Below are positions 1 to 64,000 of a stretch of 64,000 nt of DNA, piece by piece. The stretch is taken from contig CAYGKW010000001.1 of the NCBI GenBank assembly GCA_964350815.1, positions 3,980-67,979 of the forward strand, in the 5' to 3' direction. The notes beneath the pieces are model-generated. The model was not told the DNA's origin and ran no database searches. It saw only the letters and a list, made by a program, of their open reading frames with translations. The translations under genes and the position numbers were made by a program. How positions within the stretch are numbered: the first letter of the stretch is position 1; each line of letters begins with the position of its first letter. The DNA comes from an uncultured Rhizobiaceae bacterium (GTDB lineage: Bacteria; Pseudomonadota; Alphaproteobacteria; UBA7879; VGCX01).

Positions 1-1125
1 GGCAAAATCATATTCTTTCAGGCTTTCGAACATATGGAAAAGGTACTTTGCCTTATTATTTTCACGATCATACAAATAATATACTGGGGGTTCGGCCCCG
101 TTATCAAAAGTGACGACCCAAGTATTAAAGTCTAAAGTGGTGCTGATAATTTGCGGTGACCCCAGGCCCATAGATTCCAAAATTTCGAAATCCTTTTCAT
201 ATTGTTTATCCAAAACAATATATTTTGCTTTTTCACAATTCACTTGCAATGCGACGGGGGTATTTTCTGTTGGATGCGCCGTTATATCCCCAATATTGCC
301 TTTTGTCGGTTCAAACAAAATTTTATCATCCTGGGGGGTATCAAAATCAGAAAGTGTCAGCGCCGCATATTCCCGCCCAACACTGTTGATCCAATATACT
401 TTTTGCCCATCTTTAGAAAATAATATCGGGCTTGTGAAATAGGTATCTTCTTTATTTTCTATGTTTTTATAGGGAACCCATTCGCCTTTTTCTTGCTTAT
501 GAATATTTAAAAGTTGGCCTGGCGCCAATTCAATCGCCAATTTTAAATTTAATTCACCATCAAATACAAAGCCTAAAAATTTATTATTTTCATAAACTAA
601 TTTTTTCTGGCCCGATTCTAAATCATATTCATACACATCATGAAACTGTGGGTTACGGTCATTTTGTGAAATCATCACCTTGGTGGGTTTTAAATAACTT
701 TGTCCAACAATCCTGGCCATCACATCTTTTTCTGGTGTCAAAAGTGTTGATTTCCCTGATGCAACATCAAGTTTATATACTTTCCAGTTTTCATCCCCTG
801 CGGTATCTTTCACATATAAAACATGGCGATTATCGTAAGACCACCTTAAGGATTGAATATTGCGATCGGTGTAATGCGTTATAACTTTGGGGCTGGATTC
901 TTGTGTTAAATCTTGAACCCAAACATTCATTATTCCTTTGTGTGGCGCAAGATAAGCAAGGTTTTTACCATCCGGGCTGATGCGCACATTCATGTGATCT
1001 GCATTTGCAAAAAGATGTTCCCTTGGAATAATGTGTGGTTCTTTCATAGACTTTTCCTTCTTTACATAATAAAAAATAGCAGCAGTAATCAACAAGATAC
1101 AAAATGCAATAAGCCCTTTTTTCAT
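1..1125 (-). CDS. S9 family peptidase (acylaminoacyl/dipeptidyl peptidase-like), N-terminal part; runs off the window edge
   Basis: Not in ORF track (no stop in window). Hand translation from ATG 1125: MKKGLIAFCILLITAAIFYYVKKEKSMKEPHIIPREHLFANADHMNVRISPDGKNLAYLAP...; the ISPDG..LAYLAP start is typical of S9 beta-propeller domains; ATGA overlap with the tpiA stop; frame open to base 1. Confidence 0.8.
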   Translation of the reverse strand, partial: MKKGLIAFCILLITAAIFYYVKKEKSMKEPHIIPREHLFANADHMNVRISPDGKNLAYLAPHKGIMNVWVQDLTQESSPKVITHYTDRNIQSLRWSYDNRHVLYVKDTAGDENWKVYKLDVASGKSTLLTPEKDVMARIVGQSYLKPTKVMISQNDRNPQFHDVYEYDLESGQKKLVYENNKFLGFVFDGELNLKLAIELAPGQLLNIHKQEKGEWVPYKNIENKEDTYFTSPILFSKDGQKVYWINSVGREYAALTLSDFDTPQDDKILFEPTKGNIGDITAHPTENTPVALQVNCEKAKYIVLDKQYEKDFEILESMGLGSPQIISTTLDFNTWVVTFDNGAEPPVYYLYDRENNKAKYLFHMFESLKEYDFA

Positions 1126-1850
1126 ATGCTAAGCTCTTTTATTATTTCACTCATTGATTCTGGTTTTATGGATGCGCCCCCAATTAAAACGCCGGAAACA
1201 GTGGGTTGATCCAATATTTCTGTAATGTTATCTGCTTTAACGGATCCCCCATATACAATTGGTATGTTGGAAAAGCCAAGGCTTTGTAGGGTGGTTTGAA
1301 TAAACTGATGTGTTTTTTCAATGTCTTCAATCTGGGGCACTTTTCCTGTTCCAATCGCCCATACGGGTTCATAGGCAACAACGCATTGCTTTGATGGAAC
1401 AGATTCTTCAAGTTGCTTTTTTAAAACTTCTTGGGTTTTTCCTTGGCTATAAGCTTCTTCTGTTTCCCCCACACATATAATTGGTATCAACTGATGTTGA
1501 AGGGCTTTCAAAGCCTTCATTTTAACCGTTTTACTGTCTTCTAAGTGATATTGACGACGTTCAGAATGACCAAGAATAACGTACTGGCATCCTAAGTCTT
1601 CAAGCATTGATGCACTTATATCACCTGTTCTGGCGCCACCTTCTTGATCTGAACAATTTTGGGCACCCAAAACCCAATCAGATTTTTTCTTATTTATATT
1701 ATTTCCCACTGATTCCAAAGATGTATAGGGGGGGCAAACAATAAATTTATTGTCTTTATTGGATACTGCCATTTCAATTTGGTTTAAAAATTCAAGTGAA
1801 TCTTGGCTTCCCAAATTCATTTTCCAGTTACAGATGATTAATTTTGTCAT
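1122..1850 (-). CDS. tpiA: triosephosphate isomerase
   Basis: NWKMN, ILGHSERR, AYEPVWAIGTG, YGGSV, LIGGAS motifs; start moved to ATG 1850 (MTKLIIC). Confidence 0.97.
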   Translation of the reverse strand: MTKLIICNWKMNLGSQDSLEFLNQIEMAVSNKDNKFIVCPPYTSLESVGNNINKKKSDWVLGAQNCSDQEGGARTGDISASMLEDLGCQYVILGHSERRQYHLEDSKTVKMKALKALQHQLIPIICVGETEEAYSQGKTQEVLKKQLEESVPSKQCVVAYEPVWAIGTGKVPQIEDIEKTHQFIQTTLQSLGFSNIPIVYGGSVKADNITEILDQPTVSGVLIGGASIKPESMSEIIKELSI

Positions 1851-1935
1851 AGAATATTGCCTAATAATATGGTATCCATTAAAAACAAATTTATAGTTAA
1901 TAAGCAATAATTTATTTTAATAAAGGAAAGATTAC

Positions 1936-3798
1936 ATGCTTCATTTTTTTCGCAGTAAGGCATCCAGCTGGCTCATGAAAATAATCTTAGGGTTAATCCT
2001 TTTAAGCTTTGGTTTATGGGGAATAAGTGGAATTTTTGCAGGCCGCGCAAACCAACAGATTGTTGCAAAAGTTGGCGAAGTCCAAATTGGAAAAGATTAC
2101 TTTTTGCATGTTTTGCAACAAAGGGTGCGTGATGCCAACAAGGCCTTAAAGGGATCTGCCTCTTTCACACTTGAACAAGCCATCAGCCTTGGGATTCATA
2201 AAGTTTTATTAAATGAAATTATCAGCAAAACCTTATTAGATATCGAATCAAAAGACCTGAAATTAACCACTGATTTAAGCAGTATCAAAGCCTTAATCAA
2301 ATCAGACCCCGTTTTCTTAGATAAAAATGGAAAATTTGACAGGGATAAATATGAAGACCTTCTAAAAAGATCCGGTATCACTGAAGAACAACTTGTTCAT
2401 GATAAACAAAAATCATTAATCAACATGCAATTGTTATCTTCTGTTACAGCCCTTAGCAACATACCTGCGACCTTAAGCATTGAAATGTTTAGAATGATGA
2501 GTGAGCAACGTTACTTAAAAGTTTACGAAATCGATGCCATACAGATCGCGAAACAAAAAGATTTCAAGGCAATGACAATAAGTGATAGTGACCTTGAAAA
2601 ACATTACAATGCGAACAAAGAAGCATACCGCGTTCCTGAAAAAAGACGTGGAACGATTCTTATTATTAATGCCAATAAAATTTCTAAAAAATATAAATTT
2701 ACCAAAGATGAAATTCAACAAGCTTACGAAGAAAAGATTGGGGATTATGCCGTTCTTGAAAAAAGAGACATAACAATTTGGACGGCGCATGATAAAAAAT
2801 CAGCCGAAGCTTTGCTGCAAGATATCAATAAAAAACGGTATAAAAAGCATAAAAATACAGAAACCCCTATGAGTAATATCACACAAGATGACTTGCAGGA
2901 TTCCGTTGCAGATGCCGCTTTTAATGTTGACACCCCGACTGTGGTGGGCCCTGTTAAAACAGAAGATGGCTTTCAAATTATTCGCATTAACAAGATAAAG
3001 CCCAGCAGAACACAACCTTTACGCGAAGTTAAAGCACAAGTTATTGATGACTTAAAACAACAAAAACTTACTGAAGACATCGCCAACCTTACGCAACAAA
3101 TTGAAGACGAAGTTAGCGGCGGATCAACCTTAGAAGAAATTGCCCGCAATCATGAATTACAAATTGTGCATTCTGGATTTTTCTCAAAACACGAACATGC
3201 AAAAGCCCCACAAGTTTCTGCAGAAATGGTAAAAGCTGCCTTTGACCAATCCACTGGTGAAGATGGCCCTGTAATTGAAGTAAACCAAAATATGCTTTTC
3301 ATCATGCGCGTAGACGAAATAAAAGAAGATCACATTCCAGAACTTTCAGAGATCAAGCAAACAATTAAGGACGATATTACCAAATTGAAAGCCCTTCAAA
3401 AGGCAAAGAACATTGCAAAACAGTTGAAAGAATCAAAAAGCAATGCATCAATTGATACTATCGTGCGCAAGAATTCTTTTGTAAAAAGTAAATCTTACCC
3501 TTGGGTAAACATGCAAACAATTACCAAAACTAAATTAAATCCAAGAATTGTTGAAAAAGCCTTTTCACAAAGAAAAGGAAGTAAGGAAATTGTTGATTTA
3601 GATACCAGTGTTTATGTCATAGAAACAATTGACACCCAACCTGTCGAAGTTGAATCAAACCTGCGGGGATATAAAGATATGAAAAATACTTTGATGGAAG
3701 TTTTAAACCAAGATATTTTTGCACAATACATGGAAGCCTTAAAAGTAAAACATGGCGTTGAAATATATGATGAAGAAATGAACACCTTGCTTAGTTAA
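1936..3798 (+). CDS. ppiD: PpiD-like membrane-anchored periplasmic chaperone (SurA N-terminal domain, rotamase-like)
   Basis: MLHFFRSKASSWLMKIILGLILLSFGLWGI N-terminal anchor, 620 aa, adjacent to tpiA. Confidence 0.85.
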   Translation: MLHFFRSKASSWLMKIILGLILLSFGLWGISGIFAGRANQQIVAKVGEVQIGKDYFLHVLQQRVRDANKALKGSASFTLEQAISLGIHKVLLNEIISKTLLDIESKDLKLTTDLSSIKALIKSDPVFLDKNGKFDRDKYEDLLKRSGITEEQLVHDKQKSLINMQLLSSVTALSNIPATLSIEMFRMMSEQRYLKVYEIDAIQIAKQKDFKAMTISDSDLEKHYNANKEAYRVPEKRRGTILIINANKISKKYKFTKDEIQQAYEEKIGDYAVLEKRDITIWTAHDKKSAEALLQDINKKRYKKHKNTETPMSNITQDDLQDSVADAAFNVDTPTVVGPVKTEDGFQIIRINKIKPSRTQPLREVKAQVIDDLKQQKLTEDIANLTQQIEDEVSGGSTLEEIARNHELQIVHSGFFSKHEHAKAPQVSAEMVKAAFDQSTGEDGPVIEVNQNMLFIMRVDEIKEDHIPELSEIKQTIKDDITKLKALQKAKNIAKQLKESKSNASIDTIVRKNSFVKSKSYPWVNMQTITKTKLNPRIVEKAFSQRKGSKEIVDLDTSVYVIETIDTQPVEVESNLRGYKDMKNTLMEVLNQDIFAQYMEALKVKHGVEIYDEEMNTLLS

Positions 3799-3847
3799 GT
3801 AAATATAAGTATTTATTGAATATTTATTATTGTGTATACTTACAAGA

Positions 3848-4621
3848 ATGGACGTAACATCAAAGAAAATAAAATTTAAAGGCCGGGATGGGCATATGAT
3901 TGCTGCCCAACTTGACCTTCCCAAAACTGGCAAACCCCATGGATTGGTTCTTTTTGCCCATTGTTTTACTTGTTCTAAAAATTTAAATTCAGTCAATTAC
4001 ATTTCAAAAGCCTTGGTTCAAGAACAGTTTGGCGTCTTTCGATTTGACTTTACCGGCCTTGGTGAAAGTGAAGGCGACTTTTCAGATACCAATTTTTCTA
4101 CAAATATTGAAGATCTTGTTGCTGCAGCTGAATTCATGAAAAAAGATTATATGGCGCCAGATGTTTTGCTGGGACACAGCCTGGGGGGGGCGGCTGTTCT
4201 TGCTGCTGCTGGCAAAATTCCCGGCCTTAAGGCTGTTGCCACAATTGCAGCCCCGCATGATCCGCTTCATGTCAGTCATCATTTTCAAGACCAAATTTGT
4301 CTTATTAACAAAGAAGGTCAGGCCGAAGTCAACTTATCAGGGCGTAAATTCACCATAAAAAAACAATTCATTGAAGATATTGATTCCCATAATATGGATA
4401 ATCATATCAAAAATCTTAAAGTTCCATTGATTGTTTTTCATTCGCCGATGGATACAACTGTTGGAATTGAGAATGCCAAAATGATCTTTGATGCCGCAAG
4501 GCACCCAAAAAGTTTCGTCTCCCTTGACAATGCAGATCATTTGCTTTTGGATAATCCTAAGGATGGAGAATATGTAGGCCAGGTCCTTGCGTCCTGGGTC
4601 CATCGTTATCTGGAGGCTTAA
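3848..4621 (+). CDS. alpha/beta hydrolase (like the N-terminal domain of hydrolase/OsmC fusions; no OsmC domain)
   Basis: FAHCFTC, RFDFTGLGESEGDF, GHSLGG nucleophile elbow, HSPMD, ADHLL; start ATG 3848. Confidence 0.85.
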   Translation: MDVTSKKIKFKGRDGHMIAAQLDLPKTGKPHGLVLFAHCFTCSKNLNSVNYISKALVQEQFGVFRFDFTGLGESEGDFSDTNFSTNIEDLVAAAEFMKKDYMAPDVLLGHSLGGAAVLAAAGKIPGLKAVATIAAPHDPLHVSHHFQDQICLINKEGQAEVNLSGRKFTIKKQFIEDIDSHNMDNHIKNLKVPLIVFHSPMDTTVGIENAKMIFDAARHPKSFVSLDNADHLLLDNPKDGEYVGQVLASWVHRYLEA

Positions 4622-5215
4622 ATGCTTGAAAACTATATTCGGCACCCCTACCAAAAAGTTTTGGTAGACCCGGTGGCACGGGTTTTGTGTACACATAAAT
4701 CAATCACCCCTACAACGATCACGCTTTTGGGTGCGCTTGCAGGGTTGGCCACCATTCCATTGCTTTATACAGGCCAAACCATGATGGCCATTCTTCTTAT
4801 TTTATTTTCAGGGTATTTAGATACAGTTGATGGCACCCTTGCACGGTTAACCAAAACAACCAGTTCCGTTGGTTGTGTGTTGGATATCACCTGCGATCGT
4901 TTGGTGGAATTTGCAATTGTTTTGGGTTTATTTCTTGTTGCCCCTTATGACAGAGGTTTCTTGAGCCTTATCATGCTGGGGGCCATTTTATTTTGTGTAA
5001 CATCTTTTTTGGTTGTGGGTATTTTCAGTGATAATGATACTGAAAAAAGTTTTCATTACAGCCCTGGTTTGATGGAACGTGCCGAAGCCTTTATCTTTTT
5101 CATTATGATGATTGTGTTTCCAGATTTTTTTGATCCACTGGCTTTAACCTTTTCTGTATTGGTTTTCTGGACAGGATTTTATCGTATTTGGCAATTCATC
5201 AAACAGTCTGCTTAA
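4622..5215 (+). CDS. CDP-alcohol phosphatidyltransferase family protein
   Basis: DTVDGTLAR...G..LDITCDR signature; hydrophobic helices. Confidence 0.9.
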   Translation: MLENYIRHPYQKVLVDPVARVLCTHKSITPTTITLLGALAGLATIPLLYTGQTMMAILLILFSGYLDTVDGTLARLTKTTSSVGCVLDITCDRLVEFAIVLGLFLVAPYDRGFLSLIMLGAILFCVTSFLVVGIFSDNDTEKSFHYSPGLMERAEAFIFFIMMIVFPDFFDPLALTFSVLVFWTGFYRIWQFIKQSA

Positions 5216-5288
5216 TTCTTTTCATCAAAGATACTTTGATATTCCGTACACTGCGGTGCCTTTGGAATAATATAAGATCTAGCTTATC

Positions 5289-6087
5289 CTATTTTACAGA
5301 TAAAAAGTGCGCGCTGATTCCTTTGCCTGTTTTATTGCAATCCCTTATATCCTTATAGCCATTTAAATGCTCTGTATATGTCTTTTCACCATATGCGTTT
5401 ACAAAGGTATTTTTGATACCTTCAGAAGAAAGCCTATCAACAACATCTTGGTTATATTTTGAATGGCTTTCTGAAAGATCTGAAAATTTAACATCACTAA
5501 AACCATGTCTTTCAAGATCTTTAATATATGATTGGGGGGTATGCGCATACAAAGGAAGGGATTCTGTTTCACTTAAATCTTGCATTTCTTGGCTCCACTG
5601 GCCTTTTGTAGGGCTTAGCCAGTCAAAAATAACAAGCTTCCCCCCTTTCTTTAAGACTCTATGGAATTCTTGAAATGTTTTTTCTCTTTGAGCATCCGGC
5701 AAATGAACAATAACACCCCTGCTGTAGACAACGTCAAAGGACTGATCAGGAAAAGGTAATTTTTGATCCCCTGTAATAAGTTGAAAATCAACAAGGTCTT
5801 TAATATTATCAGGGCGTTTACTAAGTGCAACATCAATCATTTCTGGATTGATTTCCACACCAACAACCTGGGCTTGGTGCTTTGAAGCAAGATAAAAAGC
5901 AACCCCCCCCCAACCCTGAACCAAAGTCCAAAACTTTTTTGTGGCTTAGATCAACATCTTTAAACATCTGATCGATTGATTCAGCCCCCCCATCTGACAT
6001 CATATTGGGGCCATAAGCCAACTCTAGTTGATCACAATATTCCTTTGTGTAGGTTGCATTAACCTGATTCACATTACTTTTATTCAT
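5289..6087 (-). pseudogene. SAM-dependent N-methyltransferase (phosphoethanolamine methyltransferase-like), frameshifted in a G9 tract
   Basis: ORF 5833-6087 supplies ...KKVLDFGSGLGG, ORF 5289-5924 continues VAFYLASKHQAQVVGVEI; join lies in C9 at 5903-5911 (+ strand); G8 would restore one ORF of about 265 aa. Confidence 0.85.
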
Positions 6088-6599
6088 TATTCTGTCTCTA
6101 AAACATCAAAAATATGTAAATACTGGCCATACCCCTGTTCTTTCATTTCGGCTTTGGGGACAAATCGCATTGCTGCTGAATTCATGCAATACCTTAACCC
6201 TGTTGGCTTTGGCCCATCTTTGAAAACATGTCCAATGTGGGAATCTGCATACTTTGATCGAACCTCTGTCCTGGGCCATATCAATTTAAAATCCAGTTTT
6301 TCAACAATATATTCAGGATCCAACGGTTTGGTAAAACTGGGCCACCCCGTACCTGATTTAAATTGATCCCTGGAACTGAATAAAGGTTCGCCTGACACAA
6401 TATCCACATAAATCCCTGGTTCATAATTATCCCAATATGCGTTATCAAAAGGTTTTTCTGTGGCATCTTCCTGGGTTACTTTGTATTGCATGGGCGTTAA
6501 TTCTTTAAGCCGCGCCTTTTTATTAAAATTTTTATACTGATTATTCGCCATTGCATTTCCCATAAGTAAACATAAAATAAAGACTTTAATTTTGGTCAT
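6087..6599 (-). CDS. msrB: peptide-methionine (R)-S-oxide reductase with signal peptide
   Basis: [40 protein letters not shown]. Confidence 0.95.
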
Positions 6600-7185
6600 C
6601 CCACACCTTTTTTCTTAATTCTTGAACTTTTTTGTCACGCCCGCAATTCCAGCGGTAATATTTATACCTTAAGGGATTTTTATTATAATAATCCTGGTGG
6701 TATTCTTCTGCCGCTGTAAAATTTGTGGAGGGTAAAATATCTGTATAAACTTGCAATCCTGCCTTTTGAAACAAGTCAGATACTTTTTGCTTTGATTTTT
6801 CCGCAACGTTTTTTTGGGGGTCGTCTTTGTAAAAAATTGCGGTTCTGTACTGGGCGCCTTGATCACAAAACTGGCCTTGGCTGTCTGTTGGGTCAACATG
6901 CATCCAAAAGTGATCTAAAATTTCATCTAGGGATATTTTATTTTTGTCAAAAGTCACACGAACAACTTCAACATAACCACTTCCGCCTTTAGAAACTTTT
7001 TCATAGCTAGGGTCAGATGACGTGCCACCATCATAACCCGATACTGTTTCTGTAACACCAGGCAATTTATCAAAGTCTGATTCCACACACCAAAAACAGC
7101 CGCCACCCAGGACAATTTGTTCAAGTTTTGCGTTACAGAAATTTGACATAAGCAATAAACCCCACAGAAAAATTATTTTTTTCAT
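6586..7185 (-). CDS. msrA: peptide-methionine (S)-S-oxide reductase with signal peptide
   Basis: GGGCFWCVE active site, AEEYHQDYY. Confidence 0.95.
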
Positions 7186-7437
7186 ACCTTACCCCTATTT
7201 ATAATAATAGGTTACAGGATTTACAAAAAAGTTAAATGATTTTATTGATTTAAGACTTTAATGATTTTAGACTTGAAACTTTTTCATGTTAAATATTTCC
7301 CATTTTCAATTTTTAATACAAGAAAATTTTAATGGGTATTAAATTTTGGAAATTTTTATAATGTATTGCATAGGTTTTTAAATTAATATAGTATTGAGTT
7401 TATAAATAGTAAATTATTGACCTTTAGGGGGGTATCT

Positions 7438-8706
7438 ATGAAAAAATTTTTAGTCGGATTTGCTGCAGCGACAGCACTTTTAACAGCAAGCACGTCAATG
7501 GCGGGCCCAAGTGAAGTCACAGCATTACGCCAGCAAATTGCAGAATTAAATGCACGTTTGAATGCTTTAGAAAGCAAATCAGGATCTGCTGGCTCTGACA
7601 GAATGCACAAACAATCTGACCGCAAAAATGTGGTTCATTCCAGAAATGACAAAGTAAAACTAACTGTTGGGGGTCACGTAAACGCGGCTGTTGGTATGGC
7701 TGACGATGGCGCCAAGACAGGGGTTTATCACGTTACAAACAATAACAGCACAACGCGTGGGCACTTTATTGCAGAGGCTCCAATCAATAATGACTGGACA
7801 GCAAAAAGTATTTTTGAATTTGGTTACAGGCCAAACAATTCCTCTGCAACAACCATTCGTACAACTGATGATACCGGTGACTTTGATGTAAGAAGGGCTG
7901 AATTCTTATTAAATCACAAATCTTTTGGTACCGTTTATGTGGGTCAAGGACCAACTGCAACAGATGATTCTGCAGAACAAGATTTATCTGGAACGTACAT
8001 TGCAACAGCACCTGACTTAACAAACTTCTATTTTGTTAACAAAGGTGAAACAACCATTGATACCGATACAAGCCCAAGAATGAGTGATGTTTACAACCAC
8101 TTTGATGGGGATAGTCGTAAACAAAGAATTCGTTATGACACGCCATCTTTCTATGGTGTGCAACTTCGCGTAGGACACAGTTCTGAAGGATCTGCGAAAG
8201 CCAACCAAAATACCCATGATGCTGGCCTATTCTACGGTGCTGGATTTAAAGGATACACAGTACGTGCAGCCCTTTCAGCCGTTAGAAAAGATAGAAATGT
8301 AAATAGAGTTGATAATAACTACAGACAATATGGTGGAAGTACTTCAGTCCTTGCTCCATTTGGCACAAGCATTACATTTGCAGCAGGAACTAGGGACTAT
8401 AAAGATAGGCCAAATGGTTCAAATGCAGAAAACTATTTTGTAAAACTTGGGCAACAAGTATCTATGGTTGACTGTGGTAAAACAATGTTATCCGTTGACT
8501 ACGGTCAAACACGTAACTTGTCTACAGTTGCCGATAAAAAAGGGACAGCCAAATTATTTGGGGCCAGTATCTTACAAAAATTTGATAGTGCTGCCACTGA
8601 AATGTATTTAACATGGCGTGGTCACCAATTCGACGTTCAAAAATCAAGCGATAAAAATTATAAAGACATCCATGTCTTGTTGCTTGGTGCACGTTTAAAA
8701 TTCTAA
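7438..8706 (+). CDS. outer-membrane porin with N-terminal coiled coil
   Basis: Signal peptide MKKFLVGFAAATALLTASTSMA, coiled coil LRQQIAELNARLNALE, amphipathic beta strands, RIRYDTP, C-terminal Phe (GARLKF); start ATG 7438. Confidence 0.85.
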   Translation: MKKFLVGFAAATALLTASTSMAGPSEVTALRQQIAELNARLNALESKSGSAGSDRMHKQSDRKNVVHSRNDKVKLTVGGHVNAAVGMADDGAKTGVYHVTNNNSTTRGHFIAEAPINNDWTAKSIFEFGYRPNNSSATTIRTTDDTGDFDVRRAEFLLNHKSFGTVYVGQGPTATDDSAEQDLSGTYIATAPDLTNFYFVNKGETTIDTDTSPRMSDVYNHFDGDSRKQRIRYDTPSFYGVQLRVGHSSEGSAKANQNTHDAGLFYGAGFKGYTVRAALSAVRKDRNVNRVDNNYRQYGGSTSVLAPFGTSITFAAGTRDYKDRPNGSNAENYFVKLGQQVSMVDCGKTMLSVDYGQTRNLSTVADKKGTAKLFGASILQKFDSAATEMYLTWRGHQFDVQKSSDKNYKDIHVLLLGARLKF

Positions 8707-8716
8707 AGGGCATAAA

Positions 8717-8911
8717 ATGAAAGAAGTTTTATGCGCAATTGCTATCTTGACCCTCGTAAGTTGTGATGACTACGAGGGTCAAGAAGTGTTACCATCTGAT
8801 AAATTTGATGGCCCAGGCTTATTTTCAGGCGAAAAAGGAGATTTTGAAATTCCCCTTGGTTCTGGTGAAACTTCCGAATCTAGTAGAGAAAAGCTTAGGT
8901 CTAAAAAATAA
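8717..8911 (+). CDS. small lipoprotein
   Basis: Lipobox LVS-C at residue 16; directly downstream of the porin. Confidence 0.7.
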   Translation: MKEVLCAIAILTLVSCDDYEGQEVLPSDKFDGPGLFSGEKGDFEIPLGSGETSESSREKLRSKK

Positions 8912-8927
8912 ACCTTAAAGCTAGATA

Positions 8928-10805
8928 ATGTCTCTTGAAAATAAATGCTTAACAAAAATAAAAAGAATTGTCCAAAATGATATAGGGCCTTTTTCCGTTC
9001 TGCCCCAAGGATCACAGGCAAGACTGATTGCTTTATTTTCCATTGAAGAATTTAAAAAAAATACCGTCATTACAAAAGCCACACAAAATGCAGATTTTTT
9101 ATATTTCCTTATTGAAGGATCTGTTGACTTAAGTATCAAAAATCAAATAATACCTATCAAAGAAGGTATGCTTTTTGGAGAAGAATGCGTTTTAGACCAA
9201 AAATCATATGTCGGTACGGCGTCTGTGAAGTCAAAAAATGTGATAATTGCAAAAATCCATAAATTTGACCTTATTCGTTTGGTTAAATATGACCGCAAAA
9301 TGTTGAATGAATTAATTCTTAATTTTTCCAGAGAATTTACACGTAAATTTCAGCAAAGACCTGAAAAAGGAATACGGAAACAGAAAACTGTCCAATCCTT
9401 CAACGAAGCAATTTATTTATTGGGTTGGATCTCTGCCATTATCACCCCAATTTTATTGTTTCATTTTCTTGATTTATACTTTGAATTCCAGGTAAAACAA
9501 AAATTATTTTTATGCATTTTGTCTGGAACCCTAATTACTTGGGCCTTCAGACTTGTCCCTGAATTCATCCCATCTATTTTTGCGCTACTTATAAGTCTAG
9601 GTATTGGTCTAACCGATCCAAAAGTTATTTTATCTGGGTTTTCGTCGCGAACATTTATTATGGCCTTGGGAATCTTTGGAATTGCCGCCATTATTATGTC
9701 TTCAGGATTACTATATAGAATTTTATTAAATTTATTAAACAAAGTCCCCAAAAATAATATTCTTGTGAATATGTCCATGTTTACGCTTGGGGCAGCACTT
9801 ACACCAACGGTTCCAGATACAGCCAACAGATTAAATCTTTCGGTTTCTTTCGTTAAAGATGCTTATGCAACCTTGCGCATGCACCACAAAGATAAAATGT
9901 GGACTGTTGTTGTTGCAAACGCCTTACAAAGCGTTACTTTGCTGGGCCCTACATTTTTAAGTAGTTCGGTACGAAACTACGTTTTGCTTGGGTTGTTTTG
10001 GGGGCAATATCAAACCCAATTTCAATGGATGGGATGGTTAAAAGCTTCGATCGTTACAGCCTTGATATTGATGACTTTGCATGCCATTTTAATGGCCTTA
10101 TTAATGCGCGGATTTACAAAAATCAAGCTTTCCAGAAATTTGATCACCCGGCAAATTGAAACTCTTGGCTCCCCCACTTCTTATGAATGGGCGGCTGGCA
10201 TTGGGACCTTTATTTGTTTTATTGGGATGGCCACCACAAGATATCACCGCATTAACCCCGAAACAATTGCCTTGCTTGTCTTATCAACCTTATTAACTTT
10301 CAGTTTTATCCGTCGCGATGGCTTTAATACTGACATAAACTGGCCCGAACTTGTTTACCTTGCTGGAATCACAGGGTTATTATCAACAGCAAATCACCTT
10401 GGTCTTCTTGATGTTGTTTCTGAAAAACTTAATTTTGTTGGGAGCTATATGTTAGAGAATTTTAACAAAACCATTGCCATTATTTTTGTATTAATAACCT
10501 TAACCCGACTTGTAATGCCCAAAGGGCCAACGATATTTATTTTTGGGTCGATACTTATACCTATCTCGCAGTCAATTGGAATTTCACCTTGGTTAATGGC
10601 CTTTGTTGTTTTGATTTTTGGGGAATCTTTTTATTTTCCTTTTCAGTCACCTGAATATGGAAATTTTAGATATGATTTGATGAAACATCATCCTTTTAAA
10701 GAAACGTCTGTGCTGATATTAAATGCAGCCCTTAATCTTTTAAAGTTATTGGCTGTTTATTTAAGCATGCCTTATTGGAAATATATAGGATTATTGAGTC
10801 TTTAG
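8928..10805 (+). CDS. cyclic-nucleotide-binding domain fused to SLC13/DASS-type anion permease
   Basis: N-terminal ADFLYFLIEGSV...LFGEE cNMP fold; about 12 hydrophobic segments with VILSGFSS..F and INWPEL motifs. Confidence 0.75.
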   Translation: MSLENKCLTKIKRIVQNDIGPFSVLPQGSQARLIALFSIEEFKKNTVITKATQNADFLYFLIEGSVDLSIKNQIIPIKEGMLFGEECVLDQKSYVGTASVKSKNVIIAKIHKFDLIRLVKYDRKMLNELILNFSREFTRKFQQRPEKGIRKQKTVQSFNEAIYLLGWISAIITPILLFHFLDLYFEFQVKQKLFLCILSGTLITWAFRLVPEFIPSIFALLISLGIGLTDPKVILSGFSSRTFIMALGIFGIAAIIMSSGLLYRILLNLLNKVPKNNILVNMSMFTLGAALTPTVPDTANRLNLSVSFVKDAYATLRMHHKDKMWTVVVANALQSVTLLGPTFLSSSVRNYVLLGLFWGQYQTQFQWMGWLKASIVTALILMTLHAILMALLMRGFTKIKLSRNLITRQIETLGSPTSYEWAAGIGTFICFIGMATTRYHRINPETIALLVLSTLLTFSFIRRDGFNTDINWPELVYLAGITGLLSTANHLGLLDVVSEKLNFVGSYMLENFNKTIAIIFVLITLTRLVMPKGPTIFIFGSILIPISQSIGISPWLMAFVVLIFGESFYFPFQSPEYGNFRYDLMKHHPFKETSVLILNAALNLLKLLAVYLSMPYWKYIGLLSL

Positions 10806-10806
10806 T

Positions 10807-11856
10807 ATGTTTAAAAAAAGATTTTTCATAGTAAAAGGTATTTTGATTTTAGTCATTTTTTGGTTTATTTTATCTTATAATTTAAATCGTCCAAGGGTGA
10901 TGGTTATACACAGTTATTCTTCAACTTTATCTTCTGTTAGGGCTTTCAGCCGGGGCTTTGATGAGGCCTTAAAACATGACAAAAATCCATCCACATTAAC
11001 GTACTATATGAACACTTTAAATCGTCAAAAAGAACGCAACAAAGTAGGTTCTGGTGTATCTGCTGTCGGTATTATTGAGGATTTCAAACCACAAGTTATC
11101 GTTGCCGTCGGCGAAGAGGCCCAAGAATATGTGACCAAGAAATATATTGACCATCCAGAAATTAAAATCGTTTATGCAAAGATAAAAAACCCAGGTTTAT
11201 ATGGTTACGAAACAGCAAAAAATATTACTGGCGTTCGTGAACAATTCCCCCTAAAAGAAGTTAAAAATGTTTTGTTGGACCTTACCCCCAAAAAACGTCT
11301 AAAGCTTGCTTCTATTGGTGATCAAACAACCTTAATGTCAGCAGACGACAATTTTATTATTGAACATTCTTGGGATCCCCATGTGATTACAGATTCCCTT
11401 ATGGTTAAAAATTTTGATGAATGGAAAAAAGCGATTCGTAAGTTAAATAAAATGAAAGAAGTTGATTTTATTTTAGTATCTAACTACAGAAATATAAAAG
11501 AATCTTCAGACAGTCAAAAAGTCTTATATCATAAAGATGTCATAGCCTGGACCATTGAAAATTCGGAAATCCCTGTTGTTGGCCTTTATGAAACAAATTC
11601 CAAGGATGGGGTACCCATTTCAATTTCAACTTCTTCTTATACCGAAGGGCAATCAACTGCAAAATTGGTTCTTGAAATTATCCAAGAAAGTTCTGTAAAA
11701 ACCAAGCAATTAGAAACCCAGCATTTTTTAGTTAGTTTAAACACAAAATATTCAATGTATGACGATTTAAAAGTCCCCGAAATATATAAATCTTTTGCAA
11801 TAGCATCAGGGTTATATTACGAAAGCAGTATGCGAAATGGTAAATATAAAATATAA
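10807..11856 (+). CDS. ABC-type substrate-binding / periplasmic sensor-like protein
   Basis: N-terminal TM then VMVIHSYS...GFDEAL, VIVAVGEEA; resembles ABC_sub_bind family. Confidence 0.65.
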   Translation: MFKKRFFIVKGILILVIFWFILSYNLNRPRVMVIHSYSSTLSSVRAFSRGFDEALKHDKNPSTLTYYMNTLNRQKERNKVGSGVSAVGIIEDFKPQVIVAVGEEAQEYVTKKYIDHPEIKIVYAKIKNPGLYGYETAKNITGVREQFPLKEVKNVLLDLTPKKRLKLASIGDQTTLMSADDNFIIEHSWDPHVITDSLMVKNFDEWKKAIRKLNKMKEVDFILVSNYRNIKESSDSQKVLYHKDVIAWTIENSEIPVVGLYETNSKDGVPISISTSSYTEGQSTAKLVLEIIQESSVKTKQLETQHFLVSLNTKYSMYDDLKVPEIYKSFAIASGLYYESSMRNGKYKI

Positions 11857-12871
11857 ATTAATACTTTTATTTCTAACCTTTTTTACTTCCTTTGAAGCAT
11901 CAGCAAAAAGGCTGCAGATTAGGTCTGTTGGATCAACAACAGTCTATCCATTTTCAGTAAAAGTATCTGAAGCCTTTGCAAAAAAATATAAGACTTTGGA
12001 ACCTCTTGTTACCAGTACAGGAACAGGCCAAGGCATAGACCAGTTTTGCAGCACAAGCCAAAATGAATTCTCCCCTGACTTTACGGGTGCTTCAAGAAAA
12101 ATTAAAGATAACGAAATTCAGATGTGTAAAAACAATAAAGTTGGACCAATTATAGAATTGCCTATTGGATATGATGGGATTATCTTGGCCCTTAAAAAAG
12201 GCACGAAATTCACCAATATCAGTCTTGAAGAACTTTTTCTAGCCACCTCGAAAATAATACCAAACAAACATGGCAAACTAATTAAAAATCCCTATAAAAA
12301 ATGGCGCGATATTAACCCAAGATTACCCAATATAAAAATACAAATTTTATTGCCACAAGTTCAAAACGGTACCTATGGATCCTTTATGGAACTGGCAATG
12401 GATGAAGGCTGCAAAGGCAACAGTTATATGAAAAAATTATTAGACACCAGTGGAAAATCTTATAAAGAGTTGTGCCAAACATATCGCAATGATGGGGATT
12501 ATGTGACTATTGCCACAAAATATGACCTTGGCGATTCACATGATTTATTCATCCAAAAAATATATGACAACCCAGGAATGCTTGGCGTCATGGGATACAG
12601 TTTTCTTAAACAATTTAAAGAAAAAATTGATGCGATTTCTGTTGGAAATGTATCTGCACATTTTGATAAAATTTCATCTTTAGAATACCCCTTATCAAGA
12701 CTTTTATATATCTATGTTCGCAAAGACAGATTGAATAAAGTAGAAGGCCTGAAAGATTTCATAGATTTCTATCAGTCTGATGAAATGTCAGGTGATAAAG
12801 GATTGTTAGTGAACTTGGGCCTTATCCCATTTAATTTTGAGACAAGGCCCCCTATTCAGACTATTTCTTAA
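11837..12871 (+). CDS. pstS: PstS-family phosphate-binding protein
   Basis: IRSVGSTTVYPF, STGTGQGIDQFC, ASRKIK..E, IGYDGI, YPLSRLLYIYV. Confidence 0.8.
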   Translation: MVNIKYKLILLFLTFFTSFEASAKRLQIRSVGSTTVYPFSVKVSEAFAKKYKTLEPLVTSTGTGQGIDQFCSTSQNEFSPDFTGASRKIKDNEIQMCKNNKVGPIIELPIGYDGIILALKKGTKFTNISLEELFLATSKIIPNKHGKLIKNPYKKWRDINPRLPNIKIQILLPQVQNGTYGSFMELAMDEGCKGNSYMKKLLDTSGKSYKELCQTYRNDGDYVTIATKYDLGDSHDLFIQKIYDNPGMLGVMGYSFLKQFKEKIDAISVGNVSAHFDKISSLEYPLSRLLYIYVRKDRLNKVEGLKDFIDFYQSDEMSGDKGLLVNLGLIPFNFETRPPIQTIS

Positions 12872-12951
12872 ATAAAAAGCTGATTTAACTACTGTCTATT
12901 TTACTTTACTTCCATTCTGAATGGTGGGAAACTATTAAAAAAGAGGATCAT

Positions 12952-13608
12952 ATGAGGCTTTTAATTGTTTTTCTAACGTGCATTACCCTTTCAAATTCTG
13001 CCCCTGCTTTAAAGCAGAGATATTCTGATAATAGCACCGTTAATAATCATCTTATATGGCCAACTATGGGATCTATGGCCAAGGAAAAATTGCGATTTGC
13101 AGTTGACCAAGGCGCAACCAGCCAGGTCATCAGCACGGATGAAATGCAAACCATCATTGATATTACTGGCAAATATTATGTTCGTATGACAATGAATGGG
13201 GTTTCCAGGGCAAAAATATTGCATGCCAATGTAAAAAACTGGATGGATGTAATTGGTAAACTAAAAAATCACACACACACCTTCAAAAAAAGCGATGCTT
13301 ATTTTGATGAAAAAAAGAAAGCCTTTGCCTTATATGCCCAACAATTAAAAGACCTTTCTAAATATCTTAAAAAAGCCAAGTACAATGCTGAATTTGTTTC
13401 AGACTTTTTATATAAACTTTACGATCTTAATCGTTTAACCTTTGAACAGGTTGGTGAATTCATCCAAGACCTGAAAAAGAATTACAGCCCTAAATCAAAT
13501 GAAACTGATCTGGATGAAATTTTGGATCAGTTTATTGAAAAAGCACAATCTGCAAGGGCAGACGAAGATGAAATCGATGATGATATATCGATTCCTGGAC
13601 TTTATTAA
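12952..13608 (+). CDS. hypothetical secreted protein
   Basis: 218-aa ORF, GAGGA RBS, signal peptide MRLLIVFLTCITLSNSAPA. Confidence 0.7.
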   Translation: MRLLIVFLTCITLSNSAPALKQRYSDNSTVNNHLIWPTMGSMAKEKLRFAVDQGATSQVISTDEMQTIIDITGKYYVRMTMNGVSRAKILHANVKNWMDVIGKLKNHTHTFKKSDAYFDEKKKAFALYAQQLKDLSKYLKKAKYNAEFVSDFLYKLYDLNRLTFEQVGEFIQDLKKNYSPKSNETDLDEILDQFIEKAQSARADEDEIDDDISIPGLY

Positions 13609-13631
13609 AAGTTCTGTTATACAACTTAAGT

Positions 13632-14150
13632 ATGCGATATTACATCATAGGAACATCTGGCACGGGGAAAAGCACCCTTGCCAAGAACATCAGCCAGCAA
13701 CAAAACATTCCCCACATTGAACTGGATTTTTATCGCTTTAAAGACAACTGGGCAAAGCGACCTGACCAAGAACTGTATACTATCATAACGCAAAAAACGT
13801 CGCGTAACGATTGGGTTGTGTGTGGCAACGAATCTGGCGAACTAAGGGATCACCTTATGAATAAAGCCACACATATTATTTGGCTGGATTATCCCTTTTA
13901 TCTTATATTTTATCGTGTTTTTATTCGAACCTTTCGACGTATACTTCTTAAAGAAAAATCTTGTGGAGGCAATCAAGAAACTTTTTATATGCAGTTTTTT
14001 ACAAAATATTCAATTTTTCTGTGGGTTTTAAAAACTTATCATAAACGTAAAAGACGTTATACCCCAATGTTATCTTGCCCCAAATTTAAAAAGAAAATGG
14101 TACATCTAAAAACCCCTAAAGATGCGAAAATATTTTTAAAAAACCTATAG
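13632..14150 (+). CDS. adenylate-kinase-like P-loop protein (topology modulation protein/FlaR-like)
   Basis: IIGTSGTGKSTLA Walker A, HIELD, IIWLDYP. Confidence 0.8.
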   Translation: MRYYIIGTSGTGKSTLAKNISQQQNIPHIELDFYRFKDNWAKRPDQELYTIITQKTSRNDWVVCGNESGELRDHLMNKATHIIWLDYPFYLIFYRVFIRTFRRILLKEKSCGGNQETFYMQFFTKYSIFLWVLKTYHKRKRRYTPMLSCPKFKKKMVHLKTPKDAKIFLKNL

Positions 14151-14221
14151 AACTGTAAAATATCTTTACATCCCTAAAATTCCTGACATAATAATATGTA
14201 TACATATTATATTGAGGTTAC

Positions 14222-14635
14222 ATGGAAAAAAATACAGGATATATTCTTTGGCGCGTGGCCAATTGTTGGAATCGAAAGATTGAAAAGGGCTTAAGCCCCC
14301 TTAACATAAGCCAAGTTCAATTTATTTTAATGGCAGGCCTTGATCGTTTTACGCAAAATAAATGTTATGTTCGCCAACAAGACCTATCAAAGTACTGTCA
14401 TACAGATATAAATGTCACTTCCCAAGCCCTACGAAAACTTGAATCCAAAGGGATGGTTGAACGTGTTTATCGCAAAGGCAACAATAAATCCAGATATCCC
14501 GTCTTAACAGATTTAGGCAAAGCCACACTGGTAAAAGCCCATGAAATATCCAAAATTGCTCATACAGAATTTTTTAAAGAGGATGGTAATCAATTAAACC
14601 AAAAATTGGCAAGTATTCTCCGTCCGATAGATTGA
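14222..14635 (+). CDS. MarR family transcriptional regulator
   Basis: LNISQVQFILM, TSQALRKLESKGMVER...RYPVLTDLG winged helix. Confidence 0.85.
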   Translation: MEKNTGYILWRVANCWNRKIEKGLSPLNISQVQFILMAGLDRFTQNKCYVRQQDLSKYCHTDINVTSQALRKLESKGMVERVYRKGNNKSRYPVLTDLGKATLVKAHEISKIAHTEFFKEDGNQLNQKLASILRPID

Positions 14636-14660
14636 TTCTTTTCTAAGCAAGTGCTATCTT
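14632..14660 (+). promoter_or_regulatory. putative sigma70 promoter giving a leaderless mRNA for the carrier gene
   Basis: TTGATT (14632-14637), 17-nt spacer, TGc-TATCTT (14652-14660), 6 nt, then ATG 14667; no Shine-Dalgarno. Confidence 0.5.
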
Positions 14661-14666
14661 GCCTGC

Positions 14667-15575
14667 ATGAGAATGTATCGAATACTTACACTGTTCATAA
14701 TGTTTTTGGGTATCCCGGTCCAAGGAAATGCGTCTAAAAACTTCACGTGGGAAAATTATGCAAAAGTCAGTACTTATGGTGCGATCCGTGGGGCCGTTGC
14801 CCTGCCCTTTGAACATCCTTTGGATTGTTTAAAAACGAATATGCAGGCCTTACCTGGCAATCACAGTGCCTTGGCAGTTACCAAAAACATCTATCGCACC
14901 AAAGGATTTTTAGGTTTTTACCGTGGATATATTCCCAACACAGTTCGTGTGGTTATTAAACAGATCTATCGCTGGCCCATGATGTTATTTATTCCTTTGG
15001 GGCTGGAATCTTTGGAAATTTTTAAACGGTCTGAAATGAATAAATTGGTATCAGCCATTATTATTGCCAATTTTGAATGCTTTATTATCACCCCCCTTGA
15101 ACGCATCAAAGTTTGGTTAATGACACACCTGAAAAATAAAGGGGGGTTGGTTTATTTTCTAACAAAGAATAAAAAAGGTTTGGGAGGCCAGTTAATGGCA
15201 GGACTCCGGCCTGTATATGCCAAGCAAATGGTGTCCTGGATTACATTTTTGGTGGCTGACGATTTTTTCAGAGGCAGCGCCCGTAAATATTTCAACGCTG
15301 ATGGGCCCCTCGATTTTTGGATTTTATTTATCATCAGTATTTTTGTAGGGATTATTAACACATTGTGTATCATGCCCTTTGACTGCGTTAAGACACACCA
15401 TCAGAAAAACACAACCACTGGCCGGGTGCGTCTTTTTAAAACAATGCGTGAATTATATCACCAACATGGCTGGGCAGGGTTATACAATGGCTGGAAAGTG
15501 CGCATCTTTCACTTTATTGTTCATGCCAGTTTTACCGTCACCATTCTGGAAAGATTGGAAGTGGCATTGCGATGA
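14667..15575 (+). CDS. mitochondrial carrier family (SLC25) protein with N-terminal signal-like peptide
   Basis: Three ~100-aa repeats with Px[DE]xx[KR]: PLDCLKT, PLERIKV, PFDCVKT; second half-motifs KGFLGFYRG, GGQLMAGL, HGWAGLYNG; 302 aa. Confidence 0.92.
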   Translation: MRMYRILTLFIMFLGIPVQGNASKNFTWENYAKVSTYGAIRGAVALPFEHPLDCLKTNMQALPGNHSALAVTKNIYRTKGFLGFYRGYIPNTVRVVIKQIYRWPMMLFIPLGLESLEIFKRSEMNKLVSAIIIANFECFIITPLERIKVWLMTHLKNKGGLVYFLTKNKKGLGGQLMAGLRPVYAKQMVSWITFLVADDFFRGSARKYFNADGPLDFWILFIISIFVGIINTLCIMPFDCVKTHHQKNTTTGRVRLFKTMRELYHQHGWAGLYNGWKVRIFHFIVHASFTVTILERLEVALR

Positions 15576-15669
15576 AATCCTGGCAGAAATATTAATGGTG
15601 TCAAAAGGCACCAACAACGACACCTACAAACCGTAGATTAAAAGCGCAATAACGCTGTGCCAGCGTTAA

Positions 15670-16572
15670 CTATTTTTTTCCTAGCGGGTGATGATTCATA
15701 ACCAAGTCCTGCAGTTTATCTTGCAATACATGGGTGTAAATTTGGGTGGTTGATATGTCAGAATGCCCCAACATTTTCTGGACAGAAATTAAATCTGCCC
15801 CATGGCTTAATAGGTGTGTTGCAAAAGCATGGCGCACAACATGCGGGGATATTTTACTGGGATCCAATCCAGCATCAATTGCCAATTGTTTTAACAACTG
15901 ACCAAATCGTTGACGTGTCAGATGGCCTTCGGCACTGCTGGATGGAAACAACCATTTACTGGATTTTTGTGCTGCCAAGAAATGGGGTCGGATCCCGATA
16001 TATTTTTTCAAAGCATTCCGGGCATGCTTACCAAGCGGGACAATGCGTTCCTTTGCCCCCTTTCCTTTGACAATAAGTGTATCTGTTTCATAAGAAAAAG
16101 CTTCGTGTGTCAAAGTCATTAATTCGGAAACACGCAAACCAGTCGCATAAAGTGTTTCAAGCAATGCTGTAAGACGATATCCTTCAGGCGAATCATTTTC
16201 TGCAGCTGTTGATAACAACGCCCCAATATCTGTCTCAGTTAATATTTTTGGTAAGTTTTTTGCCTGACGTGGCGTGGAAATTTTGGTTGTTGGATCTTGT
16301 GATATAATACCTTCTAAAACCAAAAATCGATAGAATTGTTTAATGGATGAAATATGGCGCGCAACAGAACGTGCCGACAAACCATCTGCATGTAAAGAAG
16401 ATAAATAGGCCTTTAAATCATCTGTTGATACGTTAATTAAAGTGTCTGATTTTAAGTATTGTGAAAGGGCAAGTAAATCCCTTCGATAAGATTCCAAAGT
16501 ATTCTTTGCAACCCCCCTTTCAACAATTAACATTTCAAAAAAAAGATCAAGTTTTGCAACAGAATTTGTCAC
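15670..16572 (-). CDS. xerD: tyrosine recombinase XerD
   Basis: YATGLRVSEL, GKGAKERIVP, SPHVVRHAFATHLL, LGHSDISTTQIYTH. Confidence 0.93.
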   Translation of the reverse strand: MTNSVAKLDLFFEMLIVERGVAKNTLESYRRDLLALSQYLKSDTLINVSTDDLKAYLSSLHADGLSARSVARHISSIKQFYRFLVLEGIISQDPTTKISTPRQAKNLPKILTETDIGALLSTAAENDSPEGYRLTALLETLYATGLRVSELMTLTHEAFSYETDTLIVKGKGAKERIVPLGKHARNALKKYIGIRPHFLAAQKSSKWLFPSSSAEGHLTRQRFGQLLKQLAIDAGLDPSKISPHVVRHAFATHLLSHGADLISVQKMLGHSDISTTQIYTHVLQDKLQDLVMNHHPLGKK

Positions 16573-16574
16573 CC

Positions 16575-18158
16575 TTAATCACCCTTTATTGTAGGGTATG
16601 CATGAAAAATCAATAACTGCCTGGACTGGTCAGATAAACCAATGGCATCCAGGGCACGAACAAATACACCTGTTTGCCAAACATCTGTTTCTGCAATCGA
16701 ACTGGCTGCCTTTAAAATAATACAAAGGGATTTACCAAATCCATAGCGCCCAGTAACAACATCAACTAAACGACCATCTTGCAATTTCAAAGAGTGTGCC
16801 GAATGGTCTGGAAACGTATTTAATTTAGGGCTATACAAAAATGTATGGGCCGGATCATATTTCAACTTCTGAATATGTTGGTTCAAAATTTCAGTAGTTT
16901 TATCTGATAGTTTACCCCCATCAAAACTTGTCAGAATTAATAAAGCCAATTCAGTAATTTCTTTTTCATCCAAGCATTCCATCCATGCTTGAACATAACT
17001 GGGATTTTCTAACATTATATTATGTAAAAGAAATGCATAGGCATATTCCTTATCATAATTCGCTGCGGGCAGATTATATTCAGGGCCAAAACATGCGGTG
17101 GCAACAGATAGGATCTTGTTTTTATAAGCATTCAGATAATAGGCATAAAATGCGTCTTTTTGTAAATCTTCATTTTCTGATTCTTTAAATAATTTATATA
17201 AAATGGCCCTGGATAGCGGATCATTTTCATCGCCTATTTCTTTGATTTTTATTTTCTTGGCAAATTCTTCCAAGCGGTCTTCAGGGGCAAGTTTAAGATA
17301 TTTTCCTTTTAATAATTCTTTTTTTGACGGGTCCTGTTCCACATAATATTCAAGAATTGATAACTGCATACGATCAGAGAAATCATCAAAACCAGGATCA
17401 TTCATCATTAATTCAACCATGCCAGGGGATAATGATTCAACTTGAACATTTTCAGGCACACTTTTTTTTGATAGAAGAAGTTTCATGATAAGGGGTTTTT
17501 CAATACCCGCCCCGATGCCAACCGTTTTATTTTCAAAAATTTTCTTAATCGCTTGGATAAAAGGTTTGTTTTGTTTTTCATCTTCTTTTTCAAGCAAAGC
17601 CAAACTGAATTTTGATTCATTTTCTTTGCCCATTAAAATTTGCAAAACAATCACAGCATATTGCCATTTATTATGCAGATCTTTTATGGCATTTTCTTGG
17701 GCAATTTTAAAAGCTTTTTCATAATTATTATGAATCATAAAACGAATCAATCGACACCATGCCCACGCATCTTCATTTAATTGTTCAGGATGTTTTTTTC
17801 CTAAATTATAGGCGGCTTCGAATGCCTCCATCTCCATCAATTTTCCAAACCTAAGGTTTAAAATATTGTCTTTGCTATCAGCCCCCTCTTCCGGGATTTT
17901 CATTGGGGATGTTAATAACGCAATTTGCAAATAAGCCCAGAATGGATTTTGAAAATGGGATGGCAGTGTTTTGATTAACTGCGCAACTTGTTGATGTGAA
18001 AGGCCCTTCCACAAATCTATGGGAATGGTTATTTGAACTTGGCCATTTACCCCACTTGTTTCTGGGTTGATACCCCCAATATCTTCTTTTTCAATGACTG
18101 CTTTTGCATCAAAAGAAAGGATTATAAATGTAAAAATTATTAAAAATATTTTCTTCAT
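16575..18158 (-). CDS. hypothetical exported alpha-helical protein
   Basis: 527-aa ORF, signal peptide MKKIFLIIFTFIILSFDAKA, closely packed between HIT and xerD. Confidence 0.75.
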   Translation of the reverse strand: MKKIFLIIFTFIILSFDAKAVIEKEDIGGINPETSGVNGQVQITIPIDLWKGLSHQQVAQLIKTLPSHFQNPFWAYLQIALLTSPMKIPEEGADSKDNILNLRFGKLMEMEAFEAAYNLGKKHPEQLNEDAWAWCRLIRFMIHNNYEKAFKIAQENAIKDLHNKWQYAVIVLQILMGKENESKFSLALLEKEDEKQNKPFIQAIKKIFENKTVGIGAGIEKPLIMKLLLSKKSVPENVQVESLSPGMVELMMNDPGFDDFSDRMQLSILEYYVEQDPSKKELLKGKYLKLAPEDRLEEFAKKIKIKEIGDENDPLSRAILYKLFKESENEDLQKDAFYAYYLNAYKNKILSVATACFGPEYNLPAANYDKEYAYAFLLHNIMLENPSYVQAWMECLDEKEITELALLILTSFDGGKLSDKTTEILNQHIQKLKYDPAHTFLYSPKLNTFPDHSAHSLKLQDGRLVDVVTGRYGFGKSLCIILKAASSIAETDVWQTGVFVRALDAIGLSDQSRQLLIFHAYPTIKGD

Positions 18159-18511
18159 TTCACCACCATTGGTCCCAGTTTTTCACCTGCCAAAATATGC
18201 ACATGATAATGGGGCACTTCCTGCCCACCATGCACACCAGAATTTGAAATAAGACGAAATCCTTTGGCAAGGTTCAGTTGTTTGATAATTTTTGATATGG
18301 CCGTATGAAAGCCCATTTTCAAAGTCACATCTGCCTGGTCAATGAAATTTTCATAGTCCATAAATGGACCTTTTGGAATAACAAGGACATGTATTTTTGC
18401 CTTGGGTTCAATATCATAAAAGGCTAAGGCAAAGTCATCGTCATATACTTTCTTGCACGGGATTTCATCCCGTAAAATTTTTGCAAAAATATTATTTTGA
18501 TCATACGTCAT
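18155..18511 (-). CDS. HIT family nucleotide-binding protein (HinT-like)
   Basis: NIFAKILRDEIPC; QEVPHYHVHIL histidine triad. Confidence 0.93.
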   Translation of the reverse strand: MTYDQNNIFAKILRDEIPCKKVYDDDFALAFYDIEPKAKIHVLVIPKGPFMDYENFIDQADVTLKMGFHTAISKIIKQLNLAKGFRLISNSGVHGGQEVPHYHVHILAGEKLGPMVVK

Positions 18512-18519
18512 AATTTACT

Positions 18520-18930
18520 TTATTTCTTAAAATGCTGGCGCGCAACTTCTAACATCTTTTCCGTGGCCTTTATTTTCGCTTCAATAATACGTTCTTCAAC
18601 TTCGATATCCATCCCCCCTAAATCATTATGATATCTCTTGATATTTTCTTCTAAAACTTTGGGGTCAAATTCATCTAACTCGTGAAATTCTTCAACAGTA
18701 ATAATACATTTTTCTGGTTTAATATTTGCAACACCATTATGAATTAAGTACCGTTTGGCAATATCTTCACTTTTATAAATCTTAACAACCCCGGGTTGTA
18801 AGTCAACTAAGCATGATGCATGTTTAGGAAGAACACCAACAAAACCCTCACGCCCAGGCAAAACAATCATTGATAAATCTGAATAATCAATTGTCAAAGC
18901 AGGCGATGAAATTTGCAATGCAATCTTCAT
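18520..18930 (-). CDS. atpC: ATP synthase F1 epsilon subunit
   Basis: PGREGFVGVLPKHA; last gene of the F1 operon. Confidence 0.9.
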   Translation of the reverse strand: MKIALQISSPALTIDYSDLSMIVLPGREGFVGVLPKHASCLVDLQPGVVKIYKSEDIAKRYLIHNGVANIKPEKCIITVEEFHELDEFDPKVLEENIKRYHNDLGGMDIEVEERIIEAKIKATEKMLEVARQHFKK

Positions 18931-18935
18931 GAAAT

Positions 18936-21258
<2,323 letters not shown>

Positions 21259-21260
21259 TC

Positions 21261-22802
21261 TTAATCTGATTTATATTGCTTTTTAAAAGCTTCTATGAAT
21301 TTTTTAACTTTATCTTCTAGGGCTTCGGTCAGGTTCTTTTCTTTAGCAATTTCTTTCATAAGACTTGCCTGATTCTTGTTCAAATCATGGATCAAGGCTG
21401 TTTCAAAATTTCGAATTTCATCAACCTTGAAATCATCCAGATATCCTTTTACCCCGGCATAGATAGACACAACCTGTTCTTCTGTTCTTAACGGGGAATA
21501 CTGTGGTTGCTTTAAAAGTTCAGTTAATCTTTCCCCACGGGCCAAAAGTTTTTGGGTTGATTCATCCAAATCTGAACCAAATTGCGCAAATGCTGCCATT
21601 TCGCGATATTGTGCCAATTCCAATTTAATGGTTCCAGCAACTTGCTTCATGGCTTTTGTTTGGGCTGCAGATCCCACACGACTGACAGAAAGACCAACAT
21701 TTACAGCTGGGCGAATTCCTTTATAAAACAAATCCGTTTCTAAGAAAATTTGCCCATCTGTGATGGAAATAACGTTTGTGGGAATATACGCAGAAACATC
21801 CCCAGCTTGGGTTTCAACAATTGGTAATGCAGTCAAAGAACCACCACCATGGTCATCATTCAATTTGGCCGCACGTTCCAGTAAACGGGAATGCAGATAA
21901 AAAACATCACCTGGATACGCCTCGCGTCCTGGGGGGCGACGTAACAATAAAGACATCTGTCGGTAGGCAACTGCTTGCTTTGAAAGATCATCATACGTAA
22001 TAAGGGCATGCATCCCATTATCGCGAAAATATTCCCCCATCGCGCACCCTGTATAAGGCGCCAAGAATTGTAATGGGGCTGGGTCAGATGCGGTGGCTGC
22101 CACAACAATGGAATATTCCATGGCCCCTGCCTCTTCCAAAGTTTTGACAATTTGGGCCACGGTTGATCTTTTTTGTCCGATGGCAACATAAATACAAAAT
22201 AACTTATCTTTATCACCGCCCTTATCATTCACAGATTTTTGATTCAAAATTGTATCAATGGCAATGGCTGTTTTTCCTGTCTGGCGATCCCCAATAATTA
22301 ATTCACGTTGACCGCGTCCAATTGGAATCAGTGCATCAATTGCCTTAATGCCTGTTGACATGGGTTCACTGACAGATTTACGTGCAATAATACCAGGCGC
22401 CATATCTTCAACTGGTTTGTATTCAACATTTTTCAAAGGCCCTTTGCCATCAATCGGATTTCCCAAAGCATCAATAACACGGCCAAGCAACCCTTTGCCA
22501 ACCGGGCATTGAATTACTTTTCCAGTCAAAGATACGGTGTCCCCTGCTTTTACAGATCGTGTATTTCCAAAAATAACAACACCAACTGAATCTTCATCCA
22601 AGTTTAAAGCCATCCCTGTGGTACCGCTTTGGAACTTGATCATTTCACCTGATTTAACTTTATCCAAACCATAAACATGGGCAATCCCATCCCCAACGGA
22701 TACAACTTTTCCCGTTTCATCCAGTTTTGTTTTTTGATCAAAACCTTCGATATGCTCTTTTAAAATTGAAATAACTTCAGTTGGTTTTATGTCTGTTTTC
22801 AT
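21261..22802 (-). CDS. atpA: ATP synthase F1 alpha subunit
   Basis: [22 protein letters not shown]. Confidence 0.99.
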
Positions 22803-23347
22803 CTGATACTTCCGTGATTTGAAAATTGTTTTAAGTTTCCTTTTAACGATAAATCAATGCGTTTACCTGAAAATTCTAGAACAAAGCCTGCAAGCAAACT
22901 TTCTTGAATTTTTTTGTTAAAGAATATTTTTTTATTAAAGTGCGGTTCAAGTTTTTTGATCAAACTTTTTTCTTGGGCAGGGCTGAAATCTTGCGCACTG
23001 ATTAATGTTATTTCACATTCTCCAATTTGTTCTCTGTACAAATCACAGTATGTTTTTGCAACCAAGGGTAAAAGGGCCAGTTTTGAATATGACGATAAGG
23101 TTCTAAGCAACCCAACCATCAAGTCTTTTGCTCCCCCTTTTAAGTCAAATAAGTCAACCAAATTTTCTTGATCTTTTTTTGACAAAAGGGGGTTATCCAA
23201 TATTTTTTTTACATAAATATTTTCTAAAAACGCCAGCTGTTTTTTGAAGGCTTTATACAAAGTTTCAGCAAACTTTTTTTCAAAAGCCAGTTCCAATAAG
23301 GCCGAAGCATATGAATTTGCTATAAGCTGTAGTTTCGTTTTTGACAC
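22799..23347 (-). CDS. atpH: ATP synthase delta subunit
   Basis: [22 protein letters not shown]...IDLSLK; first in the F1 operon; GTG start assumed. Confidence 0.88.
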
Positions 23348-23404
23348 CAAACACCCCTTTCACGCAAATTTAACATATATTATCCTTCAAAAACAGTATC
23401 CCAC

Positions 23405-23980
23405 CTAAGAAGTTTTAGGCTTAGGATTCACCCAGCCAATGTTACTATCTTTACGTGTATAAACAGCATTAATATCGCCGCTTTTTTCATTTCTAAAAAG
23501 ATACACAGGGGCCCCTTCAAGATCCATACGCATAACAGCATTACTTACTGATAACGTCGGTATATTGGAAACTGATTCAGATACAATTGTGGGCTCTGCC
23601 TCTTCAGTAATTTCTTCCTCTGCCCAGGATGATCCCCCCAAAACATATTGATCTGCAAAATGTTCGATTGATTCATCATGCTTGCTGTGGTGGGCTTTTA
23701 ATTTTTTCTTATACCGACGTAAATTTTTTTCAATAATATGCACCGCTTTGTCTGTTGCAACATGGGCATCGTCGGCCGCTTCTTCTGCGCGTACAAAGAT
23801 ATTGCGCCCCACATGGACATCAATATTGACACAAAAATCATGCTTGTTTTTGCTGACAATAACTTGGGCATCAACAACATCCCCAAAATATTTACTGACT
23901 GCATTTCCAAGTTTTTCATTGATATGAGACTTAAGGGCATCCCCCAAATCAACATGCTTTCCTGAAATTTCTAAATTCAT
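23405..23980 (-). CDS. hpf: ribosome hibernation promoting factor (long HPF)
   Basis: MNLEISGKHVDLGDAL, LRRYKKKLK, C-terminal AVMRMDL...LFRN...NAVYTRKDSNIGW; start ATG 23980. Confidence 0.93.
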   Translation of the reverse strand: MNLEISGKHVDLGDALKSHINEKLGNAVSKYFGDVVDAQVIVSKNKHDFCVNIDVHVGRNIFVRAEEAADDAHVATDKAVHIIEKNLRRYKKKLKAHHSKHDESIEHFADQYVLGGSSWAEEEITEEAEPTIVSESVSNIPTLSVSNAVMRMDLEGAPVYLFRNEKSGDINAVYTRKDSNIGWVNPKPKTS

Positions 23981-24002
23981 TATATCCTCCTTCAATTTAT
24001 GT

Positions 24003-24752
24003 TTACACTTTAAAAGATTCGCCAAGATAAACGCGGCGTACATCTTTGTTGTTTATAATCTGTTGTGCTGTTCCTTCAGTCAGAATTTTACCATCATTCA
24101 AAATATAGGCCCGGTCAACAATGCTTAAAGTTTCCCTGACATTGTGATCTGTAATCAATACACCAATGTTACGATCCTTTAAATGGCGAATCAAATTACG
24201 AATATCATTCACAGCAATGGGGTCAATCCCTGCCAAGGGTTCATCTAAAAGGATAAATTGCGGGTTTGTTGCCAAGGCCCTGGCGATTTCAACACGTCGA
24301 CGTTCCCCCCCTGATAAAGACAAGGCAGAAGTGTGCCGCAAGTGACTTATGGAAAATTCTGCCAAAAGCTCTTCCAATCTTGCTTCACGTTTTCCAAGGG
24401 ACAGCTCGACTGCCTCTAGGGCAACTTTGATATTTTCTTCAACATTCAAGCCCCGGAATATTGATGCTTCTTGTGGTAAGTACCCAACCCCCAGACGTGC
24501 ACGCCTGTACATACTTAAAGAAGAAATGTCATGTCCTCCGTATGAAATGGATCCATAATCTGGCTTAATAAGACCACACATAATATAGAAGCATGTGGTT
24601 TTCCCAGCCCCATTCGGCCCCAGCAAACCAACAACTTCGCCTTGTTCAATTTTTACAGATACCCCACGTACAACAGGGCGCTTTTTAAATGATTTACCAA
24701 TGTTGTTGGTTTCCAGTGAAATTTTCTGGGTTGTTAAATTATTTACTGACAT
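24003..24752 (-). CDS. lptB: LPS export ABC transporter ATPase
   Basis: [35 protein letters not shown]. Confidence 0.96.
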
Positions 24753-25272
24753 CTTTACCTTTTGATAATAAAGCTTTTACACGTTGTTTTTTGACTTGTT
24801 TCTGCCCCGGCTTTGAACTGTAAATTTGGGTTGTTCCTTTATTACGATCCATAATGCCGTAAGCCCCTTTTACTTCGTTTTCACCATCTGAAATAACGAC
24901 ATTTCGTTCCAAAATTGTGATATCTTTGTCTAAATAATAATTTCCATATTCCCCAGTGGCCACTTTATCCGGAGAAATAACTTCAACATTACCGATGGCT
25001 TCGATTCTTTCAAGTTCATACTTTTCGCCATCTGGCTTTTTTGCCTTGGCCTCTTTGAAATATCCATGAATCTCATCTGCCTTCAAAGAATCTTCCCCTT
25101 GTGTCAGAACTGCATTTTCATAAGCTGATATTTTTAATTTATTTTGATCAAAAATCATTTTTTCATCAGAAAAAATATGTATAGGTTCTTTTTTCTGACT
25201 TATTTTTGCATGTGCCAATGCTGGCATCGCAGTGATAATTAAAATGGCTATAAACAGTTTCTTCATTTTCAT
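24739..25272 (-). CDS. lptA: LPS transport periplasmic protein LptA
   Basis: OstA-like beta-jellyroll ([19 protein letters not shown]), position between lptC and lptB; start ATG 25272 or 25266. Confidence 0.8.
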
Positions 25273-25274
25273 TC

Positions 25275-25892
25275 TCAATTCGGTGTAATGATAAGATGCG
25301 GCTTACCGTATAAAGTTATTATTTTCGTATCATAGTTTAACACAAATCTTTGTCCCGTAGCAGTCCCACGATCACTTTTTGCTTTAACTTTTTGTGGTCC
25401 AAAGATTGTATTTTTTCCAAAATCTATATGGGCAACTTCTGTCCATGCTTCATATCCTTTATCACTATGAACATATACGGCGCCATATAAATCTGTCTTT
25501 TTTTCATTTTCTGTATGAACGTACCCTTCATTTGATCTAACTTTAACCTTAGACTTATCGTTCAAAGTAATTTCCCCATTCACTGTTTCCAGACGGACAA
25601 GATTTTCTTTTTGTTGGGTCGCTGTGTTTGCCTTTATCAAATAGGGCTGATTTTTATCATCCACACCATAATATTTAGGCTTGATCACCGACTTTTTTTC
25701 AAAATCAATTTTATCGACTTTTATTTTACTTTTCACCATAAAGGCATCTTCATAAAGTTCAACTGCTTTAAAAATAGTTGGAATTAATATCAAAACAGCA
25801 GCAGCCCCAATTAAAAGAAAATACCGAAGTTTCTTGCGGCCTTTTCTTGATTTTTTTGCTTTGCTAACAAGTGTTTGGAAATCTTTTTTCAT
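25275..25892 (-). CDS. lptC: LPS export protein LptC
   Basis: N-terminal TM, PKYYGVDDKNQPYLIKA; synteny. Confidence 0.8.
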   Translation of the reverse strand: MKKDFQTLVSKAKKSRKGRKKLRYFLLIGAAAVLILIPTIFKAVELYEDAFMVKSKIKVDKIDFEKKSVIKPKYYGVDDKNQPYLIKANTATQQKENLVRLETVNGEITLNDKSKVKVRSNEGYVHTENEKKTDLYGAVYVHSDKGYEAWTEVAHIDFGKNTIFGPQKVKAKSDRGTATGQRFVLNYDTKIITLYGKPHLIITPN

Positions 25893-25895
25893 ATT

Positions 25896-26849
25896 CTAAA
25901 CGGCCCCAACCAACAAGCAGTCATGAATACTTAAAATTCCCATAACTTTTTCGGATTTATCAACAACAAATAATGTGGTTATTGTCCCCGACATCATACT
26001 GACTGCGGTTTCAACCAAGCTGTCTTTATCAATTGTTTTAGGGGTCTTTGACATAATGTCATCCACTTTTTTATTTAATAAATCTGATGACATTGATCTT
26101 CTTAAATCCCCATCTGTTATGATTCCTAAAAGTTTGTTTTCTGAATTAACAACACCAACACAACCAAATCTTTTTTTTGTCATTTCCAGCAATGCATCTG
26201 ACATTAATGTTTTTGATTGAACAACAGGAACCTGATCACCTGCATGCATTAGGTCTTTTATGTACATTAATTTGGCGCCCAGCTTTCCACCTGGGTGAAA
26301 AATCTTGAAATCACTTTTTGAAAACCCTTTTTTCTTAAGTAAGGTTACCGCCAACGCATCCCCAAACGCCAACATCATGGTGGACGACGTTGTGGGGGCC
26401 AAGCCATTGGGGCAAGCCTCTTCTTCTTTTTCCAAAACAATACTAAAATCAGCAGACTTGCTTAAAGTACTGTTTTTATTTTGTGTTACTGAAACCAAGG
26501 GGATATTAAAACGTCTTGTAAACGCCACAATATCTGATAGTTCACGGGTCTCTCCCGAATTAGACAAAGCCAACACAATATCTTTTTCAGCAATCATTCC
26601 CAAGTCACCATGACTGGCTTCGGCTGGATGAATAAATAGTGCAGGCGTTCCAGTTGATGATAGGGTTGCAGCAATTTTATTAGAAATATGGCCGCTTTTA
26701 CCCATACCTGTCACAACCACACGCCCTGAGCATTTTAAAACCGCATCAACAACCTGGGTAAAAGTTTCATCAAAGGCTTTCTTTAAACTTTGAAGACCTT
26801 TAATTTCAGTATCAATAACATTTTGGGCAATTTTAATATCTTCAGTCAT
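25896..26849 (-). CDS. kdsD: arabinose-5-phosphate isomerase (SIS plus two CBS domains)
   Basis: VTGMGKSGHI, HPAEASHGDLG, FHPGGKLG; start ATG 26849. Confidence 0.95.
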   Translation of the reverse strand: MTEDIKIAQNVIDTEIKGLQSLKKAFDETFTQVVDAVLKCSGRVVVTGMGKSGHISNKIAATLSSTGTPALFIHPAEASHGDLGMIAEKDIVLALSNSGETRELSDIVAFTRRFNIPLVSVTQNKNSTLSKSADFSIVLEKEEEACPNGLAPTTSSTMMLAFGDALAVTLLKKKGFSKSDFKIFHPGGKLGAKLMYIKDLMHAGDQVPVVQSKTLMSDALLEMTKKRFGCVGVVNSENKLLGIITDGDLRRSMSSDLLNKKVDDIMSKTPKTIDKDSLVETAVSMMSGTITTLFVVDKSEKVMGILSIHDCLLVGAV

Positions 26850-26850
26850 C

Positions 26851-27129
26851 TTAATATTCTTTGTCCTGGAACATACCAGCACGGTGGGCGTGCCCATCTC
26901 TTGTCATATGATCTTCATCAAAGGCTTGACGGGACCTTTTTTCTTGAATGCTTACTGTGTCCAAATCATTGGGATCTGCCACTGGGCCAAGCACTTGTTC
27001 ATCTTCTGAAAGGTTGTTCCATTTTTTTTCATAAAAAACGGGCTCTGCCAACTCATTTGTCTGTGTGTGTTTTTGCGCATCACACCCTGTGACACACACC
27101 AAAAGTGTAAAAAGTATATATTTTTTCAT
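26851..27129 (-). CDS. small lipoprotein
   Basis: MKKYILFTLLVCVTG-C lipobox; ends 1 nt before kdsD start. Confidence 0.7.
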   Translation of the reverse strand: MKKYILFTLLVCVTGCDAQKHTQTNELAEPVFYEKKWNNLSEDEQVLGPVADPNDLDTVSIQEKRSRQAFDEDHMTRDGHAHRAGMFQDKEY

Positions 27130-27213
27130 TTTTCTGCCTATTGACAATTTGTTATGTTCGATCTTATATGATGATTATAGTGTAAAACAACGTTAACTTT
27201 AATTAAAGTCATT

Positions 27214-28095
27214 ATGTCAAAAGTCACCAATATTTCCAGTTATAAATTTATAAGTATCACAAACCCCATTGCATTGCGTCCGCGCTTGCGCAACAAATGC
27301 ATTTCTTTGCAATTAAAAGGAACTATTTTAGTAAGCAAAGAAGGCATTAATGTGGTTCTGGCAGGTGCGCAGGAAAACATTGAGGGGTTTATAAAGTTTT
27401 TGAAAAATGATGATCGGTTTTCAGATATGACTTTTAAATACAGTTATTCTGACCACCAACCCTTTAATCGCATGCTTGTCCGCTTGAAAAAGGAAATCAT
27501 TGCATTCGGTGAAGATGACCTAGATCCAGTCAATAATCCTGCGCCTTTTGTTAAGCCAAAAGAACTTGAACAGTGGTTAGACGCGGGAAAAGAAATTGTA
27601 TTTCTAGACACCCGCAATGATTATGAAGTAAAACTTGGAACATTCAAAGATGCCTTAACCCCCCACATGGATTCATTTAAAGACTTTAAAAAAGTTGTTC
27701 ATGATTTAGATGAAAATCTTAAAGACAAAACAATTGTTACCTTTTGTACAGGCGGTGTACGATGCGAGAAAGCTGCGCCTTACATGATGAAAAAGGGATT
27801 TAAGGATGTTTATCAAATTGATGGCGGCATTTTAAAATATCTTGAAGAAACAGATGGCAAACATTGGGAGGGTGACTGCTTTGTATTTGACCACCGTGTT
27901 GCTGTAAGCCCGTCCCTAAAAGAAACAGAAAACGAATTATGCTATCGCTGTCGTCACCCATTGACACAAGAAGACTTAGAAAGCTCTGACTACATCGTTG
28001 ATGTTTCTTGCCCCCACTGCATTCACAAAGATAAAAAAATCAATCCCAGCAAGAATCCAAAATTTAAATGTATTAATCACATTTTTTATAATTAA
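27214..28095 (+). CDS. trhO: tRNA uridine(34) hydroxylase (rhodanese domain)
   Basis: LKGTILVSKEGIN, LDTRNDYE, FCTGGVRCEKA, CFVFDHRVAV. Confidence 0.9.
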   Translation: MSKVTNISSYKFISITNPIALRPRLRNKCISLQLKGTILVSKEGINVVLAGAQENIEGFIKFLKNDDRFSDMTFKYSYSDHQPFNRMLVRLKKEIIAFGEDDLDPVNNPAPFVKPKELEQWLDAGKEIVFLDTRNDYEVKLGTFKDALTPHMDSFKDFKKVVHDLDENLKDKTIVTFCTGGVRCEKAAPYMMKKGFKDVYQIDGGILKYLEETDGKHWEGDCFVFDHRVAVSPSLKETENELCYRCRHPLTQEDLESSDYIVDVSCPHCIHKDKKINPSKNPKFKCINHIFYN

Positions 28096-28192
28096 GACTA
28101 TTAAAATTAGAAAAAATTTTGTTTTTTTCAATTTTTTTGAAAAATATACCGCACAAAATATGCACATTAGGGCTTTGCTGTATTATTGGTTG

Positions 28193-28220
28193 TTGCAGAG
28201 GCTAAGTTAGTGAATATAAT
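28193..28220 (+). promoter_or_regulatory. putative sigma70 promoter
   Basis: TTGCAG (28193-28198), 16-nt spacer, perfect TATAAT (28215-28220). Confidence 0.55.
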
Positions 28221-28225
28221 TAAAA

Positions 28226-28385
28226 GGTAAGCAGAGAGGTATTCTGTACACAAATACCTCTCTTAGCTTACAAGGTGGGGCTTTTTTTTGCAGGGAGGCT
28301 TTTTCTTCAGGGATAAAGATAAAGACACAAAAAAACGCCCAAACTACTAAATAACTAGGCAGCCCTATAAGGGCTGTTTTTTTAT
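28226..28385 (+). ncRNA. candidate structured small RNA or leader
   Basis: Between predicted promoter and terminator; long hairpin 28227-28271; second stem 28278-28290 with 28328-28340; no ORF; family not recognised. Confidence 0.45.
28359..28385 (+). terminator. intrinsic terminator
   Basis: CAGCCCT-AT-AAGGGCTG followed by a T tract. Confidence 0.65.
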
Positions 28386-28619
28386 TTAGCCTACCTTGGA
28401 AGACTTTGTGCAGATCCCGCTAATCTCATCTCTTTAAATCTGCTAAGCTTCCATTGTTACCGTGTTTTGATTTACGGAACTGGTTGTCATAATCACAATT
28501 TAATCAAGCTGATGAGAAATGTCAATTGTTTTTTTTCAAAAATTTAACCTCTTTTTCAAAAAAATTATATATTGTTTAACCTTACTCTTTGCAATACTAT
28601 GTGTTATGAGGGTTTTTAA

Positions 28620-29570
28620 ATGGATATTAACAAACTAAATTTCAGTATTTTTGAAGCACGGCTTTTTTGCGCTATGTATAAACTGGGAAGCACAAACGAA
28701 GTTGCAAAAGATTTAGAAATCACCCCCTCTTTGGTCAGCATTGGAATTAACCGGCTTGAAAAAAAGCTAGAAACCGATAAGCTTTTTCGCAAACTCCCGA
28801 AAACTGGTAAATACGTCCCAACCCAAAGTGCGGAAGAAATTATTAACCCCATGCGCTACGTAATTCAATTTGCCGAACAAACGATTGCTAAAAAATCTAG
28901 AAGTCAAAAATCTGTAACAATTACATCAAACCATACAATTTTACACTACTACTTAGGACCATACGTAAAAGACGTTCTAGAAGAAAATCCTGATTATCAA
29001 ATCAATTTTCGACAATTAGATAAAGTGGACCCAAAAGATTTAGATATTAATGAAATTGGTTTAACATTCCAAATTGAGAACACTTCAAATAAAAAATTTC
29101 TCCCCTACCATTCTTTTAAACAGAAATTATGGGCCAGCCCCGAATACATCAAGAAAAACGGGTTTCCTGAAAATATTGAAGACTTAAAAAATCATATATT
29201 GTTGATGAGAAAACACCTAGACCAGCCAAAATATTTTTTTGGATCTAATTTTATTCGTTCCCAACTATCAGAAGATGAAAAGTTGAAATACTATAATATA
29301 TTAAGCACAAGCCTTATTGATGATTTATGCCAGTCTGGATGTGGAATTATGGCTGGGGCAGAAGAAACAGTTAAATTAGCAGGTTTTAACGTCAAAAATG
29401 TTTTTCCTGATTTTAAGGGAGACGAAGTTGATGTTTATATATGTATCGACAAAGAATTTCTAGACACAGATTTATGTAGAAAAGCAGTTAATTGGATATA
29501 TTGGTGTAGAGACAAGGCTTTTAAGAAGAAAGATATCAAACCAATATATCCATTTAAACCTCTAACTTAG
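28620..29570 (+). CDS. LysR family transcriptional regulator (divergent)
   Basis: N-terminal HTH (GSTNEVAKDLEITPSLVSIGINRLEKKL), LWASPEYIKKNGFP..IEDLKNH effector-domain motif. Confidence 0.85.
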   Translation: MDINKLNFSIFEARLFCAMYKLGSTNEVAKDLEITPSLVSIGINRLEKKLETDKLFRKLPKTGKYVPTQSAEEIINPMRYVIQFAEQTIAKKSRSQKSVTITSNHTILHYYLGPYVKDVLEENPDYQINFRQLDKVDPKDLDINEIGLTFQIENTSNKKFLPYHSFKQKLWASPEYIKKNGFPENIEDLKNHILLMRKHLDQPKYFFGSNFIRSQLSEDEKLKYYNILSTSLIDDLCQSGCGIMAGAEETVKLAGFNVKNVFPDFKGDEVDVYICIDKEFLDTDLCRKAVNWIYWCRDKAFKKKDIKPIYPFKPLT

Positions 29571-29574
29571 AGAA

Positions 29575-29652
29575 TTACGGGAAACAACTGGGCCCATCTA
29601 AAAGCGCCACGATGAATGCATACTTTGTTATTATGCTATATAGTTTGATCAT
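29575..29652 (-). CDS. 25-aa small ORF, copy 1 (MIKLYSIITKYAFIVALLDGPSCFP)
   Basis: GGAG 8 nt upstream of ATG; same frame and length in copy 2. Confidence 0.45.
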   Translation of the reverse strand: MIKLYSIITKYAFIVALLDGPSCFP

Positions 29653-29769
29653 TATTATATCTCCATTTTTTGTATTCTTACAATACTCTTTTTATTTTGG
29701 AAATCAATAATAAAATTTAGTTTTTTTCAATTGTCTGGCAAAAAAATTATCTTTCATAAACGAAAAATT

Positions 29770-30045
29770 AATATACTAGCACAAGCCATATTGATGATTT
29801 ATACCAGCCTGAATGCGAGATTATGGCTGGGGCTGAAGAAACAATTAAATTGGTAAGCTTTTAATTTCAAAAACGTCTTTCCTGATTTCAAGGAAGACGA
29901 AATTGATGTTTATATATGCATTAGTAAGGAATTTCTAGATAAATACCTGTGTAGAAAGATAGTTAAGTGGATCTATTGGCATAGAGATAAATCTTTTAAG
30001 AAAAAAGATATTAAACCAATATATCCACTTAAACCTCTAGATTAA
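29770..30045 (+). pseudogene. 3-prime remnant of a LysR paralog
   Basis: Reads ...NVFPDFKEDEIDVYICISKEFLDKYLCRKIVKWIYWHRDKSFKKKDIKPIYPLKPLD-stop; no start or HTH; 1-nt indels near 29776 and 29860. Confidence 0.85.
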
Positions 30046-30049
30046 AGAT

Positions 30050-30127
30050 TTACGGAAAGCAATCGCTCCCAGTTAAAAGTGTCACGATAAATGCATATTT
30101 TATTGCTATATTATATAGTTTAATCAT
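30050..30127 (-). CDS. 25-aa small ORF, copy 2 (MIKLYNIAIKYAFIVTLLTGSDCFP)
   Basis: GGAG 8 nt upstream of ATG; 18/25 aa identical to copy 1. Confidence 0.45.
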   Translation of the reverse strand: MIKLYNIAIKYAFIVTLLTGSDCFP

Positions 30128-30217
30128 TATTAAGTCTCCATTTTTATATTTCAACAATACTCTTTTTATTTTGGAAATCAATGATTAAATTTTAATTTCT
30201 TCCCATTTTTTTGCACC

Positions 30218-30991
30218 CTATTTTTGTGCCACAATTAAAAACCTTTCCGTTTTATAATTATTATAAGTTGAACCATCTACATTTTTTTTATTCACAACTT
30301 TAAAATTATTTTTTTCAAGGATTTTGATCAGCTGTTCTGCTGTGTATGTTTGCAAGGTTTGAATGTCTTGGCGAATTTGCGGCGCGCACCCTTTACTATC
30401 TTCAATCGCATGGGTATAAGATGCCAGCACCCCAGCCTTATTAATCGTGCTGTATTGAATATAACGAACGGTTTTGTTTTGTCTGTCTTCCTGCCAATCG
30501 ATTGTTAATTTCGTGATATTATTTTTATCCAGTAAATAATTTAAATTGAAAATATCAAAAATATAAATGCCACCGTCTTTTAAATTACTGTGGATATTTT
30601 GAACAGCCTTTTCAAAATCATCTTTTGTTAAGTGGCCTATGGCATTAAATATGGTCAGGACAGCATCGAACTCTCCAACTTTTGAATGACTCATATCCCC
30701 AATTCTAAAATCAAAATCCCTGTTTTCCTGTTCCGTCTTGGCCTTAGCAATTTTAAGCATTTCTGCACTGATATCCATCCCAACGACATCATAGCCATGA
30801 CTAGCCAACCAAAAAACCTGGGACCCCGTTCCACAACTTAGGTCAAGAACAGACTGTGCCCCTTGTTGTTTAAGAATGCTTTCAATCACTTGGTTACAGT
30901 TTTTAGACCTTTGTTCATTAAAAGCATCATAATCCTTAGCCGCTGTATCATAATGAAATGCATCTGCACTGTGATGTTCTGGCTGTTTCAT
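30218..30991 (-). CDS. class I SAM-dependent methyltransferase
   Basis: VLDLSCGTG, GMDISAEML, FRIGDM, FDAVLTIFNAIGHL; start ATG 30991. Confidence 0.9.
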   Translation of the reverse strand: MKQPEHHSADAFHYDTAAKDYDAFNEQRSKNCNQVIESILKQQGAQSVLDLSCGTGSQVFWLASHGYDVVGMDISAEMLKIAKAKTEQENRDFDFRIGDMSHSKVGEFDAVLTIFNAIGHLTKDDFEKAVQNIHSNLKDGGIYIFDIFNLNYLLDKNNITKLTIDWQEDRQNKTVRYIQYSTINKAGVLASYTHAIEDSKGCAPQIRQDIQTLQTYTAEQLIKILEKNNFKVVNKKNVDGSTYNNYKTERFLIVAQK

Positions 30992-31081
30992 CCAACCCCT
31001 ATACATATACTTATTAATATTTGTCTTTACAAATCAACTGCTAAAATAATATCATCATATAACGATAACAGAGAGGAAAAT

Positions 31082-31984
31082 ATGTTTAAAAAATTAAACT
31101 TAGCAATTTACACAACCCTATTATTGGGAAATTTTTCAACAAGTCATGCAGACCCGTGCATGTCTGACAACTCCTGCCAAAGCCTTGAAGCCCTTTATAT
31201 GTGTGCAAAAGAAACCGATTCAGATTTAGCAAAGTATTTAGCATCAGACGATGTTGGCTTTAAAAAGAATGAAGACGGTAGTTTTGATTATACTGTTGTT
31301 CAGAGGTTTTCTGACTATGCAACGTGGTATAAAGATTACGAAAAATACACTGTACTTCATGGTCAGTATGCCAAACTTTATGATTTTGAAAAATTAATCA
31401 AAACTGCAGAAGAACAAGGGGCACCTATTGATGAAAAAATAACAAATGAATTTAAAGCTATACAATACAGGTACTATAACAATTTGGTAAAATCTTACCC
31501 TGAAGATTTCTCATTTTCTGACTTAGATAAACTAGAGTCCCGAGCAAAGAGTTCAAAAAAACACCTTTTTGTTCCTTCACCCAAAGCACCTTTTTCAGGG
31601 GATTCAGGCCATAAAAAAATTAATCAAAAAGTTAATATAGTTAATAAAAGCTTTAGAACAGCGATTAGTAAATTCCTAAGAGAACAAAGCAATTGCTTAG
31701 AAAATTTCTGTCAAACAAACTGTAGCTTAGCAATAAACCCAAGTGCTGATATCATTCAAAGCTATAGAAGTGCTTTAAACTTACCCATGGATATGACTGA
31801 CTCTGAGGTTGTCAAGCAACACGTCACAACACATTCTGAAGCTTGCATAGACCCACACCCTGCGGTGGGAAGTCGAAAAATGTTATTATGCAGTATCTGT
31901 AAAGAAGGAGTGTTAGGTAAAAACGATTTCATGTTACCGAGCTGTGCTGGACTTTCTAGCAAAGAAATTTACAAGGATGAATAG
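31082..31984 (+). CDS. hypothetical secreted Cys-rich protein
   Basis: AGAGGA RBS then MFKKLNLAIYTTLLLGNFSTSHA signal peptide; the track's N-terminal extension overlaps the opposite-strand methyltransferase and is discarded. Confidence 0.75.
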   Translation: MFKKLNLAIYTTLLLGNFSTSHADPCMSDNSCQSLEALYMCAKETDSDLAKYLASDDVGFKKNEDGSFDYTVVQRFSDYATWYKDYEKYTVLHGQYAKLYDFEKLIKTAEEQGAPIDEKITNEFKAIQYRYYNNLVKSYPEDFSFSDLDKLESRAKSSKKHLFVPSPKAPFSGDSGHKKINQKVNIVNKSFRTAISKFLREQSNCLENFCQTNCSLAINPSADIIQSYRSALNLPMDMTDSEVVKQHVTTHSEACIDPHPAVGSRKMLLCSICKEGVLGKNDFMLPSCAGLSSKEIYKDE

Positions 31985-31995
31985 CTTATACAAAA

Positions 31996-36196
<4,201 letters not shown>

Positions 36197-36199
36197 CTA

Positions 36200-37315
36200 C
36201 TAACTTTCTTTAATATTTACGAAATAGCCATTATCTCTTAATGGCTCAAACACTTGGGCATCTGTTCCTGTCAACCAAGATTGAATTCCAAGATTTAAAA
36301 TTTCCTTGAATAAGACGTGTCGTCTATTTTCATCTAAGTGGGCCACAACTTCATCCAAAAGTAAAATGGGCGTCACCTCATGAACTGTTGCAAGCAATCG
36401 CGCATTTGCCATAATTAATGTTAACAGCAAGGCTTTTTGCTCACCCGTAGAGCATACCTCAGCTTGCTGGTCACAATCAAGGTTCAAAACAAGAAATTCT
36501 GATTGATGCGCCCCAACTTTAGACCCTCCAACAATGGCATCCCGATTACGACTTTCAAAAAACCTTTCTTGAAGGCGTTCTTCAGCCTCTGTTGCAGAAT
36601 TTTCACGCACCAGCAATTCCACTTCACCCTGCAAATCCACTGCGATTTTAGGGAAACCTTCAATTTCTTGTTCCAAGAAACCTTGAAGTTGCGATAAATA
36701 ATCAAGACGATTGGCTGTAATGACAATTGATTCTTGGGCCATTTTCTGTTCCAAAACAGATAACCATTTCAGGTCACGCAATCCTTCGCGTAAAAGTTTT
36801 GATCTTTCACGTAGGGCATAATCATATCGGTAAAGATGTTTTGAATGTTCGGGGGAAAAATTTACCAACAATTTATCAAAAAATTTCCGCCGAACTGTCA
36901 TGCCATCAATAAACAGACGATCCATCTGCGGGGTTTGCCATAAAATCTTAATCCAATCATTCAAAGCTGCCTGTGATGATTTCGCCCCATTTATTTTTAC
37001 AATCCGGCGTTCTGATGGGGTTGATAAATCCAAGCCTGTGCCGATATTAATATCCTGGTCTTGGTGCGCAAAGTCAGCATTAACAAACCAGCCCATATTT
37101 GCAACATCAGACTTTCTCATTTGGGCCAATTTCGATTGACGTAATCCTTTTCCAGGACAGAACAATGAAATGGCTTCTAAGATATTGGTTTTTCCAATTC
37201 CGTTTGGGCCTGCGATAATAATCGGATCTTTTGGAACAGATAAGTTAATAGAGGAAAAATTTCTGAAATTTTGAAGCTTAAGATTTCTAAGCCAACACGG
37301 TTGGATTTCCTGCAT
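36200..37315 (-). CDS. recF: DNA replication/repair protein RecF
   Basis: GPNGIGKTNILEAIS, STGEQKALL, LLLDEVVAHLD. Confidence 0.96.
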   Translation of the reverse strand: MQEIQPCWLRNLKLQNFRNFSSINLSVPKDPIIIAGPNGIGKTNILEAISLFCPGKGLRQSKLAQMRKSDVANMGWFVNADFAHQDQDINIGTGLDLSTPSERRIVKINGAKSSQAALNDWIKILWQTPQMDRLFIDGMTVRRKFFDKLLVNFSPEHSKHLYRYDYALRERSKLLREGLRDLKWLSVLEQKMAQESIVITANRLDYLSQLQGFLEQEIEGFPKIAVDLQGEVELLVRENSATEAEERLQERFFESRNRDAIVGGSKVGAHQSEFLVLNLDCDQQAEVCSTGEQKALLLTLIMANARLLATVHEVTPILLLDEVVAHLDENRRHVLFKEILNLGIQSWLTGTDAQVFEPLRDNGYFVNIKES

Positions 37316-37325
37316 CCCAAAATAC

Positions 37326-38444
37326 CTAGACGCGCATTGGCATCAAAACATACAAACTGCCTTCATCTTCCAAACCACGAATAATGGCTGGGGCTGTTTC
37401 ATCTGCCAATAAAAATTTCAAAGTATCACTTTCAACTTGTTGGCAAATATCCAAAACATATCTGGCATTGAAACCGATATTCATACGCTTACCGCCATAG
37501 GTTGCTTCGATTTCTTCGGCGCCACTTCCTTGGTCACTGTTGGAAACAGAAACTTGAACCTTGTTTGATTCAATTGTAATTTTGATTGATCTGGTTTTGT
37601 CTGATGAAATGGTGGCAATACGATCCACGGCTTCGGCAAAACTTTTGCGACTGATGGTTAAAACACTTTGGTTATCATACGGAATGACTTTTTCATAATC
37701 AGGAAAAGCCCCATCAATTAACCGGGATGTAATTTGAACATGTCCTAAGTTAAACGCAATTTGTGTGTGGGATAGGGAAACTTTAACGTTACCTTCCCTG
37801 TTTTCAAGTAACTTTGTTGCCTCAGCAATTGTCTTGCGGGGAATAATAACGTCTGGCATGCCATCTGCCCCATCTGGTTCAGGAATTTCAGACATGGCCA
37901 GCCTGTGACCATCCGTTGCAACTGTGCGCAAGAATGTTTCACTTTCAACTTTTTTAACGTGCAGATAAATCCCGTTCAGATAATATCGGGCCTCTTCTGT
38001 TGACATGGCAAAACGCGTACTTGCAAGCAGGTGACGTAATTCTTCAGAAGTAATCACAAAATTATGGGGGAAATCAGATGTTTTGATATTTGAAAAATCT
38101 TCTGCGGGTAAGGACGGCAAATCAAAATTTGTACGCCCTGCAGAAATGTGAAATTTACCAGAGCTTTGATCATGGGAAAGTTCAACCTCTGCACCATCTG
38201 GCAACTTGCGGGCAATGTCATAAAATGTATGGGCAGAAACTGTTGTGCTACCTTTTTGTTGAATTTTTGCAGTGACCTCTTCTTGAATAGAAATATCAAG
38301 ATCGGTTGCGGTCAACTTAAGTTTTCCCTCCACTGCTTCCAACAAAACATTGGATAGAATAGGCGTTACTGTGCGGCGTTCCACAACTGTTTGAACATGT
38401 CCTAAAGCTTTTAATAAAGTTGATTTTTCAATGGTTAATTTCAT
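37326..38444 (-). CDS. dnaN: DNA polymerase III beta clamp
   Basis: ATDLD, RYYLNGIY, VATDGHRLA, YVLMPMRV; start ATG 38444. Confidence 0.98.
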   Translation of the reverse strand: MKLTIEKSTLLKALGHVQTVVERRTVTPILSNVLLEAVEGKLKLTATDLDISIQEEVTAKIQQKGSTTVSAHTFYDIARKLPDGAEVELSHDQSSGKFHISAGRTNFDLPSLPAEDFSNIKTSDFPHNFVITSEELRHLLASTRFAMSTEEARYYLNGIYLHVKKVESETFLRTVATDGHRLAMSEIPEPDGADGMPDVIIPRKTIAEATKLLENREGNVKVSLSHTQIAFNLGHVQITSRLIDGAFPDYEKVIPYDNQSVLTISRKSFAEAVDRIATISSDKTRSIKITIESNKVQVSVSNSDQGSGAEEIEATYGGKRMNIGFNARYVLDICQQVESDTLKFLLADETAPAIIRGLEDEGSLYVLMPMRV

Positions 38445-38528
38445 GATCTGCCTTGTTTTCAAATATGCGTAAAATTCAAAATTATCATAAACTTTTTAGC
38501 CCCATTCTTCAAGCAGAATAAAGTTGAT

Positions 38529-39695
38529 TTATGTTTTTGATACATTCTTACCAATAAGCCGATTAAACAAAATCAAGAAGGCATTATTTCCCATAACATT
38601 CACAGATGTAAAGATGGGATCAAACAACAAATATATGGCCATGATCAAGGCCAACATCGGATCATTAAACCCAAGATACTTTTGAATATAAGGTAACATC
38701 ACAACCATCCCACCCCCTGGAACGGCAGAAACCGCAAATTTCGCCATAATAAAATATAAAACAAAAACCAAGTATTCTGATATTCCAGGGAACGGATATC
38801 CAAAGGCCAGCAAAATGGTTAAGGCAATCAAAGGCACGCCGATGCTGTCCCCGATCAAATGAATACTGGCTGTTGTGGGGGTCACAACCCGAACCAACTT
38901 TTCATTGCCTGTGTTCTGTTCCCCAGCGCGGAAAGTTAAGGGCATGGCTGCGGCACTGGACATGGTACTGAACCCCATCAACCCTGCTGGAAAAGCATTT
39001 CGAATGGATCGAATTGTCTTATAAAGATTAAAGCCACAACTGATAAAGTACAAAAGAAACAGATAAACAATATAAACCAAAATCAAAACGGCCAATACGG
39101 AACTGTATGACTTTAAAATCATTCGAAGACTGCCTTCATATTCCATTTTAAAAATAAATCCAAGAATGAATAAAGGCACCAAAGGCACAAAAACTTTGTT
39201 CAAAAACAAATTTGAAATTCTTTTTAATTTTTCTGACCAATTTTCAAGCATTTCACTTTTACTGACTGATGCAACAACCCCAGCAAAGAAACCTGAAAAC
39301 AAAGCCCATTCATTCGGAATATATTTGGGCAGCGCAAAGTACCAAAAAGGCAACAATTCTTCGCCTCCCATTTGACCAACGGTTGAAGAAAAGTCTGGCA
39401 TCCATACCAAAGCAATCCCATACCCAACCATGGTACTGGTAAAATTTGATAAACACACAACACCCAGTAAAGAGGCTACGAATAAAACAATATTGCCACT
39501 GAATTTTGAAAAACTGCTGAATAAAAATGAAAAGATAATAACCGGCAAACAAAATACCAAAATTTCTTTCATTGACAAACTTAAGGCCAAACTAAAACTT
39601 TTGATTTCAATGGGCACATGCATACCAAAAATACTGACGGCCAAAATCAACAACATTAATTTTATAGGCAGGTTTTGTTTTACAAATTTAATCAT
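38529..39695 (-). CDS. dicarboxylate/amino acid:cation symporter (DAACS)
   Basis: FSTMSSAAAMP, AVPGGG, TSVNVMGN motifs; multi-TM. Confidence 0.85.
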   Translation of the reverse strand: MIKFVKQNLPIKLMLLILAVSIFGMHVPIEIKSFSLALSLSMKEILVFCLPVIIFSFLFSSFSKFSGNIVLFVASLLGVVCLSNFTSTMVGYGIALVWMPDFSSTVGQMGGEELLPFWYFALPKYIPNEWALFSGFFAGVVASVSKSEMLENWSEKLKRISNLFLNKVFVPLVPLFILGFIFKMEYEGSLRMILKSYSSVLAVLILVYIVYLFLLYFISCGFNLYKTIRSIRNAFPAGLMGFSTMSSAAAMPLTFRAGEQNTGNEKLVRVVTPTTASIHLIGDSIGVPLIALTILLAFGYPFPGISEYLVFVLYFIMAKFAVSAVPGGGMVVMLPYIQKYLGFNDPMLALIMAIYLLFDPIFTSVNVMGNNAFLILFNRLIGKNVSKT

Positions 39696-39698
39696 TAT

Positions 39699-40307
39699 TT
39701 AAGATCCTGATTTTATAATTTCGCGCATTTTAAAAGCCATTTCTTCGCCTGGTGTTTGATGGGAAAAATGACTTACATACTTACCATCTGGGCCCATCAC
39801 ATAAACGATCGATGAATGGTCAACCAAGTAATCCGTTGCCCCCTCATCATCAACTTTTTGGGCATACACGCGGTAAGCTTTGATGGCTTTATCCAAGGCC
39901 TCTTTACCCCCCGTCATGGCCAAAAACCTTGGGTGGAAACTTTGAATATACGTTTCAAGCTGTTGCACCGTATCGCGATCTGGATCCACAGTCACAAAAA
40001 TGGGTTGAATTTTATTCCCCATATCTGCCAGCTTCATCATTGCTTCTGACATATTTTCCAGGGCTGTGGGGCAAATATCTGGACAAAAACTATACCCAAA
40101 ATAGACCATCATGTATTTCCCACGAAATTGCTTTGTATCAATGGACTGGCCTTTATGACTGGTTAAGGTGAAATCTCCACCCAACAAAGCATTGCCTGTA
40201 TCAACACTTTCTTTGGCTGGATTAATATACGTTGAAACGTAATACCCCAATCCCAATGCAAAAAGTGAAAAAGATAACAGTAAAATAATTAAATTTTTTT
40301 TGGACAT
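39699..40307 (-). CDS. SCO1/SenC family copper chaperone
   Basis: FGYSFCPDICP (CxxxC), VTVDPDRD, YLVDHS. Confidence 0.93.
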   Translation of the reverse strand: MSKKNLIILLLSFSLFALGLGYYVSTYINPAKESVDTGNALLGGDFTLTSHKGQSIDTKQFRGKYMMVYFGYSFCPDICPTALENMSEAMMKLADMGNKIQPIFVTVDPDRDTVQQLETYIQSFHPRFLAMTGGKEALDKAIKAYRVYAQKVDDEGATDYLVDHSSIVYVMGPDGKYVSHFSHQTPGEEMAFKMREIIKSGS

Positions 40308-40383
40308 TTGTTTCTCTCTTGAATAATATCAAACTATTGTAAAGATCGATTGTTTAATACGCCTATTAACTAATTATCTTTTC

Positions 40384-40482
40384 TGTCGCCCCGTGCTTGA
40401 CACGGGGTCCAGGCTTAATCTAATAGGCACATATTACGTGCCATAAAAGTTTTCTGGATCCCGCATCAAGTGCGGGACGACG
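40384..40482. repeat. REP/RPE-like composite palindromic element
   Basis: Two 28-nt inverted arms (40385-40412, 40454-40481), each a hairpin with a CTTGA/TCAAG loop; central GGCAC/GTGCC hairpin. Confidence 0.75.
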
Positions 40483-40564
40483 AATTGAGGGATGCTAAAC
40501 CACCTCATACAACGACCTTTTCAATAGTAATAATGCACCAACTTTATAAAGTAAAGAAATTGAT

Positions 40565-41761
40565 ATGAAACTTGCCGATAGATTAAGCCAGATTAAGCCA
40601 TCCCCGACCCTAACCATTTCAGCCAAAGCCCGGGCCATGAAAGTTGATGGGAAAGATGTAATCAGCCTAAGTGCCGGGGAACCTGATTTTGACACGCCAG
40701 ATTTTGTAAAAACAGCAGCCATCAATGCCATAAAAGAAGGCGATACAAAATATACATCTGTTGATGGCACGACGTATCTTAAATCTGCCATTGCAGACAA
40801 ACTTCGAAATGATAACGATTTAGATTATGATTTTGACAATATTATTGTTGGAACGGGGGCAAAGCAAGTTATTTTTAATGCCTTTTTGGCAACTCTAAAC
40901 CCAAAAGATGAAGTTATTATTCCAGCGCCTTATTGGGTATCATACCCAGAAATGGTACGCATTGCCGAAGGCCATCCAGTGATTGTCAAAAGTACTGAAA
41001 AAAATGATTTTAAAATCACCCCAAAACAACTTGAAGAATCAATTACACAAAAAACGAAATGGGTCATTATTAACTCACCAAGCAACCCAACTGGAAGTGT
41101 TTACAGCAAACAAGAATTTAAAGCCCTTGGTGAAGTTTTGGAAAAACATCCAAACGTTTATATCCTTTCTGATGAAATATATGAACACATTCTATATGGG
41201 CAACAATTTTATGCCTTTGCACAGGCGTGTCCAAATTTATTTGACCGCACATTAACTGTAAATGGTGTTTCCAAGGCTTATGCCATGACTGGATGGCGCA
41301 TTGGTTATGCGGCCGGTCCAAAAAGAATTATTACTGGCATGAAAAAAATACAATCCCAAAGCACATCAAATGCCTGTTCCATAAGTCAGGCAGCGGCTGC
41401 GGTCGCCCTAAAAGGAGACCAACACTTTATTCAAGACAGAAATGCTGAATTTAAAAAACGCCGGGATTTTATTGTTAAAGAATTAAATGCAATTGATGGA
41501 ATGACGTGTATCGAACCCAAGGGGGCCTTTTATGTGTATCCAAGTTGCAAAGAATTTATTGGTAAAAAGACACCTTCAGGGTCAATTATCGAAAGCGATA
41601 CAGACTTTGCCGAATTTTTACTGGACCAAGCAGAAGTTGCCGCTGTTCCAGGCAGTGCTTTTGGACATTCCCCTTTTATAAGAATGTCTTATGCAACAAG
41701 CCTTGATCAGATTGAAACAGCTTTAAAGCGCATTAAAAAAGCGTGCTCTAGTTTGACTTAG
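40565..41761 (+). CDS. aspC: aspartate aminotransferase-like PLP enzyme (class I/II)
   Basis: LSAGEPDFDTP, NSPSNPTG, SDEIYEH, NGVSKAYAMTGWRIGY. Confidence 0.88.
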   Translation: MKLADRLSQIKPSPTLTISAKARAMKVDGKDVISLSAGEPDFDTPDFVKTAAINAIKEGDTKYTSVDGTTYLKSAIADKLRNDNDLDYDFDNIIVGTGAKQVIFNAFLATLNPKDEVIIPAPYWVSYPEMVRIAEGHPVIVKSTEKNDFKITPKQLEESITQKTKWVIINSPSNPTGSVYSKQEFKALGEVLEKHPNVYILSDEIYEHILYGQQFYAFAQACPNLFDRTLTVNGVSKAYAMTGWRIGYAAGPKRIITGMKKIQSQSTSNACSISQAAAAVALKGDQHFIQDRNAEFKKRRDFIVKELNAIDGMTCIEPKGAFYVYPSCKEFIGKKTPSGSIIESDTDFAEFLLDQAEVAAVPGSAFGHSPFIRMSYATSLDQIETALKRIKKACSSLT

Positions 41762-42203
41762 CAAGTAATAGACGTTGAATATAGGCATAGTTTTTTGAAA
41801 TTGAATCTGCGTCTTTGGGGAAAAGTTTTTTACAAGATGATTCGTGTTCTTTGGAAAAATCCCCAGCATTTTTATTATAAGAAAAAATCTTTGCCAGACC
41901 TTCAATGAACTTAGAATCATTTTCACGCATCAACAGGCATATACTGTCACGAATATCTTTTACTTTACATTTTGCAAGACACCCCAATGCAAGTGTTAAA
42001 TCTTGATCTGATTTTTCCATGGTCGCATCAATAATTTTATTATTAATTTCAGGGTGGCTTTGAATAAAGCTTTCTATGCTTTTTATTCCTTTTTGACTAA
42101 AAAATCTGCCCTTACAACGTAAACTGCAATCTTTTTGGGTTAAGGCAAAACTGTGCAAAGGCACTGATGCCAAAGCAAAAATTATAAGTATATTCTTTAT
42201 CAT
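41748..42203 (-). CDS. hypothetical secreted Cys-containing protein
   Basis: Signal peptide MIKNILIIFALASVPLHSFA; 151 aa. Confidence 0.65.
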   Translation of the reverse strand: MIKNILIIFALASVPLHSFALTQKDCSLRCKGRFFSQKGIKSIESFIQSHPEINNKIIDATMEKSDQDLTLALGCLAKCKVKDIRDSICLLMRENDSKFIEGLAKIFSYNKNAGDFSKEHESSCKKLFPKDADSISKNYAYIQRLLLAKSN

Positions 42204-42384
42204 TACGCCGTCCTGTTTTTTATACAGTTCTATTTAAGCTTAAAAGTTGCTTGGGGATCAAGAAGATTTATGGATTTATTTTCTGGCTTTTTCTATTATC
42301 ACTGTGAAATGTAACATTCTGCAATATTTGTTTATTTTCTTTTTGTTTAAATGTTTTCTATATTGTAGTTAGAGGAAAAAGTAG

Positions 42385-43338
42385 ATGCAGCAAAAAACAA
42401 TTTCACAACCCATTTCATGTAGCGGCGTTGGCGTCCATTCAGGATCACCGGTCACCTTAACACTTCGCCCTGCAAAAGAAAATACTGGAATACAATTTGT
42501 GCGCTCTGACTTAAAAGACCTTACACAAAAAGAAAAAACAATTCATGCAAACTGGGAAAATGTGACAGACACACGTCTTTGCACAAAACTAGGTAACTCT
42601 TATGGTACTGAAATTTCCACAGTTGAACATTTGATGGCTGCTTTGGCCGGATCAAGCATTTCAAACATCATTGTCGAAGTATCTGCACCTGAACTTCCCA
42701 TAATGGATGGCAGTGCCGCCCCTTTCCTATTTTTAATAGAATGTGCTGGCGTTAAAGAACAATCTTCAAAAGCTAAATATTTAAAAATCTTAAAAAATAT
42801 CGAAGTTAAAAATGCTGATGGTACAAGTTCTGCACGCTTAATGCCCCATGATGCCTTCAAAGTAAGTTATGAATTTGATTTTTCAAAACGTAATAACTTG
42901 GCAAATCAACAATACATTTGTTCAAATATGCAAGATTGTTTTAAAGAAGATTTATCCCGTGCACGCACATTCGGTTTTTATGAAGATGTTGAAATGTTAC
43001 GCAGACATGGTTTGGCCCAAGGGGGCAGTTTGCAAAACGCCATCGTATTTGATGGGGATACAATTTTAAACCCAGAAGGCCTACGCTTTGAAGATGAATG
43101 TGTACGTCACAAGGCTTTGGACGCGATTGGGGATTTGTATTTATCGGGTTATTTAATTCAAGGTCATTTCCATGGGAATGGTGCTGGGCATGCCCTTAAC
43201 AATAAAATCCTTCGTGAACTTTTCAAAGATCCAACTGCTTGGGAAATCGTTGAAGATGAAGTTTCAATAGAACCAAGGTCAGCCCAAGATCATTTCAGGG
43301 CATTTATCACCCCTGGCCATCAAGAAGCAGTTGCCTAG
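42385..43338 (+). CDS. lpxC: UDP-3-O-acyl-N-acetylglucosamine deacetylase
   Basis: GVGVHSG, STVEHLMAAL, ELPIMDGSA, HKALDAIGDL. Confidence 0.97.
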   Translation: MQQKTISQPISCSGVGVHSGSPVTLTLRPAKENTGIQFVRSDLKDLTQKEKTIHANWENVTDTRLCTKLGNSYGTEISTVEHLMAALAGSSISNIIVEVSAPELPIMDGSAAPFLFLIECAGVKEQSSKAKYLKILKNIEVKNADGTSSARLMPHDAFKVSYEFDFSKRNNLANQQYICSNMQDCFKEDLSRARTFGFYEDVEMLRRHGLAQGGSLQNAIVFDGDTILNPEGLRFEDECVRHKALDAIGDLYLSGYLIQGHFHGNGAGHALNNKILRELFKDPTAWEIVEDEVSIEPRSAQDHFRAFITPGHQEAVA

Positions 43339-43427
43339 CCTTTTATCTCTGTGACTCTCACTAAAAATAAAGCCATTTATTACTGCTGGGGACTATGGTA
43401 AAGTAATCCTATTAATACCGTGGGTTT

Positions 43428-44669
43428 ATGTATAAAGAATTTTTCAAACAATCCTTGGACCACCTTAAACATGAAGGGCGTTACCGAGTTTTTATTGAAC
43501 TGGAAAAAATTCCAGGGGCTTTCCCGCGCGCAAAATACCCTACAGAATCAGGGTCAAAAGAAGTAACGATTTGGTGTTCAAATGACTATTTAGGCATGGG
43601 CACCCACCCGGATGTAATAAAACAAATGCACCAAGCCCTTGATCAAGATGGGGCTGGTTCGGGCGGCACGCGTAATATTGGCGGCACCCATCATTGGCAC
43701 ACAAAACTTGAACAAGAATTGGCATCCCTTCATAAAAAGGATAGTGCTTTATTATTCACGTCAGGCTATGTTGCAAATGAATCAGCATTATCCACATTGG
43801 CAAGTCGTTTACCCAATTGTGTTGTTTTATCTGATGCCCAAAATCACGCCTCCATGATTCATGGGATAAGGTATTCCAAAGCAGAAAAAATGATTTTCCG
43901 CCACAATGATGTGGGACATTTAGAAGAATTATTACAAAGTATCGACCCCCATCGTCCAAAAATCATTGCCTTTGAATCTGTCTATTCTATGGCGGGCGAT
44001 ATCGCCCCCATCAAAAAGATCTGTGCCCTAGCAAAAAAATACAAAGCCCTAACCTATATTGATGAAGTACATGCTGTTGGCCTGTATGGACCGAATGGGG
44101 CTGGGGTTGTTGATGAACTTGGCCTGCAAGATAATATTGATATTATCTGCGCCAATTTCGGAAAAGCCATTGGGGTCCTTGGGGGGTATATTACGGCTGG
44201 TGCGGAAACCATTGACTTTATTCGTAGCCATGCGTCCCCTTTTATCTTTACCACCTCTTTGCCGCCCTCTATTGCTGCTGGGGCATTGGCAAGCATCCAA
44301 CATATTCGTAAAGATGCGACAGAACGTTTGCAAATGCATCAAAAAGTCAGCTTGTTAAAAAGCAAGCTTAGGCAGACTGCCATTGAATTTTTAGACAGCG
44401 AAAGCCATATCATTCCTGTAATGGTTCGAAATGCTGAAATATGCAAAGGGATCAGTGATGCGTTATTAAAAAATCATCAAATATATATTCAACCCATTAA
44501 TTACCCAACAGTTCCAAAGGGTGAAGAAAGATTACGTATTACAGTAACCCCCTACCATACACCTGAAATGATTGATCACTTGATCACAAGTTTAACGACA
44601 GTTTGGAAAGAATTCGGATTAACATCATGCCAACAAAAAATTCAAAAGGATCAGGCAGCCGCTTTTTAA
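43428..44669 (+). CDS. hemA: 5-aminolevulinate synthase
   Basis: WCSNDYLGM, GAGSGGTRNI, DEVHAVGLYG, QPINYPTV..GEERLR. Confidence 0.96.
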   Translation: MYKEFFKQSLDHLKHEGRYRVFIELEKIPGAFPRAKYPTESGSKEVTIWCSNDYLGMGTHPDVIKQMHQALDQDGAGSGGTRNIGGTHHWHTKLEQELASLHKKDSALLFTSGYVANESALSTLASRLPNCVVLSDAQNHASMIHGIRYSKAEKMIFRHNDVGHLEELLQSIDPHRPKIIAFESVYSMAGDIAPIKKICALAKKYKALTYIDEVHAVGLYGPNGAGVVDELGLQDNIDIICANFGKAIGVLGGYITAGAETIDFIRSHASPFIFTTSLPPSIAAGALASIQHIRKDATERLQMHQKVSLLKSKLRQTAIEFLDSESHIIPVMVRNAEICKGISDALLKNHQIYIQPINYPTVPKGEERLRITVTPYHTPEMIDHLITSLTTVWKEFGLTSCQQKIQKDQAAAF

Positions 44670-45319
44670 CGGTTAAGTTGAAAAAAAGCCGTGGCCGTTC
44701 CATATCATCCCAAAGATGGTTGCAACGACAATTAAATGATCCTTATACCCAAGAAGCACAGAAAATGGGATATCGTTCCCGTGCGGCTTTTAAACTAAAG
44801 CACATTCATGAAAAATATAATATTTTGAAACCCACTATGCGGGTGGTGGATTTAGGCGCGGCCCCTGGGGGTTGGTGCCAAGTCTTAATCGAACACATTG
44901 ACACATCTAAACCCAAGAATGAAATTGTTGCTATCGACATTTTGGAAATGGAACCCATGGCCGGTGTTACAACTTTGCAATTAGATTTCGAAGATCATGA
45001 TGCCCCTGAAATTTTAAAAAGTAAAATGTCTGGGTCGGCTGATTTGGTCTTAAGTGACATGGCGCCCCCAACAACAGGACATAAAAATACCGATCACTTG
45101 CGCATTATGTCGCTGGTGGAAATGGCCTATGATTTTGCAGAACAAATTTTGGCCCCTGGCGGTGCTTTTGTTGCAAAGGTTTTCCAAGGCGGGACGGAAC
45201 AAGAAATTTTGAAGAAATTAAAGAAAGACTTTGAAAAAGTGCATCACTTTAAACCTGAATCCAGCCGAAAAGATTCATCCGAAATGTTTGTCGTCGCCCT
45301 TGGCTTTAAAAGAAAATAG
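44627..45319 (+). CDS. rlmE: 23S rRNA 2'-O-methyltransferase RlmE/FtsJ
   Basis: WLQRQLNDPY, YRSRAAFKL, DLGAAPGGW, KPESSRKDSSE; start ATG 44627. Confidence 0.96.
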   Translation: MPTKNSKGSGSRFLTVKLKKSRGRSISSQRWLQRQLNDPYTQEAQKMGYRSRAAFKLKHIHEKYNILKPTMRVVDLGAAPGGWCQVLIEHIDTSKPKNEIVAIDILEMEPMAGVTTLQLDFEDHDAPEILKSKMSGSADLVLSDMAPPTTGHKNTDHLRIMSLVEMAYDFAEQILAPGGAFVAKVFQGGTEQEILKKLKKDFEKVHHFKPESSRKDSSEMFVVALGFKRK

Positions 45320-45371
45320 GGTTACAGAAACATAAAATATAATAATCTATAACCCTTAAAAATTCTACACA

Positions 45372-46541
45372 CTAAATATCTTTGATTAAACGTACTAAAT
45401 CAGAGGGTCTTCCAGGAACCCAACTATATATCCCTCTCTCCCAAAAACTTGCAAGACTTGGGGATTTAAGCAAAGGTAAACCCCAACCCCTTCCTGATTT
45501 ATAGGCCCCCGACAAATAAAACATCAGATCATCATATGTAGCGCAGTTAAATATCATCTCCCTTGAAGCATCTGGGGAAGGAAAAGTTTCATATCTAGGT
45601 ATCCCCAAATAACGTCCGTGGATTATCCTCTTCATAGTTCCCTCAACATTAATTTCTTTCAAACGAACCCAACTATCATGAACTATCGAACTATCTTCCC
45701 TAGCATAATGAATAAAGTTTCTTGCTCTATGTATATCTACCCATAAGTCTCCACTAGAATTAATAGGTCTTCCCAAATCTCTGAATTCCCCTTCATTCAA
45801 TATTTTGACCATGGTGACTTTTTCGTTTTCATCTGGAGAAAATAATTTAGGGTCTTCCCCCCTAAAAACCTTTAGGCGAAAATTATCAATTCCCCCACCA
45901 TTTAATTCAAGAACATGAAAAACATTGCCCGCTGAATCTTTATAATCATAACGCATGGTTTTAACAGGGCGCGATGAAACACTTTTATCTTTTTTAGACT
46001 CACTGTTCATAAAATCAAAATAAACAGAAATATATGTAGGTAAATCATAAACTTCCCTAATAAGCCTTCGCTTGTGCAACATACATATATTTTGTGCATG
46101 CTTCACATCTTCTGGATCTACATATACCGTTTTCACAATACGATAACCATGACCAATTCTTTTTTTTGCAGTATCTAAACTCCAGAACTTAAAGACAGGT
46201 GTTTCTTTAAGCCTCTCCTCTCCAAAACTTATGCCATGTAGCCAAGTTTCACTGCGATCTTTATCATAGCCTTCAAATAAAATAACTGCATGACTTGTCG
46301 AATCCTGCCAATTTCTCCATTTAAGATGATCTCCGGGGTTACATAATACGTCTAAATAACTTGTAAATTTATGTTCCTCTTCTTTTACAGCCAATGAAGC
46401 TGTCCAAGTACATGCCCCCAACATCTTTCCTGTAATGGGGCTTGCTTTTCTTAACTCTTCAGAATCTACAGCTGCAGCAAAGCTTTCCTTGCTTGATAAA
46501 AACACAAGCAAGGAAAATAAAATAAAAATTACTTTTTTCAT
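45372..46541 (-). CDS. hypothetical secreted protein
   Basis: 389 aa, signal peptide MKKVIFILFSLLVFLSSKESFA; no family recognised. Confidence 0.75.
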   Translation of the reverse strand: MKKVIFILFSLLVFLSSKESFAAAVDSEELRKASPITGKMLGACTWTASLAVKEEEHKFTSYLDVLCNPGDHLKWRNWQDSTSHAVILFEGYDKDRSETWLHGISFGEERLKETPVFKFWSLDTAKKRIGHGYRIVKTVYVDPEDVKHAQNICMLHKRRLIREVYDLPTYISVYFDFMNSESKKDKSVSSRPVKTMRYDYKDSAGNVFHVLELNGGGIDNFRLKVFRGEDPKLFSPDENEKVTMVKILNEGEFRDLGRPINSSGDLWVDIHRARNFIHYAREDSSIVHDSWVRLKEINVEGTMKRIIHGRYLGIPRYETFPSPDASREMIFNCATYDDLMFYLSGAYKSGRGWGLPLLKSPSLASFWERGIYSWVPGRPSDLVRLIKDI

Positions 46542-46561
46542 TTTTTTTGTACCAAATAAAT

Positions 46562-46873
46562 TTATCTTAAGATATCAGGCCAAACTTGTCTTAAAAAAGT
46601 TCTATATGACTGGGCTGTAAATTCTGTAACACTTGCAATCGCTGTGAATGCCGGGTCTATGGCTGCCCTTCTTGCTGCTGAAGATGCTCCTTCGATAAAT
46701 GCTGCCCAACTGTCTTTAGTTATTAATGTACGGGGATGATACAAAACTTCAGGTACATGCCCTTCTATGATTTGGCGGGCAACACCTGCTCTTCCCTGGT
46801 TTTCTACTTCAGCAGCCGCGTTCACATTTACTGAATTCAACGATAACAATGTTATTAATAATAATTTTTTCAT
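46562..46873 (-). CDS. hypothetical secreted protein
   Basis: AGGAG RBS, signal peptide MKKLLLITLLSLNSVNVNA; 103 aa. Confidence 0.7.
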   Translation of the reverse strand: MKKLLLITLLSLNSVNVNAAAEVENQGRAGVARQIIEGHVPEVLYHPRTLITKDSWAAFIEGASSAARRAAIDPAFTAIASVTEFTAQSYRTFLRQVWPDILR

Positions 46874-46967
46874 AATAATCTCCTTGTATAAAGTTATACT
46901 TAAAATTAAAATGAACTTTTTATTGGATTTAAAGTTTAAAAATTCAGGTTCTGACTATTGCTTAAAA

Positions 46968-47093
46968 TTAACCCTGATCCTTCTTTGCCCAGGCCTTGTT
47001 ATGTTTATCTTTATAACAATCACAGAACAGCGGTTCACAACTTGTCAAAGCGAAAAGCCCAAGTATGGCCAATAAAACTTTTTTTGATTTCAT
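46968..47093 (-). CDS. 41-aa Cys-rich lipoprotein, copy A
   Basis: AGGAGG RBS; MKSKKVLLAILGLFALTS-CEPLFCDCYKDKHNKAWAKKDQG; lipobox LTSC; below ORF-track cutoff. Confidence 0.88.
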   Translation of the reverse strand: MKSKKVLLAILGLFALTSCEPLFCDCYKDKHNKAWAKKDQG

Positions 47094-47119
47094 CTGATCC
47101 TCCTGTCATTTATTAATAT

Positions 47120-47145
47120 AAAAAAAAGGGGTTTCCCCCTTTTTA
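47120..47145. terminator. bidirectional intrinsic terminator
   Basis: A8-GGGG-TTTC-CCCC-T5. Confidence 0.65.
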
Positions 47146-47157
47146 TTTTCTATAGAC

Positions 47158-47513
47158 TTATTCAATTTCGCCATCATCAGGGGCTTGAACGAATTTCCAC
47201 CTGTCTTTTATAGGCAACCAAAGGACATTATCACCCATTCTTCTAATGTTTCTATCAGAAGGACTTTCTGGAAGAGTTCCTATAAATCTTACTTTTATAT
47301 TATGACGTCTATTTTCAATACTTGATATTGTTATTAATCTGGTTCTGCGGCTGCTGCTGGACCTGCTGCTGCTCCTGCTGGACCTGCTGGACCTGCTGCT
47401 GCCGCTCCTGCTGCTGCTTCTGCAGCTGCCCCATCTGCTGCTGCTGCTTTGGCAGTCGTAGCATTTAACATAAGCCCCATTATTAAAATAAAGATTAAAT
47501 TTATATATTTCAT
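47158..47513 (-). pseudogene. secreted Ala/Gly/Pro-rich protein, frameshifted near 47340
   Basis: ATG 47513 gives MKYINLIFILIMGLMLNATTAKA-AAADGAAAEAAAGAAAAGPAGPAGAAAGPAAAAEPD-stop (47334); an ATG-less frame continues RLITISSIENRRHNIKVRF...APDDGEIE-stop (47158). Confidence 0.7.
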
Positions 47514-47573
47514 TTTTTTACCTTCCTAATTGTTTACACATTTTTATTTATTATACTAAGCCTTCAATATTAT

Positions 47574-47699
47574 TCAACCCTGATCCTTCTTCGCCCAGGC
47601 CTTGTTGTGTTTGTCTTTATAACAATCACAGAACAACGGCTCACAGCTGGTTAAGGCGAAAAGTCCAAGCATGGCCAATAAAACTTTTTTTGATTTCAT
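47574..47699 (-). CDS. 41-aa Cys-rich lipoprotein, copy B
   Basis: AGGAGG RBS; identical to copy A except I10M. Confidence 0.88.
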   Translation of the reverse strand: MKSKKVLLAMLGLFALTSCEPLFCDCYKDKHNKAWAKKDQG

Positions 47700-47844
47700 C
47701 TAATCCTCCTGTTATTTCTTAATATTGTACATCATCTGCAACAGATGAAAACTTAATTTTTTTCCTTTGCTGCGACCAACGCTTTCCTGTTTTAATTCCT
47801 GATAAATATGCTATGGTAAAGTACTTATTTAAAAAGCATTAATC

Positions 47845-48918
47845 ATGAAAAAAACATACAAATCATCACACCTTATTTCTGCTGTTATCCTTTTTTCCAT
47901 TTTTATATGGTTTGGATCTGGATTTTTATTTCCTTCCACGTCAAAAGAAAATGTGATTGAGGAAAAATCAAAAACTTTTTCTGTTCAAGTAAAAGGGTCA
48001 GAAGCCATCCCCCACACCCTTAGCCTTGAATTAAATGGCAAAACCGAGGCTGGCCGCAAAGTAATCATCCGTGCAGAAACCGATGGAACAGTCGAAAAAC
48101 TGCATGTGACTGAGGGAGATTTTGTTAAAGAGGGCCAAAAATTAATCACATTGAAATTGGAAGATCGTAAAGAAAAACTACAAAGTGCCAAAGCCTTATT
48201 AAGCCAACGGGAATTAGAATATACCGCGGCCAAAAAGTTATCAAAGAAAAATTATCGATCCAAAACGTCTTTGGCAAAATCTTTGGCAGAGCTTGAAAAG
48301 GCCCGCGCCGATTATAAAAAAGCCCAGGTTGATATTAATAATTCTGTGATCAAGGCACCGTTTGATGGCATTTTAAATAAATATGATGTGGAAATTGGCG
48401 ATATTGTTTCAGAATTTTCAAACACCCCCCTTGCCACATTCGTTGAATTGAATCCCTTACTGATTGTTGTTCATGTGGAAGAAAAACATTACAAATATCT
48501 TGAAAAGGGCAAAAGTGTGGATGTTATTTTTGCAGATGGCACCAAGGCCCAAGGCATTATTTCATACATTTCAACAGTGGCTGATCCAAATACCCATACC
48601 TTTAGGATCGAAGTTAAAATAGACAATCCTGATTTTGAAATTCCTGCAGGTATTTCTGCATCTGTTAAATTACCTTTAAAAGAATCAATGGCACACAAGG
48701 TGCCTTCCAGTTCTTTGACTTTATCTGATGATGGTATTTACGGAATAAAAACAGTTGATGAATCAAATGTTGTAGAATTTTATCCAGCCGACTTAATTGA
48801 ATCTGGTAGTGAATGTTTATGGATTGCAGGCCTACCTGAAACCATAAGAATTATTACCGTTGGACACGAATTTGTAAAAGAAGGGAACACCGTTATCCCC
48901 GTGGAAACAAGCGAATAA
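47845..48918 (+). CDS. RND efflux periplasmic adaptor subunit
   Basis: IRAETDGTVEKL, IKAPFDGIL, ADPNTHTFRIEV. Confidence 0.92.
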   Translation: MKKTYKSSHLISAVILFSIFIWFGSGFLFPSTSKENVIEEKSKTFSVQVKGSEAIPHTLSLELNGKTEAGRKVIIRAETDGTVEKLHVTEGDFVKEGQKLITLKLEDRKEKLQSAKALLSQRELEYTAAKKLSKKNYRSKTSLAKSLAELEKARADYKKAQVDINNSVIKAPFDGILNKYDVEIGDIVSEFSNTPLATFVELNPLLIVVHVEEKHYKYLEKGKSVDVIFADGTKAQGIISYISTVADPNTHTFRIEVKIDNPDFEIPAGISASVKLPLKESMAHKVPSSSLTLSDDGIYGIKTVDESNVVEFYPADLIESGSECLWIAGLPETIRIITVGHEFVKEGNTVIPVETSE

Positions 48919-48921
48919 ACC

Positions 48922-51900
48922 ATGCATCAGTTAATTAATTTCTGCTTAAATCATGTTCGTACCGTCCTATTGCTCTTCTTCTTTTTGTTTATTGGGGGCC
49001 TTTATACCTATGTCACCATTCCAAAAGAATCTGCCCCAGATGTTAAAATTCCTATCGTCTATGTCAGTGTACATCACCAAGGGATTTCCCCCGAAGATTC
49101 TGAACGATTAATTTTAAAACCCATTGAACAGCATGTCCGTAGTGTCGAAGGGCTGAAAGAAGTCAAGGCCATCGCCAGCGAAGATTTCGGAACATTTATT
49201 TTAGAATTTTATGCTGGGCATAACATTGACAAAGCCATAGTGGATGTTCGCGACAAAATTGATACAGCCAAAGCAGATTTGCCCATGGATTCTGATGATC
49301 CCATTGTTAAAGAAATTAATATCAGCCTTTTTCCAGTTTTGGTCATACAACTTGCCGGTGATATTCCTGAACGCACTCTATTTAATATTGGGCGGGATTT
49401 ACAAGATGAAATTGAAACCATCAAAAGTGTTTTAGAAGCCAAAGTTTTAGGAAATCGTGAAGAAGTTGTGGAAATTATTATTAATCCCATGCTTCTTGAA
49501 AGTTTTGATATATCCCTGGCTGATGTGATGCGATTATTTGCCAATAATAATATTATGGTACCTTCAGGAAACATTAAATCCGGGGCTGGAAGTTTTATGT
49601 TAAAAGCCCCCGGCCTTTTAGAAACGGTTCAAGATATTGCCAACTTGCCCCTAAAAACAAGCGGGACAGATTCTGTTCTTCGATTAAAAGATGTGGCAAG
49701 TGTCAAGCGAACGTATAAAGACAGATTATCTTATGCCCGGGATAAAGGACGCCCTGCGATTGTTGTCGAAGTATCAAAACGCATGGGCGAAAATATTATC
49801 GAAACAATTGAACAAGTTCGTGAAAAAACAATTGAATTCCTAAAACCCTATAAAGGAAAAATTTCTGTGACATTTGCCCAGGATGATTCGCAACGTATTC
49901 GCGATATGTTATCAGAACTGCAAAACAATATTATCATGGCTATTATTTTGGTCATGATTATTATCATCACAGCCCTGGGCTGGCGATCTGGTTTGCTTGT
50001 GGGGGCTGCCATTCCAACCTCTTTCCTTGCAGGGATTTTTATTCTTGGATTAATGGGCCACACCCTAAATATTGTTGTGCTTTTCAGCTTGATTTTATCA
50101 GTTGGTATGCTGGTTGACGGGGCCATCATTGTGGTTGAATATGCCGACCGAAAAATGCTTGAAGGCAAAAATAAACTGGATGCCTATAAAGAAGCCTCAA
50201 TCCGAATGGCTCTACCTGTTATCACATCAACTGTCACTGTTTTGGTTGTATTTATGCCCTTACTTTTCTGGCCAGGGGTTGTGGGGCAATTTATGAAATT
50301 CATGCCCATCACATTAATTGCCACCTTAACATCCTCTCTGTTTGTGGCACTGATTTTCATTCCTGCCTTGGGCAGTTTATTTGGAAATGCGGCACAGTCA
50401 AATAAAGACGCCATCAAATCAATTATTGCTGCTGAAACAGGTAAAATCGAAGACATCAAAGGCATCGCCGGATATTATGTTAAAACTCTTAAAGATTTTA
50501 TTGAAATGCCCGGGAAGACTTTAATTGGATCCTGTGTCATTTTATATGCCGTTATTTTCACATACTCCCACCTTGGGCGTGGGATTGAATTTTTCCCAAA
50601 TATTGAACCGGATTCTGCCATCTATATGGTAAAGGCCCGGGGGAATTTATCAGTACAAGAGAAAGATCGACTTGTTAAAAAAGTGGAAAATCAAATTATC
50701 AATACAAAAGAATTTAAAACGGTTTACACCAAATCCGGCAATTTACAAAATCGAGAATTTTCCGAAGATACAGTTGGTGCCATTACGGTAGAATTAATTC
50801 ATTGGCAAAGCCGTGACAAGGCCAATGTGGTTTTGGAACGCACCTTAAAAAATATCAATAATATTCCAGGTATTATTGTTGAATTAAAAATTAATAAAAA
50901 GGGGCCCCAAAAAGGCAAACCCATTGATATTGAAATTTCATCTGATGATTATGATTTATTGGCGCCCGAAGTTGATCGTATTGAAAATTATTTAACAACT
51001 GTTAAAGGAATTGAAGACATTGAAGATTCAAGGCCCAAACCTGGGATTGAATGGGAATTAAAAATTGATCGGGCCGAGGCTGGAAAATATGGCGCCGATG
51101 TTACAGGTATTGGGGCTGTTACCCAACTTGTGGCAGATGGAATGAAATTTGGAACGTATCGTCCAGAAGACAGTCGTGATGAAATTGATGTGGTTGTACG
51201 TTTTCCAGAAAAATATCGCAATTTAGATCAGTTAGATCAAATACGCATTCAAAATGAAAATGGGCAAGTTCCCATTACAAACTTTGTAAAACGCATTGCA
51301 AAACAACGGGTGGCGTCTATTGAACGCATTGATGGAAAACCTTACATGGATGTTCAGGCCAATGTAAACAGTAAGTTTTTGGTGGATAACAAGGTTAAAG
51401 AAATCCAAAAATGGTTGGGAAAAAATCCTGGCAATAAAAAAGTTAAAATCACTTTTAAAGGCGAAGAAGAAGATAAAAAAGAAACTGGGTCATTCTTAAT
51501 GAAGGCCTTTATGGTTGCAATCTTTTTAATCATTATTATTCTGGTCACCCAGTTCAACAGTTTTTTCAGCACCATGCTGGTCATCAGTTCTATTGGTCTT
51601 TCAACCGTTGGGGTGTTGGTTGGTCTGCTTGTTATGAATCAAGCCTTTAGCATTGTCATGAGTGGGATTGGCGTCATCGCCCTGGCCGGAATTATTGTCA
51701 GTAACAACATTATTTTCATCGATACCTTTGACGATTTGAAAAACAAAACAAAGAATAAAACCGAAGCGATTTTAAGAACAGCGGCCCAACGTTTGCGCCC
51801 CATATTGCTAACTCAGATCACAACGATCTTAGGATTAATGCCAATTCTGTTCCGGATGGATATTGATTTCTTATCGCGATATATCACCATTGGTGCGCCC

Positions 51901-52032
51901 TCCAGTGAATGGTGGGTACAACTGGCCAGTGCCATTGTCTTTGGGGTTTTCTTTGCGTCAATTTTTACCTTGATTGTCACCCCTTGTGCCTTGCAACTGC
52001 GCGAAAATTATCGCACTTGGCGTCAAAGATAA
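48922..52032 (+). CDS. AcrB/AcrD/AcrF family RND transporter
   Basis: 1036 aa; VGMLVDGAIIVVE, GIIVSNNIIFID, RLRPILLTQITTILGLMP. Confidence 0.95.
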   Translation: MHQLINFCLNHVRTVLLLFFFLFIGGLYTYVTIPKESAPDVKIPIVYVSVHHQGISPEDSERLILKPIEQHVRSVEGLKEVKAIASEDFGTFILEFYAGHNIDKAIVDVRDKIDTAKADLPMDSDDPIVKEINISLFPVLVIQLAGDIPERTLFNIGRDLQDEIETIKSVLEAKVLGNREEVVEIIINPMLLESFDISLADVMRLFANNNIMVPSGNIKSGAGSFMLKAPGLLETVQDIANLPLKTSGTDSVLRLKDVASVKRTYKDRLSYARDKGRPAIVVEVSKRMGENIIETIEQVREKTIEFLKPYKGKISVTFAQDDSQRIRDMLSELQNNIIMAIILVMIIIITALGWRSGLLVGAAIPTSFLAGIFILGLMGHTLNIVVLFSLILSVGMLVDGAIIVVEYADRKMLEGKNKLDAYKEASIRMALPVITSTVTVLVVFMPLLFWPGVVGQFMKFMPITLIATLTSSLFVALIFIPALGSLFGNAAQSNKDAIKSIIAAETGKIEDIKGIAGYYVKTLKDFIEMPGKTLIGSCVILYAVIFTYSHLGRGIEFFPNIEPDSAIYMVKARGNLSVQEKDRLVKKVENQIINTKEFKTVYTKSGNLQNREFSEDTVGAITVELIHWQSRDKANVVLERTLKNINNIPGIIVELKINKKGPQKGKPIDIEISSDDYDLLAPEVDRIENYLTTVKGIEDIEDSRPKPGIEWELKIDRAEAGKYGADVTGIGAVTQLVADGMKFGTYRPEDSRDEIDVVVRFPEKYRNLDQLDQIRIQNENGQVPITNFVKRIAKQRVASIERIDGKPYMDVQANVNSKFLVDNKVKEIQKWLGKNPGNKKVKITFKGEEEDKKETGSFLMKAFMVAIFLIIIILVTQFNSFFSTMLVISSIGLSTVGVLVGLLVMNQAFSIVMSGIGVIALAGIIVSNNIIFIDTFDDLKNKTKNKTEAILRTAAQRLRPILLTQITTILGLMPILFRMDIDFLSRYITIGAPSSEWWVQLASAIVFGVFFASIFTLIVTPCALQLRENYRTWRQR

Positions 52033-52108
52033 AATACAGCCTTTATCCCCTTGAAATAAAAATATTATTAAGTATATGTATATTCGCTAATTTTTATGGG
52101 ATATCAAC

Positions 52109-52972
52109 ATGTATAAACTTTTTCTATTATTTATTTTTCTATCTGCAAAAACATATGGCGCTGCGGCTTTTTCTACAGAACCCGATGCTGCTGCAAGCGC
52201 TTCAGCCTCATCAAAACCTGTTAGTGCAACGGAAACTGGCACAGTTATTCATGAAACGGCGGGCCATATTCCTTACTATTTCAGGGCAGATCCTGTAACA
52301 GAAGATTTTATAGAAAATCTGAAAGAATACCAAGCCGCTGAAAAAAAACTTTTTTCTGCTTATTCTGAAGACTTATTACCTGGACTTTCTGCTGAGGACA
52401 GAAAGAAAAAAGAAACAATTATTGGAAGCTGTGAAAGAGTTTTAGATGATCTTGTTAAATATGCAAGCATACACTACTCCCGTACAGATACTTGGATTAT
52501 GTCTGTTATAAGAAAAGAAGATGAAGCACCTTTAATGCGTGTATGTGCCAAAACATGTTCTCGTTCTAAATTTACACACCATATCGGTATATGCCAAAGC
52601 TTCGCACGCTTTGTTAGCGATGATACACCCAAAGGATTATCATTAATACTACACGGTTTTGCCGCTGATTTTATGATTAAGCGTGAATCCAAAAGAGAAT
52701 CAGGTTACATGATAACTACACCTACAAAGATCATGGATGATATACTGTCAGAAACTTTGGGGGGGTGTTACACAAAATCAAAACTTGGGCATGGCAGAGA
52801 AGGTTTTTACATTGAACTTCACGCAAGATCTAGAGCTAAATTTATAGTGGATATAGTTATGTTGGATAAAGAAAACGACTCTTGGATACATGATCTACAT
52901 CTACGTGATAAAGCATCAAGCCTTAAAGCTTTACAAAAAAAATTTTTAGAGGCTTTGGCGGCCCCAGCTTAG
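52109..52972 (+). CDS. hypothetical secreted protein
   Basis: Signal peptide MYKLFLLFIFLSAKTYG followed by Ala/Ser-rich linker; 287 aa. Confidence 0.72.
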   Translation: MYKLFLLFIFLSAKTYGAAAFSTEPDAAASASASSKPVSATETGTVIHETAGHIPYYFRADPVTEDFIENLKEYQAAEKKLFSAYSEDLLPGLSAEDRKKKETIIGSCERVLDDLVKYASIHYSRTDTWIMSVIRKEDEAPLMRVCAKTCSRSKFTHHIGICQSFARFVSDDTPKGLSLILHGFAADFMIKRESKRESGYMITTPTKIMDDILSETLGGCYTKSKLGHGREGFYIELHARSRAKFIVDIVMLDKENDSWIHDLHLRDKASSLKALQKKFLEALAAPA

Positions 52973-53027
52973 CTTGATAAAACATAGTAAGGTAAACATA
53001 ATTGTTAAACTTAAGTCCTTTATCCCC

Positions 53028-53924
53028 CTAGGACCTTGGATGGGCCTTAGTATAAATCTGTTTCAATTTCTCTCGATTAATATCGGCATACCGTTGGGTG
53101 GTGGATAATGACGCATGGCCAAGAAGTTCTTGGATGGTACGTAAATCACCATCGGCCTCCAGTAAATGTGTGGCAAATGTATGACGCAAAGCATGGGGGG
53201 TTACTGTTTCAGGTAATCCTATTTTCCGGCGAATATCGCGGATTTGTTTTTCTGCAACACTGATATTAAGACGCTTACCTTTTGCCCCATAAAACAAGGG
53301 ACCCGAATCAAAAGGGCACATACCTTGGTACTTTTCAATGGCACTTTTTACAACTGGCAATACAGGAACAATGCGTTCTTTGTTTCCTTTTCCCTTGATG
53401 CGTAAGACAGTTTCAGTTACATCTTTTTGGTCCAACCCCAAGGCTTCACTAATACGCAAACCACATCCATAAAGAAGGGTGAACAACGCCAAATTTCGTT
53501 GATTAACCCAATCAATTTTATCATCATGTTCAAACGAATCCAGTAAGCCAGTTGCTTGTGTTTTTGACAATCCCCGTGGAATTGACTTTGGAATTTTGGG
53601 GGATCTTATATTTTGAATAATGGGATTGTGTAAAATATCTTGATGATCTAAGTATTTATAAAAACTACGCACCACACTTAAGGCCCGCGCGATGGAAGAT
53701 TTGGCCAATTGCTTTTCATTCATGTGGCCAAGCCATGCCCGAAAATCAGATGCTTTTAAATTTTCCAAAGTTTTTAAGGTGGGTTCTTCGCCCTGATAAT
53801 GGGTGATGAAAAACAAGAATTGATCCAAGTCTTTTTGATAAGCCAGAAAAGTATTGGTGGATAACTGGCGTTCTGATTTCACCCATATTATCCACCGTTC
53901 AATAACTTGTTCAATGTCTTGCAT
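53028..53924 (-). CDS. xerC: tyrosine recombinase XerC
   Basis: YGCGLRISEAL, TPHALRHTFATHLL..DGDLRTIQELLGHASLSTTQRY. Confidence 0.93.
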   Translation of the reverse strand: MQDIEQVIERWIIWVKSERQLSTNTFLAYQKDLDQFLFFITHYQGEEPTLKTLENLKASDFRAWLGHMNEKQLAKSSIARALSVVRSFYKYLDHQDILHNPIIQNIRSPKIPKSIPRGLSKTQATGLLDSFEHDDKIDWVNQRNLALFTLLYGCGLRISEALGLDQKDVTETVLRIKGKGNKERIVPVLPVVKSAIEKYQGMCPFDSGPLFYGAKGKRLNISVAEKQIRDIRRKIGLPETVTPHALRHTFATHLLEADGDLRTIQELLGHASLSTTQRYADINREKLKQIYTKAHPRS

Positions 53925-54586
53925 TAATCTTCAATAATTGACTGTCCTGTGGATTGCCAATCTTTCAAAAAGACATCCAGTCCTTTATCTGTCAGCGGAT
54001 GCTTCACCAATTGCCTTAAAACTTTTGCAGGAACCGTGGCCACATCTGCCCCAATTTCTGCAACCTGTTTTACATGTAACGGGTGACGCAATGATGCTGC
54101 CAAAACCTGTGTTGTAATTTCAGGATAGTTATCATAAATTTGGCAAATTTCCCCGATCAAATTCATCCCGTCTTGACCGATATCATCCAGACGTCCGATG
54201 AATGGGGAAATAAAAGTTGCCCCTGCTTTTGCGGCCAACAAGGCTTGCATTGCGGAAAAACACAATGTCACATTCACCAAAATATCGTCTTGGCGCAGGC
54301 GGTAACAAGCCTTCAAACCTTCTTCTGTTAAGGGAACTTTGATGCAAACATTATCTGCAATCTTGGCCAAATATTTTCCCTCTCTCACCATGCCTTCAAC
54401 ATCTGTTGCGGTAACTTCGGCACTTACCGGCCCTTCGACTGCTGCACAAATGTCTGCAATTACATCTTTGAACTTTCGCCCTGTCTTCGCGATAATGGAT
54501 GGGTTAGTTGTTACCCCATCAACAAGTCCCATTTCGGCAAGTTCCTTAATTTCTTTTACATCTGCGCCATCTACAAAAAACTTCAT
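53924..54586 (-). CDS. fsa: transaldolase / fructose-6-phosphate aldolase family
   Basis: [38 protein letters not shown]; start ATG 54586. Confidence 0.9.
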
Positions 54587-54632
54587 TTTAATCCTCTTGT
54601 GTTTGAATTTGTATAATATACTATACAAAAAT

Positions 54633-56615
54633 ATGGATACAATGTCAGGTAAATTTGTAAAAGTTATCATTCCACAGAAGATAGATTTCCCCTTAACTTA
54701 TGGGATACCTAACGGTATGGCTGTGCAAATTGGGAATTATGTAAAAGTTCCTTTTCGCAGTAAAGATCAATGGGGCATTGTATGGGATATAAATTCCACT
54801 TCAGACGTGCCCCCAAGCAAGATCAAAAATATTATCGACATATCCCCCCTTCCCGCCATGAATGAAACAAATCGAAACTTCATTAACTGGGTGGCAAAAT
54901 ATACAATGTCGCCTATTGGTTTTGTTGCAAAAATGGCCATGGGGCATTCAGAATATTTTGAAAAAATGAAAGCCCCTGAAATCCAAACGCCGGAAATAAA
55001 TTTGGCAACTTTGGATGGTATTCAAAAATCTGCTGCAGAAAAATTGTCAGCGGCAGTCAGTGGAAAAACATTCAAACCCATTGTTCTGGAAGGTGTTACA
55101 GGATCGGGTAAAACCGAAGTTTATTTTAAAGCCATTGAAACCTGTTTAAACCAAAACCAACAATCCCTTATTTTACTGCCTGAAATTTCCTTAAGCACCC
55201 AATGGTTGGATCGTTTCAAAAAACGTTTTGGGTTTGACCCGGTTGTATGGCATTCCGATATAACAAAAGCAAAAAAACGTAATGCGTGGCAAGCCATCGT
55301 TCAAAACAAGGCACCAATTGTTGTTGGGGCAAGGTCATCGTTATTTATTCCTTACCCAAAACTTGGATTAATTATCGTAGACGAAGAACATGACAGCAGT
55401 TTCAAACAAGAAACCCAAGTGATTTATAATGCCAGGGATATGGCCATCAAGCGGGCAAGTCTGGAACCCTGCCCCATTGTTTTATCTTCTGCCACCCCTT
55501 GTGTTGAAACACTTTATAATGCTGAAATTAAAAAATACGATCATGTACATCTGCCCAATCGGCATGGCAAAGCCCAAGTGCCTGATGTTCAATTAATTGA
55601 TATGCGTAATGAAGATGTGAAAGCGGGATCCAGTTGGTTATCCCCCAAATTAATTAATGAAATCAAAGAAACATTGGCCAATAACAACCAGGTTTTATTG
55701 TTCATGAATCGACGTGGGTATGCCCCCTTGGCTTTGTGTCGGGCTTGCGGCCATCGTCTTCAGTGTCCAAGTTGTTCTGCATGGCTGGTTTATCATAAAT
55801 ATCAAAATCAAATCCAATGTCATCACTGTGATTTTCATGCCCCGTTGCCTAAAACATGTGATAATTGCGAAGAAACAAACTCGTTCATATTGTATGGCCC
55901 AGGGGTGGAACGTATTGCAGAAGAACTGGAATCAAAACTTCCAAACCAATCCTATGAAATTATTTCCAGCGATCTTTTAACCACACCAAAAAAAATGCGC
56001 GAAGCCTTTGATCGCATTGAATCCGGGCAAGTTAAAATTGTTATTGGTACGCAAATCATGGCAAAGGGGCACCACTTTCCAAATTTAACTTTGGTAGGTG
56101 TTGTGGATGCCGATCTTGGTTTGGTTGGGGGGGATCTGCGTGCCGCGGAAAGAACTTTTCAAATATTACACCAAGTCGCTGGGCGTGCAGGACGCGCAGA
56201 ACAACCAGGGAAGGTTTTTCTGCAAACCTATAATCCAGATCATCCTATGATGAAATCTTTACAAGAACAAGATTATGCAACCTTTATAGGCATGGAAAAA
56301 GATCATAGGAAAGAGGCAGGCCTTCCCCCCTATGGGCAGTTGGGTGCCCTGATTGTTTCTTCACAATCCATCGATTATGGCGAAGCCCTTTGTCAAAAGT
56401 TAAGTCGGGCCATCCCCAACCATAAATCCATCGCAGTTTTGGGCCCATCACCTGCCCCAATGCATCAATTAAAGGGATGGTATCGCTGGCGATTTTTGAT
56501 TAAAGGATCCAAAACGGACAAAATTCAACCTTATATTGATCAATGGATTGGCAAAATTCAAATACCTTCTGCGGCAAAAATTCAAGTCGATATTGATCCG
56601 TATTCTTTTATGTAG
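54633..56615 (+). CDS. priA: primosomal protein N'
   Basis: [21 protein letters not shown], CxxC zinc motifs, QVAGRAGR; start ATG 54633 or 54642. Confidence 0.96.
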
Positions 56616-56679
56616 TGTTTTATTACCCTTGCCCGAAAAACATAAATGCGTTAAATTTTATGTAATCAAAAGGGTCGAT

Positions 56680-57678
56680 ATGAAACAATTTTTTAACCTA
56701 TTTTTTCTAATTTCAATACTTCTTGCAAACACAACTTTTGCAGAAGACCAACCTACAGAATATGTAAGCCCCGAAAGATTAAGGGCTGATCTTGATCGCT
56801 TGGAAAAATATGTTCATAAAAAATTGGGCCTTAATGATTTAGAACATCCAACAGGCACACCCGTGGAAAAGATCGAAGTTGATAACAACAAACCTGATTC
56901 CATTTATGACAAAGGAAAACTTTCCCACCTTCACGCAAAGCTTGATGATCAAAATCAATTGGTGGCAGATCTTTTGGATCGTATTGAAAGACTTGAACAT
57001 CAAGATAGTATTTCCAAAAAAGGCAGTGAAAAGAAAAATGAAGAAATTCAAAATTTGAAAGAACACATTTCATCCCTGCAAGAACAACTTGATCTAACAA
57101 CACTTGAAGTTGAAAAATTACGGGGGGCAGTCAAGCATGTCCAACCTGAAACTTCCACTGAAGCTTCGATGAAAAATGAATACTCTAAAACAGAGGATAA
57201 AACAGAAGAACAGCCTTTAGAGGAAAAAGCTGAAAAAATGCCTGTTCTTGAAACAGAGGCAGATCTTGATATTGACTTAGATGGAAAATCTGAAGACGAA
57301 GTGTTTTCAATGGCAGAAAAACATCTTGCAGCAGCTGACTATAAAAAAGCAAAAATCATTTTTAATTTTTATATTAATATGGATATACCAGAGGCAAAAA
57401 AAGCCAAAGCACATTATTACCTTGGCGAAATTTACAAATTATCCGATCAATCTGGAAAAGCATCTGAACATTATTTACAAGCCTTCCAGGCAGATCCAAC
57501 CAGCACTGAAGCGCCAGAAAGTTTAATAAAATTAGGCATTTGTCTGCATGACGGTGGAAAAGCAAAAGCCGGGTGTTCTGCCCTTAAAAAGGCGAAGTCT
57601 GAATATCCCAAAATGACAGGGGCATCCAAATCCTTATTAGATGCCAAATTGAAAGAATTCAAGTGTCCTGCAAACTAG
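56680..57678 (+). CDS. cpoB: CpoB/YbgF-like TPR periplasmic protein
   Basis: Signal peptide, coiled coil, C-terminal TPR (AHYYLGEIY, APESLIKLG, GC); precedes tilS-ftsH; start ATG 56680. Confidence 0.78.
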   Translation: MKQFFNLFFLISILLANTTFAEDQPTEYVSPERLRADLDRLEKYVHKKLGLNDLEHPTGTPVEKIEVDNNKPDSIYDKGKLSHLHAKLDDQNQLVADLLDRIERLEHQDSISKKGSEKKNEEIQNLKEHISSLQEQLDLTTLEVEKLRGAVKHVQPETSTEASMKNEYSKTEDKTEEQPLEEKAEKMPVLETEADLDIDLDGKSEDEVFSMAEKHLAAADYKKAKIIFNFYINMDIPEAKKAKAHYYLGEIYKLSDQSGKASEHYLQAFQADPTSTEAPESLIKLGICLHDGGKAKAGCSALKKAKSEYPKMTGASKSLLDAKLKEFKCPAN

Positions 57679-58973
57679 ACCTGGAAAATAAACTTACCAA
57701 TTTTCTAAATAATATAGATTTCAATCCACAATCCAAAATTGCTGTTGCTGTATCCGGTGGGCAAGACAGCATGGCTTTGGCTTTGGCTTTGAAATCTCAA
57801 GAAAAAAAGTATGGCTACATATTATATGCAACTCATGTTAACCATAAACTCCGTGCAGAATCTGATATTGAGGCCAAAAAAGTTCAAGAATGGATGGAAA
57901 AGGCCAATATTCCATGTACTGTTTTAGATTGGGATCACCCCAAAATTAACACAAAAGTTCAAGAAACAGCCCGGCAAGGGCGTTATGAATTATTATCCAA
58001 TGCAGCCAAAGAACAAAATATCAAAGCCATTTTCTTAGCCCACCACAAAGAGGATCAATACGAAACTGTTTTATATCGACTAAGTTGTGCAACGGGTATG
58101 GATGGTTTGGCCAGCATCCCCCCCATTTCAATCAAAGACACTATTCCCTATTTGCGGCCTTTTTTATCTGTATCAAAAAAAGATCTTATCCAGTATTTAG
58201 GCACCCATCCTTATATCCAAGATCCAAGCAACAGTAACGATACATATACACGTGTTAAATTCCGCAACCAAACTGGTGCTTTATCTGCGCTTGGTTTAAC
58301 CGTTGATGCCCTTGTTGAAGTTGCCGATAAAGCATCAAAAAATCGGATATTGATTGAAGAATTAACAGACCAAGTTTTTGAAAAATATATTGAAATAAAT
58401 CCCCTAGGGTATGCCGTTATGTCGCCTGCTTTATTGAAAGAAGTAAACCCAGAAATACAGTATCGCGTGCTGGAAAATTTGCTGATGCAAATTGGGGGGA
58501 ATTCAAAATTCTTAAGACAGAAAAACATAAAAGAATTCATTGATAAAAATCTTAAAAACCCTATATTTAAAGGGGACAGCATTGGAAATTGTCTTGTGCG
58601 TCCTTATCAAAAAAAATGGTTATTTATCCGCGAGCCTGAAAAAATTAAGGATAAAAAGGGTGTTACGCCCTCAGTATATTGGGATAACAGGTTTTTAATT
58701 TCTGGCCTTAAAAACAATCCAGAACAGTATATCACAGCCCTTGGTAAAAATTGGGAAAAGTACAAAGATTTTTTTGCTAACTTTGCAGATCTTCCAAGTT
58801 ATTTTTGGCAGACAATTCCGGCCATTTATGATAAGAATGGTAAAGTTTTAGAAATTATAGTGCACGACGGGAAAGATTTCGGTATTCTGGGAAAGAATAT
58901 TAAGATAGAATTTTCACCTTACTGCACACAATATCAAGCAATTTTTGATTTAGAAAAAAGGATCACTTTATGA
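57663..58973 (+). CDS. tilS: tRNA(Ile)-lysidine synthetase
   Basis: [38 protein letters not shown]...YTRVKFR. Confidence 0.95.
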
Positions 58974-60880
58974 ACAACAATATTCGCAATTTTTGGATGT
59001 TAATGGTTATTGTCATTGGACTTTTTGCCGTTTACAACCTATTTGAAAATAACGGCGAACAAGCCGGATCAAAAGTTCTTGATTATACTGCCTTTCGCAC
59101 GGCTGTCACACAAAATCAAATCAGTGAAGTTATCCTTAAAGGGGATACTGTTGTGGGGCGTCAAAATGATGGCCAAAAATTCATTACACGTATTCCAGAA
59201 AATAGTCTTTTTGCAGATGATCTTGCCAGCAAAGGCGTAAAAGTTGAAGCCGTCAACCGGGATGAAAATTACCCATCCTTGTTTAGTATCTTTATTTCTT
59301 GGTTCCCTATCTTATTATTTATTGGTGTGTGGGTATATTTTTACCGCCAAATGCAATCTGGTGGTGGTGGAAAGGCTATGGGCTTTGGAAAATCCAAAGC
59401 AAAAATGCTGTCTGAAGATAAATTAAAAGTTACCTTTAAAGATGTGGCCGGCATTGAAGAAGCTAAAGAAGAATTGGTTGAAATCGTTGACTTCTTAAAA
59501 GATCCAGAAAAATTCCGTCGTATTGGGGGACGCATCCCCAAAGGTGTTTTGTTAATGGGATCCCCTGGAACGGGAAAAACACTTTTGGCCAAAGCCATTG
59601 CAGGCGAAGCCCACGTGCCATTCTTTTCTATATCAGGTTCTGATTTTGTTGAAATGTTTGTTGGTGTTGGGGCAAGCCGCGTGCGTGACATGTTTTTACA
59701 AGCCAAAAAAGGGGCCCCTTGCATTATTTTCATTGATGAAATTGATGCTGTCGGACGTCACCGTGGTGCCGGGCTTGGGGGCGGAAATGATGAACGTGAA
59801 CAAACCCTAAACCAACTTTTGGTTGAAATGGATGGTTTTGACGAAAATGAAAGTGTTATTGTTATTGCGGCAACAAACCGCCCTGATGTCTTAGACCCTG
59901 CCCTAATGCGCCCAGGTCGATTTGACCGCCAGGTTGTTGTCCCCTTGCCTGACCTTGATGGACGCGAAGCAATTCTAAAAGTTCACATGAAAAAAGTATC
60001 TTTAACTGATGATGTTGATCCCAAAGTTATTGCGCGCGGGACGCCAGGATTTTCTGGGGCTGACCTTCAGAACTTGGTTAACGAAGCGGCCCTTCTTGCC
60101 GCACGCCACAACAAACGCGCTGTCAGCATGGCACATTTAGAAGAAGCAAAAGATAAAGTCATGATGGGCTCTGAACGTCGATCAATGGTCATGTCAGATG
60201 AAGAAAAGAAACTAACAGCATATCATGAAGGTGGCCATGCTTTGGTTGCACATTACATGGAAGATTCAGATCCCATTCACAAAGCCACAATCATCCCACG
60301 GGGACGCGCCTTGGGAATGGTTATGCGATTACCAGAACGTGACCAATTATCAGTAACTTTGGCTAAATTAAAAGCCGATCTTGCTGTTGCCATGGGTGGC
60401 CGTATTGCTGAAGAAATAATTTTTGGAAAAAACAAAGTAACTACAGGGGCCTCATCCGATATTCGCATGGCAACTGATTTAGCCAAGCGCATGGTAATGG
60501 AATGGGGACTAAGTGAAAAGCTTGGACCTTTATCATATGGGGCACCACAACAAGAAGTATTTCTTGGACATTCTGTAACGCAAACACAAGAAATGTCTGA
60601 AAAAACCCAAGAGACTGTTGACCAAGAAATTCGTCGTATTGTTGATGAAGGATATGATGTTGCCTACAAATTGATCAAAAAGCACATTAAAAAACTGCAT
60701 GATTTGGCTGGGGCGTTGCTTGAATATGAAACCTTAAGTGGGGATGATATTGATCAAGTATTAAAGGGTAAAAGAATTGGACGCACCCCCCCTGCCAAAG
60801 CAAAGAAGAAGGCTGTGAAAAAACCTAAGTCTTCAATTCCTGGAATGACAGGCCCTGCGCCAGAACCACAAGGGGCATAA
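58970..60880 (+). CDS. ftsH: ATP-dependent zinc metalloprotease FtsH
   Basis: [30 protein letters not shown]. Confidence 0.98.
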
Positions 60881-60883
60881 AAC

Positions 60884-62233
60884 GTGACCAAGAAAATCTT
60901 TGGAACAGATGGAATTCGTTCAACTGTTAATAAAGAACCTTTAACAGCCAGCACAATATTAAAGGTTGCCCAAGCAACTGGTCTGCAATTTATGCGCGGG
61001 GATCACCGTCACCTTGTTGTCATCGCTAAAGACACCCGCCTTTCTGGCTACATGGTAGAACCTGCTTTAACAGCAGGATTTACATCTGTTGGGATGGACG
61101 TTATTTTGGTTGGACCAATGCCAACGCCTGCTGTTTCTATGTTAATCCGGTCACTGCGCGCTGACTTAGGGGTGATGATTTCAGCGTCCCATAATCCAGC
61201 TGATGATAATGGCATTAAAATATTTGGGCCTGATGGAAGAAAATTACCTGATTCGGTTGAAAAAGAAATTGAAAATAAAATATTAAATTTGCAAGAAAGT
61301 GATCTTGTTTCACCTGCAAATCTTGGTCGCGCCAGACGTTTGGATGATGCCCCAGGCCGTTATATAGAGCATATAAAAAACACCTTTCCAAAAGGTAAAA
61401 CATTGCAAGGTCTTAAAATTATTATTGATTGTGCCAATGGCGCAGCTTATAAAATTGCCCCCACCGTTTTATGGGAACTGGGGGCTGACATTATATCCAT
61501 TGGTGATGACCCTGACGGACACAATATCAATAAAAATTGTGGGGCCACAGCAACAGAGGCGTTAAAAAGATCTGTTGTTGATAATAAGGCACATATAGGC
61601 ATTGCTTTGGATGGGGACGCTGACAGAATCATTGTCTCAGACGAGAAAGGCAATATCATTGATGGGGATCAAATCATTGCCTCCCTTGCACGATATTGGC
61701 AAAAAGAAAACAAGTTAAATAAGAATACAGTTGTCACAACCCAGATGTCCAATATTGGTCTGGAACATTACCTGACAAAAAAGGGTATCCAAATGATCCG
61801 CACCCAGGTTGGGGATCGATATGTGACAACTGAAATGTTTAAAAATGGATATAATCTTGGCGGCGAACAATCTGGGCATATTATCCTAAGTGATTATGGC
61901 ACAACTGGCGATGGCCTGCTTGCAGGCTTGCAAATTTTATCCCTGCTTGTGGACAGCAATAAACCAGCCAGTAATATATTACAAAAATTCAGTCCAGTTC
62001 CTCAGCTGTTAAAAAATTATAAATTTAAAGACATAGACCTTTTGGATAACAAAACTGTCAAAGAATGTATGGAAGCAGCTGAAAAAAAATTAATTGATGC
62101 AAAAGGGCGTCTTTTAATTCGAAAATCTGGAACAGAACCCCTGGTCCGCGTTATGGCTGAATGCGAAGATTCAGAACTGTTAATCTCTATTATTGATGAC
62201 ATTATCCTTTGTCTTAAAGAAAATGATGCCTAA
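60884..62233 (+). CDS. glmM: phosphoglucosamine mutase
   Basis: FGTDGIR, MISASHNP, DGDADR, GGEQSGH, RKSGTEP. Confidence 0.97.
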   Translation: MTKKIFGTDGIRSTVNKEPLTASTILKVAQATGLQFMRGDHRHLVVIAKDTRLSGYMVEPALTAGFTSVGMDVILVGPMPTPAVSMLIRSLRADLGVMISASHNPADDNGIKIFGPDGRKLPDSVEKEIENKILNLQESDLVSPANLGRARRLDDAPGRYIEHIKNTFPKGKTLQGLKIIIDCANGAAYKIAPTVLWELGADIISIGDDPDGHNINKNCGATATEALKRSVVDNKAHIGIALDGDADRIIVSDEKGNIIDGDQIIASLARYWQKENKLNKNTVVTTQMSNIGLEHYLTKKGIQMIRTQVGDRYVTTEMFKNGYNLGGEQSGHIILSDYGTTGDGLLAGLQILSLLVDSNKPASNILQKFSPVPQLLKNYKFKDIDLLDNKTVKECMEAAEKKLIDAKGRLLIRKSGTEPLVRVMAECEDSELLISIIDDIILCLKENDA

Positions 62234-62280
62234 ATAAAATCACACAGGCACCTCTAAATATTTTCAAAACATAAAAATTT

Positions 62281-62306
62281 AACCCTGCACTAATGCAGGG
62301 TTTTTA
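62281..62306. terminator. bidirectional intrinsic terminator between convergent genes
   Basis: AACCCTGCA-CTAA-TGCAGGGTT followed by T tract. Confidence 0.75.
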
Positions 62307-62324
62307 ATTTAAAAATTTCATAGA

Positions 62325-63061
62325 TTAAACGTCTGGATAGATATTCAAGGCACGTCTTAGATCTGCTTTTCTGTTTGCAGGATCAATGCCATCATAAAGA
62401 TCGGCAAAGTCTTCAGCCGTGACACCTTTTTGTTTTGCCAAATTCATAATGCTATTAAAATCTGGTTGTAGATCTAAAAAGTCTCTTGCCACGCCCCCAG
62501 CTTCTATATTATGTACTGAAACTATTCACTGTAACGTTCAATCACTGCACGAACATGCACTGCTTTGTCTGCGGCATCAGCCATAACTGCAAATTGCTCA
62601 GCAGTTAATCCAGCGGCTCTTGCTGCTGCTATATCACGAGCATCAGCTCCAAATAGGGCAGCGAAGTCTCTTCCACCAGCATCATGGGCTGCGGCGTCTG
62701 TAACAAACGTATGAAGTTCAATCGCTGCACGAACATGTGCTGCTCTTGCTGCTGCACCTGCTGCATCACCATCTGGATTTGCTGCATTGGCAGCATCAGC
62801 TAGGTCAGAAAATCCTGCAGCATCTACTCCAGAAACTCTTGCTGCTTCTATAACGGCATCAGCATCTGCTCTGAATAGGACACCAAAGTCTCTTGGTGCT
62901 CCACCAGCATCATGGGCTGCGGCTGCTTCAATGTATGCATTAAGATCAATCTCTGCACGAACATGTGCTGCTCTTGCTGCTTCATCTTCTGCAGAAAAAG
63001 CGTCAGCCGAAATTAACATCACTGCAATCATTAATAATAATTTTAATTTATTATTTTTCAT
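62325..63061 (-). pseudogene. secreted Ala/Asp-rich protein with three ~65-75-aa repeats, frameshifted near 62522
   Basis: ORF 62522-63061 stops inside repeat 3; shifted frame 62325-62522 continues VSVHNIEAGGVARDFLDLQ...GVTAEDFADLYD, matching HDAGG..RDF...GLTAEQF of repeats 1-2. Confidence 0.8.
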
Positions 63062-63128
63062 TTACTAATCCTCTTTTTATAAATGTTAGCTTTTATATAG
63101 TTTTTATTTTTTTATTTTAAAGACTTCG

Positions 63129-63857
63129 TTAAAACTTTTTGGTTACTGTAACCATCAACGTATGGTATTCAGGCTTAATCTTGTTAGAAACACTAAATTT
63201 CCCGCCACTGAATTCACCACTAAGTTTTAATTTTTGATATTTGGCATATTGATACCTTAAACCAGCTTCGATCATGCCCATATCCCAAGACATACCGACC
63301 CAAGGACCCAAACCGAATCTTGATTTCCTTCTGACAACACCACCAACGCCTGGTGTATATGAACCTGTTGCAGTCGCTTGATATTGGAATTGGCTGTGCA
63401 ATACATCCAAACCAGCTAACATAGACAGCTTATCAGAAACGCCTTTTTTGGCCGCAAGACCCAAAGAAAAAGTACGATTTCTTTTTAATTTCATTGAAGT
63501 AATAGTTGGCACCCCTAAATCTCTATCAAACGTAGTACTTAAAGGCATTTCATGATCATATTTTGCTTTCGTTGTATCAACTAAATATCCTGCTTCAAAT
63601 AATAAAGAAACTGCAGACATTTCGTATTCATACCCAGCCATGACTTTACCAACAAAGGCATCATCTTTTAATTTACGTTCCCCAAAGCCATAGGATTCAT
63701 TTTCACCTGCTACTTCATCATATGCCACTGAAGTCGTCTTATTTTACATATTTGCATATGCTTTTCCAAGACCAAAACCAACATATGCGCCACTGTTAGC
63801 ATGGGAGTTTCCTGCAAGTACGGCTGCTACAGCAACACCTAACAATATTTTCTTCAT
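63129..63857 (-). pseudogene. outer-membrane beta-barrel protein with an in-frame premature stop
   Basis: ATG 63857 MKKILLGVAVAAVLAGNSHANSGAYVGFGLGKAYANM-TAA (63744-63746), then the same frame continues into ORF 63129-63728 ending in VTVTKKF. Confidence 0.82.
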
Positions 63858-64000
63858 TTTATATCCTTTTTTTTACGCGTTATCTGAAGCAACCCTATTT
63901 CGATCTTAAATATAATACAATAAAGTTCAAGTTTTTTATCTTTTTTTATCTAGTTTATATCCGGATTTTGCAGAATTAATAATAATTATATTAATGTTTT

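Follow-up and report, generated by a model that had tools for sequence, protein, structure and literature searches.

Here we show that an alphaproteobacterial chromosome carries a gene, vertically inherited and under purifying selection, that encodes a true protein of the mitochondrial carrier family (SLC25). By its sequence signatures, this protein is one of a separate subfamily of these carriers, which occurs in protists and rotifers as well as in Chlamydiales and other bacteria and whose bacterial members are repeatedly fused or adjacent to genes of thiamine metabolism, and it begins with a segment that has the features of a bacterial signal peptide. By linking gene order, conserved residues, charge distribution and a structural model, we arrive at a reading that we hold at somewhat better than even, in which the protein would be a functional transporter of the carrier fold used in the lineage's own cytoplasmic membrane, with a thiamine-type solute as the best candidate.

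Mitochondrial carriers are usually encoded in the eukaryotic nucleus and reside in an organelle membrane, and they are regarded as having arisen in eukaryotes. LncP of Legionella, the only bacterial one to have been characterised, serves as an effector: the Dot/Icm type IV system exports it, and it reaches host mitochondria and carries ATP (PMC3252375). Homologues are also encoded by host-dependent bacteria, including Neorickettsia sennetsu, Chlamydiales, Rickettsiales and Babela massiliensis (PMC3252375, PMC5621508), and those of Babela massiliensis were presumed to bring nutrients into the bacterial cell (PMC4378268). The present subfamily includes several chlamydial members; for none of the carriers from these four groups does the literature searched report a signal peptide, a substrate or a link to thiamine. 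The same literature held no report of any signal-peptide-bearing or thiamine-linked bacterial carrier, an absence that is not proof of novelty. If our reading is correct, the gene described here would represent the opposite use to that of LncP, namely a eukaryote-derived organellar transporter at work in a bacterial cytoplasmic membrane, its topology solved by a signal peptide that places the N-terminus outside.

The window (the whole stretch of DNA analysed, 64,000 nucleotides) was searched with profile databases, and the carrier protein was modelled with AlphaFold2. PF00153 (Mito_carr) matches the protein in three stretches (E 1.4e-31, 108.6 bits, cutoff 22.3), as anticipated for a three-repeat SLC25 carrier; an NCBIfam search with the same protein assigned no family. 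The model (pLDDT 87.4, pTM 0.83) has the carrier fold, with six long helices and three short matrix helices, and places residues 2-14 in a separate N-terminal helix joined to the rest by a low-confidence linker (15-27). Its best Foldseek match in the PDB is UCP1 (TM 0.75-0.78), followed by ADP/ATP carriers and the oxoglutarate carrier, and all top matches are mitochondrial carriers. Coordinates of the features discussed are summarized in the table.

Features of the carrier gene and its immediate surroundings (positions within the window)
Feature	Position	Strand	Description and basis
Two overlapping sigma-70-like promoter matches	14165..14210	+	Candidate promoter (10/12) for a two-gene operon, upstream of the MarR-like gene; a consensus scan only, with no evidence of function
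Divergent MarR/SlyA-family regulator gene	14222..14635	+	137 aa; stop 31 nt before the carrier start, same strand; PF01047, E 1.8e-4
Carrier ORF	14667..15575	+	ATG start, 302 aa; window translation
Predicted Sec/SPase-I-type signal peptide	14667..14732	+	Residues 1-22: n MRMYR, h ILTLFIMFLGI, c PVQGNA; predicted cleavage before S23; rule-based features
Carrier repeat 1	14748..15011	+	Residues 28-115: H1, matrix helix, H2; PLDCLK, contact point I (R94), K98-Q-I-Y-R-W-P104; Pfam stretch 29-103, AF2, conservation table
Carrier repeat 2	15030..15293	+	Residues 122-209: H3, matrix helices, H4; PLERIK, contact point II (K186-Q187), S190-W191, D199..R202; Pfam, AF2, conservation table
Carrier repeat 3	15315..15569	+	Residues 217-301: H5 (most hydrophobic helix), matrix helix, H6; PFDCVK, N231-T232, R279, contact point III (H282); Pfam, AF2, conservation table
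Terminator-like hairpin with T-run	15650..15678	+	8 pairs; between the carrier stop and the convergent xerD stop; consensus scan
xerD-type tyrosine recombinase gene	15670..16572	-	Convergent with the carrier; housekeeping flank; PF00589 and PF02899

Family motifs were evaluated individually. All three PX[DE]XX[KR] motifs of the matrix salt-bridge network, named in the original prediction, are intact (P51-L-D-C-L-K56, P143-L-E-R-I-K148 and P237-F-D-C-V-K242, in helices 1, 3 and 5) and are invariant or near-invariant across the subfamily, and glycine motifs are present as well (G83-F-Y-R-G87, A178-G179 and Y273-N-G275). Read with repeat symmetry, the cytoplasmic network motif [FY][DE]XX[KR] is fitted by H4 alone (D199-F-F-R202); H2 bears its KQIYRWP segment in that place, and H6 ends L-E-R-L-E. 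Deviations from this motif are common among bona fide mitochondrial carriers. The three substrate contact points were placed by the same symmetry, seven residues beyond G87, G179 and G275. On the Robinson-Kunji scheme, the [KR]-Q pair at contact point II is unlike the nucleotide type (G-[IVLM]).

That the carrier is a functional bacterial gene we regard as practically certain. An independent Logan contig spans positions 13600-17000 with zero differences at depth 30, and small Logan contigs from two further samples (three samples in all) bridge the junction between the carrier and xerD. The gene order DASS-cNMP transporter, 349-aa protein, PstS-like protein and, further along, MarR-like regulator, carrier, xerD, 527-aa protein, HIT protein and atpCDGA is shared by five diverged lineages (L001/L013, L012, L014 from Tara, L048 and L049) and by independent assemblies, with carrier identities of 75-92%. 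In L001, L048 and L049, xerD likewise adjoins the carrier, and a gene of 132-140 aa occupies the MarR-like position. Given this synteny and the bridged junctions, the contig is no assembly chimera, and the linkage of carrier and xerD stands. Purifying selection on the mature protein is strong, with dN/dS of 0.06-0.12 in all orthologue pairs, and the GC content of the gene (~40%) lies inside the local range. The MarR-like protein matches NCBIfam SlyA, OhrR and MarR in each case under the respective cutoff, and in the PDB it matches MarR and Rv2887 at E 1e-4. None of the RNA runs in which the carrier gene was sought contains it.

GyrB of the contig is 66-68% identical to that of Dongia, Ferrovibrio and Magnetospira and 72-75% identical to that of other Alphaproteobacteria MAGs, which, with the conserved chromosomal synteny, agrees with the alphaproteobacterial replicon first proposed. 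The accompanying idea of an intracellular, host-dwelling organism finds no support in the window, as the 64 kb contain ordinary housekeeping genes and the relatives of the window derive from biofilm, lake, salt-lake and seawater metagenomes. Pfam annotation of ~50 ORFs in the window revealed neither a secretion system nor a Tlc-type transporter, and the carrier stood alone as a eukaryote-like gene. Rfam and tRNA scans of the window gave no result of taxonomic use.

Residues 1-22 are predicted to form a Sec/signal peptidase I signal peptide, with cleavage likewise predicted, and the n/h/c pattern described originally is retained in five orthologues. The N-terminus has two positive charges ahead of a hydrophobic core that is 11 residues long (mean Kyte-Doolittle 2.85) and that gives way to a c-region with Pro at -6, Gly at -3 and Ala at -1, and it is similar to the N-termini of neighbouring exported proteins, such as the PstS-like MVNIKYKLILLFLTFFTSFEASA. 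In the five orthologues, the segment has a constant length, a core KD of 2.8-3.5, a proline at -4 to -7 and small residues at -3/-1 (GNA|S, GHA|S, CVA|K, SQA|A and SHA|E), with a mean identity of only 28% versus 81% for the remainder of the protein. Random 21-codon stretches of the same base composition were both stop-free and equally hydrophobic in 0.65% of trials; a stop-free hydrophobic N-terminus is present in 4/4 sequence-independent orthologous lineages.

Two alternatives bear on this segment. One is that the finding is an artefact, whether through chimeric assembly of the contig, contamination with eukaryotic DNA, or a miscalled start that leaves the hydrophobic segment untranslated. 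It is consistent with the lack of a Shine-Dalgarno-like sequence upstream of the ATG and with a TTG codon at Leu14 that could in principle initiate a form without the segment. We consider it highly improbable, as the shared gene order and the three-sample bridging argue against it, the ATG occupies an identical position in four lineages, and the 22 codons stay open, equal in length and hydrophobic despite saturated synonymous divergence; moreover, the first in-frame Met past M12 is M58, and a start there would cost helix 1. The second alternative is that the segment is an uncleaved signal-anchor, giving a seven-helix protein with a cytoplasmic N-terminus. Such a protein would have helices 1-6 in unchanged topology, cleavage is not demonstrable from sequence, and AlphaFold2 makes residues 2-14 helical; against it, an h-region of 11 residues is of signal-peptide length and too short for a stable anchor, in 5/5 orthologues it is followed by a proline and by the small-x-small pattern that signal peptidase I sites typically show, and the segment drifts much faster than the rest of the protein. 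We therefore rate an anchor as rather unlikely and retain the cleavable signal peptide as the predicted state.

The subfamily was defined by an exhaustive profile search (~195 clusters at E<=1e-30), which revealed a group of which word-indexed protein searches had returned only 11 and then 22 relatives. A 92%-identical representative of the window carrier scores 506 bits against the subfamily profile, and solved carriers match that profile at E 1e-21 or worse. The signatures of the subfamily are EHP[FL]D, KQxYRWP and [KR]Q..SW, in this order; the window carrier has all signature and cavity residues and is identical at these positions to members at loci L015, L002 and L004. Outside the alphaproteobacterial clade (bootstrap 100/100), the nearest relatives are 43-44% identical, on contigs that are compact and of bacterial type, and the chlamydial members, of which the subfamily has many, have short N-tails that lack a signal peptide. 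On these relationships, the gene may have come most recently from another bacterium, and direct acquisition from a host, as originally envisaged, finds no support in them. A neighbour-joining grouping of the alphaproteobacterial clade with the other signal-peptide-bearing carriers (P0014 and P0160-162) received bootstrap values of 18/100 and 0/100. With such values, the tree names no specific donor and sustains no claim of a single origin of the signal peptide.

The strongest functional clue is the linkage of the subfamily to thiamine genes, an observation absent from the original prediction. Members are fused or adjacent to such genes in six bacterial lineages: (i) at L050/L051, a fusion of thiamine pyrophosphokinase (TPK) and carrier is followed by thiM-thiE-thiE-thiD; (ii) L052 encodes a second TPK-carrier fusion; (iii) in Chlamydiales bacterium 38-26 (L015), the order is TPK, carrier, carrier, transketolase; (iv) TPK adjoins the carrier at L021 and L032; (v) L002 has the order carrier, thiE, MFS, carrier; and (vi) in a further bacterial lineage, the carrier lies within a TPK/thiD/thiC/thiS/thiG/thiDE/thiF cluster. 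In its cavity and signature residues, the window carrier is the same as the thiamine-linked members (R94, K98-Q99, Y101-R102-W103-P104, [KR]186-Q187, S190-W191, N231-T232, R279 and [QH]282). Because gene linkage of relatives and binding-site residues coincide, a thiamine-related substrate is our best guess, one that we advance tentatively and at less than even probability. Neither the 64-kb window nor any of the five orthologous loci contains a homologue of TPK, thiC/D/E/M, transketolase or TauD. Other subfamily members adjoin TauD-type dioxygenases, an amine oxidase, HAD hydrolases and amino-acid symporters, and in view of these neighbours the substrate may be broader or different.

A doubtful but more specific version of this last possibility is a transporter in the bacterium's own membrane that moves some other cationic or zwitterionic amine (carnitine-, betaine-, choline- or basic-amino-acid-like). 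The first-repeat signature of the subfamily, xHP[FL]Dx[IVL]K, which we take to resemble that of carnitine/ornithine-type carriers, counts in its favour, as do the automatic JGI label of P0024 ('SLC25 ornithine transporter 2/15'), the recurrence of TauD-family dioxygenases as neighbours at L009, L015 and L016 together with the amine oxidase and amino-acid symporters, and the window copy itself, which is without a thiamine neighbour. Yet thiamine genes are the sole neighbours that recur in many independent lineages, two domain fusions included, and at L015 TauD co-occurs with TPK and transketolase. Furthermore, binding-site residues are near-identical in thiamine-linked and other members, which argues for one substrate class. 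A thiamine-type solute thus remains the preferred candidate.

The membrane in which the carrier works, and its orientation there, were approached through charge and hydrophobicity. The three 'matrix' loops carry 19 K+R, versus 6 on the opposite side, and by the positive-inside rule the 'matrix' loops would lie in the cytoplasm and the N-terminus outside, as a signal peptide supplies; the bias is alike in subfamily members with and without a signal peptide, and so cannot distinguish the orientations of the two groups. In the two TPK fusions, the kinase is joined to the carrier N-terminus without a hydrophobic linker, so that this N-terminus should face the cytoplasm, opposite to the orientation that a signal peptide would impose, and the charge bias is nonetheless equal. 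H5 is the sole strongly hydrophobic helix (KD 2.1), and H1, H2 and H4 are marginal (0.3-0.5), so that Sec-type insertion into the membrane is not guaranteed. Mean helix hydrophobicity of the alphaproteobacterial clade is 0.85 against a family value of 0.58 (sd 0.20), a difference of about +1.3 sd that is suggestive only. Mitochondrial carriers are functional in the membrane of Lactococcus lactis, where lactococcal signal peptides improved their expression (PMC8961550); those fusions share with the window gene a bacterial signal peptide in front of a mitochondrial carrier, but they are laboratory constructs, whereas the arrangement in the window is natural, conserved and selected. Of the two destinations offered in the original prediction, the bacterium's own inner membrane is favoured by charge bias and signal peptide, and the carrier probably resides there with its N-terminus out; Sec-dependent export to an organelle of a host is, on mechanistic grounds, unlikely.

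A secreted effector in the manner of LncP would leave the bacterium, enter the host's mitochondrial inner membrane or vacuole membrane, and divert host metabolites. LncP itself works in this way (PMC3252375), a chlamydial homologue pair (L002) lies within a type III secretion gene cluster, and the TPK-carrier fusions locate the carrier N-terminus on the side where ATP is present, an arrangement that would suit a membrane facing a host. The weak hydrophobicity of most helices is also a property reported for exported membrane effectors (PMC6110835). We nevertheless judge this fate to be quite improbable for the window carrier. A Sec signal peptide sends the chain to SecYEG, where H5 and the helix pairs would act as stop-transfer segments; type III/IV substrates are taken from the cytoplasm and lack Sec signals. 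The gene stands behind a MarR-type regulator amid housekeeping genes in five lineages, its clade exceeds the family average in hydrophobicity, the relatives with thiamine linkage are encoded in operons together with cytoplasmic enzymes, which favours the bacterium's own metabolism, and the 64 kb give no sign of a host association. LncP, Llo3082 and Llo1358 of Legionella are likewise bacterial PF00153 three-repeat carriers regarded as acquired from eukaryotes (PMC3252375). The window carrier differs from LncP in its Sec-type signal peptide, its housekeeping neighbours and the absence of secretion-system genes from the 64 kb. On the Robinson-Kunji scheme, its contact point II is also K-Q instead of the nucleotide type.

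From these features we infer membrane location, cleavage, orientation, substrate and direction of transport as follows. The 22-residue signal peptide would engage SRP/SecYEG-YidC with its own N-terminus inside and its own C-terminus outside, so that helix 1 would begin in the periplasm. All six helices would then insert with the K/R-rich 'matrix' loops in the cytoplasm, giving a mitochondrion-like orientation, and signal peptidase I would probably cleave after Ala22. The mature carrier would move a small solute from periplasm to cytoplasm, the best candidate being thiamine, a thiamine derivative or a precursor, whose positive charge would be drawn inward by the membrane potential. Expression is probably governed by the MarR-type regulator encoded immediately upstream.

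A wider proposal, more speculative than the thiamine assignment itself, is that bacteria may have domesticated the carrier fold as a new class of vitamin B1 (thiamine/precursor) transporter in Chlamydiales, a gammaproteobacterium-like lineage and an uncultured alphaproteobacterial lineage, and that a Sec signal peptide, added in the alphaproteobacteria and in at least one other bacterial group, may fix the mitochondrion-like orientation in their own inner membrane. This would be a natural case in which an organellar transporter of eukaryotes was adapted to membrane biogenesis in bacteria. Known bacterial thiamine importers, namely the ThiBPQ ABC system, ECF-ThiT and PnuT, are co-located with salvage genes (thiM, thiD, thiE) or a kinase. 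The proposed role and the genomic signal are alike in the present subfamily; folds and energy coupling are unrelated. The Tlc/NTT proteins of Rickettsiales and Chlamydiae are analogous in that they serve uptake of host metabolites across the own inner membrane of host-dependent bacteria, but they form an unrelated 12-helix family. Among eukaryotic carriers, yeast Tpc1p and human SLC25A19 transport thiamine pyrophosphate across the inner membrane toward the matrix-equivalent side (PMC9311062). They share the carrier fold with the present subfamily, which has EHP[FL]D and KQxYRWP signatures of its own and for which thiamine/TPP transport is only a candidate function. The repeated fusion and clustering with TPK and thiM/thiE/thiD offers a concrete hypothesis of a new thiamine transporter family. 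If it is correct, such carriers would supply transporters that metabolic reconstructions of Chlamydiae and other host-dependent bacteria lack, and the hypothesis may also indicate what orphan carriers do in ciliates and rotifers.

By all homology criteria tested, the product of the carrier ORF belongs to the mitochondrial carrier family. PF00153 (Mito_carr, Pfam) matched it in three stretches (E 1.4e-31), as anticipated by the original prediction of a three-repeat SLC25-type carrier, and all three odd-helix motifs are preserved (PLDCLK 51-56, PLERIK 143-148, PFDCVK 237-242); the bacterial-family models of NCBIfam gave no match to the protein. An AlphaFold2 model obtained with 40 relatives as input (pLDDT 87.4, pTM 0.83) displays the carrier fold, with six long helices, three short matrix helices, and an N-terminal helix (residues 2-14) set apart on a low-confidence linker. 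The top Foldseek matches in the PDB were exclusively mitochondrial carriers (UCP1, TM 0.75-0.78, followed by the ADP/ATP and oxoglutarate carriers), and the sequence distance to solved carriers is large (best E 3e-4 alone, 8e-21 with a subfamily profile). The original observation stands confirmed; its interpretation is supported in part.

The carrier is a bacterial chromosomal gene. The window has the gene content of an ordinary diderm chromosome: tpiA, a SurA-like gene, lptA/C, lpxC, PBP1, gyrB-recF-dnaN, the atp operon, acrB, ftsH, priA, and two xerC/D-type genes. Nothing in these 64 kb demonstrates an intracellular lifestyle, and for this organism host acquisition of the carrier is no more than a possibility. 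Orthologues (75-92% identity) were found in four other lineages, and all lineages share the order cNMP-DASS transporter / 349 aa / PstS-like / ... / MarR-like / carrier / xerD / 527 aa / HIT / atpC-D-G-A. A chimeric contig was rejected on the basis of this synteny, of carrier GC (about 0.40, within the local range of 0.31-0.44), and of a Logan contig spanning the carrier-xerD junction, which is also bridged by short contigs from two further samples; the linkage to xerD is thus confirmed. Mature carrier dN/dS ratios of 0.06-0.12 in every orthologue pair indicate strong purifying selection. GyrB identity is 90-95% within a small MAG clade, 72-75% to "Alphaproteobacteria bacterium" MAGs, and 66-68% to Dongia, Ferrovibrio, Magnetospira, and Nisaea, and the orthologue-bearing GTDB representative is titled uncultured Alphaproteobacteria.

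Residues 1-22 (MRMYR / ILTLFIMFLGI / PVQGNA, followed by S23) were predicted to form a Sec-like n/h/c sequence, a pattern kept in the five orthologues despite a mean identity of 28%, versus 81% for residues 23-302. Length and start position are preserved, and every N-terminus has one or two basic residues, a best 11-residue Kyte-Doolittle (KD) mean of 2.8-3.5, a proline at -4 to -7, and small residues at -3/-1, with putative cleavage contexts GNA|S, GHA|S, CVA|K, SQA|A, and SHA|E. Such a mode of change is typical of signal peptides, and the predicted 11-residue hydrophobic core has the length of a signal peptide, not of an anchor. Among random 21-codon strings of window composition, 0.65% are stop-free and equally hydrophobic. 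In four of the five orthologues the position of the carrier ATG is identical, immediately past the end of the MarR-like gene. After M12 no in-frame Met follows until M58, which lies in helix 1, so a start past the hydrophobic segment would destroy the carrier; TTG at L14 could conceivably act as an alternative start. No Shine-Dalgarno-like sequence was found ahead of the ATG. A conserved element upstream of it (see table) may have a regulatory or translation-initiation role.

The three "matrix" loops contain 19 K+R (net charge +17), compared with 6 K+R (net 0) on the opposite side, from which, by the positive-inside rule, we infer cytoplasmic matrix loops and periplasmic termini in the bacterial inner membrane, the same orientation as that of mitochondrial carriers in mitochondria. 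For this orientation, helix 1 would need its N-terminus moved across the membrane, and a signal peptide, inserting with its N-terminus inside and C-terminus outside, could bring this about. Bacterial cytoplasmic membranes support carrier function, and lactococcal signal peptides raised carrier production in L. lactis (PMC8961550); the window carrier has the same design as these engineered constructs, here occurring naturally. By mean helix KD, the alpha clade (the window carrier and its orthologues) is more hydrophobic than the family average (0.85 vs 0.58 +/- 0.20); H5 reaches 2.1, but H1, H2, and H4 are marginal. Of the two destinations originally offered, the bacterium's own inner membrane is supported by charge bias and signal peptide, and we favour it as more likely than not. 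Sec releases hydrophobic segments laterally into the membrane, and type III and IV systems pick up their substrates in the cytoplasm. Because of this, and because LncP, a known Legionella effector, is thought obliged to avoid YidC/SecYEG (PMC3252375), Sec-dependent export to a host organelle is unlikely. A secreted effector acting outside the bacterium in the manner of LncP is improbable; on the features open to testing, the window carrier is not of LncP type.

A divergent MarR/SlyA-type regulator of 137 aa is encoded 31 nt ahead of the carrier, at a position conserved in orthologous loci. Promoter-like sites before the regulator gene and a terminator-like hairpin past the carrier suggest a two-gene regulator-transporter unit.

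The wider subfamily is linked to thiamine genes in six bacterial lineages (see table), a link that is new as far as our literature search reached. Because these lineages are spread across the subfamily tree, and because the cavity and signature positions of their members are matched by identical or conservative residues in the window protein, a thiamine-related substrate is the best-supported guess for the window carrier. Contact points by repeat symmetry are R94 / K186-Q187 / H282, which we take not to be a nucleotide-type site. Homologues of thiamine pyrophosphokinase (TPK), thi genes, transketolase, and TauD were found neither in the window nor in the five orthologous loci; neighbours of other subfamily members include TauD dioxygenases, amine oxidase, HAD hydrolases, or amino-acid symporters. 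In both TPK-carrier fusions the ATP-dependent kinase precedes the carrier N-terminus through a linker without a hydrophobic segment, and this N-terminus should be cytoplasmic, opposite to the orientation that the signal peptide would impose in the alpha clade. Yet the K/R bias does not vary across the family, fusions included. Two readings fit: a carrier that functions in both orientations, or fusions that reside in another membrane. Because of this conflict we are less sure that the mechanism and the substrate can be transferred unaltered. The split in the carrier of the second fusion is due to a sequencing error, or else to a stop or frameshift present in that organism. The main interest of the carrier is that its signal-peptide solution and the thiamine hypothesis are both directly testable.

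Locations of the carrier, its conserved neighbours, and other subfamily loci
Locus	Position (nt)	Feature	Remarks
Window	8928-10805	Cyclic-nucleotide-binding domain fused to DASS (Na/sulfate-type) symporter	Kept upstream of carrier in all five lineages
Window	10807-12871	Two substrate-binding-protein-like genes, one PstS-like	Right after the fusion; likewise kept
Window	12952-13608	218-aa conserved neighbour	Clear predicted signal peptide; no Pfam or NCBIfam family
Window	13600-17000	Covered by independently assembled Logan contig (biofilm metagenome)	Zero differences, depth 30
Window; orthologous loci L012, L013, L048	14646-14666; same position	Conserved (A/T)GTG(A/C)TAT	12-14 nt upstream of carrier ATG
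Window	14667-15575 (+)	Carrier ORF, ATG start	302 aa
Window	16575-18158	527-aa conserved neighbour	Clear predicted signal peptide; no Pfam or NCBIfam family; between xerD and HIT at every orthologous locus
Window	36200-39695	gyrB-recF-dnaN, then sodium:dicarboxylate symporter gene, not dnaA	Usual dnaA-dnaN linkage missing here
L050/L051		P0074, TPK-carrier fusion, then thiM, thiE, thiE, thiD	Beside lepA-lepB-rnc; two independent assemblies
L052	3894-5900	P0118, second TPK-carrier fusion	Bacterial contig; carrier part interrupted (554-aa and 105-aa ORFs)
L015 (Chlamydiales, 1.57-Mb contig)	5370-13066	Ank / TPK / carrier / carrier / transketolase / TauD	Carrier pair
L021, L032		TPK adjoining carrier	
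L002	2757-6382	Carrier / thiE / MFS / carrier	Carrier pair; insertion between sctN and sctO (type III secretion)
L016	6089-10705	Carrier pair	With amine oxidase and TauD
		P0007, amid TPK, thiD, thiC, thiS, thiG, thiD/E, thiF	
L006 (Rotaria sp. Silwood1, CAJNZB010000355)	8001-8870	Rotifer subfamily member	
L022	352-4978	Four tandem subfamily paralogues	Metagenome contig
L037	316-5029	Four tandem subfamily paralogues	Metagenome contig

A profile built from the alpha clade and first relatives, scored against 1.84 billion representatives, retrieved 17,107 carriers at E<=1e-3, a number that falls to 195 at E<=1e-30. These 195 share E49-H-P-[FL]-D, K98-Q-x-Y-R-W-P104, [KR]186-Q187, S190-W191, N231-T232, and R279. 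A bacterial carrier as such is not new, since carriers are on record in Legionella, Neorickettsia, a few Chlamydiales and Rickettsiales, and Babela (PMC3252375, PMC5621508, PMC4378268). Bacterial subfamily members lie on compact contigs; chlamydial ones (Chlamydiales bacterium 38-26, Parachlamydia sp., Parachlamydiaceae, one contig with type III secretion genes) have short N-tails without a signal peptide. Signal-peptide-like N-termini also occur in the closest relatives outside the alpha clade (P0160-P0162, 43-44% identity, on compact contigs adjoining HAD, TauD, or CitMHS genes), in P0014, P0025, and P0036, and in six members that form a deep group (P0098, P0100, P0108, P0119, P0142, P0157). 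Bootstrap support is 100/100 for the alpha clade and 18/100 or less for its union with any other group.

Eukaryotic members come from the ciliate Blepharisma, on a contig of 2 Mb, from bdelloid rotifers (Rotaria), and from about ten metagenome contigs of low coding density, with some matches stretched by introns. The rotifer members (about 40% identity) are intron-less on gene-poor eukaryote-type contigs, and could be native carriers or bacterial-to-rotifer transfers. The contigs with four tandem paralogues (25-26% GC) may derive from a Dependentiae-like or other AT-rich host-dependent organism. In chlamydia-type loci, a carrier pair recurs in which a subfamily member is followed by a more divergent partner.

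Follow-up and report, generated by a model that had tools for sequence, protein, structure and literature searches.

We asked whether a block of short genes between rlmE and a pair of efflux pump genes is a dedicated system, in which a conserved micro-lipoprotein gene serves exchangeable exported proteins, or a site of gene exchange at which secreted genes vary from strain to strain. The block lies in a window of 64,000 nucleotides (the whole stretch of DNA analysed) from an uncultured Rhizobiaceae bacterium, called G000 below where it is compared with its relatives. On the minus strand, the order is lipoB, Ala-rich ORF, terminator, lipoA, 103-aa ORF and 389-aa ORF, with rlmE on one side and a divergent MFP-RND operon on the other. 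All six elements had been recognised on this strand by an earlier, sequence-only reading and were recovered where it had put them, including their placement between rlmE, which ends at 45319 (+), and the pump genes, of which MFP starts at 47845 (+). The features are as follows.

44603..45319, plus strand: rlmE (FtsJ family; Pfam FtsJ on orthologues), convergent core gene and right border of the site
45318..45356, minus strand: hairpin with an 11-bp stem and a T-run, terminator of the 103+389 module; near-identical in L018; -14.3 kcal/mol, z -3.5
45318..46945, minus strand: approximate extent of the exchanged module (intergenic leader, 103-aa gene, 389-aa gene, terminator), from alignments to L018
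45372..46541, minus strand: 389-aa orphan with a Sec signal; 69-70% identity to P0001
46562..46873, minus strand: 103-aa orphan with a Sec signal; its only homologues are 102-aa proteins of L018 and L047/L048
46968..47093, minus strand: lipoA, second micro-lipoprotein copy, 41 aa; 40/41 identical to lipoB (I10 vs M10)
47122..47144, no strand assigned: bidirectional intrinsic terminator A5G4-GAAA-C4T8, -13.8 kcal/mol; closes the Ala-rich unit directly upstream of lipoA
47158..47333, minus strand: open tail in a different frame, lacking a start codon ahead of the M at 47238; ends just ahead of the terminator
47334..47513, minus strand: Ala-rich ORF, 59 aa, with signal peptide and Shine-Dalgarno; GCA-type repeats; seen in this genome only
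47550..47577, minus strand: promoter-like TTGAAT-16-TATAAT, 10/12 consensus matches; overlaps the lipoB stop
47574..47699, minus strand: lipoB, 41-aa micro-lipoprotein joined to the conserved promoter; ORF with same-locus orthologues in all relatives; pN/pS 0.02-0.15
47724..47751, minus strand: predicted lipoprotein promoter TTTTCA-16-TACAAT, from a promoter scan
47845..52032, plus strand: MFP and RND efflux pump operon (MFP 47845-48918, RND 48922-52032), divergent from lipoB, left border

An assembly artefact or a strain mixture was ruled out by depth in a source-type biofilm metagenome, where the three unitigs meeting at a common 29-mer were equally deep (32.4, 30.3 and 29.4). The depth data contained no rearranged variants of the locus, and identical pieces of the arrangement were found in three more samples.

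A genus-restricted lipoprotein gene and its second copy

In each of the four ORF types, a K-rich n-region precedes a hydrophobic core and a small-x-small site. Neither the cargo ORFs nor the two lipoprotein copies gave a Pfam, NCBIfam or PHROG match (ORFs in 45372-47699), and all five ORFs returned nothing from Pfam, NCBIfam, PHROGs, PADLOC or PDB sequence profiles; the best Pfam scores at E<=1 were two weak, sub-threshold matches, to LPAM_1 and DUF4995. A word-indexed search of 5.8 billion proteins found same-genus relatives only. The 41-aa CxC lipoprotein, the 103-aa secreted protein and the 389-aa secreted protein are three newly defined and very narrow protein families.

The 41-aa protein is a predicted lipoprotein and Lgt/LspA substrate. 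It has a positive n-region, a hydrophobic h-region and a lipobox of the form [LVI][ASTVI][GAS]C, which in lipoB reads LTSC and leaves the mature peptide C-EPLFCDCYKDKHNKAWAKKDQG. The segment MKSKK-VLLA(I/M)LGLFA-LTS-C is invariant in eight orthologues, the mature lipopeptide carries a conserved C-x4-C-x-C pattern and a Lys-rich tail, and the Pfam LPAM_1 match was weak and under the cut-off (E 0.47). Orthologue comparisons gave pN/pS values of 0.02-0.33, indicating strong purifying selection. A single copy occupies the same place in G001, L018, L019-L024, L026 and L047/L048, and the gene is absent both from the family's other genus and from all other 59 relatives searched. It is a genus-restricted core gene at a fixed locus, and may have an independent envelope role of its own. 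Upstream, the 145-nt intergenic region shared with MFP is conserved in every lineage of the genus, and within it a 40-nt block at the predicted promoter is near-invariant in seven lineages. The promoter is overlapped by the palindrome CATCTG-N3-CAGATG (47733-47747), a possible operator that occurs nowhere else in the genome.

A genome search found two lipoprotein copies only, forming a 150-nt direct repeat (46970-47119 and 47576-47725, 91% identity) that spans the Shine-Dalgarno region and the CDS. The 12 nucleotide differences between lipoA and lipoB comprise 10 synonymous changes, one non-synonymous change and one in the stop codon, with a pN/pS of 0.02. Only ~26-30 nt of upstream region were kept at lipoA, and the promoter scan predicted no promoter there. 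By synonymous divergence, the extra copy has been intact for about as long as the species has been split from L019 (pS 0.44 vs 0.30).

Between the two copies lies the Ala-rich unit. The putative promoter at 47550..47577 would drive the Ala-rich ORF, for which genome and family searches found neither paralogue nor homologue. A 119-aa open frame spans the repeats; the open tail that follows the ORF has no homologues in 61 genomes and could, speculatively, be a frameshifted 3' part of the Ala-rich gene. The segment 47094-47583 has no counterpart in any relative, and no paralogue of the cargo or of the 480-nt spacer was found in the genome.

Presence, absence and movement of the secreted pair

In every contig, the site is bordered by MFP-RND and by rlmE-hemA-lpxC, and 0, 2 or 4 extra ORFs lie in between. 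A total of 8 distinct contigs, which represent at least four lineages, are free of cargo: the lipoprotein gene is alone, and its stop overlaps that of rlmE. Across four lineages, this empty junction is homologous. In three other contigs (L018, L047 and L048), the lipoprotein gene is followed by the same 103+389 pair as here, and the pair is missing from G001 and L024, which are otherwise ~98% identical to L018. Since L018 carries the pair and its ~98% identical relative G001 is empty, this is a presence/absence polymorphism; likewise, this genome carries the pair and its 92%-identical relative L019 lacks it. The strain variation anticipated from sequence alone was thus borne out. The lipoprotein gene also proved to be the constant element that it had been taken for; its supposed dedication to cargo did not hold, as it stands alone before the convergent rlmE in the 8 empty contigs. 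Of the copies whose downstream genes were compared, some were followed by secreted orphans and others directly by rlmE. The proposed series of exchangeable cargo genes was not found either: 103+389 is the one module type that recurs, and the Ala-rich unit occurs in this genome alone.

The filled alleles share one common right junction, which lies inside the module's hairpin, and there the hairpin sequence provides the stop codon of rlmE. At the other end, a lipoprotein copy is located 94-96 nt upstream of the 103-aa gene in every filled allele, and the mobile shared segment begins ~25 nt past the lipoprotein stop. The promoter scan predicted no promoter ahead of the 103-aa gene. L018 and G001 are ~98% identical apart from the 1.64-kb indel, but identity falls to 89-97% over ~2 kb of rlmE-hemA beside it, which would fit a recombination tract.

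Synonymous divergence was then compared between G000 and L018, two genomes of different clades, in each of which a close relative is empty. The pS was 0.56-0.63 for core genes, 0.27 for the 389-aa gene and 0.24 for the 103-aa gene. At four-fold sites, divergence was 0.51 in the flanking core (n=834) and 0.16 in the cargo (n=129; Fisher p = 2.5e-14). This difference shows that the pair moved horizontally within the genus. Divergence of rlmE and the lipoprotein gene was not reduced, and therefore the transfer between clades left no detectable homologous tract in the flanks. The earlier suggestion of mobile cargo was thereby upheld, its synonymous divergence lying 3-4 times below that of the flanks, whereas the idea of a recombination anchor or array sites was not, as no recombinase and no attC-like or dif-like sites bound the units. 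Nor did Pfam, NCBIfam and PHROG searches on the ORFs in 45372-47699 reveal an integrase, transposase or phage gene inside the site. The nearest recombinase (53028-53924), of XerC/D architecture (Phage_int_SAM_1 and Phage_integrase), lies 5.3 kb off.

Two site-specific mechanisms were considered and rejected. A Xer/dif module (IMEX or pdif-type) was dismissed because the ends of the module contain no equivalent of the candidate chromosomal dif (C3:56829) or of dif-like patterns. An integron cassette array requires every cassette to be bounded by imperfect inverted repeats whose cores read GTTRRRY / RYYYAAC; here there is no adjacent IntI, the 3' hairpin AGGGTTATAGA...TCTGTAACCCT misfits the attC cores and there is no matching 5' site.

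The two proteins of the pair evolve unevenly. For the cargo as a whole, pN/pS was 0.6, rising to ~1 in the second half of the 389-aa protein; the 103-aa protein hardly varies over its last 45 residues and is variable in its N-terminal mature part. A full HMMER search with the 389-aa profile against 1.84 billion representatives yielded one true remote match, P0007, which shares the N-terminal domain (residues ~34-186) at 31% identity over the domain; a second match was spurious and due to an RTX repeat. P0007 is a signal-peptide protein of another organism with a weak, sub-threshold Sel1-repeat match, and its gene adjoins a tyrosine integrase. Scanning GTDB species representatives with the 389-aa protein gave nothing. 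AlphaFold2 reached a pLDDT of 41 for the 389-aa protein and, with three sequences, a pLDDT of 58 and a pTM of 0.55 for its N-domain; these models were of poor quality, and Foldseek found no match above TM 0.26 in the PDB. As for the Ala-Ala that follows the predicted cleavage sites of the exported proteins, which had been read as a trait of the locus, it occurs in 27 of ~217 signal-like ORFs genome-wide by a crude heuristic, including the orphan at 52109-52972.

Explanations for the site and known systems compared

The site is a small strain-variable accessory islet, and we consider it probable that it is a gene-exchange hotspot without mobile elements, in which secreted accessory genes use the promoter of the lipoprotein. 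A dedicated cassette system is partly supported but not favoured, and the hotspot reading is preferred instead. In the ancestral empty state, the lipoprotein stop overlaps the rlmE stop. That gap has received a two-gene module, without a predicted promoter and with its own leader and terminator hairpin, encoding two predicted Sec-exported proteins. This module would be read as the distal end of the lipoprotein operon, and it has since moved between species of the genus, most likely via recombination in flanking core DNA. The extra lipoprotein copy and a self-contained unit made of a promoter-like site, the Ala-rich signal-peptide ORF and a terminator may have arisen in this genome by a later recombination that was duplicative, illegitimate or based on one-sided homology. 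Orphan secreted genes are abundant in this genome and dispersed among its housekeeping genes. The proteins encoded here would be exported or located at the surface and evolve fast, in a bacterium that has a reduced genome and is probably host-associated; their action is most likely at the cell surface, or directed at a host or a competitor. The locus is important because two orphan secreted proteins have recently moved horizontally from species to species without obvious mobile elements at the site, which bears on how such bacteria go on varying the set of proteins that they export. The recurrence of the 389-aa N-domain on an integrase-associated island elsewhere is of note too. A functional pairing of lipoprotein and cargo, if it exists, would be more interesting.

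Such a pairing is the core of the dedicated lipoprotein-cargo system, in which the lipoprotein would be an obligatory partner (a tether, chaperone or release factor) and its gene a homologous anchor for an expandable cassette array. In its favour, the lipoprotein gene is immediately upstream in each cargo-bearing allele, two different units each lie behind their own copy in this genome, both copies are under strong purifying selection, and a horizontally mobile module is gained and lost between strains. We nevertheless regard this system as unlikely. The gene is equally conserved in the 8 contigs, from at least four lineages, where it stands alone; only one module type recurs, the Ala-rich unit having been seen once; and the lipoprotein gene lies outside the moved DNA, since the shared segment starts ~25 nt beyond its stop. 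There is, moreover, neither a recombinase nor a recombination site, the depth data lack rearranged variants, and no other locus combining a micro-lipoprotein with cargo was found in the genome. The upstream copy in every filled allele and the retained extra copy could still reflect a functional tie beyond promoter sharing. Taken further, the micro-lipoprotein gene would be a recombinase-free platform for capture and expression, with promoterless secreted modules spreading through the genus by landing behind it and needing the lipoprotein to tether them to the membrane or to release them. Such a platform would account for a copy having been duplicated and kept intact when a third unit parted it from 103+389; we rate it as quite unlikely.

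Two further explanations give the lipoprotein other partners, and both appear very unlikely to us. The pair could be a bacteriocin-like module, with the 389-aa protein as a secreted toxin, the 103-aa protein as periplasmic immunity protein or chaperone and the lipoprotein resembling a colicin release (lysis) lipoprotein. A small lipoprotein together with a small protein and a larger exported one does recall colicin operons, and the pair varies between strains, has been transferred horizontally and evolves fast in patches, features common in toxin-immunity pairs. However, neither colicin lysis proteins nor any toxin or immunity family gave a match, and the order is the reverse of that in colicin operons, with the lipoprotein gene first. 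The lipoprotein is core in strains without the pair, which ill fits a lethal release factor; both proteins have Sec signals; and there is no evident SOS-type operator, the operator-like palindrome being unique in the genome. The alternative partner is the MFP-RND pump, of which the lipoprotein would be an accessory subunit or regulator-linked partner, the downstream genes being unrelated hitchhikers. It is divergent from the pump operon over the conserved 145-nt region in every lineage of the genus, and its two extra cysteines (CxC), which do not vary, might coordinate metal or be linked by a disulfide bond. Yet the adjacency to rlmE is equally invariant, so that synteny does not discriminate, and the permease resembles generic RND permeases. 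In the sister genus, no lipoprotein gene of this kind lies upstream of the nearest pump relative (MFP 39% identical), nor do the other 59 relatives contain one. We know of no lipoprotein of the 41-aa size class that serves as an RND subunit. RND pumps do not export Sec-signal proteins, and hence the functional link between cargo and adjacent pump raised by the sequence-only reading is not indicated.

The hotspot reading was finally set against known systems. Colicin lysis lipoproteins and the entericidins EcnA/EcnB are in the same size class as the lipoprotein (~41-50 aa precursors, ~23-30 aa mature lipopeptides), and EcnAB are tandem paralogues parted by a terminator, like lipoB and lipoA. 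They differ in that the lipoprotein has no sequence or profile similarity to them, with no Pfam or NCBIfam match to the entericidin family, and in its conserved C-x4-C-x-C, its Lys-rich tail and its single-copy state in all relatives. Neither a member of the colicin lysis protein family nor the toxin-immunity-lysis order occurs at the locus. As in CDI/Rhs orphan module arrays, different units each lie behind a repeated and conserved 5' segment, which here is the 150-nt lipoprotein gene and could in principle mediate homologous swapping or deletion. In contrast to those arrays, no toxin or immunity domains and no rearranged variants were found, and the repeat is a complete gene under selection rather than a fragment of a large toxin gene. 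Integron arrays are alike in concept, with promoterless units behind a resident promoter and strain-variable content, but the locus has no IntI and no attC, its module ends in a 3' hairpin without R'/R'' core motifs, and there are one or two units only, one of which has its own putative promoter and a terminator.

The closest likeness is to transfer hotspots without mobile elements that lie between conserved core genes (Oliveira et al. 2017, PMC5635113). Many transfer hotspots reportedly contain no recognisable mobile element, and homologous recombination is frequent in the core genes that flank them. Unlike usual hotspots, this site is very small (0 to 2.3 kb), its inserted module has no predicted promoter and apparently uses that of the resident lipoprotein gene, and in one genome the resident gene itself was apparently duplicated during capture. 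As in such hotspots, a fixed site bordered by constant core genes varies in content among close relatives, no integrase, transposase or other mobile gene lies inside, the content is horizontal with signs of recombination in the flanks, and what is exchanged are strain-specific secreted genes.

Anatomy of the islet and its micro-lipoprotein genes

The islet, a minus-strand block between rlmE and the MFP-RND operon of the source genome (G000), was read 5' to 3' on the minus strand, 47760 to 45300. The anatomy given in the sequence-only reading is correct; the elements, with the flanking signals added, are:

Elements of the islet (window coordinates, strand)
47751-47724, minus: promoter-like site TTTTCA-16-TACAAT, overlapping the perfect palindrome CATCTG-N3-CAGATG
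47699-47574, minus: lipoB, micro-lipoprotein gene, 41 aa, MKSKKVLLAMLGLFALTSCEPLFCDCYKDKHNKAWAKKDQG
47577-47550, minus: strong promoter-like site TTGAAT-16-TATAAT, overlapping the lipoB stop codon
47513-47334, minus: Ala-rich ORF, 59 aa, with a Shine-Dalgarno site and a signal peptide
47144-47122: bidirectional terminator
47093-46968, minus: lipoA, micro-lipoprotein gene, product identical to lipoB at 40 of 41 residues
46873-46562, minus: 103-aa signal-peptide ORF, 94 nt past lipoA
46541-45372, minus: 389-aa signal-peptide ORF, 20 nt past the 103-aa ORF
45356-45318: hairpin with an 11-bp stem and a T-run, abutting the end of convergent rlmE

A 150-nt direct repeat (91% identity) contains the two lipoprotein genes, each copy spanning ~26 nt of leader and the coding sequence. 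In a biofilm metagenome holding the sequence, three unitigs joining at a shared 29-mer had similar depths (32.4, 30.3 and 29.4), and identical islet pieces were present in three further samples of the same study. The duplication in G000 is therefore genuine.

The pattern of substitutions marks the lipoprotein gene as genuinely protein-coding and strongly constrained. LipoA and lipoB are separated by 12 nt changes, of which 10 are synonymous, one is non-synonymous and one falls within the stop codon (pN/pS 0.02). For eight orthologues the ratio was 0.02-0.33, with the lipobox C19, C24, C26 and 24 other positions invariant. The two genes are the only copies in the whole G000 genome (1.33 Mb in 34 contigs; completeness 100%), which holds no other micro-lipoprotein with a similar neighbourhood. 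When 5.8 billion proteins, JGI metagenomes and GTDB representatives were searched, the family turned up in one genus only; the gene is missing from the sister genus. In genus relatives it is single-copy and always flanked by the divergent MFP-RND operon and convergent rlmE, and a 40-nt promoter block that contains the palindrome hardly varies between any of the lineages. The palindrome (47733-47747), conserved across the genus and occurring once in G000, may act as an operator within the intergenic region common to the lipoprotein gene and the MFP-RND operon.

Empty and filled alleles and mobility of the cargo pair

In eight distinct contigs from relatives of the same genus (G001; L024; L019, L020 and L021; L022 and L023; L026), the lipoprotein stop codon overlaps that of rlmE and no cargo is present. 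Three of these empty contigs (L019, L020 and L021) are 92% identical to G000. In three filled contigs (L018, L047 and L048), the lipoprotein gene is followed by a 102-aa and then a 392-aa ORF, orthologous to the 103-aa protein (74-79% identity) and the 389-aa protein (69-70%), respectively. L018 and the empty G001 are ~98% identical over 17 kb except for a 1.64-kb indel. Directly next to the indel, a stretch of ~2 kb from rlmE to hemA is 89-97% identical, after which identity is back at 99%; such a dip is characteristic of a recombination tract brought in from elsewhere. At L018 10350-11250, 1200-1650 and 12600-13000, L018 and L017 (the G001 contig) are mosaic, with patches of 89-93% identity against 98-100% elsewhere; the patches indicate frequent homologous recombination in the lineage of L018 and G001. 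Because the empty junction is homologous across four lineages, and filled alleles of both clades share one junction, at which rlmE loses its last two codons and the module hairpin supplies the stop codon, the empty allele appears to be ancestral and filled alleles trace back to one insertion.

G000 and L018 belong to different clades (~81% nucleotide identity), and an empty close relative is known for each. Between them, the core genes lpxC, hemA, rlmE, MFP and RND showed pS of 0.56-0.63 and a four-fold-site divergence of 0.51 (n=834), versus pS of 0.27 for the 389-aa gene, 0.24 for the 103-aa gene and a four-fold-site divergence of 0.16 (n=129) for both cargo genes pooled (Fisher p = 2.5e-14). 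Cargo divergence between G000 and L018 thus approximates core-gene divergence between G000 and L019 (pS 0.24-0.33). The shared segment runs from ~25 nt past the lipoprotein stop to the hairpin; the lipoprotein gene and rlmE lie outside it, because both show core-level divergence. These comparisons show that the cargo pair is horizontally mobile. It also evolves fast: pN/pS was 0.61 over the 389-aa protein, reaching ~1 in the C-terminal half, and 0.38 for the 103-aa protein, yet the last 37 codons of the latter are strongly conserved.

A segment unique to G000 and the orphan exported proteins

Nothing matching positions 47094-47583 was found in the relatives or in the rest of G000; the segment looks like a self-contained unit of promoter-like site, signal-peptide ORF and terminator. 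The mature part of its Ala-rich ORF is an Ala/Gly/Pro tract coded by GCA-type repeats, and the following ~190 nt hold no ORF with a proper start. More speculatively, this ORF may form the beginning of a gene of ~118 aa broken by a frameshift, because a second frame (47158-47470, minus; 119 aa stop to stop) crosses the repeats and closes just before the terminator, with no start codon ahead of a Met codon at 47238; within the repeat tract all three minus-strand frames are open. Synonymous divergence between lipoA and lipoB was 0.44 +/- 0.10, comparable to that between G000 and L019 (about 0.30), so either the duplication is old or one copy came from another lineage. Homology-facilitated illegitimate recombination, which combines a one-sided homologous with an illegitimate join, is a known mechanism, and such a join would yield a lipoprotein duplication of this type. 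No promoter was predicted for lipoA, so its expression would need terminator read-through or an atypical promoter.

The islet proteins are all orphans: Pfam, NCBIfam, PHROGs, PADLOC and PDB sequence profiles gave no match to any of them. When 1.84 billion representatives were searched in full with HMMER, one remote relative came back, P0007 (303 aa, signal peptide). The C-terminal domain of P0007 matches residues 34-186 of the 389-aa protein; the region to which this domain is fused has a Sel1-repeat match that is weak and below threshold (E 0.007). The P0007 gene lies near a tyrosine integrase (Arm-DNA-bind_3 and Phage_integrase) on a short contig of another organism, and an unrelated bacterium probably carries it on a mobile island. 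The locus is L049 (Logan contig SRR20074301_367596) 177-3407, three genes downstream of the integrase. Structure prediction was poor (pLDDT 41 for the full 389-aa protein, 58 for the domain), and Foldseek gave no match for the predicted models. Elsewhere in G000, contig C12:31658-40064 encodes a secretin, two pseudopilin-like proteins, a GspF-like protein and a GspE-like ATPase. By gene content this cluster belongs with type II secretion systems or type IV pili, and it might serve as an outer-membrane route for Sec-exported proteins; no VirB10/TrbI homologue was found in the genome.

Ala-Ala after the predicted signal cleavage had been noted in all three cargo proteins of the islet. A crude heuristic screen of G000 found 'small-x-[A/G] then Ala-Ala' in 27 of ~217 signal-like ORFs (~12%), Ala-Ala(-Ala) often preceding Asp, Glu, Ser or Gly (ANAAAD, YAAAE, FAAAA) and many ORFs having Ala-rich N-terminal tracts. 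The pattern is a trait of the organism's exported orphans and not specific to the islet, and looks like their genome-wide style. It recurs in a 287-aa signal-peptide orphan (52109-52972, plus; TYG-AAAF) directly downstream of the RND gene. That site, a second variable spot on the far side of the pump operon, holds unrelated 245-aa and 289-aa genes in the sister species and a 502-aa gene in L019.

A small variable site

The islet had been read as an expandable cassette array with the lipoprotein as constant partner of exchangeable exported cargo. That reading finds partial support. The site does vary and its main cargo is mobile; the lipoprotein gene is instead a core gene that mostly stands alone, a single module recurs, and there is no sign of a dedicated recombination or export machine. 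A XerC/D-type tyrosine recombinase gene (53028-53924, minus) lies 5.3 kb from the islet, and contig C3 has a candidate chromosomal dif site near 56829; a Xer/dif link was rejected, both loci being unlike the module ends. The exported accessory genes appear to be cotranscribed with the conserved lipoprotein gene. A functional link between lipoprotein and cargo is improbable but conceivable, because a lipoprotein copy always immediately precedes the 103-aa and 389-aa pair and was duplicated and maintained in G000. The islet is best described as a horizontal-transfer hotspot of very small size that lacks mobile elements, and can be likened to the hotspots of that kind treated in PMC5635113.
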